Below, one piece after another: positions 1 through 60,793 of a stretch of 60,793 bases of DNA. Every line of letters starts with the position of its first letter. Within the stretch, counting starts at the first letter, position 1. The notes beneath the pieces are model-generated. The model was not told the origin of the DNA. It ran no database searches and saw nothing but the letters and a program-made list of their open reading frames with translations. A program made the translations under genes and the position numbers. Origin of the DNA: an uncultured Rhodobacterales bacterium (GTDB lineage: Bacteria > Pseudomonadota > Alphaproteobacteria > Puniceispirillales > GCA-002684695); contig CAZCWO010000001.1 of NCBI GenBank assembly GCA_964502335.1, positions 1 through 60,793 on the forward strand. Direction: 5' to 3'.

Positions 1-84
1 GCAGCTCTTGAAAAGGCTTTTCCTATTGGAGAGACTTCCGGCGAACGTTATCCTCTAGGAGGGATGAAAAAACTCGAGCTGTAG
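1..84 (+). CDS. 3' end of an unidentified CDS entering from the left edge (partial)
   Basis: Frame 1 is open from base 1 to TAG at 82-84 (AALEKAFPIGETSGERYPLGGMKKLEL*). It is locally less AT-rich than the spacer that follows. It is too short to assign a family. Confidence 0.25.
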   Translation, partial: AALEKAFPIGETSGERYPLGGMKKLEL

Positions 85-164
85 GCAATATATTTGAAAA
101 TTTATTATTTTACCTAATTGAAAAGTATAAAAATAATTTCTTCGTTATAGTCACTAACTGACTA

Positions 165-1310
165 TTAATTACATATTATAAGATCTAATGAATGACGTGA
201 AAGTCTTTCTATACCTCCTTGATGAACTATTACTGAATGTCCAAGAGTCATAGCCTCACCTGTATTGCTATCAAACAATGCCATATGTAGAAAAAAAACT
301 TGCCCTTCTTTTATTAATTTAGGATTGTTTTCATAAAACATAGGAAAATCGACCCATATTGGATTGAAAACAGCACCCATACCATATCCACAGGCTTGAA
401 GTCTTGCATGATTTAAACCGTGTTTATCAAATACATTTGCATGTGCTTGAAAAACATTTCCCATAGGCGAATTAGGATAAATTTCTGCTTCACATGCTTC
501 AATAGCCTCTACACAAGCAGCATGCATTCGTTTGTGATTGCTTGAAGGTTTACCAATGATTAAGGTGCGCATCATTGCGGCATGATAGCGTGCATATGCG
601 CCGGACCATTCTAAGGTTAGCTGATCAACAGGATCTAAGTATCTTCTTCCTGAGAAATATCTGCATAATAATGCGCTTGGCCCTGAACCAATAACAAATT
701 CGTTACCTGCATAATCTCCACCACCTTGAAGAATTACAGCTTGCATAGCGGCAAGAATATCTCCTTCAAAAGCTTTTGGTGAGGCTAATTTAATAGCAAT
801 ATCTAGTGCATCATCTGATAGTTTTGCAGCTTGCCGATGCATTTTAATTTCAGATGGACTTTTTACACTCCGCAAAGAACGGATTAATTCAGAAGCCTCC
901 TCCAAGTGAGAAATTGAATTTCTCAGAAGTTGACCATTATAATCCGTTAGTCCTACGGTTTGGCCTTCAAAGCCGATTTTACCTACAACTCCCAGGTCAT
1001 TGAGGATTTTAGATAGATAATCTATAGGATTTGCTCCTTCAATTTCTTTCCATATATGAATTTCTTTTTTTGTTAAAGTTGAAGTAAAAACTGCCTGTCT
1101 CAAATCAGGTTCACGTGTTAGTAAGTGCAACTCACCTTTAGAGGTGAGTATTAGACATTGAAACATCGCAAATCCAAAGGTGTCATAACCACAAATCCAA
1201 AAATGGCTTTCAGGTGCAAACATTAGTAATGCATCAAGGTTTGCCACTTTAAGGGCGGAAACAGCCTTTGTTTTTCGATATAAAAATTCTTCTTGAGTAA
1301 AATGTATCAA
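165..1310 (-). CDS. M24-family (creatinase/prolidase fold) hydrolase, apparently of the non-metallo creatinase/ectoine-hydrolase-like type
   Basis: 381-aa ORF with a creatinase/prolidase-type N-domain and a pita-bread C-domain (..GAYARYHAAMMRTLIIGKP.., ..ACGYGMGAVFNP..). By eye, the usual D/D/H/E/E metal-ligand positions look substituted. Confidence 0.8.
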   Translation of the reverse strand: MIHFTQEEFLYRKTKAVSALKVANLDALLMFAPESHFWICGYDTFGFAMFQCLILTSKGELHLLTREPDLRQAVFTSTLTKKEIHIWKEIEGANPIDYLSKILNDLGVVGKIGFEGQTVGLTDYNGQLLRNSISHLEEASELIRSLRSVKSPSEIKMHRQAAKLSDDALDIAIKLASPKAFEGDILAAMQAVILQGGGDYAGNEFVIGSGPSALLCRYFSGRRYLDPVDQLTLEWSGAYARYHAAMMRTLIIGKPSSNHKRMHAACVEAIEACEAEIYPNSPMGNVFQAHANVFDKHGLNHARLQACGYGMGAVFNPIWVDFPMFYENNPKLIKEGQVFFLHMALFDSNTGEAMTLGHSVIVHQGGIERLSRHSLDLIICN

Positions 1311-1414
1311 CTAAAAAAACCTTGCCCTTATTGTAATCTAATAATTAATTGATATTAATTATCAAAATAGTTTTTAAAATTTATGACAAATTAAAGTTAT
1401 TAATTTTCTACCTA

Positions 1415-2092
1415 TCAGTCAGAATTTGAAATTAACTTAATAGTATCACTTGTCATTCGAACATCAGCAAAAAATTGTATCATATTAATAAGTGTTGCAT
1501 TATGTTCTTCATCACTTCTTGTACCAGTAGCATCAGCCACAAAGATTGTATTATAGTTCAAGAGCATTGCATCTCTTGTTGTTGATTCACAACACACATT
1601 TGTCAATGTTCCTGTTATGATTAAGGTATCAATTTCAAGTTTATCTAAGACAGCCTTTAAGTTTGAAGAGCCCGGTGTAAAAGCACTTGATCGGTACTTA
1701 GTGATCAGAGGTTCGTTATCTTTTTTATCCATTCCAGACCATAATTGTCTTGCAAATGAATCTTTAGATGTGTCATTAATAATTTTTTTTCTGGTTTGAT
1801 CATTTGTAAAATTATCATGCCATGACGACCATTCTTTAGTGTATATATGCTCAGTCCAAATCACTTTTCCACCAGCTTCCCTCAACGTTCTAGCTAATGA
1901 ATTTATGTTTGGAACAATGTCTTCTAATCCGGGTACTTCAACAATAGAAAGATTGGGTACTATAAAACAATTTTGCATATCAATTACTAAAAGTGCAGTC
2001 GATTTAAGATTTATTTTATCAAAAATATATCTTTTTCCTCTTCTCGAAATACAATTTTGTATGATTTTTTCTGGAACATTAATTTTATGCAT
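1415..2092 (-). CDS. isochorismatase-family cysteine hydrolase (amidase)
   Basis: 225 aa. It carries ALLVIDMQNCF (catalytic Asp region) and ITGTLTNVCCESTTRDA (catalytic Cys motif). It is a paralogue of 6309-6983. Confidence 0.9.
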   Translation of the reverse strand: MHKINVPEKIIQNCISRRGKRYIFDKINLKSTALLVIDMQNCFIVPNLSIVEVPGLEDIVPNINSLARTLREAGGKVIWTEHIYTKEWSSWHDNFTNDQTRKKIINDTSKDSFARQLWSGMDKKDNEPLITKYRSSAFTPGSSNLKAVLDKLEIDTLIITGTLTNVCCESTTRDAMLLNYNTIFVADATGTRSDEEHNATLINMIQFFADVRMTSDTIKLISNSD

Positions 2093-2122
2093 TAATTTTC
2101 TTCTTTATTATAAATATAAAAA

Positions 2123-3205
2123 TTAACCTGGAATTAAATAAATAGCATTTTCAGGAATTATTATTTCAGCTGTATCTCCAAGAGAAAACTTTTTGGGATC
2201 AGAATAGCCAACATTACTTTCTGTAACAATTAAATCTGGTCCATTATTTACTTTAATTTTATATTGGATAATGGAACCTAGATATATTTTAGCTAAAATT
2301 TTAGCGGTATTTTTGTAATTAGTAATTCTATTTTTGCTATTAGGTTTTTTCAAAAGAACACATTCTGGGCGTATCATTACTAATATACTTTTACTTTTAT
2401 TGAATATTTTAGAGACATTTGGAAGTTTTAAGCCCTCAGCATTTAAACAAGTTTTGTTTCTTTGATCAGTTTCGATTTTTCCAGATAAAATGTTGGAACT
2501 CCCAATAAAATCAGTTACAAATCGAGTTTTTGGTTTTTCATATATTTCTACAGGACTTCCAATTTGACTAACTTGACCCTCCGTCATTACAACAATTCTA
2601 TCAGACATAGATAGAGCTTCATCTTGATCATGAGTAACAAACAATGTTGAAATCTTAAGTTTTTGTTGAAGTTCACGTAATTCAACTCGCATATGATCTC
2701 TTAATTGCTTATCAAGAGCTCCAAACGGTTCATCGAGTAACAATACATCAGGTCTAATGACCAAAGCCCTAGCTAAAGCTACTCTTTGTTGTTGACCGCC
2801 TGATAATTCTGAAGGCATTCTATGTTCTAGGTGGCGAAGTTTAACTAGATCTAAGGCTTCAATAATTTTATTTTTTCTTTCTTCAAAGGGAATTTTTTGC
2901 ATTTTTAAACCAAACTCAATGTTTTTTTGAACACTCATATGTGGAAATAATGCGTAGTTTTGGAAGACTAATCCCACCTTTCTTTTATGGGGTGGGACAC
3001 CATCCATATTGCTTCCGCCTACATATAAGTGACCTGATGTTGGTTTAATAAAGCCAGCCACCATTCTTAGAGTGGTTGTCTTTCCACACCCTGAAGGTCC
3101 AAGTAAAGTAACAAACTCTCCAGATTCAACTGAAAGGTCAATTGACGCTACAGCTGTCACTGTTCCAAATTTCTTTACAATAGATTTTAATTCAACAGAA
3201 CTCAT
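2123..3205 (-). CDS. ABC transporter ATP-binding protein (PotA/spermidine-putrescine type architecture)
   Basis: Walker A GPSGCGKTT, signature LSGGQQQRVALARAL and Walker B LLLDEP, plus a C-terminal TOBE-like extension. It overlaps the upstream permease stop by 4 nt. Confidence 0.95.
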   Translation of the reverse strand: MSSVELKSIVKKFGTVTAVASIDLSVESGEFVTLLGPSGCGKTTTLRMVAGFIKPTSGHLYVGGSNMDGVPPHKRKVGLVFQNYALFPHMSVQKNIEFGLKMQKIPFEERKNKIIEALDLVKLRHLEHRMPSELSGGQQQRVALARALVIRPDVLLLDEPFGALDKQLRDHMRVELRELQQKLKISTLFVTHDQDEALSMSDRIVVMTEGQVSQIGSPVEIYEKPKTRFVTDFIGSSNILSGKIETDQRNKTCLNAEGLKLPNVSKIFNKSKSILVMIRPECVLLKKPNSKNRITNYKNTAKILAKIYLGSIIQYKIKVNNGPDLIVTESNVGYSDPKKFSLGDTAEIIIPENAIYLIPG

Positions 3206-4017
3206 TTGATTACCTTATTTCCACTAGTGATCTGCCCTCTGAGCATAAGCATAGCAGTTAAAAATGCTGTTACTGCCAATGTTAACGCTGACACTGCAGC
3301 TATAGACGGCTTAACTTGATACATTAAAGTTGAAAACATTTCGATCGGCAATGTTCTTTGGAACGTTGTCAAAAAGAATGTTATTATAAACTCATCAAAC
3401 GAAATTATAAAACTAAAAATAGCGCCAGCAACTAACCCGGGTCGAATGATCGGCAAAGTTATGTGCCAAACTGCCCAAAAACGTGATGCACCTAAACTAC
3501 GTGCGGCTTCTTCCAAAGTTACCTCAAAAGTTTGCAAACTTGCCCCAACTGAGATTATCACAAAAGGTATTGTTATGGTAAGATGTGCAGGGATGTATGC
3601 CAACATGCTATCATCAATATCTAATTCAAGAGCCATTTTAAACAACCCTAGTCCTAAAACTATATGCGGCAAAACCATAGGGGAGATCATAATAGCTTGA
3701 AGACCATTTTTAAGTTTTTTTGGACCACGATCTAGAGCAAATGCCGCCATAGTACCAAAAATCAATGAAAGAGGTGTAACAATTGTAGCTATTATTAGAC
3801 TTAAAGAAATTGAATTCAACCAATCTTCAGAAGTTAGAACCTCTTTATACCAACGGACACCATACGATGGTGGAGGAAAGGCTAAATAGGATTCTGCAGT
3901 AAAAGATTGGATTATTAGAATTACTAATGGAGCTTCTAAAAAGAAAATAACGACTGTAACTACACCTACCAAAAGCTTATAGGGTAATCGAGACCCGTAG
4001 TGTTCTTGCAAACTCAT
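3202..4017 (-). CDS. ABC transporter permease (PotC-like)
   Basis: 271 aa and multi-TM, with EAA loop EEAARSLGASRFWAVWHITLP. It has 4-nt overlaps with both neighbours. Confidence 0.9.
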   Translation of the reverse strand: MSLQEHYGSRLPYKLLVGVVTVVIFFLEAPLVILIIQSFTAESYLAFPPPSYGVRWYKEVLTSEDWLNSISLSLIIATIVTPLSLIFGTMAAFALDRGPKKLKNGLQAIMISPMVLPHIVLGLGLFKMALELDIDDSMLAYIPAHLTITIPFVIISVGASLQTFEVTLEEAARSLGASRFWAVWHITLPIIRPGLVAGAIFSFIISFDEFIITFFLTTFQRTLPIEMFSTLMYQVKPSIAAVSALTLAVTAFLTAMLMLRGQITSGNKVIK

Positions 4018-4883
4018 CTTCTACCTACCAGTCTCTGCACTCCAGATGATAAAATTACCATAAAACCTATAGCCAAAAGTAACATAAGAGCCATAGCAGA
4101 AGCGTAAGGCCAGTCATACTGCTCTCGAACTGACTCAGTAATAAGCATTGGCAGTGTTAGAATAAAATTTCCACCCATTATAACCGGCGTAAGATAAACC
4201 CCCATTGAAAGAATGAATACCAATGTACAGCCCGCCATGATTCCTGGCAAACTCAGTGGCAATGTAATCGATAGGAATACGCGCCAAGAAGGTGCTCCTA
4301 GGCTGCTAGCAGCTTCCTCGATTGAAGAATTTATTGAGCTAAGTGCACCAAACAGTGGTAAAACCATAAAGGACAAATACACATGCACTACCGCTAAAAT
4401 TACACCAAACTCGTTGTACATTAATGGAAGTGGCTTAGAAATTAATTCCCACTGAATAAGCGTGTCATTTATCATCCCCGATCTGCCAAGGATTAAGAGC
4501 CAAGCTACGTTTCTTACGATAATACTCGTTAATAATGGTGAAACGACACAGAACAGAAGAATCATCTTCATCTTTGGACTGCAACTCCTCATCAACAAAG
4601 CTACAGGATACCCCAAAATCAAACACCAAAATGTTATATAAATGGAAAGCCTTACAGTCTGGAAAAATATCTTTAATGTAATTCCATCACTAAAAATCTT
4701 AATGTAATTATCAAAATAGAAACCTAGTGTTGTAATGCTTGCCTCAAATTTGGCAAAACTGAGGACGCCCAACAAAATTAAAGGAAATAAAAAGGTTGCA
4801 AGGTACAGAAGTACCGTAGGTGTCAAAAGCCATAATGCTCCATAGTTTTGATCAGAGTTACGTGACATTAAGGAAAATTTCAT
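4014..4883 (-). CDS. ABC transporter permease (PotB-like)
   Basis: 289 aa and multi-TM, with EAA loop EEAASSLGAPSWRVFLSITLP. Confidence 0.9.
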   Translation of the reverse strand: MKFSLMSRNSDQNYGALWLLTPTVLLYLATFLFPLILLGVLSFAKFEASITTLGFYFDNYIKIFSDGITLKIFFQTVRLSIYITFWCLILGYPVALLMRSCSPKMKMILLFCVVSPLLTSIIVRNVAWLLILGRSGMINDTLIQWELISKPLPLMYNEFGVILAVVHVYLSFMVLPLFGALSSINSSIEEAASSLGAPSWRVFLSITLPLSLPGIMAGCTLVFILSMGVYLTPVIMGGNFILTLPMLITESVREQYDWPYASAMALMLLLAIGFMVILSSGVQRLVGRR

Positions 4884-4980
4884 TCTATAAAAATAAATTG
4901 AAGTAAACTATTTGTACGCGAAAACTAGTTAGATAATATTATCAGATTTCGCGTACAAGTTATTTCCTAGAGACAAAATT

Positions 4981-6057
4981 TTATGAAGATTTCCACTTAT
5001 TCCACATATCAGTCCATTCTTTACCATTATCAAGAATTTGGTTGAAGTCTTCTGAAACCGCATATTTCATAACTTCTGGATCAGATACAATAACATTTGC
5101 CGCTTCCTCTGGAGTGTGCTCTACTAGTTTGTTGAATGTTCCATATCCATATTCTACCATTTTCTTTTGTGGTCCTGCACCAATAACCCAATTCAGCCAC
5201 TGGTGAGCCATTTCTGGATTTGTCGCTCCTCGTGGTATACCATAAACACTAGAACGTACGAAGAACCCTTCTGTAGGTGTCGCAAATTTAAGCGGTAGAC
5301 CTTCTCCTCGAAGTTTGGTTACTCTTCCATTCCAGAATGGTGTCATTACAATTTCACCATTTCTGAAGAGCTGTTCTGCATCCGCTCCACCACTCCAAAG
5401 CGCAACAAGGCTTGGACGTAAATCACTTAAATGCTTAAATGTTTCAGCGTCAACTGGATAAGGACTGCCCTTCCAAGCTAAATTTACCATTTGAAGACAT
5501 TGATCTTTTAAACCTTCATTAACAGCTACTTTCCCAGCGTATTGTGGATCCCACAAAACTTTCCATGAAGTAGGCGCTGGTGTTACTAATTCAGTGTTAT
5601 AAGCCAATCCATAGCACCAAAGCACCATTTTTGGCCCATACTTTGTAATACCTTTATCATAGTAGTTTGAAAACTCTGGTATTGCAGATGCGTCAACTTC
5701 CATTGCGAGATTATTGCGCTCAGCAAAAATAACTTGATCCTGGTGCATAGGCATCACATCAGTCTCTGGTTTCCCTGCATTAATTTGCGCCTGGACTTTT
5801 TCAAGAGGAACTCTACTACCCTTAAGCTTGATAAAGTTCATTTTAATATCGAATTTTTCTTGAAAAGGTTTGTACCAGTGCTTAGTATAAAACTCGCCTA
5901 AACTTCCGTCAAAGTTATACATATTCATTACTTTAGGATCAGAAGACGCATGTGCCCTAACAAAAAAATAGGGTGTTGATAATCCAACACCTGCTGCAAA
6001 CGCAGATTTTAAAACAGTTCTTCGCTGAATATTTTTTTTAGTAATTATCTTTTTCAT
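4981..6057 (-). CDS. periplasmic solute-binding protein of the ABC importer (PotD/PotF-like), with a Tat-type signal
   Basis: The ORF is open to 6117. The ATG at 6057 gives MKKIITKKNIQRRTVLKSAFAAGVGLSTPYFFVRAHA, a twin-arginine-like signal peptide. The rest is SBP family 1-like. Confidence 0.85.
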   Translation of the reverse strand: MKKIITKKNIQRRTVLKSAFAAGVGLSTPYFFVRAHASSDPKVMNMYNFDGSLGEFYTKHWYKPFQEKFDIKMNFIKLKGSRVPLEKVQAQINAGKPETDVMPMHQDQVIFAERNNLAMEVDASAIPEFSNYYDKGITKYGPKMVLWCYGLAYNTELVTPAPTSWKVLWDPQYAGKVAVNEGLKDQCLQMVNLAWKGSPYPVDAETFKHLSDLRPSLVALWSGGADAEQLFRNGEIVMTPFWNGRVTKLRGEGLPLKFATPTEGFFVRSSVYGIPRGATNPEMAHQWLNWVIGAGPQKKMVEYGYGTFNKLVEHTPEEAANVIVSDPEVMKYAVSEDFNQILDNGKEWTDMWNKWKSS

Positions 6058-6308
6058 AATTTCTTTTCCCCATAGTTTATAAAATAACACTTTTAAATTA
6101 AATGGCGTTAAAATCATTATTTTTAAAATGGTTTCCCATTAAATTAATAAAAATCGCATATAATTTTATTTTGAACAATATTAATAGTGCGATAAATATA
6201 TATATAATATATAATCAATATATTTATTTTTATTGCAATAAATTTTTAGTATTTTAATATTTTAAATGAGTAATTTAATTGAAACTATATAATTAGAAAG
6301 ATAACTTT

Positions 6309-6983
6309 ATGCACACAATTTCCATACCTCAAGAGGTGATTGAGGCATGTATGAAAAGAAGGGGTAAGCTTCAAGTTTTTAATAGTATTGATTGTAAAAA
6401 AACAGCCTTAGTTATAATTGATATGCAAAAAAGTTGGATAGTTCCAGGTTTATCACCACTAGAAATACCAAAAGCAAAAACAATTGCTCCAAATATAAAC
6501 TGTTTGGCAGACAGCTTAAGGAAAGCCGGAGGAATTGTTGCCTGGACACAATCAACATTTGATGATGATTGGACTAAAGATATGTATAAAGGTTTTGTTG
6601 AAGAAAAATGGATCAATCAAATAATTGAGACTACTAAAATAGGTTCAGAAGGGTTTCAAATTTGGGAAGAGATGGAAGTAAATAAAGAAGATATAATTTC
6701 AATTAAAACCAGACCTAGTGCATTGATCCAAGGTTCAAGCAACCTTGATTCCCAATTACGAAATAAGAATTGTGATACTTTAATAATAACAGGCACTCTA
6801 ACAAATGCTTGTTGTGAATCGACTACAAGGGATGCAGTAGCATTAGGATATAAAGTAATATTTGTTAGTGACGGAACCGCAACTCGTTCTGATGTTGAAC
6901 ATAACGCTACACTAATTAACCTTATGCAACTTGTTGCAGATGTTCGAACCACAGAAGAAGTTATTCAGATGATTGATAAATAG
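6309..6983 (+). CDS. isochorismatase-family cysteine hydrolase (amidase), second copy
   Basis: 224 aa, with ALVIIDMQKSW and ITGTLTNACCESTTRDA. It is collinear with 1415-2092 over its full length and is transcribed divergently from the ABC operon. Confidence 0.9.
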   Translation: MHTISIPQEVIEACMKRRGKLQVFNSIDCKKTALVIIDMQKSWIVPGLSPLEIPKAKTIAPNINCLADSLRKAGGIVAWTQSTFDDDWTKDMYKGFVEEKWINQIIETTKIGSEGFQIWEEMEVNKEDIISIKTRPSALIQGSSNLDSQLRNKNCDTLIITGTLTNACCESTTRDAVALGYKVIFVSDGTATRSDVEHNATLINLMQLVADVRTTEEVIQMIDK

Positions 6984-6993
6984 CTTTTGATAT

Positions 6994-7749
6994 TTAAGAT
7001 GAACTTTCTATAGAAGGAAATTTTAATTCAAAATCCATCTTACCTTCAATTATTTTACTAAGCCTTTTTCTAAATAAGTTTGTATGTTCATTCATAACTT
7101 GCATCAAATGATTTCTATCAAATTTTTCAATATATTCTATTATTTTATGATGGTGTTCATTTATAAATGGCAACTGAGAAGAAATTTCCAAAGTTGAGAC
7201 TTGTTCAGATCTATAAACAAAGTAAGATAGTCTCCTAACCAAATTATGTAAATGAGCTGATTGATCAAATATAAACTTATTACCTGTAGATTTAGCTAAG
7301 CGATTATGGAATTTACTATTAATTTCTGTAATTCCAAGTAAATCAAGGTTTTTTGATACCTTTTCAAAATTAATTTGAACGTTTCTCAAATCTCCAATTA
7401 AGCCACTATCCTCAAATTTTATAAGAGAAGCAACTACTCTTTCGTTGATCTCATAAGCTTCTAGTAATTGAAGCGTGTGCCAAATACTCATAGATGCAAC
7501 ATAGGCTCCACGGCCATTTTTTGTTTCAACTAATCCCTCAGACATTAGCCTATTCAATGCTTCTCTTAATGGGGTTCTGCCAAAAGAAAATTTTTCTAAC
7601 AAAATCCTATCTTCTAGATGTTCACTTGGAGCTAAGGACAGATCAAGAATTTTATTTCTCAACATATTCGTTGCTAAGTCAGCAAGTGAGGCCGAATCAC
7701 CTTTGATTTCTGTATTAATTACTTTTGTTTGAGATTTTTGTTTATTCAT
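6994..7749 (-). CDS. GntR-family transcriptional regulator (FadR/FCD subfamily)
   Basis: N-terminal winged HTH (..GRTPLREALNRLMSEGLVETKNGRGAYV..) followed by an all-helical FCD-like C-domain. Confidence 0.9.
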   Translation of the reverse strand: MNKQKSQTKVINTEIKGDSASLADLATNMLRNKILDLSLAPSEHLEDRILLEKFSFGRTPLREALNRLMSEGLVETKNGRGAYVASMSIWHTLQLLEAYEINERVVASLIKFEDSGLIGDLRNVQINFEKVSKNLDLLGITEINSKFHNRLAKSTGNKFIFDQSAHLHNLVRRLSYFVYRSEQVSTLEISSQLPFINEHHHKIIEYIEKFDRNHLMQVMNEHTNLFRKRLSKIIEGKMDFELKFPSIESSS

Positions 7750-7800
7750 ATTATTTAATTTATCTTATTAAAGATTTTAAAAAAATATTAATTATAGTAA

Positions 7801-9462
7801 TTATTTATAATATTGTTTTTCTATAAAAGATTGAGTAAATTTCCCACTTTTTTTATCATCAATTAGGTTATTTTCAGATCTTTTTTTAGGATTTCCAAAT
7901 CCTCCTGCGCCAGCAGTTTTAACACTAATTACACGATCAGGTCCAACACGTAAAGCTGAGGGTTTGTTTGATAAACGAGTAACCTTACCTTTGTCAGAAA
8001 TTATTGAAAAACTTCCTGTTTGTCCTGGTTTGCCTCCAAAAACACCCCAGGGCTGGTTAACAAAGCGCTCTCCTTGACCAGAAAATGTTGTTTCATGCCC
8101 AATGGTTCTGTAATCTCTTCTAATCCCTAAACCTCCACGAAACTTACCTGCTCCACCTGAATTATTATTAAACTCATATCTTTCAATCATCAAAGGATAC
8201 TCCGTTTCCAATGCCTCAATGGGCAAGTTCGAGGTGTTCGTCATATGAACTTGAACCCCATCAGTACCGTCTTTATATGATCTTCCACCAGCACCGCCAC
8301 CAAGAGTTTCCAGATAAACATAATATTTTCCGTTTTTTCCTTTCCCAAAAAAAGCAGCAGAAGTATTGGCCCCATTACCAGCTGCTATTATTTTTTCAGG
8401 ACAAGCGGGAGCAAGGGCACCTAAAATACAATCTATAATTCTCTGTCCCGTTTGGGCTCGTCCTGCAGATGCTGATGGAAAAGTAGCATTAACAATTGAT
8501 CCTTTTGGTGCATTAATTGTAATAGGATCTAACATTCCATGGTTTTGAGGACAATCAGGATCAAGTAAAACTTTTACGCAATATAAACACGAAGCTTGTA
8601 AACCTGCCATAGTAACATTAATATTTCCTTCAACTTGAGCATCTGTTCCTTCAAAATTAAAATTTATCTCATCATTTTTTACAGAAATTTTTACAGAAAT
8701 TTTTATATTATTTCTTGAAACTCCGTCATCATCAATTATGTCATTAAAATTGTATATTCCATCAGGTAAATCTTTAATTGCAGAGCGTGTTCTTCTTGCA
8801 ACTGCGGAAATAATAGCTTCACAACCATCATTTATTCTATCATTCCCCCATTTATTTATTAAAGATAAACATCGACGTTTACCAAGTTGATTCGCTGCAA
8901 TTTGTGCATTATAATCTCCTAATCTTTCTTCTGGAACTCTAACATTTAGAAGTATCATATCCATCAAATCTTGCTTAATGACCCCATTTTCGAATAATCT
9001 TATAGGAGGAATTCTAAGTCCTTCTTGGTAAATTTCTGTCATGCCACCTGCCATTGAGCCTGGCGACATTCCACCAATATCTGCATGATGTGCTATATTA
9101 GAAACAAACAGTACCAACTCACCATTATTAAAGATTGGTGCTGCAATTGCTACATCAGGTAAATGTGATCCTCTTCCTGCATAAGGGTCATTTGAAAGAA
9201 ACATATCTCCATCTTTAACACCATTTTTCCCATATTTTTCTAGAACAATCTCTATAAGTCCCAACATAGATGCTAAGTGTAAAGGCATACTTTCACCTTG
9301 GACAACAACCCTGCCATTTGAATCAAAAATTGCTGTAGAATGATCTTTTCTTTCTTTAATATTTGTTGAATAAGCACTTTTCATCAAAGCAATGTACATT
9401 TCATCAGCTATACTTGACATTGCATTGCGTAATAACTCAGCATTTATTGGAGACATTGTCAT
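7801..9462 (-). CDS. hyuB: hydantoinase B/oxoprolinase-family subunit (N-methylhydantoinase/acetone-carboxylase/caprolactamase superfamily)
   Basis: 553 aa with a typical HyuB layout (..NDPYAGRGSHLPD.., ..GGAGKFRGGLGIRRDY..). It sits 5 nt downstream of hyuA. Confidence 0.9.
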   Translation of the reverse strand: MTMSPINAELLRNAMSSIADEMYIALMKSAYSTNIKERKDHSTAIFDSNGRVVVQGESMPLHLASMLGLIEIVLEKYGKNGVKDGDMFLSNDPYAGRGSHLPDVAIAAPIFNNGELVLFVSNIAHHADIGGMSPGSMAGGMTEIYQEGLRIPPIRLFENGVIKQDLMDMILLNVRVPEERLGDYNAQIAANQLGKRRCLSLINKWGNDRINDGCEAIISAVARRTRSAIKDLPDGIYNFNDIIDDDGVSRNNIKISVKISVKNDEINFNFEGTDAQVEGNINVTMAGLQASCLYCVKVLLDPDCPQNHGMLDPITINAPKGSIVNATFPSASAGRAQTGQRIIDCILGALAPACPEKIIAAGNGANTSAAFFGKGKNGKYYVYLETLGGGAGGRSYKDGTDGVQVHMTNTSNLPIEALETEYPLMIERYEFNNNSGGAGKFRGGLGIRRDYRTIGHETTFSGQGERFVNQPWGVFGGKPGQTGSFSIISDKGKVTRLSNKPSALRVGPDRVISVKTAGAGGFGNPKKRSENNLIDDKKSGKFTQSFIEKQYYK

Positions 9463-9467
9463 AAAAA

Positions 9468-11507
9468 TTAATTACTCACACTAATAATTAGATTTCCCCA
9501 TTCATCAACTACACAACTATCATTAGGAAATATTATTGTTGTAGTGTCCATTTGCTCTATTAAAGCAGGCCCAATAATTTGTTGATTTGCAACTAGTTTT
9601 CTACGATTAAATATTGGTGTCTTATATCTTTTGTCCAATTCAAAAATAGTCTTTCGAAATCCAATAGGTTCTTTAACTTTTTCTTTGGAAACTTTTGGTA
9701 AAGAGGGTGTTTCTAAATTTCCTAGAGCTTTTACAGCAAGATTGACAATTTGTATAGACTCCGTATCAGATGCAAATCCGTAATTTAGCTCATGTTCTTT
9801 ATGAAATTCTTGTTTAATTTCATTTATTATTTTTTTATTATTTTTGGATAGGTCTATACTTAGAGAAAGTTCATAATTTTGTCCAAAATAACGTGCACCT
9901 ATCGACCACCAAACTTGTCTTTGTTTTATTGGCACCTCTTCATCTTTAAACCATTTATTAACTCTTTGGAGCAAGTTATTTCCTGTTTTTCTTAGAAAAG
10001 CTATCCCACTATCGTCTAAATTTGTTAGAATCGTAGAAACAAATTCTGTAGATAAGGAAGCATTCATTACACCTTCTGCGCATAAAATTCCTGGGTTCGG
10101 CGGAATAATTATTTTTTTCATTCCTAATTCTCTTGCTACATCATTTGCGTGCAAAGCACCTGCGCCACCATATACAAAAAGAAGGAATTCGCTAGGATCA
10201 TGACCTCGTTCAATAGAAATAGATCTTATTGCTTTAACCATTGTTGCACAAGAAACTTGCACAATCCCTAAAGCAGCTTCTTCAGGATCCACTTTTAATT
10301 CTTTTGCTAATTTTAAAATGCATTCTAATGAGAGCTGCTTATTTATTTTCATTTCACCGTCCAGCAATGATTCCTGATTGAGGCGACCAAGCATTACATT
10401 AGCGTCAGTTACGGTTGGATCTTTTCCTCCTAGGTCGTAACAAGCAGGGCCAGGAACAGCTCCTGCACTTTTGGGTCCTACTTTTAAGAGACCATCTCTA
10501 TCTATCCATGCAATTGAACCCCCTCCAGCACCAACAGAATTTACATCAAGAGAAGGTATGCGTATTGGAAATCCAGCAAGGTCTCTTTCATTAACTTCAA
10601 CGGGCTTTCCATTTTTTAGCAATGCAACATCAGCACTTGTTCCTCCAACATCTAAAGTAATAATATCCTTAAAACCTGCAACCAGTGAGCGTCTTAAAGC
10701 TCCTTGAACACCTGCAGCAGGTCCAGATAAGGAAGCTCTGACAGGAAATTTTTTTGCCATTCTAACTGACATTAAACCACCGGAACTTTGACTAATTTTT
10801 ACCTCATTTTTGATTCCAATATCTTCAGCTAGATTTGTAAGTCTATCTAAGTAAGAACCTAACACGGTTATAAGAGCTGCATTTAAAACAGCCGTTGAAA
10901 ATCTTTCATATTCTCGAAATTCTGGATAAACAGAGGAAGAAGTTAAAACCTTCATTTCTTTAGGTAGAAGAGATTTTAAGATTTTTGCACATATGTCCTC
11001 ATCTTCAGGATAAGCATATGAATGAAGAAAACAAATCACTATGCAATTTACTTTTTCTTTTTTAAGTTTTTTAGATATTTCTTTTAATTCACTCTCTTTA
11101 AGAGGAACATGAAGGCTTCCATCAGCTAACCTTCTTTGAGACACCTCTAATCTTAAATGTCTATCAACAAGAGGTTTTGGATGATCTAGATGCATATCAT
11201 ATACTGTTGGACGAGTTTGGCGGCCTATTTCTAACAGATCTTTAAAACCTTTAGAAGTAACCAATGCAACTTTACCACATTTTCTTTCAATTAATGCATT
11301 TGTCCCAACTGTTGTTCCATGAGAAAATCGTTTAATTTCTTTTGAAGAAAGGTTTTGTGATTTTAAAACAGTTTTAATTCCATTAATTATAGCTAATTCG
11401 GGTGCTTTTGGAGTTGAGGGTAGTTTAAATAAAATAAGATTTCGTCCATTATTTAGATTAATAGCTAAGTCTGTAAACGTACCCCCTACATCAACGCCTA
11501 CATACAT
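9468..11507 (-). CDS. hyuA: hydantoinase A/oxoprolinase-family subunit (ATP-binding, ASKHA fold)
   Basis: 679 aa, with N-terminal MYVGVDVGGTFTD and a second phosphate loop ITLDVGGTSADV. Confidence 0.9.
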   Translation of the reverse strand: MYVGVDVGGTFTDLAINLNNGRNLILFKLPSTPKAPELAIINGIKTVLKSQNLSSKEIKRFSHGTTVGTNALIERKCGKVALVTSKGFKDLLEIGRQTRPTVYDMHLDHPKPLVDRHLRLEVSQRRLADGSLHVPLKESELKEISKKLKKEKVNCIVICFLHSYAYPEDEDICAKILKSLLPKEMKVLTSSSVYPEFREYERFSTAVLNAALITVLGSYLDRLTNLAEDIGIKNEVKISQSSGGLMSVRMAKKFPVRASLSGPAAGVQGALRRSLVAGFKDIITLDVGGTSADVALLKNGKPVEVNERDLAGFPIRIPSLDVNSVGAGGGSIAWIDRDGLLKVGPKSAGAVPGPACYDLGGKDPTVTDANVMLGRLNQESLLDGEMKINKQLSLECILKLAKELKVDPEEAALGIVQVSCATMVKAIRSISIERGHDPSEFLLFVYGGAGALHANDVARELGMKKIIIPPNPGILCAEGVMNASLSTEFVSTILTNLDDSGIAFLRKTGNNLLQRVNKWFKDEEVPIKQRQVWWSIGARYFGQNYELSLSIDLSKNNKKIINEIKQEFHKEHELNYGFASDTESIQIVNLAVKALGNLETPSLPKVSKEKVKEPIGFRKTIFELDKRYKTPIFNRRKLVANQQIIGPALIEQMDTTTIIFPNDSCVVDEWGNLIISVSN

Positions 11508-12787
11508 TTATGATCTCCAGCATACACATTGTTTGAATCAATAACATTTTCCAAGTAGTTTTTAATTTGTGTGGCTACATTTTTTGAATCTTCATCAAAG
11601 CCATAGAGAATTCCAGATTTTCTCTTGGTCATCCAGTTCAGTCCATTAAAATATAAACCTTTAATATTAGTTGACCCTTGATTTGTGTTGGGATAACCCA
11701 TTTCATCAGTAATAGGGAAATTAATCCAAGAAAAATCATAAATAAAGCCTGTTGCCCATATAATTGTTTTGATTTTATTTTTAATAAAATCTAAAGATCT
11801 TACTATTTCGATCACTTTATTATCTCTCGTTGCTTCTCCATCGAAATCTTCATGAGAAGGGGAAGGAACATTTAATTTTGAGAGATTAATGTAATCATCA
11901 ATTTTTTTTCTGAATTCCTTTGCATAATTATCGGCATAGTGAATATCTGAAATCAGATTATCATCAAATATAAAATGATTATCGGAGACATCAATAAGGC
12001 GTCCATATAAATTAACCCCATTACGATGAAATTTATGGAGACTTAAAGTCTTGCCTCCATCTCTTCCAGTAAGGTGGGGATCTCCAGCAAATCTTAAACT
12101 TGGATTTTCAAGCATGTCTGGAGTTCTTTCCAAAAGCTTCATTTCTTTTTGCCAGGTGATGCAATCTTTACCTCTATAACTTCTAGGTAATCTTCCACTT
12201 TTCCCAACACATAGGTGTACTTTTTTTCCAGCAGAAAGTAAGTCTTCAACCACTTGGCATCCAGATTGTCCAGAACCAACAACTAACACTTCACCCTTAT
12301 CTAAGGTGAAAGGATTTTTATAACTTTCAACATGTATCGATTTTATTGAGTTTGGTAATTTTTTTGAAACATTTGGAATTTTTGGAAGTTGATGAGTTGA
12401 CGTTGCAATGACAACAACGTCTGATAAAAAATCTTTGGTATTGGTTTCAAGAAGAAATTTTGAATTTTGAATTTTTATAGATTTAATATTAATATTTTTT
12501 CTTATAGGTACATTAAAACTTTTAGCCCATTTCGTTATATATTCTACAAACTCATCTCTTTTCATAAAACCATTAGGATTAATGCCTTTATATGGATGTT
12601 CAGGAAAATTAAGTGTCCAATTTGGAGTTACTAAACAAAATGAATCCCATCTTTTTTCTTTCCATGAATTTGCTATATCACCTTTATCAACAACTATATG
12701 TGGCAAGTTAAATTTTGTTAAATAATAACTCACACCAAGTCCACCTTGACCAGCACCTATGATTACAATCTTATGATATTCAGGCAT
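11498..12787 (-). CDS. two-dinucleotide-binding flavoprotein oxidoreductase (class-B monooxygenase-like, CzcO/FMO-type)
   Basis: It has IVIIGAGQGGLGVSYYL (FAD) and VLVVGSGQSGCQVVEDL (NAD(P)). The ORF track starts at a TTG at 12817. I prefer the ATG at 12787 (MPEYHKIVIIGAG), which removes the overlap with the upstream gene. Confidence 0.8.
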   Translation of the reverse strand: MPEYHKIVIIGAGQGGLGVSYYLTKFNLPHIVVDKGDIANSWKEKRWDSFCLVTPNWTLNFPEHPYKGINPNGFMKRDEFVEYITKWAKSFNVPIRKNINIKSIKIQNSKFLLETNTKDFLSDVVVIATSTHQLPKIPNVSKKLPNSIKSIHVESYKNPFTLDKGEVLVVGSGQSGCQVVEDLLSAGKKVHLCVGKSGRLPRSYRGKDCITWQKEMKLLERTPDMLENPSLRFAGDPHLTGRDGGKTLSLHKFHRNGVNLYGRLIDVSDNHFIFDDNLISDIHYADNYAKEFRKKIDDYINLSKLNVPSPSHEDFDGEATRDNKVIEIVRSLDFIKNKIKTIIWATGFIYDFSWINFPITDEMGYPNTNQGSTNIKGLYFNGLNWMTKRKSGILYGFDEDSKNVATQIKNYLENVIDSNNVYAGDHKCM

Positions 12788-12801
12788 TAAAAATGACTCA
12801 A

Positions 12802-13341
12802 CTACCTTGCTGTCCAACGATCAGTATCTTTTCGACCAAATTTAACTATATCCAAAGGTGGAGGATCTGCTTTGGCGTGACTTATCATATGATGAACCTG
12901 ACCACGATGATGAATTTGGTGTTGAAATAAGTTGCTTAAACATAACTTTAATGGAAGAGAAAAATATTCATCTTCATCCATTCCAACTGCTTTAAAAGAA
13001 AATTCACTATCTAAGTCGGTTTGAGACACATTGCCACAATAATCTGAATACCATTTATCATTTTTACGGTGTCCCTCTTCCAAATCATCAAAATCATCAT
13101 GAACAATTTCATCAAGGGAATTAAATGTGATTGGTTTCTTTTCTAATCTTTGACGATATAAAATATCTGCTAGAAGTATATGATTCATTGTATTATGAAT
13201 TGATCTAAAAAAAGCCCTTCTATCTTTTCTCCGTGCTTCGTCTGTAAGACCTCTTAATGCGTTATATAGCCTATTGTTAGCCCATTCATTATATTTTGCA
13301 GCAGTATAGATATCTATTAATGTACCCATAATTTTTTCCAA
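12802..13341 (-). CDS. DinB-family four-helix-bundle protein
   Basis: 179 aa with the DinB-like His pattern (..NHILLADILY.. and ..FQHQIHHRGQVHHM..). Confidence 0.7.
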   Translation of the reverse strand: MEKIMGTLIDIYTAAKYNEWANNRLYNALRGLTDEARRKDRRAFFRSIHNTMNHILLADILYRQRLEKKPITFNSLDEIVHDDFDDLEEGHRKNDKWYSDYCGNVSQTDLDSEFSFKAVGMDEDEYFSLPLKLCLSNLFQHQIHHRGQVHHMISHAKADPPPLDIVKFGRKDTDRWTAR

Positions 13342-13365
13342 TCAATTTTAATCACAATTATTTAT

Positions 13366-13674
13366 TTATATAGAGTTACTCTTGGCACGCACCTCATACT
13401 CTGCTGGTTTTGGAGAACCACCCTTTAAATACATATGAGAAAACATATCAATAATTTTATCTAAATCTGGGCTTGCAACAAATTCTTTATAATCATCAAC
13501 ACTTTCCCAGATTGTAAAGGCGATTCTTTCTATATCGTTCGGTTTAGCGAGTAACATAGCTTGAATAAAACCTTTATGTTTTTGCATAATTTTTACTGCG
13601 GAAGATTCAAAGAGTTTACTATCTTCACCCCAATAATCTGGAGAACATTTCCAGGCTGACATTCTGACAAACAT
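13366..13674 (-). CDS. small ABM/Dabb-fold (antibiotic-biosynthesis-monooxygenase-like) protein
   Basis: 102 aa. The size and the pattern ..AFTIWESVDDYKEFVASP.. are typical of ferredoxin-like ABM domains. Confidence 0.55.
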   Translation of the reverse strand: MFVRMSAWKCSPDYWGEDSKLFESSAVKIMQKHKGFIQAMLLAKPNDIERIAFTIWESVDDYKEFVASPDLDKIIDMFSHMYLKGGSPKPAEYEVRAKSNSI

Positions 13675-13800
13675 AAATTAAATTGCCTTTTTATTTGATA
13701 TTAAATATATTAAATATATATATAATATATATTTATATTTGCAACTAACGAATTAAATTTTTGAATAAAAAAAATTATTTTACATTTTGGAGTTTAAATT

Positions 13801-14658
13801 TTGAGCAATATTATTTACGGAAATTATAATCAGGAAGAATTAGATCTTGAATATGATATGAGAAGAAGATGTCCTCATTTCGCAGAGACTTTTGCCTCAA
13901 TGGAAATACATAATAAAAGAGTTGTATCAAATTACGAATGCCTTCTTGATGTCTCATTTGGTGAATCTGCTGGAGAAAAACTTGATATATGGCCTGGAAG
14001 AGGAGGAGCGCCAATATTACTTTTTATTCATGGAGGGTATTGGAAAGCATTTGACAAAGAAATGTTCAGGTTTATAGCGGAACGTTTTATTGAGGTTGGT
14101 GCATGTGTTGTTTTAAACAATTACGATCTTTGCCCAAAAGTTACTATGGATGAAATCACTAGACAAAACAGAGAAGCTCTTTCATGGATTTATAAAAATG
14201 CTTCAAGTTTTGGAGGGGATCAAGGACGCATACATGTTACAGGGCATTCTGCTGGAGGTCATCTTACAGGAATGTTGATGGCAACAAATTGGGAAGATTA
14301 TGGGCTTCCTTTTGATGTTGTTAATGGAGCGGTACCATTAAGTGGTCTTTTTGATCTTGAACCACTCCGTGTATCATATTTAAATGATGATCTTCATATG
14401 AATAAAGAAGAATCACAAAGAAATAGTCCCTTATTAAATATCCCGAAATGGATGCCACCAACAGTAGTTGCAGTAGGTGGGGGGGAAACTAATGAATTTA
14501 GAAGGCAATCAAGAATATATACTGATGAGTGTAGAAAAAATGGTTTTGATGTAAGCTATCTTGAAGTTGGAAATCATGATCATGTTAATGTAGCTGGAGA
14601 ATATAGAAATAAATTAAGCCCGCTTACATCAACAATATTCTCTCAAATGAATATTTAA
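13801..14658 (+). CDS. alpha/beta hydrolase, arylformamidase/esterase-like
   Basis: It has an oxyanion motif HGGYW and a nucleophile elbow GHSAGGHL. It starts with TTG at 13801. Confidence 0.8.
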   Translation: MSNIIYGNYNQEELDLEYDMRRRCPHFAETFASMEIHNKRVVSNYECLLDVSFGESAGEKLDIWPGRGGAPILLFIHGGYWKAFDKEMFRFIAERFIEVGACVVLNNYDLCPKVTMDEITRQNREALSWIYKNASSFGGDQGRIHVTGHSAGGHLTGMLMATNWEDYGLPFDVVNGAVPLSGLFDLEPLRVSYLNDDLHMNKEESQRNSPLLNIPKWMPPTVVAVGGGETNEFRRQSRIYTDECRKNGFDVSYLEVGNHDHVNVAGEYRNKLSPLTSTIFSQMNI

Positions 14659-14725
14659 GAAAAAATGTTCTGCCTATATTTATTTATAAAATTATTTTAG
14701 TAATTATTTTACAAAGGTATTTCAA

Positions 14726-16027
14726 GTGAGCAAAACATATGATGCTATAATTGTTGGGGCTGGAATAATTGGTTGTGCAATCGCCTTTGAAATGAGTAAA
14801 AGTGGAAAGAAAGTTTTATGCATAGAAAAAAATGCTGCTGCTGGTTCTGGATCGACAAGTAACTCATGTGCAATTATTCGAACACACTATTCAACACTTT
14901 ATGGTGCAGCTTTAGCTAAATCAAATTATTTTTTCTGGGAAAATTGGGCTGAATATCTAGAAGCTAAAAAAAATGAAAAATTAGCAACATATCGTGAGGT
15001 TGGATGCCTATTTACATGTTTTGAAAAGAATCAGTTTGGATATAAATTAGAAGAAATTGCCAACAAACTCAATATTCCATACGAAGTTTGGACCCCAAAT
15101 AAAATGAAAGAAAAACTTCCCATTATTAATCCAGGACATTTTTACCCCCCAAAAAAAATTGATGATTCGAATTTTGGAACTAAAAATGGTGATATGAGGT
15201 ATGTTTTATTTTTCCCAAAAGCAGGTTATGTAAACGATCCTATGTTTGCCACTCAAAATATTCAATCGGCCGCTGAACGAAAAAATGCACATTTTATTTT
15301 TGGAAGTAAAGTCACTTCAATTAATAAATCAAATGGAAAAGTTTTAGGGGTTTCAATAGATAATAACGAGAAAATATTAGCACCGGTTGTTGTTAATGCT
15401 TCAGGCCCTCATTCTTTTAAAATCAATGAAATGGCAGGCGTAACTGACGGTATGAATATAAAAACCAGAGCTCTACGTGTTGAAGTAGCTCATGTTCCAT
15501 CCCCAAAAGATTTTGATTTTGAGAAAGATGGATATATTTGTTCTGATGATGATATAAGTGGTTATTGGCGTCCTGAAGTTGGAAATAGAATTTTGATAGG
15601 AAGCCATGAAAATGATTGCGACCCATCAGAATGGGTTGACCCAGATAACTACAATAATCAGATTACCGAAAAATCTAGATTACAAGCTATGAGAGGCGCT
15701 CAAAGATTTCCCAAAATGGGCATTCCAAATAATGTACAAGGTATAGCGGACTTGTATGACGTTGCGGATGATTGGATACCAATTTATGACAAGTCTGATT
15801 TACCAGGATTTTATATGGCAATTGGCACCAGTGGAAATCAATTTAAAAATGCACCGGTTGCTGGAAAAATGATGAAAGAGTTAATAGATTATGTTGAATC
15901 TGGGAACAACCATGATACTGATCCTATGCAATATCAATTGCCAAATATTAACTTTAAATTAGATATGTCTTACTGTTCAAGATTGAGAGAAATCAATCAA
16001 GAAAGCAGTTTCTCTGTTGTGGGTTAA
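14726..16027 (+). CDS. FAD-dependent oxidoreductase, DAO family (sarcosine-oxidase/D-amino-acid-oxidase-like)
   Basis: It starts with GTG and has an N-terminal YDAIIVGAGIIGCAIAFEMSKSGKKVLCIEK Rossmann motif. 433 aa. Confidence 0.85.
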   Translation: MSKTYDAIIVGAGIIGCAIAFEMSKSGKKVLCIEKNAAAGSGSTSNSCAIIRTHYSTLYGAALAKSNYFFWENWAEYLEAKKNEKLATYREVGCLFTCFEKNQFGYKLEEIANKLNIPYEVWTPNKMKEKLPIINPGHFYPPKKIDDSNFGTKNGDMRYVLFFPKAGYVNDPMFATQNIQSAAERKNAHFIFGSKVTSINKSNGKVLGVSIDNNEKILAPVVVNASGPHSFKINEMAGVTDGMNIKTRALRVEVAHVPSPKDFDFEKDGYICSDDDISGYWRPEVGNRILIGSHENDCDPSEWVDPDNYNNQITEKSRLQAMRGAQRFPKMGIPNNVQGIADLYDVADDWIPIYDKSDLPGFYMAIGTSGNQFKNAPVAGKMMKELIDYVESGNNHDTDPMQYQLPNINFKLDMSYCSRLREINQESSFSVVG

Positions 16028-16958
16028 AAAAGTGAATAATAAAAATCCTGCATTTATTGACTGTTATGGGGATCTGGGAAAAAGGTTTTCATTAGAAATG
16101 AAATCAATTATCCCAAACTTAGATGTTTTCTATGATAAACCTAACAATGAACAAGAAATCATTAAAAGAATAAATGGCAGAAAAAACATCATGGTTTACA
16201 TGAGTTTCTTATCTTCTAATATTTTGAATTCCTGTTCAGATTTAAAAACTATTTCATACTTGTCTACAGGCCTGCAAACTCATGGCGACTTAAAAGAAGC
16301 AAAAAAATTAGGTATAATTTTTGAAGGTGTCAAAGGATATGGTGATAGAGCTGTTGCTGAGCACACTATTGCTTTGGCTTTATCTTCGATCAAAAAAATA
16401 GTAGAGATGGATAATTCTGTTAGATCTGGAAATTGGCAACTTATCAGAACGGAAGAAATTACTGGGAAAACTTTTGGCCTAATTGGTTTAGGTGCTATAG
16501 GTCTAGAAACTGCAAAGATTGCATCTGCATTGGGTGCGAATGTAATAGGTTGGAACCGTTCAGATCAAACTATAGACATTCCTATAAAAAAAGTTTCTCT
16601 TAATGAAGTGTTAGAAAAGTCTGACATTATTTCTCTCCATTTAGCATTAAATAAAGAAACTGAAAAATTTTTTAATAAAGCCTTAATTTCAAAAACTAAA
16701 AGGGGAGTTATCTTAATTAATACTGCTCGAGCTGGTATTGTTGATGAAAAAGCTCTAATTTCAGAATTATTATCTGGGCATATAGGGCATTGCGCATTAG
16801 ATGTTTTTCATAATGAACCTATGCCAAAAAATCATCCAATATCCAAAATGAAAAATGTTACTTTAACCCCCCATTCAGCATGGCTAACCACTCAATCAAT
16901 GGATAAACTGCTTTTTGCAGGATTAAATTTATTAAAAAAACATATTAAACAAAGTTAA
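16017..16958 (+). CDS. D-isomer-specific 2-hydroxyacid dehydrogenase (NAD-binding)
   Basis: It has GLIGLGAIGLETAKIA (GxGxxG), LINTARAGIVDEKAL, ALDVFHNEP and TPHSAW (catalytic His). The start is uncertain (TTG 16017 or GTG 16032). Confidence 0.9.
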   Translation: MWVKKVNNKNPAFIDCYGDLGKRFSLEMKSIIPNLDVFYDKPNNEQEIIKRINGRKNIMVYMSFLSSNILNSCSDLKTISYLSTGLQTHGDLKEAKKLGIIFEGVKGYGDRAVAEHTIALALSSIKKIVEMDNSVRSGNWQLIRTEEITGKTFGLIGLGAIGLETAKIASALGANVIGWNRSDQTIDIPIKKVSLNEVLEKSDIISLHLALNKETEKFFNKALISKTKRGVILINTARAGIVDEKALISELLSGHIGHCALDVFHNEPMPKNHPISKMKNVTLTPHSAWLTTQSMDKLLFAGLNLLKKHIKQS

Positions 16959-16993
16959 AATTAGATAAATTTACTAATTAAAATTATCTAATT
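16959..16993. terminator. candidate bidirectional hairpin between convergent genes
   Basis: A perfect 10-bp inverted repeat, AATTAGATAA (16959-16968) and TTATCTAATT (16984-16993), with a 15-nt loop. It lies exactly between the two convergent stop codons. The stem is all A/T except one G:C pair, so it is weak. Confidence 0.3.
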
Positions 16994-18194
16994 ATGTTTC
17001 CAGTGCACAAATAGATTTTTCTATTCTTTTACAGGCTTCAACTAGAATTTTATCTGACTTTGCAAAGCACAATCTTAAAAAATTAGGCATACCGAATTCA
17101 GATCCAGGGACTATTGCAATTTGAGCATGCTCGAGAAGGTACATGCATATATCAATATCAGATTTTAATTTTAATCCTGAAAAAGTTGATTTACCAATTA
17201 ACCCTGTGCAGTCAATAAAAAAATAAAAGGCTCCCTCTGGATTTAAAAATGTCAAGTTATTAATTTTTGATAATTTTTCTTGGACCAAATTTTTTCTTTT
17301 AGTATAAACCATGTTCCATTCCTTAATAATATCTTTTGATCCATTCAAAGCAGCTAAAGCTGCTGCTTGTCCCACTGATGAAGGGTTTGTCGTTGATTGA
17401 CCCTGTAGTTTAGTCATTGCTCTTATTAGATCTAATGGTCCTCCTGCATATCCTATTCTCCAACCAGTCATTGCATGTGACTTTGAAACTCCATTAACAG
17501 TAAGAACTCTATCTTTTAAATCAGGAGCTACTTCTAAAATATTTGCAAAAGATTTATTTTCGTATGTAAATACTTCATAAATATCATCACAAATTATTGA
17601 TACATTTTTATGTTGGCGAAGAGTGTCAGCCAATGACAAAAGATCACTAGATGAATATATAGCCCCTGTAGGATTTCCAGGAGAATTTAATATTAGCCAA
17701 CGAGTATTTTTATTTATAGCTTTGGATAATGTTTCAGGTGTGATTTTATAATGATCTTCTTTCGAACAAGAAACTATTATAGGTATTCCATCAGCAATCT
17801 TTACCATGTCAGGATAACTTACCCAATAAGGCGATGGAATTATAACTTCATCATTTGAATTCAGAGTAGAAACAAGTGCATTAAAAATTATTTGTTTTGC
17901 TCCAGTCCCAACAATGATTTCCTCTGAGGAATAGTGTATTTTATTATCTTGAAGAAACTTTTTAGAAATAGCTTCACGTAATTCTAGCGTGCCACGAACA
18001 TCTGTGTATTTAGTATGCCCATCGTGAGCCGCTTTAAATGCAGCATCAATAATAAATTTTGGTGTATTGAAATCTGGCTCACCTTCACTTAACTCTATAA
18101 TATCCTTTCCCTCTTGTTTTAATTCACGAGCTAACTGAGCCATCTTGACTGTTCCAGAAGTCCGAATATTTTTAATTTTAGTACTAATTTGCAA
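16992..18194 (-). CDS. class I/II PLP-dependent aminotransferase (aspartate-aminotransferase-like)
   Basis: 400 aa, with NSPGNPTG, and with SKSHAMTGWRIGY containing the PLP lysine. Confidence 0.9.
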   Translation of the reverse strand: MQISTKIKNIRTSGTVKMAQLARELKQEGKDIIELSEGEPDFNTPKFIIDAAFKAAHDGHTKYTDVRGTLELREAISKKFLQDNKIHYSSEEIIVGTGAKQIIFNALVSTLNSNDEVIIPSPYWVSYPDMVKIADGIPIIVSCSKEDHYKITPETLSKAINKNTRWLILNSPGNPTGAIYSSSDLLSLADTLRQHKNVSIICDDIYEVFTYENKSFANILEVAPDLKDRVLTVNGVSKSHAMTGWRIGYAGGPLDLIRAMTKLQGQSTTNPSSVGQAAALAALNGSKDIIKEWNMVYTKRKNLVQEKLSKINNLTFLNPEGAFYFFIDCTGLIGKSTFSGLKLKSDIDICMYLLEHAQIAIVPGSEFGMPNFLRLCFAKSDKILVEACKRIEKSICALET

Positions 18195-18279
18195 TAGTTT
18201 GATCCTTGCAAGATATATATTTTTTATATATTTTAAATATATTTATAATTAATTTGCTAATAATAATCAATGGCGTTTA

Positions 18280-18621
18280 ATGCTTCGATATAGTTCAAAA
18301 AATTCTATTTATAAAATAGATGGCTCCAGGATGGATTTAGCTAAAGAGTACAGAGATAACTTAAAAGGACCCTATAGTTTTGAACTTCAAAATATTCTTG
18401 ATAGAATGAGGACTTCATCTTTAAATGGACGTTTTGTTTTAATCGTAATCGAACCGTTCAAGAGATTTGGACTTGCAAGATTAAGTGGTAAAAGAGGTGA
18501 ACCTCCTAAAATTATTGATAATGTAATTTATAATTCAATTTCCGAAGCCGAATGGGATATTTTTAAAAGAAGGTGGTATGAACTTACAGGTTATAATATA
18601 AACATAAAGGATCCATCTTAA
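18280..18621 (+). CDS. small hypothetical protein, in the position of a DMFase small subunit
   Basis: 113-aa ORF (alternative start M18 at 18331). Its stop overlaps the ATG of the next gene (TAATG), indicating translational coupling. I recognise no family, and the subunit idea rests on position only. Confidence 0.5.
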   Translation: MLRYSSKNSIYKIDGSRMDLAKEYRDNLKGPYSFELQNILDRMRTSSLNGRFVLIVIEPFKRFGLARLSGKRGEPPKIIDNVIYNSISEAEWDIFKRRWYELTGYNINIKDPS

Positions 18622-20774
18622 TGTTAAGCTCAACAAGAATTATAGGTTATTGTCAGCCTTTAGTAATAAATCAGGGTGAAACTACACAATTAAAAATTTC
18701 TAGTAATGGACCTGATAGTTGTGAATTCGAAGTTTTGCGGGTGATCTGTGCAGATATTGATCCATTAGGCCCTGGTTCAAAATTTGAAAAGCAAGATTGG
18801 CAAAAATCTAAAAAAATTAAAATTAAAAATCAAAAAATTAATATTGGATCTTTTGCTTTTATTTCCTCCGCACCAAATATAAAAAATGAACAACAAATAT
18901 ACATTTCGATGTATATATGGCCAACTATAATTTCAAAACCAAAACAAGTTATATTTAATTGGGGTAATTTATCAATATTTATAAGATCGGATGGAAAATG
19001 TGTTTTTGAATTTAATTCAATAAAAGTCGTTTCTAATCAATGTTGTTTTGCCAGAAAGTGGTATAAAGTAAGTTGTTTAGTTGATTTTTCCAAAAAAATT
19101 ATTTCACTTAACATTAATAATCTGAATCCTGAAACTGATGAATTACCGGTTGATAAATCTGAATTAAAAATTGATCTAAAAAAATTTTCTTCAAAAATTT
19201 ACCCAATTTGTTTTGCTGCAAAAATTGATAAAATAGAAAAAAATAAAATTGTTACCAATAATCACTACAACGGGAAAATAGAAAGGCCACAAATTAAGTT
19301 AAATTCTAATAGTGTTCTTTTCGCAAAATGGGATTTTTCTCAAAAGATAAACACAGATGAAATAATTGATATAGGACCAAATAAACTTGTTGGAAATTTA
19401 GTAAACGGGCCAATGCGTGCAGCTACCGGTCATAACTGGAATGGTTCGGTAAAAAGTTGGAATCAAAATAAAGATCATTATGGAGCAATACATTTTCATG
19501 AAGATGATTTAATTGATTGCAAATGGGATACAAATTTTACAATCAAAGCACCCCATTCTGCAAAATCTGGATATTATATTGCCAGGATTAAAGCTAAAGG
19601 AACTCAAAGTGACGTTCCTTTTTTTATTTCAGAAAAGTTTAGACCAATTAAAGGAATAAAAAAAAATAAAGTGTTATTTTTAGCTCCTACTGCAACTTAT
19701 CTGTCTTATTCTAATACACATGTTAAATTTGATAGCCTTAATACAGAAAATTTATTTGAAGGTCCTATTACTCTCAGTGAAGATGAATTATATTTAAATG
19801 AACACAGAGAATTAGGTTTATCTCATTATGATACCCATAGCGATGATTCAGGTGTAGTTTTTGTAAGTGAAAGACGACCAATTTTGAATATGAGACCAGG
19901 TTTATATACATTTAACTACATAAACGACACACACATTATAAAATGGTTAGAAAAAAAAGGCTACGACTATGACATTGTCACAGATGAGGATTTGCATAAA
20001 TATGGAATAGGTCTATTAGAGAATTATCTTGTCGTTATTACAGCTTCTCATCCAGAGTATTTTTCAACTAAAATGTGGGATGCGCTTTTTGAATACCAAA
20101 ACAAAGGTGGTAGGCATATGTATCTTGGAGGTAACGGGTTTTATTGGCGTGTTGCCTATTCAGATTATTATCCAGGTGTCGTTGAAAATAGAAGGGGTAT
20201 ATCTGGTGTCAGAACTTGGGAAGGTGAACCAGGAGAAAATCATTTAAGTTTTACTGGAGAGCCTGGAGGGCTATGGCGATCATCAGGAAGGGCACCCCAG
20301 TCAATTGTAGGCAATGGCTTTTGTGCAACAATGTTTTTAAAGTCAACTTGGTTTCGTAGGAGTAAAGCGTCTTACAAATCTAAATATGAATTCATTTTTA
20401 AAAATTTAAATGATAAAAAAATTGGAGATTTCGGATACAGGGGTGGAGGTTGTGTAGGCCTTGAGATTGATCGCTGGGATAAAGATTTGGGTTCTCCTTT
20501 AAATTCGGAGGTTTTAGCAACCTCAGAAAACATCAATGAAGATGGGCTTCTTTCAGGAGAAGAATTTATAACTACAACTCGTGCAATTACTGGCTCCAAT
20601 AATGCCAAAGTTCGTGCAGATATGGTTTTTTTTACAACTCCTGGAGGCGGAGCTGTTTGGTCAACAGGGTCTATTGCTTGGGCGACATCACTATTGTGGA
20701 ATAATTCCCAAAACTCAGTTTCAAAAGTGACAGAAAACGTATTAAATCGATTTTTAGATAATAAAAAATTTTAA
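18621..20774 (+). CDS. N,N-dimethylformamidase large (beta)-subunit-like protein
   Basis: 717 aa. The C-terminal half has the patterns I associate with this family: KVLFLAPTATYLSYSN, LVVITASHPEYFSTKMWDALFEYQNKGGRHMYLGGNGFYWRV and GGGAVWSTGSIAWATSL. Confidence 0.7.
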   Translation: MLSSTRIIGYCQPLVINQGETTQLKISSNGPDSCEFEVLRVICADIDPLGPGSKFEKQDWQKSKKIKIKNQKINIGSFAFISSAPNIKNEQQIYISMYIWPTIISKPKQVIFNWGNLSIFIRSDGKCVFEFNSIKVVSNQCCFARKWYKVSCLVDFSKKIISLNINNLNPETDELPVDKSELKIDLKKFSSKIYPICFAAKIDKIEKNKIVTNNHYNGKIERPQIKLNSNSVLFAKWDFSQKINTDEIIDIGPNKLVGNLVNGPMRAATGHNWNGSVKSWNQNKDHYGAIHFHEDDLIDCKWDTNFTIKAPHSAKSGYYIARIKAKGTQSDVPFFISEKFRPIKGIKKNKVLFLAPTATYLSYSNTHVKFDSLNTENLFEGPITLSEDELYLNEHRELGLSHYDTHSDDSGVVFVSERRPILNMRPGLYTFNYINDTHIIKWLEKKGYDYDIVTDEDLHKYGIGLLENYLVVITASHPEYFSTKMWDALFEYQNKGGRHMYLGGNGFYWRVAYSDYYPGVVENRRGISGVRTWEGEPGENHLSFTGEPGGLWRSSGRAPQSIVGNGFCATMFLKSTWFRRSKASYKSKYEFIFKNLNDKKIGDFGYRGGGCVGLEIDRWDKDLGSPLNSEVLATSENINEDGLLSGEEFITTTRAITGSNNAKVRADMVFFTTPGGGAVWSTGSIAWATSLLWNNSQNSVSKVTENVLNRFLDNKKF

Positions 20775-20778
20775 TCTT

Positions 20779-22860
20779 ATGAATAGAATTGGAATTGATA
20801 TAGGTGGAACATTTACAGATATAGTTTTAGAAAATAATGGACAGGTATTCTCTAAAAAACTTCTAACCACTAGCAATAATCCTGAGATAGCCGCTTTAAA
20901 TGGTATCAATTATTTATTATTTGAAAATAATTTAAAATTAAAAGAAATTGACACCATTATACATGGAACAACGCTTGCTGCAAATGCACTGATTGAAAGA
21001 AAAGGCGCAAAAACCGCATTTATAACTACTAAAGGATTTCGAGATGTTTTAGAAATGAGGTACGAAAAAAGATTTGATCAGTATGATTTAAACTTAGAAT
21101 TTCCTGAACCACTAGTTTCACGAGATTTAAGAATATGCGTTAATGAAAGATGTTTAGCAAATGGAGAAATTCTAAAGTCTCCTTCAAAATTTGAATTAGG
21201 TAAAGTAGTCAAAAAATTAATTAAATCAAATATTGAAGCAGTTGCGATTGGTTTTCTGCATTCCTATTTAAATCCTAGCAATGAGAAGATAGTAGCAAAA
21301 TTTTTTAAACAAAATTTACCTAAACATGTAACAATATGCCAAAGTTCTGAAATTTCACCAGAAGATAGAGAATACGAAAGGTTTTCTACAACTGTAGCAA
21401 ATGCATATATCAGGCCTGTTATCATTAATTATATAAATCTATTTAATAAAGAATTACTAAAAATCGGATTTAAGGGTAATTTCTTTCTATTATCCTCAAG
21501 CGGAGGATTAATCAACTTAGAACATTCAAAAAAAGTACCCATCAGATTAATAGAGTCTGGACCTGCAGGTGGAATCATATTAGCTAAAAATATTTCCAAG
21601 AAGCTTAAAGATGAAAACACTATTGCATTAGATATTGGCGGAACAACAGCTAAAATATGTTTTCTTACAAAAGGTGAACCTCAAATTACAAGACGTCTAG
21701 AAGTCGCTAGAGCGTGGAAAAACAAAAAGGGAAGTGGTCTACCTTTAAAAATCCCAGCCATGGATCTTATAGAGATTGGAGCTGGAGGAGGTTCAATTGC
21801 TAGATCAGATCTACTCGGACGTCTAATCATAGGTCCAGAAAGCTCCGGAGCTAATCCTGGACCTGCTTGCTATAATAAAGGTGGGAAAAATTCTACAATT
21901 ACAGATGCAAATTTAATTTTAGGCAGAATATCAAGAAATTCTTTTGCAGATGGAATAATTAAAATTGATAAAACCAAAGCCCAACAAGTTATCAAAACAG
22001 AGTTTGTTTCAAATAAAAAATTTGAATCTATTAGTTGGGCATCGGCCGGTATTATAGAAATCAGTGAACAACTTATGGCTGACGCTTTAAGAATTCACGG
22101 CTTAGATTTAGGTAAAAATATTACCGATAGTAGCTTGGTAGTTTCAGGAGGAGGAGGCCCAATTCATGCGACAGGGATTGCAGATAAATTAGAGATTAAA
22201 AAAATCATAGTACCTTACTTAGCGGGTGTAGGTTCTGCACTAGGATTTTTAGATGCGCCTGTCAGTTACCAGATAGCTAAAAGCATAGTTAGATTTTTGT
22301 CAAAGGTTAAAGTTGTAGAATTTAAAAAAACCATAGTTAGTATAAAAAAAAATATTTTCTCAATTCTTAAAGATAGTATTCCTAAAAATGAAACCTTAAA
22401 TTTTACTATTAAAGCTGAACTAAGATATAGGGGGCAGGGGAATGAGATTTCAATTGATATAACCAAACTAGTTAAATCTAAATCAATTTTTTTAAAACTT
22501 AAAAAAATATTTGTGAATGAATATGAGAAAAAGTTTGGTTTTTCTATGCCAAAATTAGATATAGAATTAATGTCAATTATTATATCTGGTGATTGTCGTA
22601 CAAAAAACTCATTAAATTTTAGCCCAAATAAAAATATAAAAAAATCTGAAAAGCTTTTCCAATCAGTTTTTGATTTTAAATCAAATAAATTTATTAAATA
22701 TAAAGTTTTTGAAAGAGAAGGTCTTCCTAATAGGTTTATTGAAAATGGACCTTGTCTAATCAAAGAAACTCAAACCACTACAATTGTTCCTCCTGGGTGG
22801 CAAGTCACCAAACATAAAGAAAAACATTTAATCTTAACTAAAAACACACACAATACTTAA
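20779..22860 (+). CDS. hyuA: hydantoinase A/oxoprolinase-family subunit, second copy
   Basis: 693 aa, with MNRIGIDIGGTFTD and ALDIGGTTAKI. It starts 4 nt after the stop of the DMFase-like gene. Confidence 0.9.
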   Translation: MNRIGIDIGGTFTDIVLENNGQVFSKKLLTTSNNPEIAALNGINYLLFENNLKLKEIDTIIHGTTLAANALIERKGAKTAFITTKGFRDVLEMRYEKRFDQYDLNLEFPEPLVSRDLRICVNERCLANGEILKSPSKFELGKVVKKLIKSNIEAVAIGFLHSYLNPSNEKIVAKFFKQNLPKHVTICQSSEISPEDREYERFSTTVANAYIRPVIINYINLFNKELLKIGFKGNFFLLSSSGGLINLEHSKKVPIRLIESGPAGGIILAKNISKKLKDENTIALDIGGTTAKICFLTKGEPQITRRLEVARAWKNKKGSGLPLKIPAMDLIEIGAGGGSIARSDLLGRLIIGPESSGANPGPACYNKGGKNSTITDANLILGRISRNSFADGIIKIDKTKAQQVIKTEFVSNKKFESISWASAGIIEISEQLMADALRIHGLDLGKNITDSSLVVSGGGGPIHATGIADKLEIKKIIVPYLAGVGSALGFLDAPVSYQIAKSIVRFLSKVKVVEFKKTIVSIKKNIFSILKDSIPKNETLNFTIKAELRYRGQGNEISIDITKLVKSKSIFLKLKKIFVNEYEKKFGFSMPKLDIELMSIIISGDCRTKNSLNFSPNKNIKKSEKLFQSVFDFKSNKFIKYKVFEREGLPNRFIENGPCLIKETQTTTIVPPGWQVTKHKEKHLILTKNTHNT

Positions 22861-22878
22861 GTTAAAAAGAGAAAACTT

Positions 22879-24495
22879 ATGAAAAACGAAAATAGTCAAA
22901 AAATCCATCAAAATATCTTATGGAATGAATTGATTTCAATATGTGAAGAACAAGCTAATAATCTTCTTAAAGCAGCTTTTGGACCTATAGTAAGAGAAGC
23001 AGGAGATATTTCAGCAGGAGTTTTTGATGACAAATATAATATGCTTGCTCAAGCAATTACGGGGACACCAGGACATGTAAATACAATGGCCAAATCTGTT
23101 CAAGCAATGATCTCTGAAGTTCCTAAAAACTCTTTTTCTGAAGGTGATGTTTTGATAACCAATGATCCATGGCTAGGCGCTGGTCATATATTCGATTTTG
23201 TAGTGGTTACACCAGTTTTTCATAAAAAGATACTAGTAGCTTACTTTGCTTCAACTTGTCACATTACTGACATTGGAGGTATTGGGTGGTCAGCTGAAGC
23301 CAGAAGTATGTTTGAAGAAGGAACATTAATCCCTGTATCTTTTTTAAGAAAAAATTTTGAAGTTCAAGAGCAATTACTGAATATAATTTGCAGCAATTCT
23401 AGAGTGTCTAATGAGGCAAGAGGTGACATACTATCTTTAATGAGTTCAAATGATACTGGGGTTGAACGTTTGTTAAAATTGTTTAAAAAATATAAATTAC
23501 CAAACTTAACATCGATAGCAAAATTTATTTTTGCAAGTTCAAATAATGCAATGATGTCTATTTTAAGACAATTACCAAAAGGCGTATTTGAAAATAAGCT
23601 AAATCTAGATGGTTACGATCAAAGTATTTTTCTAACAGCAAAAGTTTCCATCACATCTAAACATATAGAAGTTGACCTAAACGGATCATCTGAAGCAATA
23701 AATAGAGGAATTAATTGCCCATTAAATTATTCAATAGCTTATGCTTCATATGGCATTAAAGTCGCTATTTTCCCTGATATCCCTAACAATGCTGCTTCAC
23801 TAGAAACGATCAAAGTAAAGGCACTTCCAGGCCTTATAGTAAGTGCTCAAAAGCCTAGCCCAGTAACATCGCGTCACGTAATAGGCCATGCTTTGCCTGA
23901 TTTGGTCTTGGGTTGTTTAGCTAAAGCGCTACCAAATAAAATAATTTCTGAAAGTTCAGGTGCATTATGGACTATTTCTTTAACTGGCGAAGATAGAATT
24001 AAGTTTTCATCATTAAATGTTGCTTTAGGAGGAATGGGGGCAAGACCTAACTCAGATGGCCTCTCAACAACTGCCTTTCCTTCAGGTGTAGGGGCTGTTT
24101 CAGTAGAGGTTTCAGAAAATGCCGCACCGGTTATATATCATAAGAAAGAACTAATTCCAAATAGTGGAGGGAAGGGAAAATTTAGAGGAGGATTAGGACA
24201 AGAAATTGTTATTGGAGCTTTAACCAATGAACCATATTTTATTTCCGCAGCAGCATTTGAGAGAACTAGAGAGGGACCAAATGGTCGAGAAGGTGGAGAA
24301 AGAGGATCTAAAGGAAGCGTTACTATAAGCGATGGAAGAATTGTAAAAGACAAAGGTAACTACATGATTAAAGCTAATGATACTGTATGCCTAAGGACAC
24401 CAGGAGGAGGAGGGTTTGGAAAGTTTAATCAAAGAAAAAATGAAAAAAAAATTACTGACCTAAAATTCGGCTACATTACCAAATCTAATTTATAG
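22879..24495 (+). CDS. hyuB: hydantoinase B/oxoprolinase-family subunit, second copy
   Basis: 538 aa, with ..TNDPWLGAGHIFD.. and ..GGKGKFRGGLGQEIV... Confidence 0.9.
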   Translation: MKNENSQKIHQNILWNELISICEEQANNLLKAAFGPIVREAGDISAGVFDDKYNMLAQAITGTPGHVNTMAKSVQAMISEVPKNSFSEGDVLITNDPWLGAGHIFDFVVVTPVFHKKILVAYFASTCHITDIGGIGWSAEARSMFEEGTLIPVSFLRKNFEVQEQLLNIICSNSRVSNEARGDILSLMSSNDTGVERLLKLFKKYKLPNLTSIAKFIFASSNNAMMSILRQLPKGVFENKLNLDGYDQSIFLTAKVSITSKHIEVDLNGSSEAINRGINCPLNYSIAYASYGIKVAIFPDIPNNAASLETIKVKALPGLIVSAQKPSPVTSRHVIGHALPDLVLGCLAKALPNKIISESSGALWTISLTGEDRIKFSSLNVALGGMGARPNSDGLSTTAFPSGVGAVSVEVSENAAPVIYHKKELIPNSGGKGKFRGGLGQEIVIGALTNEPYFISAAAFERTREGPNGREGGERGSKGSVTISDGRIVKDKGNYMIKANDTVCLRTPGGGGFGKFNQRKNEKKITDLKFGYITKSNL

Positions 24496-24517
24496 TAAAA
24501 TGAACTCATGATTTTTT

Positions 24518-24616
24518 ATAGTAAGTTGCTATTTAGCTTACAAAGGAAAAATTGCATTGGTCACGGGAACCAGTTCCAGTTTAGGATCGTGCATCATCAC
24601 TAAAAACGGTTTTTGA
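24518..24616 (+). pseudogene. N-terminal remnant of a short-chain dehydrogenase/reductase gene
   Basis: The frame reads I-V-S-C-Y-L-A-Y-K-G-K-I-A-L-V-T-G-T-S-S-S-L-G-S-C-I-I-T-K-N-G-F-*. This is the GKxALVTGxSSxxG Rossmann start of an SDR. It has no start codon (ATA at 24518) and stops after about 33 codons. Its last 17 nt overlap the 3' end of the convergent MttB-family gene. Confidence 0.35.
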
Positions 24617-26153
24617 AGGGCTTAATAATTTCCTTTGGAATTTTAATAGGAAAACTTTCTCTAATTTTATTATCAGTTTCGTCATCAATATAAACTGGAT
24701 AATGAGAATTTAATATTTCTCTGGCATAACTTTCTGCCCTTTTTCTTATATCTGGAGAGCCCTCTTCTTCCCATTCCTCCTGACGCGATCTATCAGCCAA
24801 ATTTGGATATAAATACTCTGTTTTCATCAAAGACAATGTTTGAGATGACCTTAAAAAATGACCCTCACCTTGAACTGTTTTCTTAATCACGTCATATGAT
24901 AATGTTTCATCATTAACCTCAATTCCACGGACTGCTCTCATAACCATCCCTAACATTTCATTATCAATTACCAACGATTCATATGAACAGCCCATTAGGC
25001 TTGCCATCATTCCAGAAGATTCTGAAACATTGTTACACCCCGCTAGAGCGGCCATTACAATTGATATACCTTTTTCATAACCAGACTGCGCGTCAGGGCT
25101 TTTTGCATCAGTCATTCCAGCTCCTACAGAACTAGCCAGGCCATAGTGATTGGTAAGTTGAGCAGAAGCAGCACTCATAATAGCCTCCTCACCTCCCCCA
25201 CCAGAAAAGGCTCCTGTCCTTAAGTCTGTCACAAATGGCCAAGGCCCAAAAATTACTGGGTGCCCAGGCTTAATAAGATCGATAAGCATCAAACTTGCCA
25301 ATGTTTCGGCCAAAGATTGAACCAAACAACCAGCTAAAGCTGCTGGAGCAGTTGCCCCGGATTGAGGGGCAATAACCACCCAAATTGGTGCTTGCAATTC
25401 CAGGGAAGCAATAGCCACTTCACAGTTTTCAGTTCCATACTCTAAAGGTGATACCACTGTACATCCTCCGCCATGACAGAAAGGTCTTTTGACGAATTGA
25501 CCATCACCGCCAGCAAAAATATCCAACATTTCTAAAGTTGGCTTAACATGCTTTCCATCAGAAAAAGTTAGAGCTGTATGCTTTTTGGTTCCAACCAAAC
25601 TTGCATAAGCAGTATTAATATCCGCCATATAAAGATCATGGCTTAGCTCAGTAGGAACTACAAACCTCGAATAACTATGAATATTATCCAAGTAGTCAAC
25701 CATTCTGGCAATATCGTACACATCACTAATGGTCGAAGGGCGATATTTTTTTGCCCCTAAATCAAGAACAGTTACGGCCTCTCCTGCCCCAAACAGATTA
25801 ACTTTATTTCCAGAAAGTTCGATATCATGTTTTGGATCTCTTCCATATAAAACAAAGTCTCTTCCTGCACGAGCAATTACATCTTCCACAAGAGACCTGG
25901 GGAAACAAAGACGTCCTTTTTCATTAATATTAAATCCATTTTGGACAGCCACCTCAACCAACTCAGGCAATGGATTTCCCATTCCTAAATTTTCTAAAAC
26001 ATCTAACGCAGTCGAATGAATTTTTTTAATGTCATTATCACTTAGAGGTTTATAGTTTCCTCCCTGCATTCCCTTTGATATTACAGGCTCAATTTTTTCA
26101 AAATCGAGCAAATTTTTTCTTCTTTTATTTTTTCTTTTTACTTCTCTAATCAT
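24600..26153 (-). CDS. MttB-superfamily methyltransferase, non-pyrrolysine type (quaternary-amine:corrinoid methyltransferase-like)
   Basis: 517 aa, uninterrupted, with no in-frame TAG. The N-terminal region ..YKPLSDNDIKKIHSTALDVLENLGMGN.. and the overall length are typical of the trimethylamine methyltransferase (MttB) family. Confidence 0.8.
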   Translation of the reverse strand: MIREVKRKNKRRKNLLDFEKIEPVISKGMQGGNYKPLSDNDIKKIHSTALDVLENLGMGNPLPELVEVAVQNGFNINEKGRLCFPRSLVEDVIARAGRDFVLYGRDPKHDIELSGNKVNLFGAGEAVTVLDLGAKKYRPSTISDVYDIARMVDYLDNIHSYSRFVVPTELSHDLYMADINTAYASLVGTKKHTALTFSDGKHVKPTLEMLDIFAGGDGQFVKRPFCHGGGCTVVSPLEYGTENCEVAIASLELQAPIWVVIAPQSGATAPAALAGCLVQSLAETLASLMLIDLIKPGHPVIFGPWPFVTDLRTGAFSGGGGEEAIMSAASAQLTNHYGLASSVGAGMTDAKSPDAQSGYEKGISIVMAALAGCNNVSESSGMMASLMGCSYESLVIDNEMLGMVMRAVRGIEVNDETLSYDVIKKTVQGEGHFLRSSQTLSLMKTEYLYPNLADRSRQEEWEEEGSPDIRKRAESYAREILNSHYPVYIDDETDNKIRESFPIKIPKEIIKPFKNRF

Positions 26154-26426
26154 GGTTTAATAATTTTCAAATTTTCTCTATTTTTTTATTATTTCTTGAA
26201 AAAATATCCGTTAGTTAGTTTCTAAAAATAAATTAGAAATGAAATAATATAAAACTTTTAAGATGTTATTTATAAGATAATTATTGTTTTAAACTAAAAC
26301 AAATAAAATAAAAAATGAAAAACAAATTTCTTAAATAATGTTTCACTATAAGAGAAAATATTTAAAACAATTGATTTCAAAAATCAGTAATGTAGTCTTT
26401 CTTGTAAAAACTCTAGATATTAAAAA

Positions 26427-26978
26427 ATGAACTCTCAGGATTTTAAATTGAAAAAAGAAAAATCAGTAATTGATAATAGCTGGGAAAAACCATTATTACA
26501 TCTTCTAAAACAGCATAATGTTAGGTTTCTTCCTTACGTGCCCGATGCTGGCCATGCTGGTCTTATTTCATTATCTGAACAAGATGAATTTATTCAACCA
26601 ATTGTATTAACGACTGAAGAAGAAGGCATTGCCTTTTCAAGTGGATCATGGCTGGGTGGGGGAAAATCTGTTCTCCTTATGCAAAGTAGCGGCGTTGGTA
26701 ATTGCATCAACATGTTGACAATGTTAGTAAATTGCAATTTTCCTTTTGTCACACTAATTACTATGCGTGGTGAATTTGGAGAGTTTAACTCTTGGCAGAT
26801 ACCAATGGGGCAAGCCACTCCGACATGCCTTGAAACAATGGGGTTGATTGTTCATAGAGTAGATAAAAAAAAGGAAGTCCTCCCAGTTATCGATGCCAGT
26901 CTTTATTCTGCTTTTTCAAGTGATCAACAAATAGCTGTTTTATTGTCACAAAAATTACTTGGAAGAAAAGAATGGTAA
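26427..26978 (+). CDS. comD: ThDP-dependent decarboxylase alpha subunit (sulfopyruvate decarboxylase ComD-like; pyrimidine-binding half)
   Basis: 183 aa, resembling the N-terminal TPP-enzyme domain (..LTTEEEGIAFSSGSWLGG..). It overlaps the next gene by 7 nt (ATGGTAA). Confidence 0.7.
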   Translation: MNSQDFKLKKEKSVIDNSWEKPLLHLLKQHNVRFLPYVPDAGHAGLISLSEQDEFIQPIVLTTEEEGIAFSSGSWLGGGKSVLLMQSSGVGNCINMLTMLVNCNFPFVTLITMRGEFGEFNSWQIPMGQATPTCLETMGLIVHRVDKKKEVLPVIDASLYSAFSSDQQIAVLLSQKLLGRKEW

Positions 26979-27562
26979 AAGTAAATAACTCTTTAAAAAG
27001 ACGTGAGGTTGTAAAAAAGATTATAGATCACTGTGGGGAAGCTAGAGTAATTACTGGCCTTGGTTCTGCTACCTACGATGTTTTCGATGCTGGTGACAGA
27101 GATGCTAATTTTTACCTATGGGGTGCAATGGGTGGTGCAGCAATGACTGGCCTTGGTCTGGCTTTAGCAAAACCAGATATACCTTCAATAGTCATCACAG
27201 GTGATGGGGAACAATTAATGGGTATGGGGTCTATAGCTTCAATTGGTGTCCAAAAACCTAAAAATTTAGCTATTATTGTCCTGGATAATGGTTATTTTGG
27301 TGAAACTGGAATGCAAAAAAGTCATACATCTCAAGGGGTTGATCTTCATTTAATTGCTAAAGCTTCAAATTTTAAGCACAGTTATTTAATTAGCTGCCAA
27401 GAAGATTTAGACAATTTTATTAGCGTTCTACCGCCCTCAGACGGGCCAATATTTGCAAATATCAAAATTGAATCTAAAAACCCTCCAAGAAGCTTGCCAA
27501 TTCTAGATGGAGTAGAAATAAAAAATAGATTTCGTCGAAGCCTTGGATTTGACCCTCTTTAA
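26972..27562 (+). CDS. comE: ThDP-dependent decarboxylase beta subunit (ComE-like; diphosphate-binding half)
   Basis: 196 aa with the ThDP motif GDGEQLMGMGSIASIGVQKPKNLAIIVLDNGYFGETG. Confidence 0.75.
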   Translation: MVKVNNSLKRREVVKKIIDHCGEARVITGLGSATYDVFDAGDRDANFYLWGAMGGAAMTGLGLALAKPDIPSIVITGDGEQLMGMGSIASIGVQKPKNLAIIVLDNGYFGETGMQKSHTSQGVDLHLIAKASNFKHSYLISCQEDLDNFISVLPPSDGPIFANIKIESKNPPRSLPILDGVEIKNRFRRSLGFDPL

Positions 27563-27596
27563 GTTGAGCTATAAAAAATTATCGAACCTCTAAAAT

Positions 27597-28730
27597 TTAT
27601 AGCTTTCTTGATATACTACTTACCAACCTATTAAAGTCATTCTCATTATTCCAAAGATGGGGAGTAATTCTTAAAAACCCGCCTCGCTCTGAAAGAAAAA
27701 TATTTTCCTTCTCCAATAATCTTAATAGGTTTTTGGGGTGTTTTTTGGGTAATTTGGCACCAATAAAATGTGGCCCGCGTTCTCCCTCAGGGGTAACGGT
27801 TAAACCTATATTTTCTAATCTCTCAGATAATAAAGTATTTTGAACTTTCAGAGTTTCTTCAATATTGTTTATACCCCATTCTAAAATTTGTTCTAAAGCC
27901 TTTATAACTCCAGGCATTAGTGCAAAATTAGACCTTTCTCCCATATCATACCTTACTGCACCAGGCTCATAATGGTCTGTATAATTTACAAGATTAGAAA
28001 AGTTTTTGCTGTCTTTTCTGGTTATCCAACCTTCTTCAAGAGGCTCTCCAAAGCAGTTTTCTGGAGATGCATACAAAAATCCTGTTGAGTAGGGTCCTAG
28101 CATCCATTTGTAATTTGAGACAACAGCAAAATCTGGTCTTACTTGTTTAAAATCTATTTGCATTGCTCCAGCTGATTGCGTGAGATCCAAAACCATAAAA
28201 CAATTTATATCATCACATCTCTTTCGAAGAGCGATAAGATCAATTAATTTTCCACTTGTCCAAGTAACATTTGGAACAGCAACTACAGCACAACTCTCAT
28301 CCATTTCCTTGAGGATTGAATCAGTGATTGTTTCATTTTCAACAGTTTCAATAAACTTGATAAAACAATCACTTTTATTAGCTAATCGCTTCCATGGATA
28401 TACATTAGAGGGAAATTGATTTTCAATTAAAATTATTTTTTTCTTTTCACCCAACTTTAAATTATTGACTGCTGTTTGAATCCCATAAGATGTAGAGGGA
28501 ACTATTGCTAGGTTTTGAGGGTTAACATTTATAATTTTTGAAAACAGTAATCTTGCTTTATCAACCTGCTCATAAAAATCCGGGATGGTTAATCTCCATG
28601 GCTGAGACTTCAGTCTTGCCCCTTCGTCTGTTGCTTTAATTACAGAATTCAACAATGGAGACATGTATGCAGTATTCAAATATGCAACATCATCTGGAAT
28701 GTTAAATAAATGTCTCTGAGATTTAATCAT
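27597..28730 (-). CDS. class V PLP-dependent aminotransferase/desulfurase-like protein
   Basis: 377 aa, with ..VVSNYKWMLGPYSTGFLY.. (putative PLP lysine) and a class V fold-type I layout. Confidence 0.75.
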   Translation of the reverse strand: MIKSQRHLFNIPDDVAYLNTAYMSPLLNSVIKATDEGARLKSQPWRLTIPDFYEQVDKARLLFSKIINVNPQNLAIVPSTSYGIQTAVNNLKLGEKKKIILIENQFPSNVYPWKRLANKSDCFIKFIETVENETITDSILKEMDESCAVVAVPNVTWTSGKLIDLIALRKRCDDINCFMVLDLTQSAGAMQIDFKQVRPDFAVVSNYKWMLGPYSTGFLYASPENCFGEPLEEGWITRKDSKNFSNLVNYTDHYEPGAVRYDMGERSNFALMPGVIKALEQILEWGINNIEETLKVQNTLLSERLENIGLTVTPEGERGPHFIGAKLPKKHPKNLLRLLEKENIFLSERGGFLRITPHLWNNENDFNRLVSSISRKL

Positions 28731-28756
28731 CTTTTAATTTAAATTGCTTAAAATGT

Positions 28757-29965
28757 CTAAGTTTTTTCTATAATTATTGCACTACCCTGACCAACGCCAA
28801 CACACATTGTACAAAGAGCTAATTTATTATTCTTATTTTGATGCAACTCTTCAGTGGCAGTAAGAACTAATCTAGCACCAGACATACCTAGTGGATGGCC
28901 CAAAGCTATAGCGCCTCCATTAATGTTTACTCTTTTATCATCATCCGATAACTTCAAATCTCTCATTGTTGCTAAAGCTTGTGAAGCAAATGCTTCATTC
29001 AACTCAATAACTTGAATTTTTCCTATCTCTAATTTTGATAGAGAGAGTGCCTTTAAGGTTGCCGGCACAGGCCCTATTCCCATAACGTTTGGCTCAACTC
29101 CAACTGCAGCAGAGGAAACGACCCTCGCTCTTGGAGACAAGTTATGCTTTTTAATCGCTTTTTCAGAAGCAATTATTAAAGCTGCTGAGCCATCATTTAC
29201 ACCGCTAGCATTCCCCGCAGTGACTGTTCCATTTTTCCTAAACGGAGTGGGAAGGGAATTCAGTTTCTCAATTTTAGTGTCCGCACGAGGATGCTCATCT
29301 TTTTCAACAACTATTTCACTTTTCTTCAAACTCACCTTTACTGGAAAGATCTCATTTACAAACCTTCCTCTAGCAATAGCATTTGCAGCTTTTTGTTGAG
29401 ACCATAAAGCAAATCTATCTTGATCTTCACGACTCACTTTCCATCTTGAAGCTACATTTTCACCTGTCTCAGGCATTGAATCAACACCGAACTTTTCTTT
29501 CATAATGGAATTAATAAACCTCCAACCAATTGTTGTATCATAAATTTCAGCATTTCTTGAAAAGGCAGATGATGCTTTTGGCATAACAAAGGGAGCACGG
29601 CTCATACTCTCAACGCCACCGGCAATTACCAGCTCCGCCTCTTCTGCCTTAATCATTCTTGCAGCATATGTAACCGCTTCCAATCCTGACGCACAAAGTC
29701 TATTGATTGTAATGCCTGGAACTGACGCTGGAAGACCTGCAAGCAATAATGACATTCTTGCAACATTCCTGTTGTCTTCGCCTGCTTGGTTTGCACATCC
29801 AAATACGACCTCTTCCAGGAGTTCCCAGTCAATACTATTGTTTCGGTTCATTAATTCTTTTAAAGAAAGTGCAGCAAGGTCATCTGCCCTTATAGAAGAT
29901 AAACCACCTCCAAACCTTCCAATTGGCGTTCTAATAGCATCACAAATAAAAGCTTCCTTCATCAA
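28757..29965 (-). CDS. pcaF: acetyl-CoA C-acyltransferase (3-oxoadipyl-CoA thiolase PcaF/PaaJ-like)
   Basis: It has N-terminal MKEAFICDAIRTPIGRFGG, NRLCASGLEAV (nucleophilic Cys), GGAIALGHPLGMSGARL and CVGVGQG. Confidence 0.9.
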   Translation of the reverse strand: MMKEAFICDAIRTPIGRFGGGLSSIRADDLAALSLKELMNRNNSIDWELLEEVVFGCANQAGEDNRNVARMSLLLAGLPASVPGITINRLCASGLEAVTYAARMIKAEEAELVIAGGVESMSRAPFVMPKASSAFSRNAEIYDTTIGWRFINSIMKEKFGVDSMPETGENVASRWKVSREDQDRFALWSQQKAANAIARGRFVNEIFPVKVSLKKSEIVVEKDEHPRADTKIEKLNSLPTPFRKNGTVTAGNASGVNDGSAALIIASEKAIKKHNLSPRARVVSSAAVGVEPNVMGIGPVPATLKALSLSKLEIGKIQVIELNEAFASQALATMRDLKLSDDDKRVNINGGAIALGHPLGMSGARLVLTATEELHQNKNNKLALCTMCVGVGQGSAIIIEKT

Positions 29966-30744
29966 TTAATTTCTTTCCTTGAGTTTGCTATTTGCGTTCT
30001 TTTTTTGAGATCTCTCAAAGTGTTTAACTCTAACTCAGTTGGCGGTTGAGTAACCTCTAAATTTTCAAAAAACTTAACCTGCCAACCGCAATTATCTTGA
30101 ACCATTTGCTTTGTAACACCTTCATGAATTGAAAATACAGTAAATTCTTTTGAAACTGGATCCGGTTTCCAAATAGCTAGATCAGTTATCAATAGGGTGG
30201 GCCCATCAGTGCCAATATTTAATGATTGGCGATGATCGTTACCTTCTCCATGTCCAAAACTGGTAAAAAAGTCTATTTTTTCTACCATTCCTCTGAGAGA
30301 TTGTTTCATTGTAACATAAACTTGCTTTGCAGAGGATGCTATTTCAGGTGCGCCACCTCCTCCTGGGAGACGTGTTTTTGGGTTGTTGTAATCTCCAATT
30401 ACAGTGGTATTAATATTGCCAAATTTATCCAATTGTGCAGCCCCTAAAAACCCTGTTGTTATTCTTCCACCTTGAAGCCAGTACCTGAACATCTCTGGGA
30501 CTGGAACTGTCGAAATAGCTGTCTCGCATAATTCTCCATCTCCAATTGAAAGAGGTAAAATACTGGGAGCAGTGCCAATGGTTCCACTTTCATAAATAAG
30601 AGTTATATTAGGTGCATGTGTTAACCTAGCTATATTACACGCTGCGGATGGCGCACCTATACCAACAAAGCATACATCTTTATTGGTCAAAGCCCTAGAA
30701 GCAGCGATAGTCATCATTTCATCTGAAGAATAACTACTACTCAT
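29962..30744 (-). CDS. pcaJ: CoA-transferase subunit B (3-oxoadipate:succinyl-CoA transferase / glutaconate CoA-transferase type)
   Basis: 260 aa. It has 4-nt and 8-nt overlaps with its neighbours. The subunit sizes (286 + 260 aa) match the GctAB-like 3-oxoadipate CoA-transferase known from Pseudomonas sp. B13. Confidence 0.8.
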   Translation of the reverse strand: MSSSYSSDEMMTIAASRALTNKDVCFVGIGAPSAACNIARLTHAPNITLIYESGTIGTAPSILPLSIGDGELCETAISTVPVPEMFRYWLQGGRITTGFLGAAQLDKFGNINTTVIGDYNNPKTRLPGGGGAPEIASSAKQVYVTMKQSLRGMVEKIDFFTSFGHGEGNDHRQSLNIGTDGPTLLITDLAIWKPDPVSKEFTVFSIHEGVTKQMVQDNCGWQVKFFENLEVTQPPTELELNTLRDLKKRTQIANSRKEIN

Positions 30745-31597
30745 TACTACTTTCTCTATGGCTTTCTACGCGACTCTTAAAAATTTCCGCTCCAACATCT
30801 AGAACATTTTCCTTCATCCAATTATTAAAAATTTCCCTGTCAGAAGCGATTTTATCCCATTCAATGTAGCTAGCGTTATCCCTTTTATAGTAACCTCTAA
30901 CGTATGAAGGGTGTGCACCTCCTGGGACATGACAAATAGAACTTATTGTCCATTCTGGCAAAACTGTAGCATTGGGGTGAGAATTTAAATCTTTAACTAT
31001 TTCCTCGACTGTTACAACTGACCTTCTTGAAGCTAATACCGCCTCCTTCTGGACTCCAAGTATCCCTTCAATTAAAACGTTGCCTTTTTTATCAGCTTTT
31101 TGAGCGTGGATAAAAGCTACATCAGGTTTTAAAGAGGGAATAGCTGTCAATTCTTCACCGGTAAACGGACAAATAACAGTTTTGATGTTTGGATTAACTT
31201 TCCTGAGCTCTGCTCCCTTATAACCCCTAAAGATTGCGCAAGGAAGTCCCGCAGCGCCAGCTTCATAAGCATGCGCCATTGCAGAATGCGAATGTTCTTC
31301 AATTTCAATTTTATTTGGCCAGCCATTTTCAACCGAATCTCTGAACCTCCTTAACAACCCCACTCCCGGATTTCCTGCATAAGAGAAAATCATTTTTTTT
31401 ACCAAACTCATACCAATCAATTGATCATAAATGACATCAGGCGTCATTCTAATAATTGTCAAACTTCCTATCTTTTGCCTGATTACTTCATGAGCAGATG
31501 CGTGGGGAATAAGATGCGTAAACCCCTCAAAACAAACAGTATTGCCTCTGTCCAAGTTTTTACTAACTGCTTCACTTAATGATAAAAACTCTGCCAT
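30737..31597 (-). CDS. pcaI: CoA-transferase subunit A (GctA/PcaI type)
   Basis: 286 aa, with N-terminal MAEFLSLSEAVSKNLDRGNTVCFEGF typical of family I CoA-transferase A subunits of the glutaconate type. Confidence 0.8.
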   Translation of the reverse strand: MAEFLSLSEAVSKNLDRGNTVCFEGFTHLIPHASAHEVIRQKIGSLTIIRMTPDVIYDQLIGMSLVKKMIFSYAGNPGVGLLRRFRDSVENGWPNKIEIEEHSHSAMAHAYEAGAAGLPCAIFRGYKGAELRKVNPNIKTVICPFTGEELTAIPSLKPDVAFIHAQKADKKGNVLIEGILGVQKEAVLASRRSVVTVEEIVKDLNSHPNATVLPEWTISSICHVPGGAHPSYVRGYYKRDNASYIEWDKIASDREIFNNWMKENVLDVGAEIFKSRVESHRESSNE

Positions 31598-31662
31598 TTA
31601 AAATTTCCTAATAAATCTATTTATTAAAAAACACTTTACCTAAACTTGATAGCTTAAAATAT

Positions 31663-34600
31663 CTACAAATCAATCTCAATCATACCACCATCTTCTGAAG
31701 CGCGGCTCTTGCATATAATAATTTGTGTCTCTTTTTGCTTTTTGGAAAGAACAAAGTCCCTATGCTCAACTTCACCTGATATTAAACCACATTTACAAAC
31801 CCCACATATTCCGTCAGAGCACTTAACATCAATTTGATAACCATTTTCGTTTAAAATCTCTGCTGCGGTTTTATCCAAAGGAACCAAAAACTCTTTTTTG
31901 GATCTAGATAATTTTAATCTAAAATCATAATTAATATAATCTGGTTCATCAGGAACTGAAAAATACTCTAAATGTCTGGCTTCTTCTGGAAAACCAATAT
32001 CCCCTGCAACTTCGTTTAAAGAACTCATATAGTTTTCAGGTCCACATATATATATTTGAAAACCTTTTTTATAGCTTCCTAAAATTGAACGAAAATCTGC
32101 GCGTGTGCCTTGGTCAGTAAAATAAAGGAAAACCTTATCAGACCATGAAACTGACTTCAAGTCTTGCAAATAACCAGCATCCTCCATAACACTTGTGGAA
32201 TAATGAACTTCAAAATCTTTTCCCAAAGCTTGTAGCCGATGAGCAAAGGCAATCATAGGGGTTATCCCGATACCACCTCCCATTAAAAAGGTCTTTGGCT
32301 TATTTTCATCTAATTCAAAATGGTTGATAGGTTTCGAAATAAAGATTTTTCGTCCTTTTGAAAATATGCGGTGCATCATTTTTGAGCCACCACGCCCTTC
32401 TTCTTCTCGTAACACACCAATCTGATATTTTGAACGATCTGCAGGATTACCAGACATTGAATATTGTCTTAAAAATTCAGGGGCCACAACAATATCAATA
32501 TGTGCACCGGCCTCCCATTTGGGAAGATCTGATCCATTTGGTGTTTTAAATTCATATTTTGTAACTAGACTAGACATTTCTTCAACTTTGCTGACAACAA
32601 CCTGAATAACAGGTGAATTACTCGAGACATGGTATTGATGTAAATGCTCTGTTTCATTTCGACTGAGTTTGATTTTATATTCTTCTGCCGTAATCATTGC
32701 TTGATACGCCTCAATTCCAGCCTCACGGTCCATAAGAAATGGGTATGGCCATGGATGTGGAGCAAGGTTTGCAGGATAAACAGCTAAAGTTTGGTCTTCA
32801 TATTTTAAATTAAGGTCGAGTTGAAGCCCCCTTCGATTAATCGGGTTACGACTTGGTCGATAACCACCATCTTCATAAAGCTCAATATCCCACCACCATT
32901 TTTTAATATCATTGAGACTTCCTCTACCTAAGTAATCATCTAACTTTGCGAGAGGTTTTGCTAGTTGCGGAATGTTCGATGCAGCCCATCGAAAAGGGGC
33001 TTCTGCAAATAAACCCTCCAGGTTCCACGGACATGTTTTCATACATCGACCACACATTGAACCGCCATCTGTTGTGATACGATAAGTAGCACATTTTTGA
33101 CTATCTGACTTCCAAATTTCATATCCGTTAAACATTAACTTCGGCCCTGCCGTGATCGCTCCCGATGGACATTCACGGGCACATTTATTGCAATTTTCAC
33201 AAAAATTCTGCATACCAAAATCTATTGGTTTATCGAATTCTAGAGGCATATCTGTTGTAACAACACCAGACTTTAAGCGCGGTCCAAGATATGGATTTAA
33301 AATGACTTCACCTATACGACTAACCTCACCTAACCCAGAAAGCAATAATAGCGGTGGCTGAAGAACTTCTCCATCCATTACAGTATGTGACTTTGCTTTA
33401 AAGCCTAAATTTCGAATTTGCTTTGCAATGACCCCGCCTAATAGCGAGAACCTTAAATAGGCACGCATTGATTGCGCAACCGAAATCCAATCATCACCTG
33501 AGGCTCCCTCCATCGTTTCATACCCCTGATCAATGATCATCGATATTGCATTATTATGCTCAGGGTTAATTGGTTCGCCCCTCGCGTCATGACTGTACCA
33601 TGTCCAATCAGGACACCTAGAAATCCCAACGGCGTCTATACCTAAAAAATAACTAGCAGCCTTAATATTTTCTGCATTTCGTTTCGCATCAGCAGGTCGA
33701 GTACCGTCTATATTAGGCTCCCCGTCTTGAAGCAAAACAAATGCACCGAGTGCACGCCGTTGGGCGTACGAAGGAGCAGATTTTCTTGCATAGTGGCCAC
33801 CTTTTGCGCCTTCTTGATTGTTTTTACCCATGTCCCCAAACTGAGCACGAGCAAACATATCAGCTCGTTTTGGAACTCGTGCAACATTTTCTTCATCAAT
33901 AAACGTCGTTGGTTTGTCAACTCTCTTCAACCTTTCAAAAGGATAGGCGCCATCAATAAACTGCCTATAGGCATATGGATCTCGGTTCATAATGTTTTTT
34001 GAAAAACCCATTCCCAACCACCACGCAGGACCTTTAGTTTTAAACCATGGCTGCTCTTTATCTGGTGCCAAAGGATGGTCAATTGCTAAATCGATTGAGC
34101 AGGTCACAGCTGAAAAGCCAAAGTTTGTTCCTATATATGGAGCAACTAATTCATTGTCCTCGTGCCAAACAAGCCCAGATGCAACAGACAATTGGTTAAT
34201 ATCAACATCTGAAGCTGAACCCGAATGCGATTTAGCATCGTACCCTAACAAACGTATGTAATTGGCAATAACCGCAGCTGTTTCATTAGCTCGTAAACTA
34301 GCTCGGTGAGGCAATGCTTCTTGCAACCAATCAACACCTGGTTCATCTTTACGAATATCTCTCGGGTTCTCATATAAGAAAATAATTGCGTGCGTGTGTC
34401 CGTCTATTGTCGTTGGAGGCGCTTCCATTGAATCTTTTAGATCTGCCATAATCATATCAATACCAGCAGCCAATGTTTTAGTTTGCCGAGTTCTAAGAGC
34501 TTCAGCTAAACTCTCTATATCAGGATTCATAATGGCTTTGGCAAGAATTGCGGTTGAAGGTAATTGGCAAATTCCAACCATTGATGCATCGCAAAAATAT

Positions 34601-34872
34601 CCAAATGCTTTCAAATGATTTGCCCGTTCTTGAGGGTCTGAAGGAATCTGGGCGGTAACTTTGTTAACTAAACCATCACGAATTGCATCCATCATCGCTT
34701 GGTACTCAAGCATTGCGTTAACAATATTTTCAGGCGCCTCTTCTCTGTGAAAAGACAATGGTTTCATTGGGATTACAGAGTTTAAGTCTGGCATAGTGCC
34801 TCGTTTTAAACTTTCAATCGGGTAAGGCCCCAAATGAACAGGGCGTTTCTTATCAGAAAAAAAACGTTTCAC
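31663..34872 (-). CDS. reductive-dehalogenase-like (RdhA-type, 2x[4Fe-4S]) module fused to an FNR-like flavin/NAD(P)H module and a plant-type [2Fe-2S] ferredoxin (PDR-type reductase)
   Basis: 1069 aa with a GTG start. It has CENCNKCARECPSGAI (DNA about 33150-33215) and CGRCMKTCPW (about 33020-33060). The C-terminal 320 aa or so (DNA about 31663-32640) carry RQYSMSG, GGGIGITPM and CSDGICGVCKC..C. There is no twin-arginine signal and no rdhB-like anchor nearby. Confidence 0.8.
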   Translation of the reverse strand: MKRFFSDKKRPVHLGPYPIESLKRGTMPDLNSVIPMKPLSFHREEAPENIVNAMLEYQAMMDAIRDGLVNKVTAQIPSDPQERANHLKAFGYFCDASMVGICQLPSTAILAKAIMNPDIESLAEALRTRQTKTLAAGIDMIMADLKDSMEAPPTTIDGHTHAIIFLYENPRDIRKDEPGVDWLQEALPHRASLRANETAAVIANYIRLLGYDAKSHSGSASDVDINQLSVASGLVWHEDNELVAPYIGTNFGFSAVTCSIDLAIDHPLAPDKEQPWFKTKGPAWWLGMGFSKNIMNRDPYAYRQFIDGAYPFERLKRVDKPTTFIDEENVARVPKRADMFARAQFGDMGKNNQEGAKGGHYARKSAPSYAQRRALGAFVLLQDGEPNIDGTRPADAKRNAENIKAASYFLGIDAVGISRCPDWTWYSHDARGEPINPEHNNAISMIIDQGYETMEGASGDDWISVAQSMRAYLRFSLLGGVIAKQIRNLGFKAKSHTVMDGEVLQPPLLLLSGLGEVSRIGEVILNPYLGPRLKSGVVTTDMPLEFDKPIDFGMQNFCENCNKCARECPSGAITAGPKLMFNGYEIWKSDSQKCATYRITTDGGSMCGRCMKTCPWNLEGLFAEAPFRWAASNIPQLAKPLAKLDDYLGRGSLNDIKKWWWDIELYEDGGYRPSRNPINRRGLQLDLNLKYEDQTLAVYPANLAPHPWPYPFLMDREAGIEAYQAMITAEEYKIKLSRNETEHLHQYHVSSNSPVIQVVVSKVEEMSSLVTKYEFKTPNGSDLPKWEAGAHIDIVVAPEFLRQYSMSGNPADRSKYQIGVLREEEGRGGSKMMHRIFSKGRKIFISKPINHFELDENKPKTFLMGGGIGITPMIAFAHRLQALGKDFEVHYSTSVMEDAGYLQDLKSVSWSDKVFLYFTDQGTRADFRSILGSYKKGFQIYICGPENYMSSLNEVAGDIGFPEEARHLEYFSVPDEPDYINYDFRLKLSRSKKEFLVPLDKTAAEILNENGYQIDVKCSDGICGVCKCGLISGEVEHRDFVLSKKQKETQIIICKSRASEDGGMIEIDL

Positions 34873-34882
34873 AGTTAATTAA

Positions 34883-35228
34883 TTACTCTTTCAAGTTTAA
34901 CATATCAGTCATAATCGTTGCTGACATACCACCGTCAATAGTAATGTTTTGGACTTTGATCCAAAAGCTATTTGGCGATGTCAGGAATACAATAATATCC
35001 GCAACTTCGCCAGGTGAAACTGGCCTGCCAACTCTTGCTATATTTTTAGCAACTTTTTCTCCAAAAGCACTAGTAAAATCTTGCAAAATCTCTTTACTCA
35101 CCGCAGCGGGACATACTGAATTAATTCGAACTCTCTGGCATTCAACTCTTCAGTTCTAAATATAATCATGGCAATCATTGTTTCTTTTGAATGGTTATAT
35201 GCTCTTACTGGATCGATTTCCTGTCTCT
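34883..35228 (-). pseudogene. frameshifted, 5'-truncated short-chain dehydrogenase/reductase remnant
   Basis: One frame (35228-35097) reads ..EIDPVRAYNHSKETMIAMIIFRTEELNAR.. and contains the YxxxK motif at 35198-35184. A second frame (35149-34883) reads RVRINSVCPAAV..PGEVADIIVFLTSPNSFWIKVQNITIDGGMSA*. The frame shift lies near 35130-35140, and stop codons lie upstream of 35228. The remnant ends 10 nt before the rdhA-like start. Confidence 0.6.
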
Positions 35229-35403
35229 TCAAATGTTAATTTTTGTCAGATTCATAAATCAGATACATAAAATCTATAGTTTTAGCACCCGCTTCAAGAT
35301 TCAAATGTGCTTTCATTGCTAGCAAAATCAGAGACGAATTTTTTAAAACTATTACACTAACGGGATTCCAGCGCAAGATTTTTAATGATCAAATGTTATT
35401 AAA

Positions 35404-35507
35404 TAGGATCCCAAAATTAAATTTTTATGTTAATAATAGAGTTTTAATGGGTAAATTACTTGACTTTGGGATCCATTTGTGAGTCATTAGAGCAGGGGGA
35501 TCCCATT
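35404..35507. promoter_or_regulatory. three GGATCCCA-type palindromic sites upstream of the TAXI-TRAP operon
   Basis: The sites are TAGGATCCCAAAA (core 35406-35413), TGGGATCCA (35467-35475, directly after a TTGACT hexamer at 35460-35465) and GGGATCCCA (35497-35505). Confidence 0.5.
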
Positions 35508-35679
35508 TTGGCAAGATTTCATGCTGATATCTTGTGGAAGGTAAAACTTCTTGTGACCCATGTTATGGAGGCGCTAAACAAAAATTTGATTGGCCTTCGC
35601 TAAAATGGCCTCACAAATTCCTCATATATATTTTGAACCTAAAATTGGTTCGTCAGAGCAAGAACAAATGGAGGAAATA

Positions 35680-36735
35680 ATGCTCAAGACACTTAAAACT
35701 GCGGCACTTGCCGCAACACTATTTTTCACTGGAGCCATAGCAAACGCAGAGGTTAATCTTACTGCTCATACTTCTGGGACTGGCACGGCGGTTCAAATCA
35801 ATGTGACAGCATTAGGTGAATTTGCCGCTGATCGTGGTATCGCAAACATTCAAATAAAGGACGGACAGACTGGAAGCAAATATAACGTGGCTTTGGCTGA
35901 AGGAAAAATTGACATCGCAAGTCTCCCGTTTGTATTACCATTCGTTTTATCAAAAGCTGTTGGACCTTATTCCAAACTTGACAAAGAGGAGGCTGCTGAA
36001 CTTGCCTCAAATATACGGTTACTTTACCCATTCACTTTAAGTATATTCACGTTGTATGCCTATGATGCCAAGGGTATAAACGGTTTTGACGGCTTGAAAG
36101 GACGCAAGATTTTAAACGGCCCGCCAAGAGGTACCGCTTCTCTTAACTCCCGTAGCCTTATTCAGCTTATGTCTGGTTTGAAGGCGGATGAAGATTATGA
36201 ATCGGTCACAGTCAACTGGAACCAGATGCCTGCAGCGATCATTGATGGAACAGTAGATGCTGTTCTTGTTCCTGCAATGTTTCCTGGTCCTAGGGTCACC
36301 CGAGCCAGTGCAGCTGGTGCAATGACCATGTGGTCAATGCCTAAGGATACCTTTGAGGCAGAAGCTTCACAAAAGTTTCTCAATAAACCTGGTTCTACAC
36401 CGTATATTGTTCCACTAGCAGATATTCAAGCCGCTATGGGATCCGGTTGGACGATCATTTCAGAAGATGATAAGTTCCGAGGAAAGGCGGTTCCAGGTGG
36501 TGACATGGTCAACAAGAGTATGGACGAAGAGTTGGCCTATCAACTCACCATGGCGCACATCGAGAACATCGATAGCATAAAAAAGTTAGCACCTTTTATG
36601 AAAACCTTAAACTTTGGAGTGATGGATCGCAGTGTTCATGGTCTCTGTGGCGCAAACAAAGTAAAATTTCATCCAGGAGCTGTGAGGGCTTGGGAGGAAT
36701 CTGGTTACAAAGTTCCAGACTGTGCCAAGCCGTAA
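35680..36735 (+). CDS. TAXI-family TRAP transporter solute-binding protein
   Basis: The ORF is open from 35590. The ATG at 35680 follows GGAGG by 7 nt and gives the signal peptide MLKTLKTAALAATLFFTGAIANA. The mature part is TAXI/NMT1-like. Confidence 0.75.
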   Translation: MLKTLKTAALAATLFFTGAIANAEVNLTAHTSGTGTAVQINVTALGEFAADRGIANIQIKDGQTGSKYNVALAEGKIDIASLPFVLPFVLSKAVGPYSKLDKEEAAELASNIRLLYPFTLSIFTLYAYDAKGINGFDGLKGRKILNGPPRGTASLNSRSLIQLMSGLKADEDYESVTVNWNQMPAAIIDGTVDAVLVPAMFPGPRVTRASAAGAMTMWSMPKDTFEAEASQKFLNKPGSTPYIVPLADIQAAMGSGWTIISEDDKFRGKAVPGGDMVNKSMDEELAYQLTMAHIENIDSIKKLAPFMKTLNFGVMDRSVHGLCGANKVKFHPGAVRAWEESGYKVPDCAKP

Positions 36736-36757
36736 TTATGACTTGAATTACTTTGAT

Positions 36758-36779
36758 GGGCGACTGAATGATGTCGCCC
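36758..36779 (+). terminator. intra-operon stem-loop (attenuator/terminator candidate) between the TAXI binding protein and the permease
   Basis: GGGCGAC (36758-36764), an 8-nt loop, then GTCGCCC (36773-36779), followed by ACTGTTTATGTT. It lies 23 nt after the SBP stop. Confidence 0.45.
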
Positions 36780-36827
36780 ACTGTTTATGTTGATCCTTGT
36801 TAGAAAATACTAAAGAATCATACTACA

Positions 36828-39182
36828 ATGAACAACCAAAAGAAAAACCAAACGAGGTCAAAAGATGATGACAGTGTTTTTATAGATCAGGTAGCGTATT
36901 GGTTGGCGCTACTGCTTGTCTTAGTCGGTCTTATTAACATAACTCCAGCAATTCCTGGTTGGGATGATCTCTGGAAAAATTTGACTGGGAATGACTTTTT
37001 CAAAATTAGGCGATATCCAACAGAATGGTTTTATCCCATCACATTTTTCTGGATGATGATGATTGTCGCACTAAAACAGTCAATGTGGAGAAGTTGGATT
37101 AAAAAAAATCCTATTATTAGAGGGTTGGGATTGTTGTTTGATATTGCATTGCTAATAGCTGCTGCTGCGATAGCATTAACTTACCTGATAGAAATTGAAG
37201 CAATTTGCCTCATCGATGTTTTTACTGGCGACAGAGAACGATTAGTAGCGAAAGCCTTGCAAGCTGAAATTGAATTTGCCGAGTTATATAGCCTACCTAT
37301 TCCGACCACAGCAGATGATCCAAGTTGCCAGAATACAACACAAAACTGGTTACTGCCCATCATGTTTGGTGCGGTTTTTATTTTTCTGGGTTACAATATC
37401 AAGGTATGGGGGTTTCCTTTAGTCATGGTATCGCTTCTAATCGCAACCTACACATTTGTCACGGTAATGAACTGGTATTTCTTTGGTACCGATCAAAACA
37501 AATATCTCGTTACGATCCTTAGTAGTGAAGAAGTTAGAACCCTTGGATCAGGTCGGGAGTTTGTATTGGACGCACTTATAAATCAAAATGCAGGATTATT
37601 GGGTCGTTTTATAAATATATTAATGCTGTTGGTATTTCCGTATATCATTTTGGGCGCCTTGTTTGGTCGTTGCGCTGGAGGGCAGGCGTTAATCAAACTG
37701 GCATTTATGTTGACACGAAAGTTAAGAGGTGGCCCAGCCCACGCCGCGATTGTATCTTCAGCACTCTTTGGCACTATAACGGGCGGTCCGGTTGTAAACG
37801 TTTTGTCAACTGGTGTTCTCACTATACCAATGATGGTGAAGCGCGGATTTTCAAAAGTATTTGCGGGTGGTGTTGAGGCCGCTGCCTCTTCTGGAGGAGC
37901 AATTATGCCACCAATTATGGGTGTGGCTGCCTTCGTCATGGCCTCATTGACAGGCGTTCCCTATAGAGAAATTATAATTGCTGCCATAATCCCAGCACTT
38001 TTCTATTTCTTAAGCTTATTTCTGTCCGTTGTCTTCCAAGCCCGTAAGCAGAATATTCAACCTGTGGGGGAGTTAACAGATGGGATGCGGATGAACAATC
38101 AAGACCGTCTGCACATTCTGCAGATATTTGGGCCAGTACTTCTGGTACTGGTTCTGCTTTTAACTCCAAAGGATAACGTCGCTTGCAGCTGGTTTTCGGT
38201 CATGCTTGGTTCTGTAGTTCAAATGAATGGAGGTGTTTGCGAAGTTACATCCATGCCATGGATAGTTGAACTTTTACAAAACACGGCTGGTGATGCTGGT
38301 GCTGCAGGTTGGTGGGCAGTAATGTTACTACTTCTTTTAATGTTTATAGATCGAGATTTTCGAACAAAACCGAGTAAAATTATTGATGCTTTATCTAAGG
38401 CTGGTTTTACGATCTCGACTCTCTTTCTGATGTTTCTTGCGGTGACAGTGATCGATGTTTGTCTTAATTTTACTGGTCTTGCCAAATTTGTTGCTGTCGA
38501 CGTCCTTAGTTTTTTAAAATCATTTGATGTCTCAAGTAGCTCAGCCATATTCCAACTATTCGCCCTTTTCTTGACAATGCTTTTGGCTATCTTGCTTGGC
38601 ATGGGAATGCCAGCTGCACCAGCCTATATCAATGTCGCACTTCTAATGGGTCCTATGCTAGTTGGTTTGGGTCTTGCCACTTTCACTGCGCATATGTTTG
38701 TGTTCTACTTTGCGGTTGCTTCAGCCATAACGCCGCCTGTGGCACTGGCTGCATTTGCAGCAACAACCATTACTCACCAGGATCCTATAAAGACCGGTTT
38801 CTCAGCAGTTAAATCAGGCATAGTAATGTTCACAATTCCATTTGTGTTTGCAATTTATCCGGAACTTCTTTTGATCAACCCAGCAGTAGTAGATCCCACT
38901 TCGGGGGAGTTTTTAGTGGGCTATGATGGTAGCATTGATGCCGTTTGGCTGTTGTTCCTAATTGCTCGGCTTGTCATAGCTCTTTATCTTGTAGCGAGCG
39001 CACTTGCAGCTTTTGATAGGAAAGCGCTTGGTTCAATTGAAATTCTAGTTCGCCTTGTAGTTGCGACCCTAATCCTGGCCAAACCGATGGAGATATTTGC
39101 TCCTGCAATTGCACTTAGTTTGGTGGTAATTGGGATCCACATATTTCGCCAGAAAAACACAACCGCCTACTTAAAAATTTAA
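36828..39182 (+). CDS. TAXI-type TRAP transporter fused permease (DctQ-like + DctM-like, 4TM/12TM fusion)
   Basis: 784 aa and highly hydrophobic. It has a diagnostic stretch: GGPAHAAIVSSALFGTITGGPVVNVLSTGVLTIPMMVKRGFSKVFAGGVEAAASSGGAIMPPIMGVAAF. Confidence 0.9.
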   Translation: MNNQKKNQTRSKDDDSVFIDQVAYWLALLLVLVGLINITPAIPGWDDLWKNLTGNDFFKIRRYPTEWFYPITFFWMMMIVALKQSMWRSWIKKNPIIRGLGLLFDIALLIAAAAIALTYLIEIEAICLIDVFTGDRERLVAKALQAEIEFAELYSLPIPTTADDPSCQNTTQNWLLPIMFGAVFIFLGYNIKVWGFPLVMVSLLIATYTFVTVMNWYFFGTDQNKYLVTILSSEEVRTLGSGREFVLDALINQNAGLLGRFINILMLLVFPYIILGALFGRCAGGQALIKLAFMLTRKLRGGPAHAAIVSSALFGTITGGPVVNVLSTGVLTIPMMVKRGFSKVFAGGVEAAASSGGAIMPPIMGVAAFVMASLTGVPYREIIIAAIIPALFYFLSLFLSVVFQARKQNIQPVGELTDGMRMNNQDRLHILQIFGPVLLVLVLLLTPKDNVACSWFSVMLGSVVQMNGGVCEVTSMPWIVELLQNTAGDAGAAGWWAVMLLLLLMFIDRDFRTKPSKIIDALSKAGFTISTLFLMFLAVTVIDVCLNFTGLAKFVAVDVLSFLKSFDVSSSSAIFQLFALFLTMLLAILLGMGMPAAPAYINVALLMGPMLVGLGLATFTAHMFVFYFAVASAITPPVALAAFAATTITHQDPIKTGFSAVKSGIVMFTIPFVFAIYPELLLINPAVVDPTSGEFLVGYDGSIDAVWLLFLIARLVIALYLVASALAAFDRKALGSIEILVRLVVATLILAKPMEIFAPAIALSLVVIGIHIFRQKNTTAYLKI

Positions 39183-39229
39183 TTACAAATTCTAAAATTA
39201 TATCCTAATAGGATAAGTTGGATAGAAAA

Positions 39230-40813
39230 ATGACTAATCAACCAAACTACATACTCTTCATTACCGACCAACAGCGGTTTGATTATCTCGGATGCTATGG
39301 TCATAAGATTTTGCGAACACCAAACATCGATGAAATGGCGTCAGAGGGTGTGGCCTATGATCGGTTTTACGTAGCATCACCAGTCTGCATGCCCAATCGT
39401 GCTAGTCTTATGACTTGCCGAATACCGTCAAGTCATGGTGTTAGATCCCTTGGTATTCCTTTAGGACATCAACATGTGACTTTTGTTGAAATGTTACGTG
39501 CTGCGGGTTATGACACTGCCTTGATTGGGAAAAGCCATATCCAGAACGTGACAGATTGGCCCACTCAGTTCGAACCACGTGAATATAGAAGTGGCTTTAC
39601 AACACCGCCCGAAGATTTGAAGCAAGCTATTCGAGCCGATCTTGACAACTCTAGTTATCAATATGAACAACAACGGTTTTGGGAGAAAGATAATCCAAAA
39701 GTAGCAATACCGTTTTATGGGTTTGAACACTACAATTCTGTTTTACGGCATGGAGCTAACAGCGGTGGTGATTTTGAACTCTGGCTCAAGAAGAATGCCC
39801 CAGAAATATTGAACTTGCGTGGTCGCAAGAACCAACTTCCACACAATTACACTTGCCCCCAAGCTATCCGAACAAAGATTCCCGAAGAGTATTATTCAAC
39901 GAGATATATTGCCAATCGGGCAAGTGAGTGGATCGAAAACCGAAAAGATAGTTCACAGCCATTTTTTCTGATGGTTTCCTTCCCGGATCCTCACCACCCG
40001 TTTACCCCACCCGGTAAATATTGGGATATGTACAAACCAGAGGATATGCCAGTGCCAATAGCTTATAAAATTAATGATTGGGATCCACCAAAATATGTGA
40101 AAATAGCAGAACGAGAGAGAGCTCGCGACAACTCTTTGGGTCAATATGCAGGATATTCTGTCGCTGTATCAAAACAGGAATCGATTGAAGCTCGCGCTCT
40201 GACATGTGGAATGATTACTATGATTGACGATGCGATTGGGCAGGTCAGAGCAGCGGCATTTAGTGCTGGCGTCACCGAAACCACTGTTCAAATATTTACT
40301 TCAGATCATGGTGACCATCTAGGCGACCACCGTCTGTTGTTTAAAGGTGCTGAGCAATATGACACGCTCACTCATGTTCCGTTTATCTGGGCTGATCCCA
40401 AAGGAGTGCAAGGCAAAAGGAGTGATGAAATCGCTCAAACTCATGATATTGGGTCGACAATCCTTGAGCATGCAAAAATAGAAGCACCTGATGGCATGCA
40501 GGGCCAGGTCATGTCCGTTGCTGGTGGAAAACGGCGTGAAGCTGCGTTGATACAATACGACACGCAACGTACTCAAGAGGCTTTCGGGCAAGAGCCACGT
40601 GTTCATACCATTATTTACGACCACTGGCGTTTATCTCTCTACCGCGGTATTTGCAAGAATGAGTTATTCAACCTCAAAGATGATCCGGGAGAAATGTATA
40701 ACCTATGGGACAGTATCGCTCATTCTGTGACCAAGAGTCAGTTGATTGAGAAGTTGGCAGAACTGGAAATAAACGCAATTGATAGGGTTCCACTGCCAAC
40801 TGCTCAGGCCTGA
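39230..40813 (+). CDS. formylglycine-type sulfatase (Cys-type), no signal peptide
   Basis: It starts MTNQPNYILFITDQQRFDYLGCYGH and has the sulfatase signature SPVCMPNRASLMTCR (CxPxR) and ..FTSDHGDHLGDH... The ORF track starts at a TTG at 39218, but I prefer the ATG at 39230. Confidence 0.9.
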   Translation: MTNQPNYILFITDQQRFDYLGCYGHKILRTPNIDEMASEGVAYDRFYVASPVCMPNRASLMTCRIPSSHGVRSLGIPLGHQHVTFVEMLRAAGYDTALIGKSHIQNVTDWPTQFEPREYRSGFTTPPEDLKQAIRADLDNSSYQYEQQRFWEKDNPKVAIPFYGFEHYNSVLRHGANSGGDFELWLKKNAPEILNLRGRKNQLPHNYTCPQAIRTKIPEEYYSTRYIANRASEWIENRKDSSQPFFLMVSFPDPHHPFTPPGKYWDMYKPEDMPVPIAYKINDWDPPKYVKIAERERARDNSLGQYAGYSVAVSKQESIEARALTCGMITMIDDAIGQVRAAAFSAGVTETTVQIFTSDHGDHLGDHRLLFKGAEQYDTLTHVPFIWADPKGVQGKRSDEIAQTHDIGSTILEHAKIEAPDGMQGQVMSVAGGKRREAALIQYDTQRTQEAFGQEPRVHTIIYDHWRLSLYRGICKNELFNLKDDPGEMYNLWDSIAHSVTKSQLIEKLAELEINAIDRVPLPTAQA

Positions 40814-40824
40814 CAATAGGTGAA

Positions 40825-42102
40825 TTAACTATTTTCCTGTTCTAACTCTTTTGCGCATTGAATATAGTAATGCCTTGTAGGGCAGTTGATTTGACTAACG
40901 GCATGCTCTCTTAGAATTTTGGCTTTAATTTTTTTGGTACTTTGGGCTTCTTGGTCAGAAAAAATCAACCTATCAACAAGTTGTAATGCCCATTGATAGT
41001 CTTTATCTGATCTAGCCTTCTGTACTTCGGCCATAACGATTTCCGGGCCTCCGGCAAGCTTAATGAACCTCTCCGCCTCTTCCCTTTGGGACAACCGACC
41101 AAGTGATGTCGGGTTGCCATCGAACCACCCCATAGTTCCAACGAAATATGCACGTACCGCATAATCAATACGCCCATAATATTCTCGTAAATATGATTTT
41201 TTAGCTAGTTTGGAGGGCAATTTCACACTATGTGCGAGCTCATCGATGGTAAGACCCGCATCCATTCCATTGCGCGTTTCATCTATCACGTGACGAATGG
41301 CGTCACGGTAGTCGGTCAATATTTCTGTGATAGTTTCTGCACCAAAAAGCGCCTCGGTATGGCCAGGTGCCAGTATCTCTGGTTCAAACGACATAAGAAG
41401 ATCCATTGTGTCAGCCCAGGTGTCAAAATCCCTATATTCAGTCCCACGTATGGCGTAAAGATTTGGGAAAGACCTGTAAAAATTATCTCCGCTGATCAAT
41501 AGTTTTTTTTCAGGGTACCAAACAACCATGTGATCAGGAGTTTCGCCGGGCGCCATTACTAATTCAAGATCAATCCCACAGATCTTTAGCTTTTCACCCT
41601 CCTCTCCAATCTGCCGTGTCGGGGCCAGAGCCCCTGCACCCATTCCTTTCATTGGCCGATCACCAGGTCCTATACCAATGCCAATGATCTCCTCAGGGTA
41701 AGATAGGCCAATGCCAAATTGACGCTTGGTTCTTAACTGCATTGCTTTGGCTGGGCGTGGGTGAGCGGTCGCGACAATTAAAGAGTCTTCGGAGGATTTA
41801 TTGCTCGCCAGAATCTCTGGGTTGCAACCGTCGGCAAAAACGCTTGCTCCTGATACGTGATCGCGATGTGAATGCGTGAGAATGATGGCCTTAACGGGTA
41901 GATCCGTGATTTTTCGAAATTCAGTCAAAATATTTTGTGCCGCAGCGGTTGTCTCCGTCGTATCGACGATTATTATACCGTCAGCTCCAACCAACATGTA
42001 TACATTTGAGGCTGCAAACCCAAAAGCTTGATAGACGTTATCTACAAGTTGAACAACTTTTTTTTGAAAGTATTTTGGGTGTGTTTTTAGTTCTGGATGC
42101 AT
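40825..42102 (-). CDS. metallo-beta-lactamase-fold alkyl/aryl-sulfatase (SdsA1/BDS1-like), lacking the C-terminal SCP2-like domain
   Basis: It has ILTHSHRDHVSGA (HxHxDH) and an alkyl-sulfatase dimerisation-domain pattern, GWFDGNPTSLGRLSQREEAERFIKLAGG..DYQWALQLVDRLIF. The ATG at 42102 is preceded by AGGGAGA. The ORF track's TTG at 42177 is probably an over-extension. Confidence 0.85.
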   Translation of the reverse strand: MHPELKTHPKYFQKKVVQLVDNVYQAFGFAASNVYMLVGADGIIIVDTTETTAAAQNILTEFRKITDLPVKAIILTHSHRDHVSGASVFADGCNPEILASNKSSEDSLIVATAHPRPAKAMQLRTKRQFGIGLSYPEEIIGIGIGPGDRPMKGMGAGALAPTRQIGEEGEKLKICGIDLELVMAPGETPDHMVVWYPEKKLLISGDNFYRSFPNLYAIRGTEYRDFDTWADTMDLLMSFEPEILAPGHTEALFGAETITEILTDYRDAIRHVIDETRNGMDAGLTIDELAHSVKLPSKLAKKSYLREYYGRIDYAVRAYFVGTMGWFDGNPTSLGRLSQREEAERFIKLAGGPEIVMAEVQKARSDKDYQWALQLVDRLIFSDQEAQSTKKIKAKILREHAVSQINCPTRHYYIQCAKELEQENS

Positions 42103-42281
42103 CTGTATTCTCCCTTTAAAATGATAGGCAGTCGGGTACTCAGTAATAGTTGTTTCCTGGATCCTGTATTGCTTCAAATTAAATCTTTGTAATCCATTGG
42201 ATTATGGCATCACAGAATTGGGTTTCTAAGAAAAGATTTTTACTGCCCACACTTTGTTATATTAATATTTATTTTTATCTA

Positions 42282-42359
42282 TTTGGGATCCTGAACGCAA
42301 GAAAAATTAACAATATTGAAAATTTTTACCTTGAGTTATTGCGTTGGGATCCCAATAAT
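42282..42359. promoter_or_regulatory. GGATCCCA-type operator sites and a sigma70-like promoter in the divergent sulfatase intergenic region
   Basis: The sites are TGGGATCC (42284-42291) and the perfect 12-bp palindrome TTGGGATCCCAA (42344-42355). The palindrome lies inside TTGAGT (42331-42336) - 17 nt - AATAAT (42354-42359), which faces the sulfatase gene at 42444. Confidence 0.5.
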
Positions 42360-42443
42360 GCAATATTGTCATAGTGCTGAACTTTTGTTTTACAAACTAG
42401 GTAAACTTATTAAATAATGAGTTCATGTAGATCTTGAGGGAAT

Positions 42444-44090
42444 ATGGGACGCAAAAACATACTTTTCATTATGTGCGATCAGCTTAGATTTGATTACTTA
42501 GGTTGCTCAGGGCACCCGAGCATAAAGACACCCAACATTGACTCATTAGCAGCACGTGGCGTTAGGTTTAGTAACGCATATTGCCAATCGCCGATCTGTG
42601 GTCCATCGCGAATGAGCGCTTACACGGGGCGATATGTGTCCTCACACGGTTCTTCTTCTAATTTTGCACCACTCCGCGTTGGTGAAAAGAACATTGGACA
42701 TTATTTGAACCCGCTCGGTGTACGGACCATTTTAGTAGGCAAAACCCATATGGTTGCCGATAAAGAGGGCATGCAAAGACTAGGTGTGGATCCAAAAAGT
42801 GACATCGGGGTTCACCACGCTCAAGCTGGATTTGAGGCCTATGAACGAGACGATGGGGTGCACCCTGATTCAATGGTCAATCCCGAACTTGCTTATAATA
42901 AATACCTGAAATCAAAGGGATATACCGAGGATGATAATCCTTGGCATTGGGCGGCCAATTCTGTTGATACCGAGAGAGGAGTTCGATCGGGGTTCTTTAA
43001 TGATCGAGTTGGTTTACCTGCCAGAGTTTCTGATGAAAACTCTGAAACACCTTATATTACTCGGCGCGCAATAGATTTTCTGTCTGAAGATGACAGTGAA
43101 GCTCCGTGGCTATTACACCTTTCCTTCATCAAACCACACTGGCCATACGTTGCGCCTGCTCCATACAACAACATGTATTCTGTGAATGACATAATCCCAG
43201 CAATCAAATCTGAATCTGAATTGAAAAATACGAATCAACTTATGAAACATTTCATGGATCGGGTTGCTGGAAAAACTTTTGGAAAGGAGGCTACTCGAGA
43301 AACTGTAATTCCAGTCTATATGGGACTTATTTCCCAGATTGATGATCAGCTTGGGATTTTGTTTGATTTCATGGATAAAAATGGTTTGCTAGAAAACACC
43401 TTGATTGTTTTCACATCTGATCATGGAGACTATCTTGGTGATCATTGGATGGGTGATAAGGATTATTTTCATAATCCAGCTGTTAAAATTCCCTTAATTA
43501 TAGTGGATCCAAGTGAAGCGGCAAATAGGACAAGAGGATCTGTGGATACGTCGTTGGTCGAGTTGATCGATTTAATCCCTACTTTTGTTGAATTTGCGGG
43601 TGGCGCTATTGCAGATCATATCTTGGACGGTCGGTCGTTAATGAAAAAAATTCTAGGCGCAGAGCACGACTGGCGAAATTATGTTATTAGTGAATATGAT
43701 TACTCTACCCAGGTTTTTCGTCCTGAAACTGGAAGAACGCCTCTCAACTGCCGATCCTACATGATTGCAAATGAAAATTGGAAATACATATTTGCCCCGG
43801 GGTATCCGCCTGTGCTCTTCGATCTTATAGGCGATCCTGATGAATTGAACGATCTTGGCCGTAGTCCGGAGTATACGGATATTCGTCGTTTAATGTTTAA
43901 CCAACTAGCTGAATGGTCATTACAATACCGGCAACGCGAAACTTGGTCAGAAGAACATAATATTCACATGACCGGGATGGAAGAGCAACTAGGAGTCCTC
44001 ATAGGTTATTGGGATGAAAAAAGTGCGGAGGGCAAAAATCCAAAAATACTACCTAAGCGAAAACCATTAAAGGCAACACGAACAGACTAA
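42444..44090 (+). CDS. formylglycine-type sulfatase (Cys-type), no signal peptide, second copy
   Basis: It starts MGRKNILFIMCDQLRFDYLGCSGH and has the signature SPICGPSRMSAYTGR (CxPxRxxxxTG) and ..FTSDHGDYLGDH... Confidence 0.9.
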   Translation: MGRKNILFIMCDQLRFDYLGCSGHPSIKTPNIDSLAARGVRFSNAYCQSPICGPSRMSAYTGRYVSSHGSSSNFAPLRVGEKNIGHYLNPLGVRTILVGKTHMVADKEGMQRLGVDPKSDIGVHHAQAGFEAYERDDGVHPDSMVNPELAYNKYLKSKGYTEDDNPWHWAANSVDTERGVRSGFFNDRVGLPARVSDENSETPYITRRAIDFLSEDDSEAPWLLHLSFIKPHWPYVAPAPYNNMYSVNDIIPAIKSESELKNTNQLMKHFMDRVAGKTFGKEATRETVIPVYMGLISQIDDQLGILFDFMDKNGLLENTLIVFTSDHGDYLGDHWMGDKDYFHNPAVKIPLIIVDPSEAANRTRGSVDTSLVELIDLIPTFVEFAGGAIADHILDGRSLMKKILGAEHDWRNYVISEYDYSTQVFRPETGRTPLNCRSYMIANENWKYIFAPGYPPVLFDLIGDPDELNDLGRSPEYTDIRRLMFNQLAEWSLQYRQRETWSEEHNIHMTGMEEQLGVLIGYWDEKSAEGKNPKILPKRKPLKATRTD

Positions 44091-44198
44091 AATAACTGAT
44101 TAAATCAATTTGACCTAAGAATGGTTGAATTTAAAATTAGATTTGGAATCAAAGCAACAAGATGCTTTCTCCAATTTAAGCAAAAATTGTGGTTAGTT

Positions 44199-44969
44199 TT
44201 AGGGTTCTTTGGTGGGGTTGCGATTTACAAGCTCAAACCCAGAATAACTGATTAAATCTGTTAGGCTTAGTTCTTCATGCCTCTCTTCAAATAGCTCAAT
44301 ATATTCGATTATAATGTTTAAATGTTCCCGCATCACACCTTCTGCACGAACTCCATCCCCTGCTCGGATCGCCTCATAAATCACCTTGTGCTGGGCGTTG
44401 CCTAGTCTCAACCGGAATAGGGTGCGCTCAATGCCTTTTTTTGTTCCGATAGTGGTTCGGTCAAAAGCCATTGAACCGACCGCAAGCATTGGAAGATAGT
44501 TAATTTGTTTGCAAGTGAAGTCGACAAAGTCATTGCCACAACCATCAAGGATAGTTTGGTGGAACACAGCATTTGCTTGTTGTAAATTTCTAATAGACGT
44601 ATCATCCAATACTCCTATATTTAAGAAGCGCTCAATTGTGTCTATAGCAGTTTTTAGATTCGGGAGAAAATTGACGCGAACAGATGACTGAGCCATAAGC
44701 CGTGCTGCAAGACTTTCTAAATGACCGAGAACCAATACAGCTTGTTTGACATCAGAAACGGTTGGGCTTTTTACAAAATAACCACGACCTTTGCCACGCA
44801 GAATAACACCTTCTCTCACTAGTAATCGGATAGCAAGTCGGACAGGAGTGCGCGAAACACCGTAGAAATCACAAAGCTGAGCTTCTGAGAGACGCTCGCC
44901 CGCCGAATGGGCGCCAACCAAAATGTCGTGCCGTATCTTGTCAGCCAGTTCAGTATCAATCGATTTCAT
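44199..44969 (-). CDS. GntR-family transcriptional regulator (FCD subfamily)
   Basis: It has an HTH region ..LCDFYGVSRTPVRLAIRLLVREGVILRGKGRGYFV.. and a helical C-terminal domain. Confidence 0.9.
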   Translation of the reverse strand: MKSIDTELADKIRHDILVGAHSAGERLSEAQLCDFYGVSRTPVRLAIRLLVREGVILRGKGRGYFVKSPTVSDVKQAVLVLGHLESLAARLMAQSSVRVNFLPNLKTAIDTIERFLNIGVLDDTSIRNLQQANAVFHQTILDGCGNDFVDFTCKQINYLPMLAVGSMAFDRTTIGTKKGIERTLFRLRLGNAQHKVIYEAIRAGDGVRAEGVMREHLNIIIEYIELFEERHEELSLTDLISYSGFELVNRNPTKEP

Positions 44970-44985
44970 GACCCTAATGTTAATA

Positions 44986-45133
44986 AATGGGATCCCAAAG
45001 TCAACATAAACTAAGAAATTATGAAATTATTAACATAATAGCTTGCAATGGGATCCCAATTATGGAATCAGTTATTGTGTAACCTTATTAATAAGACTGC
45101 TTTGGTTCTCAAATAATTTTTTAGGATCCCAAA
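44986..45133. promoter_or_regulatory. three GGATCCCA-type palindromic sites in the GntR/GST divergent promoter region
   Basis: The sites are TGGGATCCCA (44988-44997, 19 nt upstream of the GntR ATG), TGGGATCCCA (45049-45058) and TAGGATCCCAAAA (core 45124-45131). Confidence 0.55.
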
Positions 45134-45168
45134 AAGTCAAATATGTGGAGCAATCAAGGGAGACAGAT

Positions 45169-45933
45169 ATGGTAGTGATCAATCCAACGAACAAATCCGT
45201 AGAGTCATATAAAGGACTTCACCTTTACCACGGCGATATATCGAATTGCTCAATGAGAGTTCGCATGGCATTGATAGAAAAGGACCTTCCTTGGACAAGT
45301 CATCATATTGACCTGAAGAAAAAAGAAAATATTACGGATGATTATTTTGGAATTAATCCCAATGGTCTTGTTCCGACTCTGGTTGACAATGGTATAGTTC
45401 ATATCGAGTCTAACGATATTATTAATTATCTCGATGAAACGTATCCCCAACCTTCTTTACGCCCCCAGAATGGAGAAAATAAGATGCTGGAATGGTTAAA
45501 ATTAGCAGCGTCACTTCATGTCCCAGCGATCAAGCCATATGTCTATGCGACAATGATTCAGAAAAAAGTGAAAAAAACCGCCGAGGAACAAAAAAAATAC
45601 GACGAACTTCAAAAAAATAAGGAGCTAAAGGAATTCCACTCAAAACATGCTGGTGATAAATCTTTTGGCAATGCCAGCATTGCCAAATCTGTTGAAATTC
45701 TCGAGGGTTGTTTTAACAAGCTAGAGAAAACATTAGAGGGGCGTGAATGGATCATGGGCGATAAATTTACATTGGCCGACATTTCCTGGATCCCGCTGCA
45801 TTTTGTACTCGTTGGATGTGGTTATCCATTTGAAAAGTATTCAAACATTTCCAGATGGTCTGAAAACTGTAGAAGTAGACCAAGTTTTAAGGAGGGAGTG
45901 TTGAAATGGTGCCCCGATTTCTCAAAGGTTTAA
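45169..45933 (+). CDS. glutathione S-transferase family protein with a long inter-domain insertion (GDAP1/LigF-like architecture)
   Basis: The ATG at 45169 is preceded by AAGGGAGA. The N-domain reads LHLYHGDISNCSMRVRMALIEKDLPW..INPNGLVPTLVDNGIVHIESNDIINYLDE. The ORF-track start at 45043 would run through the operator sites. Confidence 0.8.
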   Translation: MVVINPTNKSVESYKGLHLYHGDISNCSMRVRMALIEKDLPWTSHHIDLKKKENITDDYFGINPNGLVPTLVDNGIVHIESNDIINYLDETYPQPSLRPQNGENKMLEWLKLAASLHVPAIKPYVYATMIQKKVKKTAEEQKKYDELQKNKELKEFHSKHAGDKSFGNASIAKSVEILEGCFNKLEKTLEGREWIMGDKFTLADISWIPLHFVLVGCGYPFEKYSNISRWSENCRSRPSFKEGVLKWCPDFSKV

Positions 45934-45978
45934 TTATAATCTATATACACCGCCAATAGAAGGAAATAAAGACAAATT

Positions 45979-47418
45979 ATGGAAACTAAAACTAAAAGCA
46001 AACCACTTAAGCATTTTATAAACGGAGAGTGGGTCGAAGCAGAAACTGGCAATATTTTTGACGTTATGAACCCTCTCGATGATAGCCTTTACGCGCATGC
46101 GGCAAAAGGAACTGAAAGTGATATTCGAAAGGCTGTATCTGCAGCCAAATCAGCTTTCCCTGAATATCGAGAAACATTGCCTTCAGAACGGGAGCGCATG
46201 CTTCTCCGAATTGCTGAGATCATGGAAGAACGTAAGTCTGAACTTGTGGATTGTCTGATCGATGAGATTGGGTCACCGATACAAAAAGCAATGTTTGAAT
46301 TTACTAAGGGTCTTACTATGTTGCGTGCCGCTGCTGGATTGTGCCGCAATGTACGTGGTGAAACGATCCCATCTGATGCGCCTGGAAAGTTTTCGATGTC
46401 TATAAGGGAGCCATTGGGTGTCGTTGCAGTTATTACGCCGTTCAACGTACCACTGATCAAAACCACCCGGCTTGTCGCCAATGCTTTATCGCTAGGAAAT
46501 ACCGTCGTTCATCTGCCTTCAGAATTGGCGCCACATCTTACGGTTCTTTTCGCTGAAATCGTTGCCGACGCAGGATTTCCAGCGGGCTCTTATAATGTTG
46601 TAACTGGTTATGGTCATGAAATAGGTGATGCCCTTACCAGCCATAAAGACGTAGATTTTGTTACCTTCACAGGATCTACAGTCGTAGGGCAACACATCAG
46701 TGAAATTTGTGCAAAAAATAAAACTCCTAACACTCTTGAGCTTGGAGGCAAGAGTCCAACTGTTGTTCTGGCTGATGCAGAACTTGATAAAGTCATACCA
46801 GTCGCAGCTCGATCAATATTCATGTTTGCTGGGCAGGCATGTATCGGGTCTAGCCGGTTTTATGTCGAGCGCTCAATCTACGATGAATTTGTGAAACGAT
46901 TTGCCATAGTGGCCTCAAAGGTTGGGATGGGTAACCTACGTGACCCCAACACAGTAATCGCGCCGATAATTTCAGACAGGCAACGTACCCGTATTAAAGA
47001 TCATATTGCCGATGCCGTCTCAAAGGGTGCGAAGGTGGTGGTTGGTGGTGAATGGAAGGGGAATCGTTGTCAACCGACGTTGCTGACCGGTGTCTCTGAG
47101 GAGATGACCGTCTGCAAATCTGAAACATTTGGGCCAGTTACATCCATTTATCCCATTGATAGCTATGAAGAAGGCCTAAAAAAAGCTAATGATACCGAAT
47201 ATGGTCTCTCATCTGCAATTTTTACTAATGATATAAAACGTGCCTTTCACTTTGCTAGAAATATTGAAGCAGGCATGTGCCATATAAACGGCCCGACAAT
47301 CCATGATGAAGCGCATGTGCCGTTTGGTGGCAATGGAGAAAGTGGCGTTGGCCGTGAAGGTACGGATGCAGATATGGAAGCAATGACGGAACTAAAATGG
47401 GTCACGGTACAATTATGA
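45979..47418 (+). CDS. NAD(P)+-dependent aldehyde dehydrogenase
   Basis: 479 aa, with ELGGKSP (catalytic Glu), GQACIGSSR (catalytic Cys) and ETFGPV. Confidence 0.95.
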   Translation: METKTKSKPLKHFINGEWVEAETGNIFDVMNPLDDSLYAHAAKGTESDIRKAVSAAKSAFPEYRETLPSERERMLLRIAEIMEERKSELVDCLIDEIGSPIQKAMFEFTKGLTMLRAAAGLCRNVRGETIPSDAPGKFSMSIREPLGVVAVITPFNVPLIKTTRLVANALSLGNTVVHLPSELAPHLTVLFAEIVADAGFPAGSYNVVTGYGHEIGDALTSHKDVDFVTFTGSTVVGQHISEICAKNKTPNTLELGGKSPTVVLADAELDKVIPVAARSIFMFAGQACIGSSRFYVERSIYDEFVKRFAIVASKVGMGNLRDPNTVIAPIISDRQRTRIKDHIADAVSKGAKVVVGGEWKGNRCQPTLLTGVSEEMTVCKSETFGPVTSIYPIDSYEEGLKKANDTEYGLSSAIFTNDIKRAFHFARNIEAGMCHINGPTIHDEAHVPFGGNGESGVGREGTDADMEAMTELKWVTVQL

Positions 47419-48236
47419 CATATACACTTTATCATCACGGATCTTCCGTTTGTGCCGCCAAAGTAAGATTAGCGATGGACGAAAAGGGTCTTGAATGGGA
47501 TGGCGTTTACATTGACATCCTTAAAGGTGAGCAATTTGACCCAGAATATCTTAAACTAAATCCCAAAGGTCTGGTGCCAACCTTGATACACGATGAAACA
47601 GTCATTCCTGATTCCACTGTAATTATAGAATATTTAGACCAAATTGAACCTGAAACTAGCATTCATCCAACGGATCCTTGGGAACGTGCGCAATCCAGAT
47701 ATTGGACTAAAGCAGTTGATGAGGATCTTCATCCAGCTTGTGGTGCAGTTACTTTTGTATGTTCGCATAGGCACACTGTCTTAAAAAACCTTGGGCCGAA
47801 GGGGATAAAGAAATTTTTAGCCTCAACCCCTACTTTTTCAGTTACATCAAATTGGAAGGATCAGAAGGACGGGTTTATTAGATATGGATTTGATGCGCCC
47901 GGCGCTATAGATAAAATCAAATTATATGATAATTATCTCCACAAGATGGAGAAAGCGTTAAAAGGAGGGAATGATTGGCTAGTGGGTAATAAGTTCATGA
48001 TCGCTGATCTTGCCATGACACCATACGTCAATCGACTAGCCATGATGTCTATGCGTGATATGTGGGAAAAAGGCCGCTTACCTAATTTAGAAAAATGGTT
48101 CGCCCGAGTGGAAGCACGCCAAAATTTCAAGAAGTGCTTGATCGATTGGGTACCAGAAGATCTAACAAACGATTTGCGAGAAAATGGTGCCAAAAGTTGG
48201 CCAGAGGTTGCAAAAATTCTTGAAATCAAAATCTGA
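47415..48236 (+). CDS. glutathione S-transferase family protein (GDAP1/LigF-like architecture), second copy
   Basis: The ATG at 47415 overlaps the ALDH stop (ATGA). It has LYHHGSSVCAAKVRLAMDEKGLEW..LNPKGLVPTLIHDETVIPDSTVIIEYLD. Confidence 0.85.
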   Translation: MTYTLYHHGSSVCAAKVRLAMDEKGLEWDGVYIDILKGEQFDPEYLKLNPKGLVPTLIHDETVIPDSTVIIEYLDQIEPETSIHPTDPWERAQSRYWTKAVDEDLHPACGAVTFVCSHRHTVLKNLGPKGIKKFLASTPTFSVTSNWKDQKDGFIRYGFDAPGAIDKIKLYDNYLHKMEKALKGGNDWLVGNKFMIADLAMTPYVNRLAMMSMRDMWEKGRLPNLEKWFARVEARQNFKKCLIDWVPEDLTNDLRENGAKSWPEVAKILEIKI

Positions 48237-48251
48237 ACAAAGGAGAAAACA

Positions 48252-49007
48252 ATGGATCGTTTAACAGGAAAAACAGTTGTAATAACCGGTGCTGCACGTG
48301 GAATTGGAGCGATTATGGCTAGTCAATTGGCGCAAGAAGGTGCAAATGTCGTGGTCACGGATGTACTAGACATCAAAAATACAGTAAGCAAAATCAAAAG
48401 CAATGGGGGTATTGCTATGGGTTTAAACATAAATGTTACGTCAGATGATGACCTCGCACATATGGTTGAGGCCACTGTAAAGGAATTTAGCAGTTTGGAT
48501 ATTCTTATCAATAATGCATCTATTTTTGCAGCACTTCAACCCAAGCCTTTTTTGCAAATCGATAATGATGAATTTGATAAAGTCATGACAGTCAACGCAA
48601 GAGGCGTGCACCAGGCTACGAAAGCAGTTATCCCAGAAATGTTACGTGTGGGCGGGGGTAAAATTGTGAATATTGCGTCGGGAACTTTTTATTATGGTCC
48701 TCCAGGTTTGTCACACTATACCGCATCCAAAGCAGCTGTAATTGCACTAACCCGAAGTCACGCTCGCGAACTAGGAGAAAAGAACATTCAAATTAATGCG
48801 ATCGCACCAGGTCTCACCGAAAGTGAATCTATTCAAGGGCACACAGGATTTGATCCTGCACGTGGGCCGACTGTCCAATCACGTTCCATCAAACGAGCAA
48901 TGGTTCCCGAAGATCTGTTAGGAACTTTAATGTACCTGATCACATCTGACAGTGATTTTGTCACGGGACAAACTTTGAATGTAGATGGGGGAAAAATAAA
49001 TCTTTAA
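48252..49007 (+). CDS. short-chain dehydrogenase/reductase (classical SDR)
   Basis: It has TGAARGIGA, NNAS and YTASKAA, with a C-terminal ..GQTLNVDGG... Confidence 0.95.
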   Translation: MDRLTGKTVVITGAARGIGAIMASQLAQEGANVVVTDVLDIKNTVSKIKSNGGIAMGLNINVTSDDDLAHMVEATVKEFSSLDILINNASIFAALQPKPFLQIDNDEFDKVMTVNARGVHQATKAVIPEMLRVGGGKIVNIASGTFYYGPPGLSHYTASKAAVIALTRSHARELGEKNIQINAIAPGLTESESIQGHTGFDPARGPTVQSRSIKRAMVPEDLLGTLMYLITSDSDFVTGQTLNVDGGKINL

Positions 49008-49032
49008 GGAATAACAAAATTGACTTATAAAT

Positions 49033-49305
49033 ATGAAAAATAACATCCAAGAACCTACTTTCTTTGAAAAAGCTTTCAGAGGAGGAACCCCACTAAAAGT
49101 TCTTTTAACTGCGAGTGTTGTAGGGACAATTTTGATTATAATTAATCATGGCGATGTTATCATTCATGGAGAATTTCCAAACATCCTGAAAGTCATGCTT
49201 ACATATTGTGTGCCTTTTTTAGTTACAATATGGGGCGCAGTGTTAGGAAAAAAATATCAATGGGAAAAAGATTATGCACAAAAAATTAGCGACCTTGAAA
49301 ATTAA
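49033..49305 (+). CDS. small integral membrane protein (two predicted TM helices; possibly NrtS-like)
   Basis: 90 aa, with hydrophobic segments LKVLLTASVVGTILIIINHG and VMLTYCVPFLVTIWGAVLG. The resemblance to NrtS-type small proteins is a weak recollection only. Confidence 0.4.
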   Translation: MKNNIQEPTFFEKAFRGGTPLKVLLTASVVGTILIIINHGDVIIHGEFPNILKVMLTYCVPFLVTIWGAVLGKKYQWEKDYAQKISDLEN

Positions 49306-49369
49306 AATAAATTAACATAAAATTAAAACTAGACAATTTATTTATATGATAGAAAGAAAGGAGCATTTG

Positions 49370-49768
49370 ATGACCCAACGCGATTATGATGATGTGCCCG
49401 GAACCTACGTTTTGGATAGCCGAAGTTACCGCAAAGGGTATAGTCTCAACATGTTTTTGATGACACTGAACAAGTCTGTTCACCGTGATGAGTTTGCTTT
49501 GAATGAAAATGGCTATCTTGATAAGTTTAATGTGTCAAAAGAGCAAAAACAGGCTGTTATAGAACGTGACTATTTGCAGATGCTTAAACTTGGCGCAAAT
49601 GTCTACTATACTTTCAAACTCGTCAGCCATGACCGTCTCCAACCACAATATATGTATGGCAAAATGAGTGATCCAGAACTGAGTTTTGAGGAATTTCAGC
49701 AGATGATGCTATCAGGTGGAAGATCAATAGAGGGCAATCGAAGTAAAAAGGAGAAGAAAAATGGCTAG
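49370..49768 (+). CDS. ligA: protocatechuate 4,5-dioxygenase alpha subunit
   Basis: It starts MTQRDYDDVPGTYVLDSRSYRKGYSLNMFLMTLNK, a LigA-type N-terminus. AAGGAG lies 8 nt upstream of the ATG at 49370. It overlaps ligB by 8 nt. Confidence 0.9.
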   Translation: MTQRDYDDVPGTYVLDSRSYRKGYSLNMFLMTLNKSVHRDEFALNENGYLDKFNVSKEQKQAVIERDYLQMLKLGANVYYTFKLVSHDRLQPQYMYGKMSDPELSFEEFQQMMLSGGRSIEGNRSKKEKKNG

Positions 49769-50600
49769 AATTATATCTGGAATGGGAACTTCCCACGTCC
49801 CAGGAGTAGGGGCGGCAATCGACAATGGCAAAACAGATGAGCCCTACTGGAAACCACTATTTGCAGGATTTGAGCCATTGCGTGCTTGGCATCGTAAGCA
49901 TGTCCCAGATGTCAATATAATAGTTTTTAATGATCATGCTACATCCTTTTCACTTGATAAATATTCTACTTTTACTTTAGGAGTTGCCGAAACCTTCAAA
50001 CCTGCAGATGAAGGCTGGGGACCACGAAAGGTTCCTGATGTTCAGGGTCATCCTGATCTTGCTTGGCATATCTTAGAACAGCTTATCTTTGAAGAGTTTG
50101 ATATGGCAGTTGCCGGTAGCCTTGATGTTGATCACGGTCTGACGGTGCCCTTATCCATTGCCTATGATCAACCCAATCAATGGCCAACCGCAGTTATTCC
50201 ATTATGTGTCAACGTAATCCAATATCCACAACCTACAGCTTTGCGTTGTTACAAACTGGGGCAAGCAATTAAGCGGGCCGTTGAAAAGTTTGATCAGGAC
50301 CTCACTGTCAGCATCTGGGGCACTGGGGGCTTATCTCATCAACTTGGTGGTGAGAGAGCTGGCGTTGTTAATCCAGAATTTGACAAGGTTTTTTTAGACA
50401 ATATTGTCTCTGATCCACTTGCGAATACCCGTTTCACTCATACTGATTTTATCCGTGAGGCCGGATGTGAGGGCATTGAGATGATCATGTGGAATGTGAT
50501 GCGTGGTGCATTAAATGAGAAAGTTAACGAAGTTTATCGTTTCTATCACATTCCCGTTTCGGCAACCGCCTATGGCGCTATGATTTTAGAAAATACTTAA
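49761..50600 (+). CDS. ligB: protocatechuate 4,5-dioxygenase beta subunit (catalytic)
   Basis: It has MARIISGMGTSHVPGVGAAI..VFNDHATSF.., collinear with LigB of Sphingobium sp. SYK-6 as I remember it. Confidence 0.95.
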   Translation: MARIISGMGTSHVPGVGAAIDNGKTDEPYWKPLFAGFEPLRAWHRKHVPDVNIIVFNDHATSFSLDKYSTFTLGVAETFKPADEGWGPRKVPDVQGHPDLAWHILEQLIFEEFDMAVAGSLDVDHGLTVPLSIAYDQPNQWPTAVIPLCVNVIQYPQPTALRCYKLGQAIKRAVEKFDQDLTVSIWGTGGLSHQLGGERAGVVNPEFDKVFLDNIVSDPLANTRFTHTDFIREAGCEGIEMIMWNVMRGALNEKVNEVYRFYHIPVSATAYGAMILENT

Positions 50601-50624
50601 GATTTACCTATAGGAACAAATACA

Positions 50625-51578
50625 ATGAAAAAAATAAAAATTGGCGTTGCAGGTGCCAATGGTGCTTTTGGGACAAAACATCTTCAAGCACTTTCAGCTA
50701 TTGATGATGTAGAAGTTGCAGCTGTAATGGCAACGTCACTCAATAAAGCAAATCTTGTTGGTGATGAATTCTCTGTTCCTCTCCGTTTTGATGATTATGA
50801 AGCATTTATTGCCAGTGATAAAATTGATGCTGTGATTCTGGCCACTCCTACCCAGCTTCACGCAGCACAAGGAATTAGTGCAATGGAAGCAGGAAAACAT
50901 GTGCTAGTGGAAATTCCTATGGCTGATAGTTTAGCAGATTCGGAAAGACTTGTTGCTAAACAGCAGGAAACAAATCTTGTCGGTATGGCTGGGCATGTGC
51001 GCCGCTTTAACCCATCCCATCAATGGATACATAACAAAATTAAGGCAAACGAATTGTCAGTTCAGCAAATGGATGTGCAAACCTATTTTTTCCGTAGAAC
51101 AAACATGAATGCTAAAGGCGAGCCTCGTTCATGGACGGATCACCTTCTTTGGCATCATGCCTGCCATACAGTCGATCTCTTTTTACATCAAACAGGTGAA
51201 AATATTAAAGAAGTTCACGCTGTTCAAGGACCGAAACATGATATGCTGGGAATTTCGATGGACATGGCAATAATTCTTAAAACAGATAATGGCAAGCTGT
51301 GCACATTGTCACTATCATTCAATAATGATGGGCCCCTTGGCTCATTTATCCGATACATTTGTGATAATGGAACTTATGTTGCGAGTTATGATGATTTGTT
51401 TGACGGTCGAAATGAACAGATAGATGTATCAAATATTGATGTGTCAACGAACGGTATTGAATTGATTGATAGAGAATTTATCCATGCAATTAAAGACGGC
51501 AGGGAACCCAGAGCAAGTTTTGCTCAGTGCCTGCCAACCATGAAAGTTCTGCATGATATTGAAAAAATGATGACCTGA
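50625..51578 (+). CDS. ligC: 4-carboxy-2-hydroxymuconate-6-semialdehyde dehydrogenase (Gfo/Idh/MocA family)
   Basis: It has the stretch GHVRRFNPSHQWIHNKI..QQMDVQTYFFRRTNMNAKGEPRSWTDHLLWHHACHTVDLF, near-identical to the LigC pattern. Confidence 0.9.
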   Translation: MKKIKIGVAGANGAFGTKHLQALSAIDDVEVAAVMATSLNKANLVGDEFSVPLRFDDYEAFIASDKIDAVILATPTQLHAAQGISAMEAGKHVLVEIPMADSLADSERLVAKQQETNLVGMAGHVRRFNPSHQWIHNKIKANELSVQQMDVQTYFFRRTNMNAKGEPRSWTDHLLWHHACHTVDLFLHQTGENIKEVHAVQGPKHDMLGISMDMAIILKTDNGKLCTLSLSFNNDGPLGSFIRYICDNGTYVASYDDLFDGRNEQIDVSNIDVSTNGIELIDREFIHAIKDGREPRASFAQCLPTMKVLHDIEKMMT

Positions 51579-51584
51579 TAAGTA

Positions 51585-52688
51585 ATGACTAACCAAACAG
51601 CTATTCCCTTCATGCAAATCAGAGGAGGCAGTTCTAAAGGGGTATATTTCCGTGCTGATGACCTACCGTCAAATAAAGAAAAAAAAGAATCTGTTTTAAA
51701 ATGGGTAATTGGCGCCTTCGGTGACCCACGCCAAATTGACGGACTAGGAGGAGCTGATCCGTTGACTTCAAAAATCGCTATTGTTGAAAAGTCTAAACAC
51801 CTTGATTGTGATATTGACTACAGTTTTGTTCAGGCTATTGTTGGTGAAGATAAACTGGATGACACGCCTAATTGCGGAAATCTATTAGCTGGTGTAGGTG
51901 CTTTTGCTTTAGAATCGGGACTGATTTCAGCAAAAGGTAACGAAGCAGAAATCAGTGTTTACATGAATAATAGTGGCAATCGTTGTGACCTTAACTTTCC
52001 TATAAAAAATGGCCAGCCGATTTACAATGGGAAAACCACAATTGACGGTGTTTATGGCACCTCTGCTCCTGTCATGTGCCGATATTATGACCTTGCAGGC
52101 TCAGCAACAGGCAGCATCCTGCCAACAGGCTATGTCTGTAATGAATTTGAAAGCATCAAAGTAACCTGTGTAGATAATGGCATGCCAGTAGTGTGTATGC
52201 GTGCTGAAGATTTTGGTCTGACAGGCAACGAGACGCCAAATGAACTTGATGGCAATGATGATTTGAAAAAAAAAATTGAATCCATTCGTCTTAAGGCGGG
52301 AGCTGCAATGATGTTAGGGAATGTGGCAGCCAAAGCTGTGCCTAAAATGTGTCTTGTTTCTCAGCCTCAAGCAGGAGGATCATTTAGTACTCGTACCTTT
52401 ATTCCAAAACATTGCCATAAAGCCATCGGTGTATTAGGAGCTGTATCTGTTGCAACTGCAGCACTTTATGAGCGCAGTTCTATCCATGATCTGGCGATCA
52501 TACCAGAAGGTTTGAGTAAATTGATGCGCATTGAACATCCTTCAGGATCGTTTGATGTTGAACTTGAACTGAACCCAGAAAGCACAGGTATTGATATTGT
52601 TCGTGCAGGACTTTTGCGTACTGCAAGACTAATTAGCAAGGGGGAAGTCTATGTTCCGAAAACAATCTGGCAGGGAGCACAAAGTTGA
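51585..52688 (+). CDS. ligU: PrpF-family isomerase (4-oxalomesaconate tautomerase / OMA delta-isomerase)
   Basis: 367 aa with the N-terminal IPFMQIRGGSSKGVYF that is characteristic of PrpF/GalD/LigU. Its position inside the lig operon supports the call. Confidence 0.8.
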   Translation: MTNQTAIPFMQIRGGSSKGVYFRADDLPSNKEKKESVLKWVIGAFGDPRQIDGLGGADPLTSKIAIVEKSKHLDCDIDYSFVQAIVGEDKLDDTPNCGNLLAGVGAFALESGLISAKGNEAEISVYMNNSGNRCDLNFPIKNGQPIYNGKTTIDGVYGTSAPVMCRYYDLAGSATGSILPTGYVCNEFESIKVTCVDNGMPVVCMRAEDFGLTGNETPNELDGNDDLKKKIESIRLKAGAAMMLGNVAAKAVPKMCLVSQPQAGGSFSTRTFIPKHCHKAIGVLGAVSVATAALYERSSIHDLAIIPEGLSKLMRIEHPSGSFDVELELNPESTGIDIVRAGLLRTARLISKGEVYVPKTIWQGAQS

Positions 52689-53593
52689 CTGACTATATTC
52701 ATCCAGCAACGGGTAAAAATAGCTGCATGCCACCTAACCCTGATACGCGAACGCCTATTTTTAGGCCCCCACCCTTATCCTGTGATACACATTGCCACGT
52801 TTTCGGTCCACATGAGGTATTTCCATATCACAGTTCATCAACCTATCATCCCCCTGATGGCCCCAAAGAAAAACTTGATGAACTACACTCTATACTTGGC
52901 ATTGAACGTGCCGTCATTGTTCAAGCTTCGTGTCATGGTCCTGATAACAGAGCGATGCTTGATGCTATTTCCAAAAAACCGCATGCCCTTCGCGGAGTTT
53001 GCATCGCTGATGATAGTTTTTCTGATGAAGACTTTGCAGATCTTGATGCAGGTGGAGTGCGTGGCATCCGTTTCAATTTTGTTACTCATCTTGGTGGCAC
53101 CCCTGATCTGGATATGATGAAAAGGGTTCTTCATCGTGTTCTGCCTTTGGGTTGGCATTTGGTGATACATGTCAATGCTGAGGATATTATTAAATTTCAA
53201 GAATTTTTTCTTCAATTTAAGATGGAAATCATCGTTGATCATATGGGACGTGTACCAACATCAAATGGCCTGCATCAAAAAGCTTTTCAGATTTTGAAAG
53301 ATTTTGTGCGCCGTGATAACTGGTGGGTTAAGATTTGTGGCTCTGAACGTATCTCTTCTGCGGGACCGCCCTTTTATGATGCTGTCCCTTTTGCACAGGA
53401 ACTTGTCGGGATTGCGCCAGACAGAACCTTGTGGGGAACAGACTGGCCCCACCCCAATATAAAAAAATTTATGCCAAATGACGGTGATCTCGTGGATCTT
53501 GTTCCTCTTTTGGCCAAAGATGAGAATTTGCAGAAAAAAATTCTGGTTGATAATCCGGCCCGCCTTTATGGTTTTGATGATAAGGAGAAATGA
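52685..53593 (+). CDS. ligI: 2-pyrone-4,6-dicarboxylate lactonase (amidohydrolase superfamily)
   Basis: It has ..[10 protein letters not shown].., [25 protein letters not shown] and WGTDWPHPN. It starts with TTG at 52685, overlapping the ligU stop. Confidence 0.9.
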
Positions 53594-53594
53594 A

Positions 53595-54323
53595 ATGAAA
53601 ACAGTTGCAGTCAAAAATATTAAACGTGCTGATGCCCAAATTGCTGATAAGCTTGGTACTATTGGGGCATCTACAATTCATGAGGCACAAGGTCGTGTCG
53701 GTTTGATGAAACCCTATATGCGACCAATTTTTCCAAGTGCCCGCATTGGAGGAACAGCAGTTACTATATTGGTTCAACCTGGGGATAACTGGATGATCCA
53801 TGTCGCCATCGAACTTTGCCAGCAAGGTGATGTGCTCGTAGTCGCCTGCACCAGCGACAACACAGATGGTTTTTTTGGAGATTTGCTGGCAACATCAGCT
53901 CAGGCGCGTGGCGTAAAAGGTCTGGTGATAGATGCGGGAGTGCGGGACGTAGCTGATCTTCACAAAATGAATTTTCCAGTCTGGTCGCGTGCAGTTTCAT
54001 CCAAAGGCACTGTGAAAAACACTCTTGGGGCGGTAAATGTTCCCGTTATTTGTGCGGGTCAGTTAGTGTTTCCTGGAGATGTCATTGTTGCTGACGATGA
54101 TGGGGTTTGTGTTGTTGCCAGAAAAGAAGTAGAAACTGTTTTAAAAAAAGCAAAGCTCAGACTTACTGATGAAGAAGAAAAGCGGTCTCACTTCGCTAAG
54201 GGCGAACTGGGAATAGATATCTACAATATGCGTCCACGCCTAAAAGAAGCCGGGTTTGAGTATGTTGAAGATTTAGAAAGTTTGGGTTCATTTAATGGTA
54301 TCGACTGTCGCAAAAAGGATTAA
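53595..54323 (+). CDS. ligK: 4-carboxy-4-hydroxy-2-oxoadipate aldolase / oxaloacetate decarboxylase (RraA-like fold)
   Basis: The ATG at 53595 is preceded by AAGGAG (53582-53587) and lies 1 nt after the ligI stop. It reads [32 protein letters not shown]... The longer ORF-track start at 53478 lies inside ligI. Confidence 0.85.
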
Positions 54324-54328
54324 AACTA

Positions 54329-55339
54329 ATGATAATTGACTGCCACGGGCATTATACAACCACCCCCCCTGCTGTTGAACACTACAGAAATACGCAAAAA
54401 GAACTATTGAAGAAAGATCCTAATCATATTTTTGAAAAAGGTACGATTAAACTCTCAGATGATGAAATACGCGAGACCATTGCTAGCAATCAGTTAAAAA
54501 CGCAACAGGATCGGGGCACAGACGTCACTATTTTTTCCCCTCGGGCTAGTTGGATGGGGCACCATGTTGGCAATGCTTCTACATCAAAAGCATGGACGGA
54601 GCAGCAAAATGATTTGATTAAACGGGTTTGTGATTTGTTTCCCAAAAATTTTGTGCCTGTTTGCCAACTTCCACAAAGTCCTGAAACACCCATTGCAAAT
54701 AGTATTATCGAACTTGAACGCTGCGTCATAGAAATGGGCTTTGTAGGTTGCAACCTGAACCCTGACCCTTCTGGAGGTTTCTGGAAAGATGCTCGTCTTG
54801 GTGACCGTTACTGGTATCCTTTTTATGAAAAAATGGTTGAACTTGATGTGCCTGCAATGATACATGTCTCGGGTGCTTGTCAGCATGCAATGGACACTAC
54901 ATCAAGCTATTATCTGGGTGCAGATACAACAGCTTTTGTTCATTTAATGTTTTCGGATGTTTTCAAAGATTTTCCAAATTTGAAGATAATCATACCTCAT
55001 GGGGGTGGAGCGGTTCCATACCATTGGGGACGATTTCGAGGAATTGCTCAAGACAAAGGACTTGGCAATCTTGACGATCTAGTGTTGAATAATATCTTTT
55101 TTGACACTTGCGTCTATCATCAGCATGGCATTGACTTGCTGCTAGATGTAATACCAGTAAAAAATATTTTATTTGCCTCTGAAATGATTGGAGCAGTAAG
55201 AGGTATCGACCCGCTTACCGGCCATTATTATGATGATACGAAACGCTATATCGATGCTAATAACTCACTCAACAAAACTGACAAGCGCAAGATTTTTGAG
55301 GGCAATGCACGTCGTGTTTTCTCACGTTTAAAAGTTTGA
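54329..55339 (+). CDS. ligJ: 4-oxalomesaconate hydratase (amidohydrolase_2 family)
   Basis: It has MIIDCHGHYTTTPP.. and ..IIPHGGGAVPYHWGRF.., typical of LigJ. Confidence 0.9.
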   Translation: MIIDCHGHYTTTPPAVEHYRNTQKELLKKDPNHIFEKGTIKLSDDEIRETIASNQLKTQQDRGTDVTIFSPRASWMGHHVGNASTSKAWTEQQNDLIKRVCDLFPKNFVPVCQLPQSPETPIANSIIELERCVIEMGFVGCNLNPDPSGGFWKDARLGDRYWYPFYEKMVELDVPAMIHVSGACQHAMDTTSSYYLGADTTAFVHLMFSDVFKDFPNLKIIIPHGGGAVPYHWGRFRGIAQDKGLGNLDDLVLNNIFFDTCVYHQHGIDLLLDVIPVKNILFASEMIGAVRGIDPLTGHYYDDTKRYIDANNSLNKTDKRKIFEGNARRVFSRLKV

Positions 55340-55398
55340 AGGAGGTGCATTAAGATAATTCTTATGTTGCTTAGACAGCAAAAACAAAGTTTTCTGCA

Positions 55399-56703
55399 TC
55401 AATTAAACATAGTATTTGGTAAAAACATTGCAATGTCTGGGAACAACAATACCAAGATAACGCAGCCCATCATTGCAAACCAAAAAGGCCATATTCCACT
55501 AAAAATCGTTTGGAGTGAAACACCCGGTGCAATTCCTTTAACTACAAACACATTCATACCGACCGGAGGGGAAATCAGACCCATTTCGAGAACAATAACA
55601 ATCAGCACCCCAAACCAGATCATGTTGATTCCAAGTGGTTCGATGATCGGTTGAACTAATGGCACAGTTAGAACAAGAATAGCAAAACCATCCATAAACA
55701 TGCCAAGAATAATATAAATAAGCAAAAACGCCAAAACTACCTGATAACCGCTCCACGCCTGGGTCTCCACCCAAAGTGACAAATCATAGGTAATTGAAGA
55801 AAATCCTATAAAAGTTTTAAAAACAAAGGCACCAAAAAGAATCATGAAAACTGTGCCTGATGATTTAAGGGTTTCTGTCAGCACTTCTGATATATTTGCA
55901 AAAGTAAGTTTACCACGAATTACTGTAACAATTACTGCCAAAAAAGCGCCAACACCAGCTGCCTCAACTGCAGAGAATACCCCTGTGTAAATGCCTCCAA
56001 TTGTCAACAAAATAATGCCGGTGATCCAACTTGCTCGTCGTAGCATTCTCAAACGGTTTGCCAGAGATTCAATCTTACCTGAATGCGGCGCTTTTGAAGG
56101 ATCCAGATATACAACAATCGAAATCGCCAAGACAAAAAGCGCCGTTAGTAACAATCCAGGTACAACTCCAGCCAAAAACAGACGGCCTATGCTTTCCTCT
56201 GTTAAAATGGCATAAATCACAAAACCCGCCGAGGGAGGTATCAAAATGCCAAGCGTTCCTCCAGCGGCAATTGACCCAGTCGCCAAACCATCATCATATT
56301 TATAACGTTGCATTTCCGGCAGACTGACACGACCCATAGTTAAAGCTGCAGCAAGTGATGATCCAGACAACGCAGAAAACCCCGCGCAACCCACTACAGT
56401 TGCTGAAGCAAGCCCTCCCTTTAAATGTCCTGTCCAACTGTGTGCCGCATCATAAAGGTCTCGGCTCATCCCTGAAACAGACGCTAGATTACCCATTAGA
56501 ATAAATAATGGAATAATCGTTAGTGGGTAATTGGAAGCTTCATTAAAAATCTCGCCAGCAAGTTTTGGTATGGCGGCTTGTTCACGGATCATCCAGATGC
56601 CCCACGTGCCCACCAGCATCATTGCCACTCCTACTGGCATACGAATAAATAAAAGCAAAAGCAGTACAATAAAACCGATCAGAGCAACTGTAGGGCCTTC
56701 CAT
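55399..56703 (-). CDS. dctM: TRAP transporter large permease
   Basis: 434 aa and about 12 TM, with a typical DctM sequence (..LLLLFIRMPVGVAMMLVG.., ..ISPPVGMNVFVVKGIAP..). Confidence 0.95.
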   Translation of the reverse strand: MEGPTVALIGFIVLLLLLFIRMPVGVAMMLVGTWGIWMIREQAAIPKLAGEIFNEASNYPLTIIPLFILMGNLASVSGMSRDLYDAAHSWTGHLKGGLASATVVGCAGFSALSGSSLAAALTMGRVSLPEMQRYKYDDGLATGSIAAGGTLGILIPPSAGFVIYAILTEESIGRLFLAGVVPGLLLTALFVLAISIVVYLDPSKAPHSGKIESLANRLRMLRRASWITGIILLTIGGIYTGVFSAVEAAGVGAFLAVIVTVIRGKLTFANISEVLTETLKSSGTVFMILFGAFVFKTFIGFSSITYDLSLWVETQAWSGYQVVLAFLLIYIILGMFMDGFAILVLTVPLVQPIIEPLGINMIWFGVLIVIVLEMGLISPPVGMNVFVVKGIAPGVSLQTIFSGIWPFWFAMMGCVILVLLFPDIAMFLPNTMFN

Positions 56704-56712
56704 CAGCTTTTC

Positions 56713-57240
56713 TTACTTGCGAGAAACTTCAGAGCGAGGGTCTACCAGGCTACGCAGCAGGTCTAGTATTACCTGAAGGCAGTAAAATACCATTGCAGCG
56801 CTCAGAATGTAATAGAAGGGTATAAACTCAATACTAAAATTTGAGGTGATACAAGCTTTTTCAAAACCGCAGGCTTTATCAAATAAAGCCCAAGCAGCCA
56901 ACGCGATAATTGCTATTACCAAGACCCGCATAACCATATCTGTGTAGCGTGTCACTGCAGGACCAAAAAAATAGGAAATGATGTTAACACTGACATGCGC
57001 ATCTTTGCGGGCACCATAAGCAACAGAAGCAGCAACCATCACCGACAGTGTTATGATAGATAAATCTTCAATTCCAAAAATCGGGTTGTTTAAGCCGTAG
57101 CGCCAAGTAACAGCAGTAACCGTAATGCCCATTAAAACACATGCAGCAACCGAACCTACCACAGCAAACAGCCCGGCAATATAGCCGAGCTGTCTATCAA
57201 TTTGAATCAGGGTTTGCCTTCCCTGATGAGACAAGGTCAT
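56713..57240 (-). CDS. dctQ: TRAP transporter small permease
   Basis: 175 aa and 4 TM. It sits between dctP and dctM and overlaps dctP by 4 nt. Confidence 0.85.
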   Translation of the reverse strand: MTLSHQGRQTLIQIDRQLGYIAGLFAVVGSVAACVLMGITVTAVTWRYGLNNPIFGIEDLSIITLSVMVAASVAYGARKDAHVSVNIISYFFGPAVTRYTDMVMRVLVIAIIALAAWALFDKACGFEKACITSNFSIEFIPFYYILSAAMVFYCLQVILDLLRSLVDPRSEVSRK

Positions 57241-58220
57241 TTACCCTGCATCATATCAATAACGGTTCCAACGGTCATCGATCCTGCTTTTTGCGCTCGC
57301 AACGATGTGACTGTATCGGCAATGGCATCATTCCACCTATTCTTTTCAGCATCAGATAACTCGATCATTTCAACACCACTGTCCGCAGCAAGTTTCATCC
57401 CGCCCTTGCCTGCTTTGTCATAGAAAATGCCGCCACTTTTTGACAGGCTTTCATCTGCAGCAGTTTCAACCCATGCCTTTTGCTCGTCTGAAAGGCTGTT
57501 CCATACATCGTTATTCATAAGCAGAACGAAAGCCGACCCAGAACCAGGAAACCAAGTGGTAATATAGTTGGCTGGTTCATGAAGTTTGAAAGACCTGATA
57601 GCTGAAGGTCCAATGGCTATAGCGTCAATGACTCCATTGGTGAGGTTCTGGTTAATCACATTCACCGGTTGTGCTACCGCTGATGCACCAAGTGCTTCAA
57701 CAATAGGTAAATCCTGTTTACTTGTGACACGAATTTTCATGCCTTTAAGATCTTCAAGGCTTCGCACAGGCTTGTCCTTGGTGATCAGAATTGGTGGCAC
57801 ATTTGCCCAGATGGCCAGAAGCTTTGCTTTATATTCCTTTTCCAGAAGAGGCTTGGCCCTTAGAAGAGATTCGGTACACTCCACCGCACTGCCACATACA
57901 TCAGGCAGTGTTACCACGTTGGTCATCGGGAACACATCGCCTGTGTATCCCGGCAAAGTAAATACGATGTCGGCAACACCTTCTAATAAGATCGCATATT
58001 GTTTCGGCGGCACTGAATTGAGCGCGCCTCCTGGAAATTGTTTGACCGTCATTTTCCCACCTGAAGCAGTAGCCAACTTTTCAGCAAAAGGCGTAAAGAC
58101 TGCCTTATTCATTGGGTGCTTTGGTCCCATAAAATAGGCCAGCGATAATTCACCCGCAAAAGCTGAGCCAGAACCAAAAACGCAGATTACCATCAACGCT
58201 CCTAAAAATTTCTTTATCAT
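57237..58220 (-). CDS. dctP: TRAP transporter substrate-binding protein (DctP family)
   Basis: 327 aa with signal peptide MIKKFLGALMVICVFGSGSAFAG and DctP-like body. Confidence 0.9.
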   Translation of the reverse strand: MIKKFLGALMVICVFGSGSAFAGELSLAYFMGPKHPMNKAVFTPFAEKLATASGGKMTVKQFPGGALNSVPPKQYAILLEGVADIVFTLPGYTGDVFPMTNVVTLPDVCGSAVECTESLLRAKPLLEKEYKAKLLAIWANVPPILITKDKPVRSLEDLKGMKIRVTSKQDLPIVEALGASAVAQPVNVINQNLTNGVIDAIAIGPSAIRSFKLHEPANYITTWFPGSGSAFVLLMNNDVWNSLSDEQKAWVETAADESLSKSGGIFYDKAGKGGMKLAADSGVEMIELSDAEKNRWNDAIADTVTSLRAQKAGSMTVGTVIDMMQGK

Positions 58221-58338
58221 TTTATCCTCCTTTTTATTTTAAATTTATATTTCCAAATTAAAAATTTTACTCAATCTAAACTTATTTCTTAGTAACATTA
58301 AACTGTCACTAACTTGGATAATCCTCTGAAATTGAGTG

Positions 58339-59226
58339 TCACACTGATACCCGCATGTCGTTCCTGACAACGGCCTCATCATATGACAGATTACCCAAAT
58401 TACCACCTTCAAAAATATTCCTATCAGCAATCCATTTTCGTGAATTTTCAAATATTTCCCTGGAATAGGGCTCGAACACTATTCGCTCTCCTGGCCCAAA
58501 CAACCGCGTATCCATTTGACCCCTGAAGCGTTCAGGAAATTCGTTGCGGTAATAATGTGTGTATAATTCCGGACGCAAGTCGATGTCTTCCTGTGCACGT
58601 CGCAACGCAGCAAAATACTTCTCAACATCTTCCAAATCAGCTGTCTCAGCAACCATCGCTGCCATCATAAAGGTAGTGTCCAAAATCTTTCTGAATCCCA
58701 GCTGCTCCATGAAATAATAAGGCCCACTGAATAGGTTGACTGCAGGCACCTCTCCATCAATCATTAATTCCATACGCCGAAATAACAGACCATCTGAAAA
58801 AGAAAGCTTGATCTTGTCTGAGGGCAAAAATGCCTCCAACGCCTGTATCGTTGAATAGTGGCTTCCCGACTGATATCCTACCGAAATTGGAACATCTGAC
58901 AGATCTTCCGGATGCTTGATTGAGGAGTCACTTGGCACAAATATACCGCAAGGTGAAACCGAATAGGCATTAGCGTAGAGTTTTCCATGCCCAGAGGAAG
59001 CAGCGACATTTACTGTCCAGTGACAAGCACTACTCACATCACAACTTCGGCCACTCTCAAACGTTTGATAAGCGCCTACCTTGTTGCCAAGATCATGGAC
59101 TTTGCCAGTAACGGATTTCAGTTGATCTTCAAGTGTATAGTCGAGTCCTTCAGAGTCAAAATACCCTTTTTCGACTGCCACCCATTCCTGAAGTCGCATA
59201 TGCGGTGCAATAACAAACTTCTTCAT
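58339..59226 (-). CDS. cytoplasmic NMT1/THI5-like (periplasmic-binding-protein type 2 fold) protein of unknown function
   Basis: 295 aa with no signal peptide (MKKFVIAPHMRLQEWVAVEKGYFDSEGLDY..). The ..VPISVGYQSGSHYSTIQALEAF.. pattern resembles NMT1/SsuA-type binding folds. Confidence 0.6.
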   Translation of the reverse strand: MKKFVIAPHMRLQEWVAVEKGYFDSEGLDYTLEDQLKSVTGKVHDLGNKVGAYQTFESGRSCDVSSACHWTVNVAASSGHGKLYANAYSVSPCGIFVPSDSSIKHPEDLSDVPISVGYQSGSHYSTIQALEAFLPSDKIKLSFSDGLLFRRMELMIDGEVPAVNLFSGPYYFMEQLGFRKILDTTFMMAAMVAETADLEDVEKYFAALRRAQEDIDLRPELYTHYYRNEFPERFRGQMDTRLFGPGERIVFEPYSREIFENSRKWIADRNIFEGGNLGNLSYDEAVVRNDMRVSV

Positions 59227-59323
59227 GGCAAAACTCCACCATCCTCATTGTACATTTTATAGTATAAGTCGCCTTTTGATGAGTCAAGTCAGCATATATC
59301 CGTAGCACCTAGCTCAAAGAGTT

Positions 59324-60793
59324 TTAAGAAAAAAGCCACCCAGAAGATGAAGAGATCGAATGATATCCCTGAAACTGTATCACGCCCTCATACCCCAAGT
59401 TGCGACCGATACCAGATTGTTTAAAGCCACCAAACGGACCACGACCATCCTGAGCAGTAGGACCATGCGCGTTCAAGTACGTGTACCCCGCCTCCAACTG
59501 ACGGGCCAGTGATACTGCATGGTCACGATCCTCAGTCCAGATCGAAGAACACAAACCAAAATTAGAGTCATTTGCCTTCGCTAAGGCTTCCTGATCATTT
59601 CCATAAGACATGATTGGGAGCACCGGTCCAAATTGTTCCTTGCGGACAATATCAAGCTCCTCGTCTGGACTGTAAACCAAAGTCGGGCGTTGAAAATAGC
59701 CCTTAGCATAAAGTTCCTCATCAGGTACCTGCCCGCATTCACGAACATCGCTTCCAGCTGCACGTGCTTGATCAATCATATCACGCACCACCTTTTGCTG
59801 TTTTGCATTATTCAGAGGACCCATATTGGTTTCCGGTAAAAGACCGTCTCCAACCACCATCCTGTCACAGACGGCGGTCAAACCTTTTACTACTTCATCA
59901 TAACGTTTGTGGTGAACATAAAGACGTTTTATCGCCATACAAATCTGGCCTGTTGACATAAACGCGCCCAAATACATTCGCATAAAAGCTGCGTCATCCA
60001 ATTTTGCATCCTCGCACACAATCGCTGCATCATTACCGCCCAATTCCAGCGTCACTGGCGTAATATTTTCTGCAGCCATTTTCATTACATGCCTGCCGAC
60101 ATCAACTGACCCAGTAAAGTTGACATAACGCACTGAAGAATGCCCTACTAGCACGTCACCAATTTCGTCAGCACTGCCAGTGAGCAAGTTGACAACCCCA
60201 GGCGGTAGCAAAGCAGCAATCTTTTGAAGGGTAAGAGAGGGTGCCAATGCTGATGAGTGAGAAGGTTTTACAACTACTGTATTACCAGCCATCAGCGCTT
60301 GAGGTAACTTTGCTCCAAGAATTGAGAGTGGCCAATTCCAAGGAACTATCAGTGCTGCCACACCGCGGGGTTGACGGGTTATTATTGTATCAAAGGGTCC
60401 ACCGCTGACTTTTTCATCAGCCTCGAGTCTGTCTGCATAAGCAGCAGCCTGCCGGAAACGATCACCTAAACGCGAAACTTCCAGCATAGTTTCTTTAAGA
60501 ATTTTTCCGTGTTCACGGCAAAATAATCGTGATCGAAATGCCAAATCCTCTTCATCAGCAACAAGTTGATCAGCAATATGGTTCAGCATTTCAGCCCGTT
60601 CAGTATAACTTTTCCCCGACCAAAGAGAAAAAGCCCTGTGGGATGCCTCTACAGCTTTATCAACGTCCTTAGGCGATGCAAGCGCTGCATGGCCAACCAG
60701 TTCATCCGGTCGAGCAGGATTATACAAATCATAGTGGCGTTCACCTTCCGCTGGTCTGATTTCTCCATCAATATATAATTCAGTGGTTATGGG
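59324..60793 (-). CDS. NAD(P)+-dependent aldehyde dehydrogenase, 5' end cut by the window edge (partial)
   Basis: It has ELGGNDA and GQICMAIKR (catalytic Cys). The frame stays open upstream of the ORF-track start (a Leu codon) to base 60793 and reads PITTELYIDGEIRPAEGERHYDLYNPARPDE.., the usual ALDH N-terminus. Confidence 0.9.
   Translation of the reverse strand, partial: PITTELYIDGEIRPAEGERHYDLYNPARPDELVGHAALASPKDVDKAVEASHRAFSLWSGKSYTERAEMLNHIADQLVADEEDLAFRSRLFCREHGKILKETMLEVSRLGDRFRQAAAYADRLEADEKVSGGPFDTIITRQPRGVAALIVPWNWPLSILGAKLPQALMAGNTVVVKPSHSSALAPSLTLQKIAALLPPGVVNLLTGSADEIGDVLVGHSSVRYVNFTGSVDVGRHVMKMAAENITPVTLELGGNDAAIVCEDAKLDDAAFMRMYLGAFMSTGQICMAIKRLYVHHKRYDEVVKGLTAVCDRMVVGDGLLPETNMGPLNNAKQQKVVRDMIDQARAAGSDVRECGQVPDEELYAKGYFQRPTLVYSPDEELDIVRKEQFGPVLPIMSYGNDQEALAKANDSNFGLCSSIWTEDRDHAVSLARQLEAGYTYLNAHGPTAQDGRGPFGGFKQSGIGRNLGYEGVIQFQGYHSISSSSGWLFS

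Follow-up and report, generated by a model that had tools for sequence, protein, structure and literature searches.

Do an iron-dependent amidase of the N,N-dimethylformamidase (DMFase) family and a HyuA/HyuB-type enzyme, encoded side by side, serve a single catabolic route, or are they neighbours for some other reason? The question is raised by four genes in the window (the whole stretch of DNA analysed, 60,793 nt), which our ORF check found at exactly the coordinates, and with the packing, reported in the first-pass annotation:

18280-18621, + strand: DMF_alpha-like small subunit gene (113 aa)
18621-20774, + strand: DMFase beta-like large subunit gene (717 aa)
20779-22860, + strand: HyuA2 gene (693 aa)
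22879-24495, + strand: HyuB2 gene (538 aa)

The first two ORFs meet in a TAATG stop/start overlap, and the gaps that follow measure 4 nt (DMFbeta-HyuA2) and 18 nt (HyuA2-HyuB2). The translational coupling initially proposed does have this overlap and these short gaps in its favour, but they weigh little as evidence; indeed, tight spacing is the norm across the window, where same-strand intergenic distances have a median of 6 nt, are 20 nt or shorter in 21 out of 35 cases, and leave nearly all genes equally tight, so that the close packing of these four is not distinctive.

The four genes close a conserved catabolic island at its 3' end; the other members of this island in the window are the following:

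1415-2092, - strand: isochorismatase-family hydrolase (Pfam)
2123-6117, - strand: Pot-type ABC transporter (Pfam)
6309-6983, + strand: second isochorismatase (Pfam)
6994-7749, - strand: GntR/FCD regulator (Pfam)
13801-14658, + strand: alpha/beta hydrolase, HSL-type esterase (Pfam BD-FAE, Abhydrolase_3)
14726-16027, + strand: DAO-family FAD oxidoreductase (Pfam DAO)
16017-16958, + strand: D-isomer-specific 2-hydroxyacid dehydrogenase (Pfam 2-Hacid_dh_C)
16992-18194, - strand: AspAT-like class I/II aminotransferase (Pfam Aminotran_1_2), divergent from the amidase genes
18195-18279, no strand: aminotransferase/amidase divergent intergenic region with an AT-rich TATATTTTnTATATATTT-like motif
24600-26153, opposite strand to hyuB2: MttB-family methyltransferase, the next gene downstream

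Several of these genes are kept in related contigs or MAGs, designated here by L-numbers. The alpha/beta hydrolase keeps its syntenic place in L001, L004-L007, L084, and L087-L089, where identity is 73-83%, and also, at 64%, in L009, a more distant locus. The DAO/2-hydroxyacid dehydrogenase pair, which shows weak matches to sarcosine oxidase beta, adjoins the amidase genes in each of the orthologous loci, the reordered L099 among them, while the aminotransferase (518 bits against the NCBIfam aspartate transaminase model PRK06107, cut-off 617) has kept its place and its orientation throughout the orthologous loci examined. The TATATTTTnTATATATTT-like motif was seen in an alignment of eight loci; a promoter scan of the intergenic region, where the DNA is AT-rich, was uninformative. 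The window also contains a second hyuBA pair and a creatinase-like M24 gene.

Conservation shows the 113-aa ORF to be a genuine gene: its N-terminus is conserved among 22 homologues of 55-96% identity, all of which carry a precomputed match to PF26354 (DMF_alpha), and a homologue lies immediately upstream of the large-subunit gene in 59 of 80 genomic relatives. Sequence-only searches with the protein gave no match in the PDB or in our local Pfam copy. Its AF2 model (pLDDT 84.9), searched against the PDB with Foldseek, matched the small subunit of DMFase and nothing else (6lvv_B/6lvb_B, E 5e-5; TM 0.66/0.60, rmsd 1.7 Å over 89 columns), the next-best match having an E-value of 0.24; the predicted fold, thus, resembles the subunit to which the first-pass annotation had likened it.

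The 717-aa protein, previously described as DMFase-like from its motifs, matches DMFase-specific models and structures over its full length. It hits Pfam DMFA2_C (E 9.7e-90) and, in the PDB, the acylase 8huy (E 6e-114) and the DMFase 6lvb (E 8e-105), with about 30% identity to the DMFase large subunit; its model superposes with TM values of 0.85/0.80 on 6lvb_A, 0.85/0.81 on 6lve_A, and 0.81/0.80 on 8i5a_B. The Tyr/Tyr/Glu iron site reported for DMFase is found in the alignment, where Y363, Y403, and E479 correspond to the Fe ligands Y399, Y440, and E521, and H477 and N505 to the essential H519 and N547. At the position of the gate residue F693 of DMFase, our protein has a Thr inside the motif GEEFITTTRA, whose T-x-T-R-A pattern it has in common with N-acetyl-(R)-beta-Phe acylase. 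We infer that R654, invariant in 24 aligned relatives, is a candidate carboxylate-binding residue, in a region where the AF2 model has low confidence in exactly the Thr/Arg loops concerned. From sequence, genes 1 and 2 are best described as encoding an alpha/beta DMFase-family amidase with its Fe(III) 2-Tyr-1-Glu site and His/Asn pair intact.

A true DMFase is unlikely, given the low identity of about 30% and the acylase-type Thr/Arg loop that stands in for the gate Phe. One could still imagine a genuine N,N-dimethylformamidase/N-methylformamidase whose released methylamines are handled by the neighbouring MttB-family methyltransferase, as the full set of catalytic residues, the alpha/beta architecture, the MttB-family gene just downstream, and the "DmfA" proteins found in ocean metaproteomes (PMC9477243) would suggest. 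We consider this very improbable: an N-acetyl-beta-amino-acid acylase is equally close, MttB is missing from related loci, the conserved neighbours handle amino/keto acids and not methylamines, and AceAB, although reported to be highly identical to the subunits of DMFase, does not act on DMF (PMC11573777).

HyuA2 has the Pfam domains Hydant_A_N, Hydantoinase_A, and Hydant_A_C as well as the N-terminal motif DIGGTFTD, and HyuB2 is a Hydantoinase_B protein (E 2.7e-125). In the PDB, HyuA2 scores highest with N-methylhydantoinase 7hk5 (319 bits), followed by the 6yra entry at 266 bits; HyuB2 matches the C-terminal half of 7hk5 (163 bits) and 6yra_B (113 bits). Identity to the other Hyu pair of the window is 36% for HyuA2 and 29% for HyuB2. 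By homology, genes 3 and 4 encode a HyuA/HyuB enzyme with two subunits, of the kind that hydrolyses rings with ATP; it is orthologous to no characterised member. An ATP-dependent carboxylase of the acetone/acetophenone carboxylase type would belong to the same superfamily, and weaker matches to acetophenone and acetone carboxylase subunits do occur; this reading is, however, very improbable, as hydrolytic members give the best matches (N-methylhydantoinase 7hk5 along with 6yra and the caprolactamase models of NCBIfam) and there is no adjacent gene for a third, gamma-type subunit, hyuB2 being followed by MttB on the opposite strand.

As for the linkage itself, the four-gene order recurs among marine contigs and MAGs. 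DMFalpha-DMFbeta-HyuA2-HyuB2 is found in L004, L007, L088-L090, and L092, and the truncated contigs L091, L093, L095, and L109 retain the DMFbeta-HyuA2 junction; altogether, about ten marine contigs/MAGs are linked, with protein identities of 60-72%, and with an 8-nt overlap between DMFbeta and HyuA2 in L004, L007, and L109. A second, low-GC lineage has the same genes in a changed order, such as isochorismatase-HyuA2-HyuB2-DAO-2-hydroxyacid dehydrogenase-aminotransferase(-)-DMFalpha-DMFbeta-ABC(-) in L099 (GC 0.31), where the ABC ATPase (59%) and permease run on the opposite strand up to the contig end. Immediately before HyuA2, the loci L096, L097, L099, L103, and L105 have an orthologue of the isochorismatase at 1415 (60-64%), preceded in L105 by the ABC transporter, and an ABC/SBP (74%)/isochorismatase-6309-like (60%)/GntR block directly follows DMFbeta in L108. 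The constant companions of the amidase and hyuAB genes are the DAO flavoprotein, the D-2-hydroxyacid dehydrogenase, the AspAT-like aminotransferase, isochorismatase-family hydrolases, and the Pot-type ABC transporter.

Could chance alone have placed hyuA2B2, as a separate catabolic cassette, beside the amidase in a crowded island of a streamlined genome? The 6-nt median spacing would allow it, as would the unrelated-looking modules of the island (second hyuBA, two isochorismatases, M24, and MttB), the restriction of the linkage to one clade, and the frameshifted remains of HyuA2 in L084 and L085. We find this improbable, as the linkage has held across about 40-50% sequence divergence and is still present in L099 after HyuA2B2 moved across the DAO-2-hydroxyacid dehydrogenase-aminotransferase block; its persistence through divergence and rearrangement counts in favour of one pathway. 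In an unbootstrapped NJ tree of DMFbeta, all the HyuA2B2-linked loci form one clade, so the linkage could stem from one acquisition and one rearrangement and not from repeated selection.

Nor is hyuAB a fixed partner of the amidase. Loci of the sister clade carry the amidase core but no hyuAB (L001, L003, L005, L006, L086, and L087), and relatives of HyuA2B2 at about 45% identity occur without the amidase in L100-L102, accompanied only by a TRAP transporter and a GntR regulator; neither enzyme, thus, needs the other, and the remnant in L084/L085 indicates that the HyuA2 gene is dispensable. The more widely conserved unit is DAO/2-hydroxyacid dehydrogenase/aminotransferase/DMFalpha/DMFbeta. In L002, L086, and L087 of the sister clade, the slot after DMFbeta is taken by an M24 creatinase/ectoine-hydrolase-like gene; the M24 family includes another type of C-N ring/amidine opener.

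These observations also suit a different arrangement, in which the iron amidase and HyuA2B2 would be independent entries into the DAO/aminotransferase/2-hydroxyacid dehydrogenase trunk, one taking amino acids in N-acylated form and the other the same or similar ones cyclised to lactams, with adjacency stemming from a common regulon and not from a hand-over of product to substrate. The complete core of the sister clade, the HyuA2B2 relatives found alone with their TRAP transporter and GntR regulator, and the isochorismatase that adjoins HyuA2 in place of the iron amidase in the five loci named above all argue for it. It accounts less readily for a HyuA2 start 4 nt after, or 8 nt inside, DMFbeta in the window lineage and in group 1, kept at only about 60% identity, a placement easier to explain if balanced co-expression matters; we retain it as a tentative possibility.

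The pairing of amidase and HyuA2B2 probably marks an undescribed breakdown route for a small nitrogen-rich compound. The most likely function, to which we give about an even chance of being right, is the catabolism of a cyclic amide/ureide solute, with ring opening and deacylation in one pathway. The Pot-type ABC transporter would import the small nitrogen-rich solute; HyuA2B2, with ATP, would open a lactam, hydantoin, or cyclic-ureide ring to give a linear N-acyl/N-carbamoyl amino acid; the iron amidase would cleave the remaining amide bond, aided or paralleled by the isochorismatase-family hydrolases; and the DAO flavoprotein, the aminotransferase, and the D-2-hydroxyacid dehydrogenase would convert the released amino acid, possibly N-methyl or D-, into central metabolites. 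The substrate of the amidase is probably not DMF but a carboxylate-bearing N-acyl compound, as hinted by the Thr/Arg loop with its invariant R654 and by TRAP transporters near both enzymes (beside the HyuA2B2 relatives in L100 and inside the amidase core cluster in L001). Ring opening before deacylation is a plausible order, and independent entry of the two enzymes fits about equally well. One has to note, against a single pathway, that the group 2 isochorismatase beside HyuA2B2 could alone perform the hydrolysis after ring opening, which would leave the iron amidase with a different role.

Precedents for one pathway come from N-methylpyrrolidone, on which nmpAB (HyuAB type) and the FAD amino-acid oxidase nmpC act (PMC6987047, PMC12866759), and from creatinine catabolism, which uses N-methylhydantoinase and N-carbamoylsarcosine amidase (PMC6742649). 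None of the papers searched names both dimethylformamidase and hydantoinase, in line with the earlier remark that no described pathway is known to join them.

Among known systems, the HyuAB-type hydrolases (7HK5; 6YRA, deposited as 5-oxoprolinase/hydantoinase; CapAB; NmpAB) share the domain architecture and DIGGTFTD motif of HyuA2B2, and nmpAB clusters with nmpC much as HyuA2B2 does with an FAD amino-acid-oxidase-type gene; none was found described together with a DMFase-family amidase, and HyuA2 and HyuB2 score 421 and 161 bits against the NCBIfam caprolactamase-alpha and CapB models, far under the equivalog cut-offs of 1000. The creatinine-N-methylhydantoin-N-carbamoylsarcosine-sarcosine pathway is echoed, in matches that are all weak and at the family level, by the HyuAB-type hydrolases of the island, its isochorismatase-fold hydrolases (scoring 53 bits against 1NBA, the N-carbamoylsarcosine amidohydrolase), its DAO protein weakly resembling sarcosine oxidase, and the creatinase-like M24 gene of the window, with a creatininase near the L002 locus and soxBDA near L003; creatinine deaminase, however, is absent, and the known pathway gives the iron amidase no role. 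AceAB, the acetamiprid amidase of Pigmentiphaga sp. D-2, compared here by its published description, is also an alpha/beta DMFase-family enzyme, with a xenobiotic substrate; it is inactive on DMF (PMC11573777), so specificity varies within the family. DmfA1A2 of Paracoccus sp. DMF (PDB 6LVB-6LVE) likewise has two subunits, the small gene preceding the large, with a three-domain large subunit matching our model (TM 0.85), a matching small-subunit fold, and the Y/Y/E ligands and essential His and Asn conserved; it differs in identity (about 30% for the large and 20% for the small subunit), in its gate F693, which is a Thr/Arg loop in our protein, and in its setting, methylotrophy as opposed to a marine amino-acid-type catabolic island. 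The best sequence match of the 717-aa protein is N-acetyl-(R)-beta-phenylalanine acylase (PDB 8HUY, 8I59, 8I5A; TM 0.81, 32-33% identity), which has the same catalytic residues and T-x-T-R-A loop motif; it aligns only partly in the N-terminal/middle regions (residues 6-116 and 228-712), and its PDB entries have one chain type without a small subunit, whereas the window encodes a conserved alpha subunit.

The four genes that the first-pass annotation had read as a dimethylformamidase (DMFase)-like two-gene unit coupled to an ATP-dependent hydantoinase/oxoprolinase-type pair are all real, and each lies on the plus strand where it had been placed:

18280-18621, + strand, DMFalpha, small subunit, 113 aa
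18621-20774, + strand, DMFbeta, large subunit, 717 aa, with the DMFA2_C domain (Pfam)
20779-22860, + strand, HyuA2, 693 aa, with three HyuA domains (Pfam)
22879-24495, + strand, HyuB2, 538 aa, with the Hydantoinase_B domain (Pfam)

DMFalpha and DMFbeta overlap at a TAATG junction, and gaps of 4 nt and 18 nt separate DMFbeta from HyuA2 and HyuA2 from HyuB2. Such tight spacing is nothing special in the window, where the median same-strand gap is 6 nt and 21 of the 35 gaps do not exceed 20 nt. The ATG at 18280 is confirmed by the N-termini of 22 DMFalpha homologues (55-96% identity), which are conserved, and a 165-aa antisense ORF within hyuA2 (22266-22763) was discarded as an artefact, since the HyuA2 reading frame that contains it is strongly supported. 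Scanning 18000-24800 for promoters and terminators gave fewer sites than in shuffled controls, a tRNA search was negative, and Rfam gave no riboswitch; its sole match, PYLIS_3 (25022-25115; 42.2 bits, gathering score 38), lies within an MttB-family ORF and is probably explained by a conserved coding sequence, that of a non-pyrrolysine MttB homologue. An AT-rich motif, TATATTTTnTATATATTT, is present in the divergent intergenic region between the aminotransferase gene and DMFalpha (18195-18279); alignment A3 shows it kept in the window and in six group-1 loci, and only weakly in the rearranged locus L099, and it may be an operator or promoter element.

DMFbeta carries the Pfam domain DMFA2_C (PF20254, E 9.7e-90, residues 266-694) and the three-domain fold of the DMFase large subunit. 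Its sequence matches in the PDB are an N-acetyl-(R)-beta-phenylalanine acylase (8huy, E 6e-114) and the DMFase large subunit (6lvb_A, E 8e-105, aligned over residues 6-714). The AF2 model (pLDDT 76.9), compared with the PDB by Foldseek, matches 6lvb_A (TM 0.85/0.80, 30% identity), 6lve_A (TM 0.85/0.81) and the acylase 8i5a_B (TM 0.81/0.80, 32% identity), the remaining matches covering the jelly-roll domain only. The proposed likeness to the DMFase large subunit is therefore borne out by domain, sequence and model, and DMFbeta stands about as far from DMFase as from an N-acyl-amino-acid acylase.

In DMFase, iron is held by Y399, Y440 and E521, H519 and N547 are essential, and F693, contributed by the neighbouring large subunit, gates the pocket (PMC7686228). 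The Tyr/Tyr/Glu site is present by alignment in DMFbeta as Y363, Y403 and E479, the predicted iron ligands, and H477 and N505 align with the essential His and Asn; each of these catalytic residues is kept in 77-79 of 82 family members. The position of F693 is occupied by a Thr (motif GEEFITTTRA) so that, compared at this gate only, the aromatic-pocket feature of DMFase proper is absent from DMFbeta, and the T-x-T-R-A pattern is one that it has in common with the acylase. R654 is invariant in all 24 of the closest relatives aligned (alignment A2); across the wider family, this position is Arg in 21 of 82 members and Pro, as in DMFase, in 34 of 82. A true DMFase, EC 3.5.1.56, which hydrolyses DMF to dimethylamine and formate, would have the family and the catalytic residues observed here; the gate is lost, and we hold this identity to be very improbable. 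Membership of the DMFase family does not imply DMF activity, as AceAB illustrates (PMC11573777).

DMFalpha could be linked to a PDB entry by structure comparison only. Neither the single query nor a 22-sequence profile matched the PDB by sequence, and DMFalpha and three of its homologues returned no family from our local Pfam copy, although precomputed tables give PF26354 (DMF_alpha) for the homologues, in 22 cases out of 22. In the PDB, its AF2 model (pLDDT 84.9) resembles the DMFase small subunit alone (Foldseek; 6lvv_B/6lvb_B, E 5e-5, TM 0.66/0.60, rmsd 1.7 Å), the next match having an E-value of 0.24, and in 59 of 80 genome loci the gene immediately 5' of DMFbeta is a DMFalpha homologue. 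The claimed small subunit thus stands: DMFalpha and DMFbeta form a DMFase-family alpha/beta enzyme. Since DMFbeta matches DMFase models and structures and DMFalpha is kept upstream of it, the first-pass annotation withstands the two objections that it had itself anticipated, a large subunit unlike DMFase and a small ORF without conservation.

HyuA2 and HyuB2 have the domains of their families, with Hydant_A_N (E 9.8e-48), Hydantoinase_A (E 6.4e-80) and Hydant_A_C (E 3.1e-06) in the former and Hydantoinase_B (E 2.7e-125) in the latter (Pfam); residues 7-14 of HyuA2, DIGGTFTD, fit the DxGGTxxD phosphate-binding motif, so that both the domains and the motif of the HyuA/HyuB family are present. 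By sequence, the best matches in the PDB are an N-methylhydantoinase, 7hk5, with 319 bits for HyuA2 and 163 bits for HyuB2, and the enzyme of entry 6yra. The NCBIfam caprolactamase models give 420.6 bits (CapA) and 161.2 bits (CapB) against cut-offs of 1000, and the Apc (acetophenone carboxylase) models 68-209 bits against cut-offs of 1250-1500; by these equivalog cut-offs, orthology to caprolactamase CapAB or to acetophenone carboxylase is not supported. Subunits of acetophenone/acetone carboxylases do match HyuA2B2, with scores below those of 7hk5 and 6yra, and no gene for a third, carboxylase-type (gamma/epsilon) subunit lies 3' of HyuB2, the next gene being MttB on the opposite strand. A carboxylase role was rejected, as the third subunit gene is absent and the best matches are hydrolytic members; we regard it as highly unlikely.

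Is the association of the two enzyme pairs more than a local accident? We surveyed it from the amidase side by a genome scan (80 loci, with the encoding contigs) and from the HyuA2 side by a metagenome scan. The search for co-occurrence in marine genomes was positive: the exact four-gene order recurs, for example, in two uncultured Rhodobacteraceae MAGs, L004 and L007 (identity to the window 62% for DMFbeta, 62-63% for HyuA2 and 68-69% for HyuB2), where DMFbeta and HyuA2 overlap by 8 nt. Higher-GC relatives (L001, L003, L005, L006) have the same upstream genes without hyuAB, and an oppositely oriented M24 creatinase/ectoine-hydrolase-like gene fills the slot of hyuAB in L002, L086 and L087. 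Seen from HyuA2, DMFbeta is directly upstream in every informative contig at 60-66% identity (L088-L093, L095), and likewise in L109. The gene order differs in a second group (GC 0.30-0.33, 49-54% identity): L099 reads isochorismatase-HyuA2-HyuB2-DAO-2HADH-AT(-)-DMFalpha-DMFbeta-ABC(-), where DAO is an FAD oxidoreductase, 2HADH a 2-hydroxyacid dehydrogenase and AT an aminotransferase. L105 has a Pot-type ABC transporter before the isochorismatase, and L108 an ABC/substrate-binding protein (SBP)/isochorismatase/GntR block directly 3' of DMFbeta. In a third group (L100-L102, about 45% identity) HyuA2B2 occurs and the amidase does not; the genes that flank HyuA2B2 in L100 encode a TRAP transporter and a GntR regulator. 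All HyuA2B2-linked loci form one clade, sister to a hyuAB-less clade, in an NJ tree of DMFbeta built without bootstrap. A frameshifted remnant of the HyuA2 start (MNRFGIDIGGTFT...) directly follows DMFbeta in L084 (10155-10527) and L085 (10155-10378), two independent assemblies that both end shortly after it and in which PrpD is fragmented too; it may represent gene decay.

The linkage of the amidase to HyuA2B2 is thus real, held over about 40% divergence and through one rearrangement; it is confined to one clade, and the two enzyme pairs do not depend on each other. Both pairs might be parallel entry enzymes, which we find unlikely, or neighbours without a shared function, which appears considerably less probable still; that they act in one shared pathway is a reading to which we give about even weight.

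Separately, group-1 relatives encode a further DMFbeta paralogue, which is divergent (35-40% identity) and lies 4-8 kb downstream of hyuB2:

L088, 17910-20114, - strand, DMFbeta paralogue, adjoining 3-hydroxyisobutyrate-dehydrogenase-like and ATC-hydrolase-like genes
L089, 20093-21676, - strand, DMFbeta paralogue
L092, 13976-15223, - strand, DMFbeta paralogue

The amidase is constantly accompanied by three partners, a DAO-family flavoprotein of 433 aa that weakly matches sarcosine oxidase beta, a D-2-hydroxyacid dehydrogenase and a divergently transcribed AspAT-like aminotransferase; frequent partners are an HSL-type esterase, a PrpD-family protein, TRAP/Pot-type transporters, M24 enzymes and isochorismatase-fold hydrolases, the last scoring 53-54 bits to RutB and N-carbamoylsarcosine amidohydrolase. 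Among cultured bacteria, Pelagibius sp. (P0034, 55% identity) is one that has the core cluster. NCBIfam scans of the SBP, M24, PrpD, DinB, orf102 and isochorismatase proteins gave weak, non-specific matches only and did not identify the substrate. The window further contains:

165-6117, - strand, M24 creatinase/ectoine-hydrolase-like gene, isochorismatase and Pot-type ABC transporter, with the SBP at 4981-6117
7801-13674, - strand, operon of hyuB1-hyuA1, MSMEG_0569-family flavin oxidoreductase (412 bits, cut-off 498), DinB and a 102-aa ORF
7801-11507, - strand, hyuB1A1, second Hyu pair (36% identity to HyuA2B2 for A, 29% for B)
13366-13674, - strand, conserved 102-aa ORF in the hyuB1A1 operon
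24600-26153, - strand, MttB-family methyltransferase, 517 aa, uninterrupted ORF
26427-27562, + strand, two-subunit TPP enzyme, sulfopyruvate/phosphonopyruvate decarboxylase-like (106 and 133 bits, both below cut-offs)

In L001, L004, L007, L009, L084, L085 and L087-L089 the hyuB1A1 operon, whole or in part, keeps its synteny with the amidase cluster; a conserved MttB gene beside hyuB2 is absent from related loci. A class-V aminotransferase adjoins the TPP enzyme. The AT content of the catabolic island exceeds that of the genome around it: GC is 0.29-0.41 over the first 36 kb and, within that, 0.29-0.34 in the cluster, against 0.39-0.46 in the rest of the window, a difference that could reflect a horizontal origin or a local compositional bias.

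Taken together, the genes of the island suggest that a small amide or ureide solute is broken down to an amino or keto acid. In the single pathway that we favour, HyuA2B2 would open a ring with ATP, and the iron amidase would then remove an acyl or carbamoyl group from the linear product; we are less sure of this order of steps than of the shared pathway itself. The first-pass interpretation, a lactam or N-substituted-amide degradation route in either order, is thus supported in part: the enzymes and their linkage stand, and the route is tentative. More specifically, the amidase, HyuA2B2, the isochorismatase-fold hydrolases and the DAO oxidase might constitute an undescribed marine pathway for a natural N-methylated cyclic ureide, guanidine or lactam (creatinine-, N-methylhydantoin- or ectoine-like), the iron amidase cleaving a tertiary or N-acyl amide after ATP-driven ring opening. 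This is a long shot; if true, it would provide the first natural substrate for the DMFase family and explain the "DmfA" proteins of open-ocean metaproteomes.

DMFase is known for its action on a man-made solvent; about 4.5% of complete prokaryotic genomes contain homologues of it (bioRxiv 10.1101/2021.03.18.435917), and DmfA-annotated proteins have been detected in central-Pacific metaproteomes (PMC9477243). In the island, a DMFase-family enzyme stands in a gene context that is both defined and conserved, and its carriers are abundant low-GC pelagic bacteria; a single related DMFbeta cluster counts 376 member sequences. This context (transporter, ring-opening ATPase, oxidase, aminotransferase, dehydrogenase) narrows the substrate search to small carboxylated N-acyl or cyclic-amide solutes and is a concrete gene set for expression. 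The locus offers a tractable way into what DMFase-family enzymes naturally do in the ocean; if solved, the pathway would be a further route by which dissolved organic nitrogen turns over there and would give a natural role to an unusual 2-Tyr-1-Glu iron hydrolase.

Within the collection of papers searched, none names both dimethylformamidase and hydantoinase, and the DMFase literature examined deals with DMF and xenobiotic substrates only, without naming a natural substrate of the family. We rejected a genuine DMF-degradation operon on three grounds: the loss of the gate residue, an MttB gene that relatives do not conserve, and neighbouring genes of amino-acid type. The genes at 165-6117, together with hyuAB and DAO, resemble the gene set of creatine/creatinine catabolism, but all matches are weak and creatinine deaminase is absent here. 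The components of the island are known families, and their combination is undescribed. Precedents for parts of the proposed route are found in N-methylpyrrolidone degradation, with the HyuAB-type NmpAB and an FAD amino-acid oxidase (PMC6987047, PMC12866759), and in creatinine breakdown, with N-methylhydantoinase and N-carbamoylsarcosine amidase (PMC6742649).

Follow-up and report, generated by a model that had tools for sequence, protein, structure and literature searches.

Within the 60,793-nucleotide stretch of DNA analysed here (the window), the gene at 31663..34872 on the minus strand encodes, with a probability that we put at roughly 0.8, a catabolic reductive dehalogenase that is cytoplasmic, oxygen-tolerant and self-sufficient and that falls, like BhbA and JtRdhA, into the class of RdhA-PDOR fusions. 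This architecture corresponds to the published "full-length/self-sufficient" class of catabolic RdhA enzymes (PMC10463259). The gene is complete, with a GTG start and a stop codon at 31663-31665, and both the listing of open reading frames (ORFs) and the translation bear out the claim of the first-pass annotation that one uninterrupted ORF of 1069 aa joins two modules; all motifs quoted there are found in the translation. By our own arithmetic, the probability that 1069 codons remain free of stops by chance at about 40% GC is near 1e-30. That annotation gave no strand for the interval; the gene lies on the minus strand, and the plus strand across 31663-34872 is full of stops. Two observations speak for the GTG start: residues 3-26 align with the N-terminus of NpRdhA, and F5, R10, P18, E20, L22 and R24 are invariant among 57 homologues.

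The first 747 residues (32632..34872, minus strand) form a catabolic RdhA module, in which a vestigial N-terminal duplicate of the cobalamin-binding domain accompanies the cobalamin-binding core and a domain with two [4Fe-4S] clusters. An RdhA-type corrinoid/Fe-S module had been proposed for this part of the protein, and the assignment is favoured by a match of 202 bits (E 2e-59) to the NCBIfam RDH model TIGR02486, whose cut-off is 160.35, and by 42% identity to NpRdhA over 683 columns (4RAS, E 6.7e-155), with residues 2-101 and 112-703 aligned. Further matches were obtained with PceA (4UQU, E 1.2e-28) and 8Q4H (E 2.8e-19). The Pfam family Dehalogenase (PF13486) is absent from the 14 Pfam families matched at E values up to 1, which comprise Fe-S, Fer2 and reductase domains only. 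The Tyr, Lys and Arg residues of NpRdhA are conserved: F340, S468, M469, Y472, K534 and R598 (33079..33855, minus strand) correspond to NpRdhA F291, S422, M423, Y426, K488 and R552, whose roles have been described (PMC7565698, PMC10463259). Among the 57 homologues, none of the six varies, and neither does any of the 12 Fe-S cysteines. Three hydrophobic pocket positions depart from NpRdhA throughout the family (F290 to M339, A419 to V465 and probably F310 to A366), and therefore the substrate scope may differ.

The first [4Fe-4S] motif, C558-x2-C561-x2-C564-x3-C568-P (33166..33201, minus strand), was read from the translation, where CENCNKCARECP spans C558-P569, and the second is C594-x12-C607-x2-C610-x3-C614-P (33028..33093, minus strand). 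Residues 558-617 fall within the Pfam matches to Fer4_7 and Fer4_16, and the second stretch, C594-X12-CGRCMKTCPW, aligns with C548...CGRCMKMCPW of NpRdhA. An insert of about 45-50 aa (aa 105-157; 34402..34560, minus strand) is absent from NpRdhA, leaving a 42-aa gap in the pairwise alignment and breaking the HMMER match between query residues 105 and 158. It occupies the position of the insert specific to RdhA-PDOR fusions that has been described for JtRdhA (PMC10463259), and the AF2 model places helices at 118-126 and 138-150 within it. In this model (pTM 0.68), the N-terminal module is predicted to resemble NpRdhA and the C-terminal one a PDR/CYP116B reductase. The best Foldseek match in the PDB was NpRdhA, with a TM-score of 0.77 on the target (E 5e-49) and values normalised to the target of 0.75-0.77 against 4RAS, 6ZXU and 6ZXX, followed by CYP116B/PDR structures; pLDDT falls below 50 at 331-365, 506-533 and 554-626, which surround the cofactor sites.

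Since class III B12 enzymes include QueG, which is no dehalogenase, the protein could be a reductase of RdhA fold that does not dehalogenate, such as a QueG-like epoxide reductase or an enzyme acting on another phenolic substituent. There are indeed weak matches to QueG, at 27 bits for the NCBIfam model TIGR00276 and E 7e-3 for the structure 5D08. However, that model has a cut-off of 200, far above the score obtained, whereas the RDH model passes its own. The residues that bind halide and hydroxyl in NpRdhA are, moreover, all identical and invariant, and the fusion class includes a characterised enzyme that is a genuine debrominase/deiodinase. We consider a non-dehalogenating activity very improbable, and QueG identity itself was rejected on the two profile scores.

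The C-terminal PDOR module (aa 758-1069; 31666..32601, minus strand) contains FMN, NAD(P)H and plant-type [2Fe-2S] ferredoxin domains. It matches 2PIA with an E value of 7e-52 (query 758-1060 against residues 11-314 of the chain) and also the reductases of CYP116B enzymes (6KBH E 3.5e-54; 6KBH/6LAA E about 1e-52 to 1e-54). The PDR/CYP116B reductase matches together cover residues 751-1061, in agreement with Foldseek, and Pfam Fer2 covers 989-1058. The flavin-binding motif RQYSMSG lies at residues 802-808 (32449..32469, minus strand), with R802, Y804, S805 and G808 invariant among the 57 homologues, and the nucleotide-binding motif GGGIGITPM at 865-873 (32254..32280, minus strand), with G867, I868, G869 and P872 invariant. 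The [2Fe-2S] ligands C1018, C1023, C1026 and C1054 (31711..31821, minus strand), which are likewise invariant and lie within the Fer2 match, are provided in the translation by CSDGICGVCKC at 1018-1028 and by C1054. With the 2PIA match and all three motifs in place, the tail is a complete one of the phthalate-dioxygenase-reductase type, as had been claimed.

As the contig comes from a metagenome-type assembly and a pseudogenised SDR lies immediately upstream of rdhA, the fusion might be an artefact of assembly or of a frameshift, or the gene a decaying pseudogene. Against this, four other independent assemblies (two from JGI, one from ENA and one from Logan) carry the same ORF with the same genes after it, with an RdhA product of 1069 aa in two of them and of 962 and 958 aa in the others. 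The uninterrupted ORF is also present among NCBI assemblies and, at 69-76% identity, in isolate genomes. The 90%-identity cluster has 42 members, and 10 of the 15 listed are 1069 aa long. The homologues number more than 3100, of which the best 120 are collinear, with lengths of 1037-1080 aa and 98-100% query coverage; over 100 full-length homologues share 70-96% identity and come for the most part from Rhodobacteraceae. In the comparison with a 96%-identical relative (L081), dN/dS was 0.056 overall, 0.045 in the RdhA core, 0.071 in PDOR and 0.056 in the insert. Both modules and the linker, and also the insert, are under purifying selection. The fusion near 32.6 kb, recurring in independent assemblies and in collinear homologues, is real and its junction is no assembly artefact; we give a chimaeric or decaying gene practically no chance.

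The first-pass annotation had further described the protein as lacking a Tat signal and a membrane-anchor gene nearby, and checks of motifs, hydropathy and small ORFs agree with this. The RRxFLK motif is absent from the 1069-aa protein, no membrane segment was found in it (the maximum Kyte-Doolittle mean over 19 residues is 1.33), and the hydrophobic small ORFs at 30-37 kb, two of which are antisense within rdhA and one of 43 aa lies in the upstream spacer, include no credible rdhB candidate. Together with the fused reductase, the lack of export and anchor features in the sequence supports the view that the enzyme would be cytoplasmic, catabolic and driven by NAD(P)H. A respiratory, energy-conserving reductive dehalogenase would share the RDH core and the Fe-S motifs, as the match to PceA illustrates. 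Nevertheless, Tat signal, membrane segment and rdhB are all missing, the protein carries a fused NAD(P)H reductase as well as the vestigial domain duplication that typifies catabolic RdhAs, and the host is probably a pelagic, aerobic roseobacter, so that we see hardly any chance for a respiratory role. Respiratory RdhAs (PceA 4UQU, 8Q4H) and QueG (5D08) have the class III B12 core and two [4Fe-4S] clusters in common with the window protein. The former, however, carry a Tat signal, use an RdhB anchor, form dimers and have no reductase fusion, while QueG reduces epoxyqueuosine.

BhbA and NpRdhA had been named as precedents, and both hold. NpRdhA of Nitratireductor pacificus pht-3B (4RAS, 6ZXU, 6ZY1) resembles the window protein in the two-domain RdhA fold with its vestigial duplicate, in the Fe-S motifs and in the polar catalytic residues, but it is naturally truncated, lacks PDOR and depends on redox partners that are separate proteins. 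BhbA of Comamonas sp. 7D-2 (WP_015585978) likewise joins RdhA to PDOR and acts in catabolism, although it is betaproteobacterial and plasmid-borne and is linked to a nitrilase directed at a synthetic herbicide. Its gene is reportedly also associated with a TRAP-type binding protein (Chen et al. 2013). The bhbA cluster leads to protocatechuate 4,5-cleavage, which parallels ligAB, the remaining pathway genes and DctPQM of the window. BhbA acts as the 3,5-dibromo-4-hydroxybenzoate reductive dehalogenase of the bromoxynil pathway, and the product reached by the cluster is 4-carboxy-2-hydroxymuconate semialdehyde (PMC10463259). The PDOR part, for its part, is like 2PIA and the reductases of class VII/CYP116B P450s (6KBH, 6LAA) in having FMN, NAD(P)H and [2Fe-2S] domains in the same order, and CYP116B enzymes follow the same logic of fusing the reductase to its catalytic partner; there, the partner is an oxygenase or P450, whereas here it is a corrinoid enzyme.

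The statement that substrates of marine homologues are essentially unknown does not stand, since a table of measured substrates exists for JtRdhA (WP_104007082) of the marine roseobacter Jhaorihella thermophila (Fisher et al. 2023, PMC10463259). This enzyme turns over ortho-halophenolics carrying bromine or iodine with NADPH, while their chloro-analogues are inhibitors only; it contains FMN, one [2Fe-2S], two [4Fe-4S] and cobalamin, and its use of NADPH is coupled 1:1 even in air (PMC10463259). According to the published description, JtRdhA is like the window protein in lacking a Tat signal and in having a vestigial cobalamin-domain duplicate, two [4Fe-4S] clusters, a C-terminal PDOR and the fusion-specific insert. 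The two proteins also have the same catalytic residues at the six NpRdhA positions given above, and both belong to the same family, marine Rhodobacteraceae. The window protein differs in coming from a low-GC pelagic lineage and in adjoining CoA-transferase, thiolase, sulfatase and lig genes. Identities to the window protein are 68-78% for other roseobacter homologues and 45-47% for more distant clusters of full-length fusions. Many homologues are already named reductive dehalogenase by NCBI and JGI, several of them among the best 120 of the more than 3100. The enzyme type is thus already characterised and common in marine roseobacters, and its architecture is neither rare nor poorly known.

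Directly downstream of rdhA, on the same strand, Pfam and NCBIfam identify the CoA-transferase subunits A (30737-31597) and B (29962-30744), a 3-oxoadipyl-CoA thiolase of the PcaF type (28757-29965; NCBIfam 679 bits versus a cut-off of 605) and a class-V aminotransferase (27597-28730). From rdhA through these genes the gaps are 65 bp, -8 bp, -4 bp and 26 bp. No terminator-like match was found on the minus strand in these intergenic gaps, all matches on that strand falling within coding sequence, and the genes at 27597..31597 are probably co-transcribed with rdhA. This gene order recurs in five loci (L081 to L085) and in none of a further 80; the linkage of rdhA to CoA-transferase and thiolase genes is confined to the present lineage. 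Farther away, a protocatechuate 4,5-cleavage cluster at 49346..55339 on the plus strand comprises ligA, ligB, a ligC-like gene, a PrpF/ligU-like gene, a ligI-like amidohydrolase, a ligK-like RraA-type aldolase and a ligJ-like amidohydrolase (NCBIfam LigA 111.5 bits versus a cut-off of 108.6, LigB 408 versus 317; the rest by Pfam). In L081, this cluster directly abuts rdhA. Genes for a TRAP transporter (DctM, DctQ and DctP; 55399..58220, minus strand, by Pfam) adjoin the lig cluster and are present in L081, too. The region had been characterised as otherwise streamlined and AT-rich. This does not apply to the immediate surroundings of rdhA, where GC3 is 0.22-0.43, compared with 0.17-0.21 in the majority of genes lying more to the left (0.37 at most), and which are a compositionally distinct island for aromatic and organosulfate catabolism.

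On its other side, rdhA is preceded by the remnant of an SDR C-terminus of 72 aa (34883..35101, minus strand), which ends 10 nt before the rdhA start and matches Pfam adh_short_C2 only at model positions 192-236 of 236. It is 65-67% identical to the full-length SDR found directly upstream of rdhA in HIMB11 (L004) and in L005. The neighbouring region at 35590..44090 holds, divergently from rdhA, a TAXI-TRAP binding protein (35590-36735, plus strand) and a fused TRAP permease (36828-39182, plus strand), and then an S1 sulfatase (39218-40813, plus strand), an MBL-fold alkylsulfatase (40825-42177, minus strand) and a second S1 sulfatase (42444-44090, plus strand). HIMB11-like loci carry a homologous sulfatase and a homologous MBL alkylsulfatase (47-53% identity) just upstream of rdhA.

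These genes suggest that the same enzyme might have sulfated halogenated phenolics or other organosulfates as its natural substrates. The TAXI-TRAP system would import these, and the adjacent S1 sulfatases and MBL alkylsulfatase would remove the sulfate before debromination. In HIMB11, S1 sulfatase, MBL alkylsulfatase, fused TRAP permease, TAXI binding protein, SDR and rdhA follow one another head-to-tail on one strand, and in HIMB11-like relatives such genes make up a single operon. In L005, L008, L010, L057 and L078, homologues of the HIMB11 sulfatase lie 2-3 kb upstream of rdhA, with 67-81% identity to the HIMB11 protein and 47-51% to that of the window. In the window itself, two S1 sulfatases, the MBL alkylsulfatase and TAXI-TRAP are within 10 kb of rdhA, with the SDR remnant directly upstream. 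The binding site formed by S, K and R, moreover, needs a free phenolic OH (PMC7565698). On the other hand, sulfatase and rdhA are linked in just 6 of 80 loci plus the window, where the sulfatase and TAXI genes lie on the other strand from rdhA and the TAXI binding protein is just 28% identical to that of HIMB11. They also fall within a 13.7-kb segment that is absent from L081, and therefore RdhA is kept there without them. Full-text searches of the literature yielded no paper mentioning a reductive dehalogenase together with HIMB11 or with an arylsulfatase. On balance, sulfated natural substrates seem rather unlikely, and it is similarly doubtful that the gene belongs to an organosulfate-organohalide module instead of a pathway of the bromoxynil/DBHB type.

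For the self-sufficient catabolic dehalogenase that we favour, the course of the reaction can be proposed from its characterised relatives. NAD(P)H would give hydride to the FMN of the C-terminal PDR-type module, and single electrons would travel via [2Fe-2S] and then both [4Fe-4S] clusters to reach a base-off corrinoid within the RdhA core. An ortho-halogenated phenolic would bind so that S468, K534 and R598 hold its hydroxyl and its halogen sits on the cobalt; reduction would break the bond between carbon and halogen, and the carbon would be protonated by Y472, which pairs with K534. Cofactor loading and substrates are extrapolated here from NpRdhA, to which the module is 42% identical, and from JtRdhA. 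By this analogy, the protein would bind a corrinoid and accept bromo- and iodo-phenolics, with brominated or iodinated 4-hydroxybenzoates, 4-hydroxyphenylacetates and simple bromophenols as likely substrates. The window contains no evident corrinoid supply and no pobA-type 4-hydroxybenzoate 3-hydroxylase gene to link 4-hydroxybenzoate with protocatechuate. The most likely reaction, judged from these relatives, is the removal of bromine or iodine from phenolic compounds. We infer a link between rdhA and the lig pathway: the dehalogenated ring would then serve as a carbon source. The same island encodes TRAP transporters and all of the protocatechuate 4,5-cleavage pathway, and the CoA-transferase pair and the 3-oxoadipyl-CoA thiolase lie downstream of rdhA.

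The first-pass annotation had read the gene at 31663-34872 (rdhA) as encoding a self-sufficient reductive-dehalogenase-like enzyme, with an RdhA-type Fe-S module fused to an FNR/[2Fe-2S] reductase. In the ORF listing, rdhA occupies the minus strand as one open frame of 1069 codons that starts with GTG, and the plus strand across the same interval contains many stops. The GTG start is credible, because residues 3-26 of the product, a number of them invariant among homologues, align to the N-terminus of NpRdhA, the catabolic RdhA of Nitratireductor pacificus; a GAAAGAG stretch lies about 20 nt upstream of the GTG. All motifs originally quoted for the protein were found in the translation. The first [4Fe-4S] motif (CX2CX2CX3CP) is CENCNKCARECP, corresponding to C558-P569, and the second (CXnCX2CX3CP) reads C594-X12-C607GRC610MKTC614PW; the cysteines of both (C558, C561, C564 and C568 in the first) are invariant in 57 homologues. 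In the same alignment RQYSMSG (residues 802-808) and GGGIGITPM (865-873) are conserved, and the [2Fe-2S] cysteines, C1018, C1023 and C1026 within CSDGICGVCKC (1018-1028) together with the fourth cysteine, C1054, are again invariant.

A module with two such clusters is also found in QueG (epoxyqueuosine reductase); profiles of both families were compared. The protein passed the NCBIfam reductive dehalogenase model TIGR02486 (202 bits versus a cut-off of 160.35), whereas it failed the QueG model TIGR00276 (27 bits versus a cut-off of 200), which matched residues 477-579 only; the QueG structure 5D08 was matched with an E-value of 0.007. The Pfam Dehalogenase model was absent among the families reported, where Pfam covers only the Fe-S, Fer2 and reductase domains. 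The best match among solved structures was NpRdhA (4RAS, E 6.7e-155, query residues 3-105 and 158-747). Residues 3-105 and those from 158 onward align to NpRdhA residues 2-101 and from 112 onward, respectively, so that the protein carries the N-terminal duplication; a cobalamin-binding domain duplicated in vestigial form at this end is a hallmark of catabolic RdhAs (PMC10463259). The respiratory RdhA PceA gave a core-only match (E 1.2e-28). At the C-terminus, PDR-type matches span residues 751-1061: residues 758-1060 align to chain positions 11-314 of phthalate dioxygenase reductase (PDR; 2PIA, E 7e-52), and the reductase domain of a CYP116B P450 (6KBH) was matched with an E-value of 3.5e-54, so that flavin, NAD(P)H and [2Fe-2S] sites are present in one polypeptide. 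The passed TIGR02486 model and the 4RAS and 2PIA matches thus bear out the proposed fusion. Judged from its sequence, the protein is a member of the self-sufficient catabolic RdhA class, of which it shows every defining feature that can be tested at this level, and it does not fit the definitions of QueG or of the respiratory RdhAs.

Published active-site residues were mapped onto the protein using the 4RAS sequence rebuilt from the printed alignment. F291, S422, M423, Y426, K488 and R552 of NpRdhA correspond to F340, S468, M469, Y472, K534 and R598, all six being identical to NpRdhA and invariant in the 57 homologues, so that the catalytic Tyr, Lys and Arg are kept (Y472, K534, R598). In ligand complexes of NpRdhA, the substrate hydroxyl is bound by S422, K488 and R552, the Y426-K488 pair is the proton donor and the substrate halogen sits on the cobalt (PMC7565698). 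The hydrophobic pocket differs from that of NpRdhA at F290 (M339) and A419 (V465) and probably also at F310 (A366). As the three positions show the same departure from NpRdhA throughout the fusion family, these changes are a trait of the family and not a peculiarity of this gene. Relative to NpRdhA, about 42-52 extra amino acids are inserted at residues 105-157, many of which are invariant in the 57 homologues; this is the position of the fusion-specific insert, which in JtRdhA, the fusion of Jhaorihella thermophila, was modelled as covering the active site (PMC10463259).

The 57-sequence alignment was used to build an AlphaFold2 model, which reached a mean pLDDT of 71 (pTM 0.68). Confidence was high in the vestigial domain at the N-terminus and in the PDR module, and poor (<50) around the Fe-S domain and in parts of the corrinoid pocket. 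Foldseek placed NpRdhA structures first (E about 5e-49, target-normalised TM-score 0.75-0.77), followed by the CYP116B reductase domains 6KBH and 6LAA and by 2PIA, and superposition of the model on the entire NpRdhA chain gave a TM-score of 0.77 across about 745 columns. The predicted structure therefore agrees with the fusion as first described; it supports the two-module architecture, not the pocket geometry or the docking between domains. Neither a twin-arginine motif nor a hydrophobic segment was detected in the protein (maximum 19-residue hydropathy of 1.33). Apart from antisense frames within rdhA, the only hydrophobic small ORF between 30 and 37 kb is a single frame in the upstream spacer; there is therefore no credible rdhB-like ORF in this interval, and the earlier statement that a Tat signal and a nearby membrane-anchor gene are missing holds. 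The neighbouring genes encode soluble catabolic enzymes and transporters, and the sequence predicts that RdhA should be cytoplasmic and soluble.

A characterised member of the class is JtRdhA, a self-sufficient RdhA-PDOR from a marine roseobacter which contains FMN, [2Fe-2S], two [4Fe-4S] clusters and base-off cobalamin and couples NADPH oxidation 1:1 to product formation, even in air (PMC10463259). It removes bromine or iodine from ortho-halogenated phenolics, including 3,5-dibromo-4-hydroxybenzoate, 3-bromo-4-hydroxyphenylacetate, bromoxynil, 2,6-dibromophenol, iodophenols and TBBPA, while chlorinated analogues act only as inhibitors (PMC10463259). Apart from NpRdhA, which was supplied with surrogate partners, JtRdhA is the only enzyme for which corrinoid binding and NAD(P)H-dependent dehalogenation have been demonstrated. 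By homology, electrons in the window enzyme would flow from NAD(P)H through FMN, [2Fe-2S] and two [4Fe-4S] clusters to the corrinoid, where a cobalt-halogen adduct would form, with protonation by Y472 paired with K534; its putative substrates and nucleotide preference are likewise extrapolations from the characterised relatives. The overall reading of the first-pass annotation is thus supported, for a class that is already known, has been characterised and is annotated widely. For JtRdhA, BhbA (the fusion of Comamonas sp. 7D-2) and NpRdhA, the architecture, cofactors and mechanism have been published along with a substrate table, and homologues are already labelled reductive dehalogenase in databases, so that little is gained in terms of enzyme discovery. 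Orthology with the recently characterised debrominase Ros_A3X954 of Roseobacter sp. MED193 was considered and rejected, as the latter belongs to a different subfamily; in this short RDase the Fe-S motifs lie at residues 283-345 and a PF13486 domain is present, and MED193 also has a separate full-length fusion 69% identical to the window protein.

More than 3100 homologues were retrieved from the database; the best 120 of them are collinear over 98-100% of the query (1037-1080 aa, 70-96% identity). The identical protein, beginning with M, is recorded on an NCBI contig of 60,793 bp, the window itself, and its 90%-identity cluster has 42 members. In four other independent assemblies the ORF recurs with the same three genes behind it, and two of these record a full product of 1069 aa. 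Compared with the 96%-identical orthologue of locus L081, dN/dS was 0.056 overall; by region, the RdhA core gave 0.045, the insert 0.056 and the PDR module 0.071. On these grounds rdhA is not a product of misassembly but an intact gene, with purifying selection acting along its whole length. Among species-representative genomes, 414 loci were found to encode an RdhA relative, isolates among them being HIMB11, Ruegeria, Shimia, Phaeobacter, Roseobacter sp. MED193 and SK209-2-6, Nioella and Oricola. At 50% clustering (1.84 billion representatives), full-length fusion clusters made up only three of the best 150 matches (64%, 45% and 47% identical to the query), alongside unfused NpRdhA-type clusters of about 700-740 aa; the window protein belongs to the large roseobacter cluster.

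Four genes follow rdhA tightly on the same strand and probably share its transcription unit, coding for CoA-transferase subunits A and B, a PcaF-type 3-oxoadipyl-CoA thiolase (679 bits versus a cut-off of 605) and a class-V aminotransferase, with successive gaps of 65, -8, -4 and 26 bp. Terminator-like matches on this strand all fall within coding sequence and none in the intergenic gaps. The promoter and terminator scans as such were uninformative, with 8 terminator-like sites versus 6.9 expected and 14 promoter-like sites versus 25.6 expected. The linkage of rdhA with the CoA-transferase, thiolase and aminotransferase genes is present in L081 and the four further close loci (L082 to L085) and absent in all 80 more distant loci, and is therefore lineage-specific. 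A role of these downstream genes as conserved partners of RdhA was accordingly discarded, being unsupported beyond its own lineage (0 of 80 more distant loci). Convergent with the aminotransferase gene, two small TPP-enzyme subunits resembling the alpha and beta subunits of sulfopyruvate/phosphonopyruvate decarboxylase, with scores below the curated cut-offs, are encoded at 26427-27562 on the plus strand and conserved in L081. On the upstream side, a 72-aa C-terminal remnant of an SDR (34883-35101, minus strand) ends 10 nt before the rdhA start. An intact SDR homologue precedes rdhA in HIMB11 (L004) and in four other loci with an RdhA relative (L005, L008, L010 and L044), and the remnant is 65-67% identical to the intact SDRs of HIMB11 and L005.

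Further neighbours of rdhA in the window are a TAXI-TRAP transporter encoded on the other strand, two S1 sulfatases, an MBL-fold alkylsulfatase, a GntR regulator, a DctPQM transporter and a complete protocatechuate 4,5-cleavage cluster (ligA, ligB, a ligC-like gene, PrpF, two amidohydrolases and an RraA-type aldolase). Just upstream of ligAB, at 45043-49007 on the plus strand, lies a set of GST, aldehyde dehydrogenase, GST and SDR genes. It resembles a LigDEFG-like set for the cleavage of beta-aryl ethers (lignin dimers), and its first GST weakly matches a beta-etherase model (NF042997, 26 bits). DNA comparison with the closest relative, L081 (nucleotide identity of about 91% between the two genomes), revealed that the 13.7 kb at 35348-49022, comprising the TAXI-TRAP, both S1 sulfatases, the MBL alkylsulfatase, GntR and the GST/ALDH/GST/SDR set, are an indel: L081 has about 60 bp in their place, and its lig cluster directly abuts rdhA. 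No repeats or mobile-element signature were visible in the aligned stretches of about 150 bp at the indel edges. An RdhA-PDOR paired with protocatechuate 4,5-cleavage is reminiscent of the bhbA cluster in Comamonas; a 4-hydroxybenzoate 3-hydroxylase gene was not found in the window. A 295-aa ORF (58339-59226, minus strand) located between the genes for DctP and an aldehyde dehydrogenase gave no Pfam match.

Base composition changes along the window. GC3 is 0.17-0.21 for most genes (up to 0.37) from 1 to 24.5 kb, 0.22-0.31 from 24.6 to 34.9 kb (0.29 for rdhA) and 0.30-0.43 to the right of rdhA, and this step near 24.5 kb sets the island apart in composition from the left part, which is very AT-rich. 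The latter (1-24500) encodes two hydantoinase/oxoprolinase A/B pairs, an N,N-dimethylformamidase-like protein, isochorismatase-family proteins, an FMO-type monooxygenase, DinB and a polyamine-type ABC transporter. The window contains no tRNA or rRNA genes, and no Rfam family reached its gathering score in or beside rdhA. The sole match was PYLIS_3, the pyrrolysine insertion element of mttB, at 25022-25115 on the minus strand (42 bits versus a gathering score of 38), within an MttB-family ORF (24600-26153) that is uninterrupted despite it; this gene presumably encodes a non-Pyl methyltransferase of the MttB superfamily, and the match probably reflects homology of the coding sequence.

With regard to the host, a SAR202/Dehalococcoidia origin had to be considered, since one MAG labelled "Dehalococcoidia bacterium" encodes, on a 13.2-kb contig, an RdhA, a CoA-transferase and an MttB (MBT18076.1, MBT18075.1 and MBT18069.1) at least 90% identical to those of the window. 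A true origin there would have meant a striking transfer. However, many MAGs labelled Rhodobacteraceae/Paracoccaceae contain cluster mates (at least 90% identity) of two ABC-transporter genes of the left part, the best named matches of the hydantoinase B are mostly alphaproteobacterial, and the nearest named relatives of RdhA are mostly Rhodobacteraceae/Paracoccaceae. We therefore rejected this origin, and the Dehalococcoidia label is probably a binning error for roseobacter DNA; the "Flavobacteriales" label of another MAG, with a 78%-identical rdhA (L001), looks like an error of the same kind. A roseobacter of a low-GC pelagic type is the most likely host.

In Rhodobacteraceae bacterium HIMB11 (L004, 3201-13204), genes for an S1 sulfatase, an MBL alkylsulfatase, a fused TRAP permease, a TAXI binding protein, an SDR and the RdhA-PDOR are arranged head-to-tail and, from this arrangement, appear to form one operon, with a convergent IclR regulator gene downstream of rdhA. 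Homologues of the HIMB11 sulfatase (67-81% identity to the HIMB11 protein) are encoded just upstream of rdhA in five other loci (L005, L008, L010, L057 and L078). Because this linkage recurs, we considered sulfated bromophenols as substrates. The self-sufficient RdhA of pelagic low-GC roseobacters would then catalyse the final step in a conserved organosulfate-organohalide module, a proposal that we regard as unlikely, with roughly one chance in five of being correct. Such a module, consisting of the S1 sulfatase, the MBL-fold alkylsulfatase, the TAXI-TRAP transporter, the SDR and the RdhA-PDOR, would act on sulfated bromophenolics from algae or invertebrates: desulfation would free the phenolic hydroxyl needed by the Ser/Lys/Arg site, debromination would follow, and the ring could then enter the adjacent protocatechuate 4,5-cleavage pathway.

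The value of the finding is modest and ecological. It lies in a presumed aerobic debrominase in an apparent low-GC pelagic Rhodobacteraceae lineage, in the embedding of its gene in a flexible aromatic-catabolism island beside a full protocatechuate 4,5-cleavage pathway, and in its recurrence beside sulfatases and TAXI-TRAP in HIMB11-like genomes. This last linkage offers a testable hint to the natural substrates of many marine homologues, for example sulfated bromophenols, and, if the proposed module is real, marine bromine and organosulfur cycling would be linked in abundant surface bacterioplankton.

Follow-up and report, generated by a model that had tools for sequence, protein, structure and literature searches.

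The GGATCC-centred palindromes in the intergenic DNA of the window (the whole stretch of 60,793 nucleotides that was analysed) are most probably the operators of an adjacent VanR-group GntR/FCD repressor, a reading to which we assign a probability of about 0.85 on sequence grounds. GGATCC starts at 35406, 35469, 35498, 42286, 42347, 44990, 45051, and 45124, and the eight palindromes of the initial annotation are found in the sequence at every position given, including the perfect 12-mer TTGGGATCCCAA at 42344–42355. The 14-bp consensus is TTTGGGATCCCAAA with the core TGGGATCCCA.

The palindromes clearly exceed chance expectation. GGGATCCC occurs in four copies in the window (0.49 expected), a number reached in 0/100 shuffles. 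A 14-bp weight matrix, derived from related loci alone with the window sites left out, detects seven window sites of at least 12 bits, compared to a mean of 0.92 and a maximum of 4 in 300 dinucleotide shuffles, and six of at least 15 bits against 0.31 expected. The training sites of this matrix were picked for GGATCC content, which is offset by k-mer analyses that assume no motif: 8-mer enrichment across the loci yields CTTGACTTTGGGATCCCAAA. Moreover, the only k-mers of at least eight bases common to all three regulatory regions are pieces of GGATCCCAAA. All seven strong sites lie within the 1,347 bp that make up these regions, corresponding to ~2% of the window (Table 1). Scanning 49000–60793 with the matrix returned no site of at least 8 bits, so that the motif is absent near lig and dctPQM, as remarked earlier for their promoters. 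The coding copy at 39131, previously suggested as a possible mark of an internal promoter, scores 11.2 bits and is missing from 27/27 permease orthologues, which does not support such a role. The degenerate TGGATCC at 42158 is located within the alkylsulfatase 5′ leader and is not kept in the relative L081.

Table 1. Proposed operators, predicted promoter elements, and genes of the proposed regulon in the window.
Feature	Position	Strand	Score or basis
Distal (auxiliary) operator upstream of TAXI-TRAP/sulfatase operon	35402..35415		17.4 bits
−35 box TTGACT (35460–35465, predicted) and proximal operator TTTGGGATCCATTT (35465–35478)	35460..35478	+	12.5 bits
Weak extra copy AGGGGGATCCCATT near predicted transcription start	35494..35507		<8 bits
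Target operon 1	35680..40813	+	
TAXI binding protein, operon 1	35680 (revised start)	+	
Fused TRAP permease, operon 1	36828–39182	+	
Sulfatase, operon 1	39218–40813	+	
Target gene 2: SdsA1-type metallo-beta-lactamase (MBL) alkylsulfatase, 425 aa, without C-terminal SCP2 domain	40825..42102	−	
Operator, MBL-type alkylsulfatase promoter	42282..42295		19.0 bits
−35 box TTGCGT, alkylsulfatase promoter (predicted)	42300–42295	−	
Arylsulfatase promoter (predicted)	−35 TTGCGT 42339–42344, −10 AATATT 42362–42367		
Operator, arylsulfatase promoter, 61 bp from partner	42343..42356		19.7 bits
Target gene 3: arylsulfatase of the formylglycine type, similar to SpAS1 from Ruegeria pomeroyi	42444..44090	+	
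Regulator gene, 256 aa, GntR family with FCD domain (VanR group)	44199..44969	−	Pfam GntR and FCD
Operator O1, TTTGGGATCCCATT on − strand, in spacer of regulator's own promoter	44986..44999		21.0 bits
−35 box TTGACT, regulator promoter (predicted)	44999..45004	−	conserved arrangement in loci
−35 box TTGCAA, GST-ALDH-GST-SDR promoter (predicted), shares 2 nt with O2	45043..45048	+	predicted from conserved arrangement
Operator O2, 61 bp from O1, in spacer of divergent GST-ALDH-GST-SDR promoter	45047..45060		19.1 bits
Operator O3, 73 bp from O2, in predicted operon 5′ leader	45120..45133		21.4 bits
Target operon 4	45169..49007	+	
LigF-like GST, operon 4	45169–45933	+	
Aldehyde dehydrogenase, operon 4	45979–47418	+	
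Second LigF-like GST, operon 4	47397–48236	+	
SDR, operon 4	48252–49007	+	
ligABCUIKJ, downstream of operon 4	49346–55339		

The sites are conserved at regulator orthologues in 80 genomes of the Rhodobacterales, Rhizobiales, and Granulosicoccaceae (Alpha- and Gammaproteobacteria), with the locus counts representing non-independent events as many of these loci are mutually related. The region upstream of the regulator carries three sites in 61/80 loci and at least two in 75/80. Likewise, 14/18 TAXI orthologues have sites, with two ahead of most TAXI-TRAP operons, and all 21 divergent arylsulfatase/alkylsulfatase pairs hold exactly two, each abutting a TTGAnT-like box. The counts for the regulator region and the sulfatase pairs strongly support the initial annotation's proposal of one operator in three promoter regions, bound by the adjacent, autoregulated GntR protein. 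Strong sites adjoin core genes almost exclusively, and distant GntR paralogues within the same loci have no sites alongside. Comparative footprinting, suggested earlier as a check, reveals footprint islands at the operators in close relatives, which also keep the 3+2+2 site layout.

In the regulator/GST intergenic region, nearly all of the 80 loci have a site equivalent to O1 at a fixed 26 nt ahead of the start codon; the constant distance of the regulator-proximal site in window and loci alike agrees with the autoregulation proposed before. The regulator −35 box begins at a fixed distance, exactly 35 nt ahead of the A of the ATG (44969), and thus the regulator mRNA is probably leaderless. CTTGACTTTGGGATCC is kept in 59 loci listed, and AAAGTCAA ranks with the top enriched 8-mers. 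At O2, the block TGATTCCATAATTGGGATCCCATTGCAAG is kept in close relatives, and the equivalent site in the loci is followed by ATCAAG, a −35 box on the other strand. O3 lies 36 nt ahead of the GST start. The interval between the SDR gene and ligA contains no terminator-like site, and transcription of operon 4 may read through into ligABCUIKJ.

In the TAXI-TRAP region, the start of the TAXI gene was chosen from the conserved MLxTL N-terminus and a Shine-Dalgarno sequence. ACTTGACTTTGGGATCCATTT..GTCATT of its promoter is kept in comparison with L081 and the loci, and the distal operator is well kept only in its promoter-facing half GGATCCCAAA. The weak copy near the predicted transcription start is not kept in L081 (77% identity) and probably is not a conserved operator. 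Between the divergent sulfatase genes, the arylsulfatase operator is kept in L086 and L081. For its promoter, the comparison favors TTGCGT, which abuts the operator, and AATATT over the TTGAGT-17-AATAAT suggested initially, both assignments being predictions. The alkylsulfatase start at 42102 was placed according to 425-aa gene calls in relatives and a Shine-Dalgarno sequence. The arylsulfatase matches PDB 4UPI (E = 8e-181), which is SpAS1, an enzyme with aryl sulfate hydrolysis as its primary activity.

In both sequence and fold, the closest solved relative of the regulator is Atu1419/VanR of Agrobacterium fabrum, a VanR-group FCD GntR repressor (PDB 6Z74, 6ZA0, 6ZA3, 6ZA7, 6ZAB) and the best PDB match (E = 4e-22, identity 27–29%). 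The regulator model resembles its fold with a TM-score of 0.67–0.76 and has the same six-helix C-terminal FCD domain, while FadR-group structures fit poorly (TM-score 0.4–0.5). N133, H137, H194, and H216 align with the Asn/His3 metal ligands of Atu1419, and both proteins have an SRTP recognition helix with a guanine-reading Arg. Homologues are labeled “GntR regulator of vanillate catabolism” by JGI. Atu1419 is a DNA-looping tetramer in which Arg45 reads G3 of ATGTATACAT. This operator differs from TGGGATCCCA in the half-site, but has in common the 10-bp palindrome frame, G at position 3, and the central AT. Further, both systems combine paired operators, including degenerate auxiliary ones, with autoregulation (predicted in the window), and both regulators control or adjoin aromatic-compound catabolism genes. 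Distances between operators are 109 and 190 bp for Atu1419, compared to 61–73 bp in the window. The effector of Atu1419 is N5,N10-methylene-tetrahydrofolate.

Caulobacter VanR, compared here through its operators, promoter layout, and targets, is likewise a GntR-type repressor divergent from its target operon with operators on the core promoter. Its operator ATTGGATCCAAT, a 12-bp perfect palindrome, has the GGATCC core and the G three bases from the dyad in common with the window motif, whereas the half-site is ATTGGA instead of TTTGGGA. Two close ATTGGATCCAAT copies bracket one promoter in Caulobacter, with the −35 box flanked and both the −10 box and +1 covered; in contrast, the window operators occupy the spacer and form sets 61–63 and 73 bp apart. 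The targets also differ, being sulfatases, GSTs, and TRAP transporters rather than the vanAB demethylase genes. With the FadR group (FadR, PdhR, LldR; TGGTNxACCA-type operators), the window protein shares the winged-helix domain and the Arg-to-guanine contact, but it has six C-terminal helices instead of seven. FadR-group palindromes also obey TNG(N)nCNA, with 2–3 nt between the GT/AC boxes, and carry T (A) at position 4 where the window operators have G (C in the other half-site). Taken as a statement on GntR operators, the earlier remark that the motif is unlike the canonical FadR-type operator is wrong in substance, since TGG-GATC-CCA fits this family signature, has the 10-bp frame and the G at position 3 in common with the Atu1419 operator, and shares the GGATCC core with Caulobacter vanO.

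Site spacing in the loci falls into two classes, averaging 62.3 bp (n = 114) and 73.3 bp (n = 56), and for a helical repeat of 10.5 bp its phase lies close to 0 (R = 0.81). A spacing of 61–63 bp corresponds to six helical turns and one of 73 bp to seven. Such phasing is compatible with cooperative binding or looping. LacI, GalR, and AraC, which belong to unrelated protein families, similarly combine a promoter operator with auxiliary operators integral helical turns away and form loops. The phased sets include auxiliary sites without a promoter of their own. We infer that paired operators may be bound cooperatively, in the simplest form by a dimer of dimers bridging two of them over a short DNA loop, as demonstrated for Atu1419. 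A DNA loop of 61–63 bp is very tight. Alternatively, the palindromes might be true operators each bound by an independent dimer without looping, with 61–63 bp reflecting back-to-back promoter geometry, a serious contender to which we give a little less than even odds. In the two divergent regions each paired site indeed has a −35 box of its own directly beside it, most GntR/FCD regulators are dimers, with Atu1419 reported as the first tetramer, and divergons with separate sites per operon are described by Suvorova et al. Against this reading, the half-conserved distal TAXI site has no adjoining −35 box in the loci and still holds a 62–64 bp spacing to the proximal one, and O3 is positioned in a leader region, with a third site at 72–75 bp from the second in most loci. 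Moreover, the two spacing classes are 11 bp, i.e., one helical turn, apart, the rarer spacings of ~21, 42, 53, 84, 126, and 137 bp are also near multiples of 10.5, and spacing is kept between sites while the intervening sequence is not. For the window, spacing and the Atu1419 precedent would point to looping, possibly by a tetramer.

The primary operators overlap the end of the −35 box by one or two bases and occupy the spacer (about −30 to −17; promoters predicted). Since they abut a conserved TTGACT-like −35 box, repression by promoter occlusion together with autoregulation is suggested. One dimer would bind per palindrome, with the conserved recognition-helix Arg (R40, SRTP motif) touching the G that lies three bases from the dyad. 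The bound repressor would keep RNA polymerase off four promoters, namely the regulator's own and, by the same occlusion, those of the GST-ALDH-GST-SDR operon divergent from it, of the arylsulfatase gene with its divergent alkylsulfatase neighbor, and of the TAXI-TRAP/sulfatase operon, until a putative small-molecule inducer in the metal-containing FCD domain releases the DNA. Activation or dual regulation from these sites, in place of simple repression, is unlikely. The distal TAXI site has its center ~87 bp ahead of the predicted start, where activators can act, and the −10 elements are poorly defined in what are predicted promoters. However, overlap with the −35 box and occupation of the spacer, as seen at the primary sites, and a location downstream of the start, as for O3, are classic repressor arrangements, and repression is also the mode of action of Caulobacter VanR and of Atu1419.

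Even less probable is that another transcription factor, encoded elsewhere, binds the palindromes while the adjacent GntR protein reads something else. The link between this protein and the DNA is one we infer, and other dimeric helix-turn-helix proteins could conceivably bind a palindrome of the GGATCC type, but sites and regulator gene occur together in all but one of the 80 loci, across Alpha- and Gammaproteobacteria, and one site is fixed in the regulator's own promoter. Further, comparing the gene content of the cluster across loci revealed no other regulator gene that is kept, and the motif agrees with the GntR signature as well as with the operators known from the two VanR-group relatives. 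A dispersed repeat, restriction or methylation bias (BamHI/GATC), or chance is effectively refuted: although GGATCC is over-represented across the window generally (23 observed, 9.5 expected), inter-site similarity stops at about 19 bp, so these are not mobile-element copies, coding copies are weak and not kept, 311/333 sites in the loci are intergenic or in over-extended ORF 5′ ends, and the sites are confined to the promoters of one core gene set in distantly related carriers with GC contents from ~38% to >60%, in addition to the shuffle excess and the invariant sulfatase pairs.

Operators of the adjacent VanR-group repressor would connect sulfatases, TRAP transport, and the GST operon in one regulon, the substrate of which is possibly a sulfated aromatic compound. 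The same layout is found in many marine bacteria, and as a local gene switch it is of an ordinary type.

Every GGATCC-centred palindrome reported in the initial annotation is present at its coordinates. In the window, four copies of GGGATCCC stand against an expectation of 0.49, and the six positions that match TGGGATCCCA with one mismatch or none (35404, 35496, 42345, 44988, 45049, and 45122) are all intergenic. A 14-bp weight matrix with the consensus TTTGGGATCCCAAA, trained on related loci only with the window left out, yields seven sites of at least 12 bits (35402, 35465, 42282, 42343, 44986, 45047, and 45120), compared with a mean of 0.92 in 300 dinucleotide-preserving shuffles. All seven fall within three regulatory regions totaling 1,347 bp, and the only k-mers of at least 8 bases common to these regions in a motif-free comparison are pieces of GGATCCCAAA. 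The eighth intergenic copy at 35496 scores below 8 bits, and the coding copies at 36435, 39129, and 5542 are weak by the matrix. The copy at 39131, previously taken as a possible internal promoter, is missing from 27 of 27 permease orthologues, while the copies at 35496 and 42158 are not kept in a relative at 77% identity and thus drop out as conserved operators. The gene calls hold, with three starts revised by comparison with relatives (Table).

Predicted operators and genes of the regulated locus and the adjoining lig genes, with window coordinates.
Feature	Coordinates	Strand	Remark
O2	45047-45060		fills spacer of the divergent operon's predicted promoter, as O1 does for the regulator
O3	45120-45133		leader of the GST-ALDH-GST-SDR operon
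TAXI binding protein	35680-36735	+	start revised
Fused TRAP permease	36828-39182	+	
Sulfatase	39218-40813	+	
SdsA1-type metallo-beta-lactamase alkylsulfatase	40825-42102	-	start revised
Arylsulfatase close to SpAS1 of Ruegeria pomeroyi	42444-44090	+	4UPI, E = 8e-181
GntR/FCD regulator	44199-44969	-	
GST	45169-45933	+	start revised
Aldehyde dehydrogenase	45979-47418	+	
GST	47397-48236	+	
SDR	48252-49007	+	
Protocatechuate 4,5-cleavage genes ligABCUIKJ	49346-55339	+	

The homologue alignment, scanned against one genome per species, returned at least 80 loci (protein identity 57-69%), drawn from Rhodobacterales/Paracoccaceae, Rhizobiaceae/Hoeflea, Granulosicoccaceae, and a Chromatiales bacterium; as these loci are phylogenetically related, their site counts are not independent. 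Among the cultured carriers are Planktotalea frisia SH6-1, Pelagimonas varians DSM 23678, Rhodobacteraceae HTCC2083, Hoeflea sp. AS16, and Shimia abyssi, and OZ219862.1 and CP196552.1 are examples of carrier genomes that are complete. TTTGGGATCCCAAA-like sites precede the regulator gene in nearly every locus listed, with GGATCC starting 26, 89, and 162 nt before the start codon. Among the matches listed, three such sites lie upstream of the regulator in 61 of 80 loci, two in 11, four in three, one in four, and none in one. A motif-free count of 8-mers in the 240 bp upstream of the regulator has as its top words pieces of CTTGACTTTGGGATCCCAAA(TCAAG), present in 47-64 of 74 loci among the matches listed. 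Likewise within the matches listed, divergent arylsulfatase/alkylsulfatase pairs enclose exactly two sites in 21 of 21 cases, and 14 of 18 TAXI orthologues carry upstream sites. Across the window and the 80 loci (again among the matches listed), sites of at least 15 bits adjoin almost exclusively core genes, namely the regulator gene, the TRAP/GST/ALDH operon, the sulfatases, and the TAXI operon. No sites were found beside the GntR paralogues (~30% identity) of the listed loci.

The related loci, 1.46 Mb, stand in for a genome-wide motif count, and here the proposed comparison of coding with intergenic frequency came out in favor of an operator: 311 of 333 sites are intergenic or lie within over-extended 5' ends of naive ORF calls. 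The 22 sites deep within ORFs are mostly weak; five exceed 18 bits, and four of these five fall where the ORF of the regulator itself was called too long. Marine-metagenome relatives at 77-92% identity show the same 3+2+2 site layout as the window. In these closer relatives, all sites reach at least 17 bits except one distal TAXI site (12.5 bits), and none of at least 9 bits was found elsewhere in 20.8 kb. Comparative footprinting, also suggested in the initial annotation, reveals the operators together with their -35 boxes as conserved islands in the same relatives.

A -35-like hexamer directly precedes each primary operator and overlaps it by one or two bases, with the operator filling the spacer. 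This hexamer is TTGACT at the regulator and TAXI promoters, and TTGATT, TTGCAA, or TTGCGT at the others. At the regulator gene, the first base of TTGACT lies exactly 35 nt upstream of the A of the ATG (window 45004 vs 44969; also in the loci listed) and no Shine-Dalgarno sequence was seen before this ATG, hence the regulator mRNA is probably leaderless. The same -35-to-ATG arrangement recurs in about 59 related loci among the matches listed. O1, the regulator-proximal predicted operator between the regulator gene and the divergent GST-ALDH-GST-SDR operon, lies between this -35 box and the start codon at a distance that is fixed in the window and the loci listed, and covers about -30 to -17. 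The suggested autoregulation thus gains support from a site inside the regulator's own core promoter and would operate by promoter occlusion; we infer that the regulator serves as an autoregulated local catabolic repressor.

Both sites of the sulfatase divergon adjoin a TTGCGT box of their own, so that for the arylsulfatase the comparison favors a predicted TTGCGT-17-AATATT promoter over the TTGAGT-17-AATAAT promoter first proposed. The proximal site of the TAXI operon lies within the promoter, while the distal site has no adjacent -35 box and is conserved only in its promoter-facing half. Two further promoter elements were considered and rejected. A minus-strand TTGACT-16-AATTAT promoter over O3 can be read in the window, but its TTGACT is missing from the Rhodobacterales loci listed, and the distance of a GGAATC block, a candidate -10 element of the operon promoter, from O2 differs between lineages. 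Transcription starts are predicted near 35495, 42265, 42374, and 45078. Long 5' leaders are predicted for the TAXI operon (~185 nt, 35495-35680) and the alkylsulfatase (~163 nt, 42102-42265), and an Rfam scan of them returned no RNA element.

The regulator belongs to the FCD subfamily of the GntR family (PF00392, 60.5 bits, cut-off 27; PF07729, 46.4 bits, cut-off 24.3). In its AlphaFold model (pLDDT 79), an all-helical domain comes after three helices and two strands; the six main helices of that domain (71-94, 102-118, 123-143, 147-163, 177-203, and 206-230) point to a six- rather than seven-helix effector domain. The best 12 Foldseek matches of the model are all chains of Atu1419 (VanR), with TM-scores of 0.67-0.76, followed by other VanR-group members and, lower, by FadR-group structures. 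Atu1419 of Agrobacterium fabrum is also the nearest solved relative by sequence (E = 4e-22). N133, H137, H194, and H216 show no variation among 25 homologues and align with the Atu1419 metal ligands N137, H141, H192, and H214. The regulator thereby appears to carry the metal-binding site of three histidines plus Asn/Asp that is present in Atu1419, TM0439, and PS5454. The recognition helix SRTPVR is likewise invariant in the 25 homologues. JGI labels homologues as GntR regulators of vanillate catabolism, which is a label by homology only. No vanAB genes occur among the targets in the window and the 80 loci among the matches listed, so the name VanR proper should be avoided for this protein. Plasmid-borne orthologues of the regulator were not found at E <= 1e-30, and the synthetic Pvan promoter as query gave no match to engineered E. 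coli genomes.

The motif had been described as unlike GntR operators. This is contradicted by the fit of TGG-GATC-CCA to the GntR-family signature TNG(N)nCNA and by a shared G at position 3. The tetrameric Atu1419 recognizes the palindrome ATGTATACAT, with Arg45 contacting G3, and Caulobacter VanR has been proposed to bind two copies of ATTGGATCCAAT at the vanAB promoter. When aligned on their dyads, the half-sites ATGTA (Atu1419), TTGGA (Caulobacter VanR), and TGGGA (window) all have G at position 3. Signature and shared G3 together make the motif recognizable as a putative VanR/GntR-type palindromic operator.

Neighboring sites are spaced in a sharply bimodal manner, with means of 62.3 bp (n = 114) and 73.3 bp (n = 56) among the matches listed, i.e. 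two classes that differ by one helical turn. The rare other spacings lie close to multiples of 10.5 bp, the phase coherence R at 10.5 bp per turn reaches 0.81, and the spacings in the window are 63, 61, 61, and 73 bp. The sequence between the sites is not conserved. Atu1419, the sole VanR-group GntR protein with a demonstrated tetramer, also occupies degenerate auxiliary sites and forms DNA loops; this precedent and the phased spacing argue for cooperative binding of operator pairs, in its simplest form by a dimer of dimers that would bridge a pair through a short loop. Paired, phased operators, including half-degenerate auxiliary ones, lend indirect support to tetrameric looping of the Atu1419 type. 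For the divergent regions, independent dimers at a spacing set by the back-to-back promoters are a viable explanation, which accounts less well for the TAXI distal site and for O3. A repeat element or restriction-related bias is ruled out by the short extent of similarity and the promoter-specific, cross-phylum distribution. The phased multi-operator architecture is unusually regular.

The gene set is conserved as well. The regulator gene and (dctP-GST-dctQM)-ALDH-GST-SDR are transcribed divergently, with genes for a cupin, a 393-400 aa OsmC-like protein, and an arylsulfatase often coming after the latter; the set also includes the divergent arylsulfatase/alkylsulfatase pair and the TAXI-TRAP-sulfatase operon. 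A DctP-type TRAP system opens the regulated operon in most Rhodobacterales/Rhizobiales loci listed (e.g. L008, L016, L033, and L044), with the first GST gene inserted between dctP and dctQ, while in the window and its closest relatives the operon lacks this transporter and starts with GST. The OsmC-like protein, in which Pfam matches two OsmC stretches, is a core member in 41 of 80 loci among the matches listed and is also encoded in the closer relative L081 (4705-5886). Its gene follows the SDR gene or the regulator gene, and tblastn found none in the window. A TauE/SafE-type anion exporter gene adjoins the regulator in some loci (L009, L038, and L074), which would be consistent with efflux of the sulfate or sulfite that is set free. 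Gammaproteobacterial loci (Granulosicoccaceae and a Chromatiales symbiont of Bugula: L001, L022, L027, L042, L048, L057, L063, and L067) share the regulator, operators at equal spacing, and the core genes, implying horizontal transfer of the whole regulated cluster.

Further features were noted in the window. No terminator-like site was found between the SDR gene and ligA, where a 90-aa ORF is located (49033-49305) that has hydrophobic stretches and matches no Pfam family; a 95-aa ORF is called at this position in L085 (92% identity). Next to dctPQM, a 295-aa protein (58339-59226, minus strand) has no Pfam match. The position of a homologue at 53% identity, immediately downstream of the alkylsulfatase gene in L027 (Granulosicoccaceae), hints that the protein is functionally tied to the regulon. 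The 0.8-kb gap between the gene of a 1069-aa Fe-S protein and the TAXI promoter holds an SDR remnant (34892-35137, minus strand), the C-terminal ~80 residues, with 48% identity (blastx) to residues 189-271 of the L015 SDR. An Rfam match to PYLIS_3 (pyrrolysine insertion sequence, mttB; 25022-25115, minus strand; 42.2 bits, gathering score 38) sits within the uninterrupted 517-aa ORF of an MttB-family methyltransferase gene (24600-26153) and probably reflects coding-sequence homology, not a working recoding element. The G+C content is ~29-35% in the first 24 kb and ~38-46% in the regulon and lig part, a shift (1-26000 vs 28000-60793) that could mark a horizontally acquired catabolic island.

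The regulon combines arylsulfatases, an alkylsulfatase, an SDR, an ALDH, two TRAP systems, and two LigF-like GSTs, both of which show full-length alignments to the beta-etherase LigF, the top PDB match of the second. Protocatechuate 4,5-cleavage genes adjoin the cluster in the window and at least eight loci. Together, these parts suggest, with low confidence, that a sulfated aromatic or aryl-ether compound is taken up, desulfated, and processed at its side chain. As a tentative and on balance doubtful extension, they would form an undescribed pathway for a sulfate-esterified aromatic or aryl ether. TAXI and DctP-type TRAP systems would import the compound, SpAS1-like arylsulfatases and the SdsA1-like alkylsulfatase would remove sulfate, and LigF-like GSTs, SDR, and aldehyde dehydrogenase would pass the product to protocatechuate 4,5-cleavage, all controlled by a tetrameric VanR-group repressor closing unusually tight six- and seven-turn DNA loops. 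Such a pathway may be widespread in marine Rhodobacterales, Rhizobiales, and some Gammaproteobacteria.

Literature searches with the motif string returned BamHI primers only, those for the gene set and for VanR motifs in comparative genomics turned up no account of the operator or regulon, and a GntR motif survey leaves VanR unmentioned in its main text. For SpAS1, the literature found covers model substrates only. Judged from sequence, the operator feature is real and conserved, and the switch itself is of a well-known, textbook kind, i.e. a local GntR repressor of the VanR group with palindromic operators. What the annotation gains is an operator consensus with seven sites, four promoters, and a regulator gene that is probably leaderless and autoregulated. 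The six- and seven-turn spacing over hundreds of sites offers a natural data set for tests of short-range looping in the VanR group, and the operator-repressor pair could be put to use as a genetic switch, a relative of the vanillate switch from Caulobacter that is in wide use. Moreover, the regulon is tightly conserved in many marine bacteria without a described substrate. The shared operator provides a handle for the inducer and thus for a natural compound, which may belong to the sulfated aromatics in marine dissolved organic matter.

Follow-up and report, generated by a model that had tools for sequence, protein, structure and literature searches.

Parts of the locus described here have counterparts in characterized systems. 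In choline-O-sulfate use, a small ester is imported, hydrolyzed in the cytoplasm by the leaderless Cys-type S1 sulfatase BetC (SulfAtlas S1_12), and the product is then oxidized. The arylsulfatases SpAS1 and SpAS2 of Silicibacter (Ruegeria) pomeroyi (PDB 4UPI, 4UPL) form the group sister to the phosphonate monoester hydrolases (PMHs). Two residues flanking the nucleophile separate arylsulfatases from PMHs: Lys101/His103 in SpAS1 and Tyr105 plus Thr107/Asp in RlPMH (PMC5488252). Sphingobium sp. SYK-6 has a pathway for lignin fragments with an SDR (LigD), two beta-etherase GSTs (LigE/F), an ALDH (LigV) and LigAB. TAXI-TRAP importers with known ligands take up glutamate/dicarboxylate (PDB 1US5, 8S4J, 9IBO), and we found no TAXI-TRAP with a sulfate-ester ligand in the searchable literature. 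Very few physiological substrates have been established for TAXI-TRAPs, for S1 sulfatases of the SpAS/PMH group that act in the cytoplasm or for tail-less S3-like hydrolases. Synteny and a shared operator tie all three classes to aromatic ring cleavage in many marine Alphaproteobacteria.

The window analyzed here is a stretch of 60,793 nucleotides (positions 1 to 60,793 of contig CAZCWO010000001.1, assembly GCA_964502335.1) from an uncultured Rhodobacterales bacterium that GTDB assigns to the Puniceispirillales (GCA-002684695). Its span from 35680 to 44090 encodes a TAXI binding protein, a fused TRAP permease, the sulfatase sulf1, an MBL hydrolase and the sulfatase sulf2, and all five genes reported in a preliminary description were recovered in place. 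A search of RNA runs found none that contains the locus. Our preferred reading, to which we give a probability of roughly 0.65, places this locus at the core of a regulon under repressor control. The regulon would serve the use of a small anionic sulfate ester, of which a sulfated and possibly halogenated phenolic or benzylic compound is the likeliest kind.

The importer consists of two adjoining genes on the forward strand. The first (35680..36735) encodes a TAXI-family TRAP solute-binding protein of 351 aa that begins with a hydrophobic signal peptide, MLKTLKTAALAATLFFTGAIANA. It matches Pfam NMT1_3 (E = 1.7e-19; 71 bits, cut-off 27) and falls under the cut-off of TIGR02122 (76.8 versus 84.35 bits). 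Its best match among solved TAXI proteins (E = 8e-5) is too divergent for ligand inference. The permease gene (36828..39182) starts 92 nt after the end of the TAXI gene and encodes a DctQ-DctM-type fusion of 784 aa with a DctM match and a TIGR02123 score over the cut-off (350.7 versus 320.65 bits). A fused small-plus-large permease adjoining a binding-protein gene is the arrangement of a TAXI-TRAP system.

The order of importer and sulfatase is strongly conserved. The fused permease lies directly upstream of sulf1 in all 34 loci in which sulf1 has at least 60% identity and upstream sequence is present, and both TAXI and permease genes accompany it in 27 of the 28 sulf1 loci with enough flank. 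When metagenome loci are anchored on the TAXI gene instead, sulf1 is right behind the permease in 22 of 23 informative cases, with one locus that does not have it. This TAXI-permease-sulf1 triad is kept in marine Alphaproteobacteria while the accessory genes differ from genome to genome. Its cultured carriers include Planktotalea frisia SH6-1, HTCC2083 and IMCC1909, so the system is directly testable. In freshwater and soil relatives, the neighbors of sulf1 are TctC receptors, which also form a family for carboxylate uptake. Next to TAXI paralogues of other genomes that are more distant (42% identity), we saw no sulfatase. The genus of the host carries two further TAXI-TRAP-sulfatase operons with adjoining TauE-type anion exporters. 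The preliminary description had proposed that an organosulfate is imported and then desulfated, and this logic gains support from the cross-genome synteny of binder, permease and leaderless sulfatase as well as from the two exporter-linked operons.

Both sulfatases are leaderless Cys-type S1 enzymes. The sulf1 frame (39218..40813, forward strand) probably starts at the ATG at 39230, yielding 527 aa as in its homologues, and its nucleophile is encoded at 39386-39388 within a CMPNR motif that is accompanied by ITDQ, GKSH (Lys-Ser-His) and SDHGD. It represents a distinct S1 subfamily that always directly follows the TAXI-TRAP permease. In sulf2 (42444..44090, forward strand) the Cys codon is at 42597-42599, and alignment with SpAS1 shows CGPSR, CDQL, GKTH (Lys100-Thr-His102) and SDHGD. 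Sulf1 and sulf2 match PF00884 (E = 1.6e-48 and 4e-44, respectively), and each has the C/S-x-P-x-R nucleophile motif together with the N-terminal Asp, Lys-x-His and SDHG catalytic and metal residues of the family. Neither is a choline sulfatase by the TIGR03417 model, with 167.9 bits for sulf1 and 215.7 bits for sulf2 under a cut-off of 433.45. Their catalytic domains start at residues 4-9, and a hydrophobic N-terminus is absent from sulf1, sulf2 and the MBL protein alike, in agreement with the earlier statement that none of the three hydrolases has a signal peptide.

These enzymes might instead be promiscuous PMH-like hydrolases of phospho- or phosphono-esters, in which case the locus would serve phosphorus acquisition or the use of phosphonate esters. 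PehA is the highest-bit NCBIfam model for sulf2, albeit at 302.8 bits, far under its 900-bit cut-off; the PMHs 2VQR and 2W8S are its next solved relatives (E = 1e-66 to 1e-67), and the GntR regulator of the locus weakly resembles regulators of phosphonate utilization. However, sulf2 is far closer to SpAS1 and SpAS2, which it matches from end to end (E = 8e-181 and 1e-169; 606 bits versus 230 bits for PMHs). It shares GKTHM with SpAS1 where RlPMH has GYTTT, and sulf1 has GKSH, so that both carry the Lys-x-His signature of arylsulfatases rather than Tyr-x-Thr/Asp. The companion enzyme is an S3 sulfatase homologue, and no pho or phn genes were seen near the locus. A phosphorus-related function is very improbable, and the placement in a PMH or other non-sulfatase clade by which the preliminary description had proposed to judge its sulfatase assignment did not materialize. 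The match to SpAS1/2 indicates the chemistry of sulf2 and not its substrate.

The third hydrolase is an SdsA1-like MBL protein of 450 aa (40825..42177, reverse strand), which is S3-like in the SulfAtlas sense. It has the two domains expected of the MBL and dimerization part of S3 enzymes, Lactamase_B (E = 1.6e-21) and Alkyl_sulf_dimr (E = 4.6e-41), and an HSHRDH motif. The latter domain ends at residue 447, which leaves no room for an SCP2 domain and bears out the earlier claim that the protein keeps the dimerization domain and lacks the SCP2-like one. Its alignment spans SdsA1 residues 91-517 with approximately 30% identity over 420 residues, short of the S3 criteria of a substrate-recruiting SCP2-like domain and an identity of 30% or more across ~600 residues (PMC5066984). 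Compared with SdsA1, Pisa1 and YjcS, it shares the fold, HxHxDH, the NLYxxRGxExRD block and the dimerization domain, but it is missing the signal peptide, the first ~90 residues and the C-terminal SCP2 domain, and the His before the NLY block is replaced by Pro. It belongs to a tail-less subgroup, since the cluster representatives nearest to it are likewise 420-470 aa long. The three different hydrolases of the locus may point to three types of sulfate ester.

A conserved operator connects these genes to a larger set. The palindrome TGGGATCCCA occurs six times at no more than one mismatch in a pattern search for which 1.7 sites are expected by chance, and all six sites fall in three promoter regions. 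The region upstream of the TAXI gene (35404..35505) has TGGGATCCCA-like palindromes at 35404 and 35496, with a weaker one between them at 35467. In the promoter region from which the MBL gene and sulf2 diverge (42284..42354), the palindrome at 42345 is exact and the copy at 42284 is weaker. A triple operator (44988..45131) lies between the GntR and GST genes, with sites at 44988, 45049 and 45122 that are spaced by 61 and 73 bp. Many other genomes have the same motif 200-300 bp upstream of the TAXI gene, and in many genomes with a GC content of 40-63% the triple arrangement precedes an operon that begins with GST (or DctP-GST). A GntR/FCD-family regulator (44199..44969, reverse strand) is the candidate palindrome binder; its gene is syntenic in loci L017-L038, L070 and L115-L120. 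The position-conserved operator joins the triad to the MBL gene, sulf2, the GntR gene and a GST-ALDH-GST-SDR operon.

This operon and the genes downstream of it, all on the forward strand, suggest an aromatic substrate. GST1 (45169..45933; 254 aa from the ATG at 45169) is a paralogue of GST2 and a frequent neighbor of the triad, and it scores 26.4 bits against the beta-etherase model NF042997, under the cut-off of 440. The ALDH (45979..47418) has aromatic aldehyde dehydrogenases as its nearest solved relatives, and its top matches are 4-hydroxybenzaldehyde, salicylaldehyde, vanillin and benzaldehyde dehydrogenases, although the margin over non-aromatic ALDHs is small (347 versus 322 bits). GST2 (47397..48236) has the beta-etherase LigF as its best full-length solved match (4XT0; E = 5.7e-25, residues 4-246 versus 1-241), which is a resemblance only. 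The SDR oxidoreductase (48252..49007) is a classical, generic, FabG-like one. The protocatechuate 4,5-cleavage genes that follow (49346..55339) comprise ligA, ligB, a ligC-like gene, 4-oxalomesaconate (OMA) tautomerase, two Amidohydro_2 genes (LigI/LigJ-like) and the LigK aldolase. Four of these enzymes exceed their NCBIfam cut-offs: LigA (TIGR02792, 111.5 versus 108.6 bits), LigB (NF009903, 407.9 versus 317), OMA tautomerase (NF033377, 444.4 versus 440) and LigK, the CHA aldolase (TIGR02798, 360.2 versus 304.5). Directly upstream of the triad is a self-sufficient reductive-dehalogenase-like gene (31663..34872, reverse strand). This association recurs elsewhere: in L116 a 78% orthologue adjoins the same island, L129 has a 38% relative, and contig C201 carries a second sulfatase-RdhA-like pair.

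A substrate that is not aromatic at all but an aliphatic or hydroxy-acid sulfate ester would also explain part of this gene set; examples are short alkyl sulfates, primary or secondary, and sulfated hydroxy acids. The SDR and ALDH are the usual route by which an alcohol is oxidized to an acid, an SdsA1-family (alkylsulfatase) homologue is within the conserved set, and loss of SCP2 fits short, hydrophilic substrates. The genus's native sulfatase island also bears the beta-oxidation-type genes ECH, HCDH and BKACE. The lig genes would then be chance neighbors or part of a general catabolic island, but LigAB genes turn up again in independent lineages and in differing arrangements: in L113-L118 and L120, ligCBA runs divergently from the TAXI gene, and LigA/LigB adjoin TAXI-permease-sulf1 (57%) in Chelativorans. 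The arylsulfatase clade of sulf2, the aromatic top matches of the ALDH and the recurrence nearby of RdhA-like genes, which act on halogenated aromatics, likewise make an aliphatic ester unlikely. The link to GST, ALDH and SDR genes and to protocatechuate cleavage that was first suggested from this single locus recurs in other genomes, where the conserved operator marks it.

No match to FGE (PF03781) or anSME (TIGR03942) was found in the window, as noted before, and the genome search proposed at that time gave none either in the assembly (2.23 Mb, 93% complete). Phmmer searches of the host assembly with two true FGEs of order relatives also had no match at E <= 10. Because the assembly is 93% complete, absence of a maturase is likely but not proven. 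Seven congeners, with 2-17 sulfatases per genome, have no anSME that could be found, and their sole FGE-domain match is one 120-aa frame. Among carriers of the island, those from Roseobacter and SAR116 have canonical FGE, and the lack of FGE is a trait of the streamlined host lineage, not of the island. With no FGE or anSME found in the host, its S1 enzymes may be poorly matured there.

The island could be a recent, poorly functional passenger from a higher-GC roseobacter-like donor, with sulfatases that stay unmatured in a host without FGE. Positions 35-60 kb have a GC content of 41-44% (top 5% of 5-kb windows) versus a genome mean of 33.9%, the island proteins share 80% identity with their counterparts in a Paracoccaceae MAG, and one metagenome contains the block to the right of 24.5 kb but not the window's left flank. 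On the other side, all island genes are intact with their operators retained, and read depth is even over the island junctions in two runs. The host genus also keeps native, low-GC, leaderless Cys-type sulfatases without FGE or anSME, so it must be able to use such enzymes. We regard a passenger of this kind as quite unlikely.

For the sulfated phenolic or benzylic ester that we prefer as substrate, we infer the following direction of transport and order of steps. The periplasmic TAXI protein would capture the sulfated anion, and the fused TRAP permease would import it, driven by an ion gradient. In the cytoplasm, sulf1 would strip the sulfate, and the SpAS1-type sulf2 and the tail-less MBL hydrolase may remove further or chemically different sulfate groups (aryl versus alkyl/benzylic). 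The two LigF-like GSTs, the SDR and the aromatic-type ALDH could then turn the skeleton left after desulfation into a catechol acid whose ring would be opened by the adjoining LigAB protocatechuate 4,5-cleavage pathway, and the freed sulfate would be exported. Seawater is rich in sulfate, so desulfation here would serve carbon access and not sulfur scavenging. Known metabolites of the sea include sulfated phenolic acids and coumarins (PMC6278426), and the locus points to a bacterioplankton route for consuming the sulfated phenolics of algae and seagrasses.

A broader proposal combines three parts, and their conjunction is tentative. A streamlined marine genus that runs up to about 15 leaderless Cys-type sulfatases without FGE or anSME would carry the long-sought third formylglycine-forming system or use unmodified cysteine; a TAXI-TRAP subfamily would be dedicated to importing organic sulfate esters; and the substrate would be an algal metabolite of phenolic or benzylic type, sulfated and possibly brominated, which the recurrent reductive dehalogenase, aromatic ALDH and LigAB would fit. 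Since E. coli work cited in PMC6189696, the formylglycine machinery of bacteria without FGE or anSME has been termed elusive. The search for it is narrowed by a genus that combines a ~2.3-Mb genome and many such sulfatases with no recognizable maturase, and if the proposal is true, the small genomes of this lineage would allow a clean comparative search for the third system.

Set against the described systems, the locus combines familiar parts in a different way. Like TAXI-TRAPs with known ligands, it has a secreted NMT1_3/TAXI-type binder and a fused permease, but the binder matches solved TAXI proteins at E = 8e-5 or worse and the importer is strictly operonic with a sulfatase. Sulf2 is leaderless like SpAS1 and SpAS2 and agrees with them in its nucleophile motif (CxPSR), the GKTHM signature, the metal site (SDHGD) and the C-terminal extension; it differs in that it sits in a TAXI-TRAP regulon, and whereas SpAS1 was made with mycobacterial FGE (PMC5488252), the host of sulf2 shows no FGE. 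The SYK-6 combination of SDR, two GSTs, aromatic-type ALDH and 4,5-cleavage is present, although the GSTs are far under the beta-etherase model cut-off, and the locus has sulfatases and a TAXI-TRAP importer in addition. The overall logic of import, cytoplasmic hydrolysis by a leaderless Cys-type S1 enzyme and product oxidation would be that of the BetC system, with uptake by a TAXI-TRAP and with aromatic-catabolic neighbors in place of bet genes.

The preliminary description placed five genes at 35680-44090, and all of them are there. A TAXI-type binding protein begins at an ATG at 35680 that is preceded by a GGAGG site and followed by a classical signal peptide, with residues 24-351 as the predicted mature part; it matches Pfam NMT1_3 (E = 1.7e-19) and scores 76.8 bits against TIGR02122, slightly below the cut-off. 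It is joined by a fused TRAP permease of 784 aa, which exceeds the TIGR02123 cut-off (350.7 bits), and by a Cys-type S1 sulfatase (sulf1, 39218-40813, motif CMPNR) whose probable start is the ATG at 39230 because its homologues are 527 aa long. A second such sulfatase (sulf2, 42444-44090, motif CGPSR) is separated from this triad by a 450-aa SdsA1-like MBL hydrolase encoded on the minus strand. A hydrophobic N-terminus is present in none of the three hydrolases (0/3), in agreement with the earlier prediction that they lack signal peptides, and the catalytic domains of sulf1 and sulf2 begin at residues 4-9. The candidate formylglycine positions are Cys53 in sulf1 (527-aa numbering) and Cys52 in sulf2. 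The reading that an organosulfate is first imported and then desulfated in the cytoplasm is supported.

The alignment of the MBL protein covers SdsA1 residues 91-517, and the protein is therefore without the secretion signal and the N-terminal segment. It stops three residues past the dimerisation domain and therefore has no SCP2 domain, which is the architecture that had been described. The HxHxDH motif, the Glu-containing GE(T/S)P motif, the NLYxxRGxExRD block and the last metal His of SdsA1 are all retained, but the residue directly preceding NLY is Pro instead of the His found in SdsA1. This His is a proposed general acid in Pisa1. When 1.84 billion cluster representatives were searched, the seven closest full-length proteins (41-51% identity) all have 421-467 aa, and approximately 36 of the best 150 have 415-480 aa. 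Because the closest representatives are similarly short, the tail-less form is a trait of this subfamily and not a truncation.

Sulf2 is closely related to two arylsulfatases from Silicibacter pomeroyi, SpAS1 (4UPI), matched at E = 8e-181 and 606 bits, and SpAS2 (4UPL), matched at E = 1e-169, with the phosphonate monoester hydrolases 2VQR and 2W8S far behind at about 230 bits. Two active-site positions separate these groups, Lys101/His103 in SpAS1 versus Tyr105/Thr107 in RlPMH, and the His of this pair is the arylsulfatase hallmark (PMC5488252). At this place in the alignment sulf2 has GKTHM, which is identical to SpAS1, whereas RlPMH has GYTTT; the corresponding signature of sulf1 is GKSH. 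Together with the homology of sulf2 to SpAS1, these signatures therefore place both enzymes outside the non-sulfatase clades that the preliminary description had weighed against its own reading. The two sulfatases are only 27% identical to each other. Close homologues of sulf1 number in the thousands in marine Alphaproteobacteria. Among solved structures, sulf1 has only weak matches, the best being 7OZ8 (5e-43) and 4UPI (2e-42). In family model scoring, both sulf1 and sulf2 fall far below the choline-sulfatase and PehA cut-offs.

The triad is conserved as a unit. In species-representative genomes, 34 loci encode a sulf1 of at least 60% identity and include upstream sequence; each of them has the fused permease immediately 5' of sulf1, and the TAXI gene is also found in 27 of the 28 sulf1-anchored loci with enough flank. 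These carriers are labelled as Paracoccaceae/roseobacters (including Planktotalea frisia SH6-1, HTCC2083, IMCC1909, Silicimonas and Boseongicola), SAR116/Puniceispirillaceae and other Alphaproteobacteria. In metagenome contigs anchored on the TAXI gene, sulf1 comes straight after the permease in 22 of 23 informative loci, with locus L121 as the exception. More distant sulf1 homologues (50-57%) adjoin another TAXI-TRAP system in Chelativorans and TctC receptors in Rhodoplanes, so the pairing of a leaderless sulfatase with secondary uptake of organic anions recurs there. A class-wide set of 400 evenly drawn genomes, a small sample for the wider TAXI subfamily, contained only three other carriers, and their 42%-identical TAXI paralogues have no adjacent sulfatase from the query set.

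The palindrome TGGGATCCCA occurs six times at up to one mismatch where 1.7 sites are expected by chance, and all six fall within three promoter regions. One region is upstream of the TAXI gene, one separates the MBL gene from sulf2, and a triple operator with spacings of 61 and 73 bp lies between the GntR gene and GST1. Genomes of 41 to 63% GC have this motif in equivalent positions: it precedes the TAXI gene by 200-300 bp and is present in three copies before the GST operon, whose roseobacter counterpart is DctP-GST1-DctQ-DctM. As a phylogenetic footprint, this conserved motif links the triad with the MBL gene, sulf2, the regulator and the GST-ALDH-GST-SDR genes (hereafter the island); the earlier proposal of an operator shared with the GST, ALDH and SDR genes is thus borne out by the conserved motif positions. 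The accessory genes are frequent neighbours in variable arrangement, and synteny with the window is seen in loci L070, L115-L118, L120 and L144. In roseobacters, as seen in HTCC2083 (L035, 14718-18564), a second TRAP transporter sits behind the triple operator; its dctP gene is separated from dctQ-dctM by the GST1 orthologue, and an EamA exporter gene comes after it.

GC content is about 29-35% left of 24.5 kb and 41-44% at 35-60 kb, compared with a genome mean of 33.9%, and the proteins of the 35-60 kb region are approximately 80% identical to those of a Paracoccaceae MAG of 41% GC. Both composition steps are bridged at even depth by contigs from two runs of one study, and in a run of another study the 24.7-41 kb segment has a depth of about 8 while 21.5-24.1 kb is below 1.2. 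The right-hand block therefore seems to occur elsewhere with a different left flank. The even bridging and the differing coverage in the second study thus indicate that this block is probably no assembly chimera but a flexible island that moves horizontally. No RNA run was listed as containing the locus.

The assembly has 17 PF00884 matches, and the complete proteins are nearly all Cys-type and leaderless. Its sole sulfatase with a signal peptide is on contig C209, which has 57% GC compared with 34% for the genome and probably entered the bin as a contaminant. On long contigs of congeners there is a native island of low GC, about 35 kb in length (G007 C1, 148-182 kb, loci L148 and L149; G004 C16, 130-162 kb, loci L150 and L151) with two further operons, TAXI-permease-sulfatase and TAXI-sulfatase-permease-sulfatase-sulfatase, whose flanking genes encode a TauE/SafE-type anion exporter, pirin and a GST. 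Genes for a molybdenum hydroxylase, ECH, HCDH, BKACE and PhyH are also in this native island. Congener G004 additionally encodes a full-length SdsA1-type protein of 635 aa. In the present assembly the native island is split over contigs C163, C213, C153, C142, C38 and C67, and TauE paralogues occur near sulfatases on C38 and C154. A third TAXI-permease pair on C7 (L093, 5018-14118; TAXI paralogue 51% and permease 61% identical) has an OYE-type flavin reductase and a TauD-family dioxygenase on one side and a GMC oxidoreductase on the other. This may be another organosulfur uptake locus in which an oxygenolytic enzyme replaces the hydrolase.

The absence of a sulfatase maturase, originally noted for the window, extends to the 93%-complete assembly, in which neither FGE (PF03781) nor anSME (TIGR03942) was found. 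A phmmer search with two genuine FGEs of order relatives gave no match in this assembly even at E = 10. Seven other genomes of the genus have 2-11 sulfatases each, no anSME and a single FGE-like frame of 120 aa. Within the order, several 99-100% complete genomes have 3-6 sulfatases without FGE, whereas others have a canonical FGE. The sulfatase-rich genomes lacking FGE are G000-G007, G009, G011, G014 and G017, and genomes G012, G015, G021, G024 and G039 are free of sulfatases. Canonical FGEs are present in the island carriers HTCC2083, P. frisia, IMCC1909 and one SAR116 MAG (E = 1e-71 to 1e-74), but none is found in the closest syntenic MAG (the 1.9-Mb genome of L070); the maturase gap therefore belongs to streamlined lineages and not to the island.

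In order relatives with a canonical FGE (L009 and L010), its gene adjoins sulfatase genes on C49 of G019, while in G013 it precedes an MFS-like gene, and in the window's genus the orthologue of this MFS-like gene is about 13 kb from the sulfatase island. In the present assembly, contig C173 ends within this orthologue, where an FGE might have been hidden, but this idea was dropped because six congeners have other genes at that position. A maturase among recurrent sulfatase neighbours was likewise rejected, as only transporters, SDRs, ALDHs, RdhA-like proteins, TauE and GSTs recur, none of them maturase-like. Cys-type sulfatases are converted in E. coli by still unidentified machinery, and slow turnover remains in a choline sulfatase with unmodified Cys (PMC6189696). 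Either observation may explain the missing maturase.

An aromatic substrate is our best guess for the locus. Downstream of the island is a full protocatechuate 4,5-cleavage set in which LigA, LigB, OMA tautomerase and LigK aldolase exceed their family cut-offs. In L113-L118 and L120 the ligCBA genes point away from the TAXI promoter in divergent orientation, and ligU-I-K-J is upstream in L041. In Chelativorans, a LigA fusion and LigB adjoin TAXI-permease-sulf1, with MTHFR-like and PurU genes; in Chelativorans alearense (L042, 3491-5473), the 378-aa fusion of LigA to an alpha/beta-hydrolase domain is encoded upstream of LigB, and a LysR gene also adjoins. The nine best solved relatives of the ALDH are 4-hydroxybenzaldehyde, salicylaldehyde, vanillin and benzaldehyde dehydrogenases, by a small margin. 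The beta-etherase LigF is the best and only full-length solved match of GST2 (E = 5.7e-25), of which GST1 is a 27%-identical paralogue, but neither GST comes near the cut-off of the beta-etherase family.

Directly upstream of the island in the window is a self-sufficient reductive-dehalogenase-like gene, and the island has a 78% orthologue of it as a neighbour in L116 and a more distant relative in L129. Contig C201 (L091, 711-3482, minus strand) shows a second pairing of this kind within the genome: the gene of a leaderless Cys-type sulfatase precedes, in the same orientation, that of a 393-aa RdhA-like protein with a Dehalogenase domain and two 4Fe-4S motifs. Marine metabolites on record include sulfated phenolic acids, coumarins and zosteric acid (PMC6278426). 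More speculatively, a sulfated (halo)phenolic or benzylic compound is a candidate substrate, and it would account for the presence of both aryl-type S1 and alkyl-type S3-like enzymes.

The searchable literature, including that on SAR116 sulfatases, zosteric acid, and bromophenol sulfate and dehalogenases, yielded no description of such a TAXI/TRAP-sulfatase system. Its components are of known kinds, and their combination of TRAP uptake, S1 and S3 sulfatases and LigAB catabolism is a new variant.
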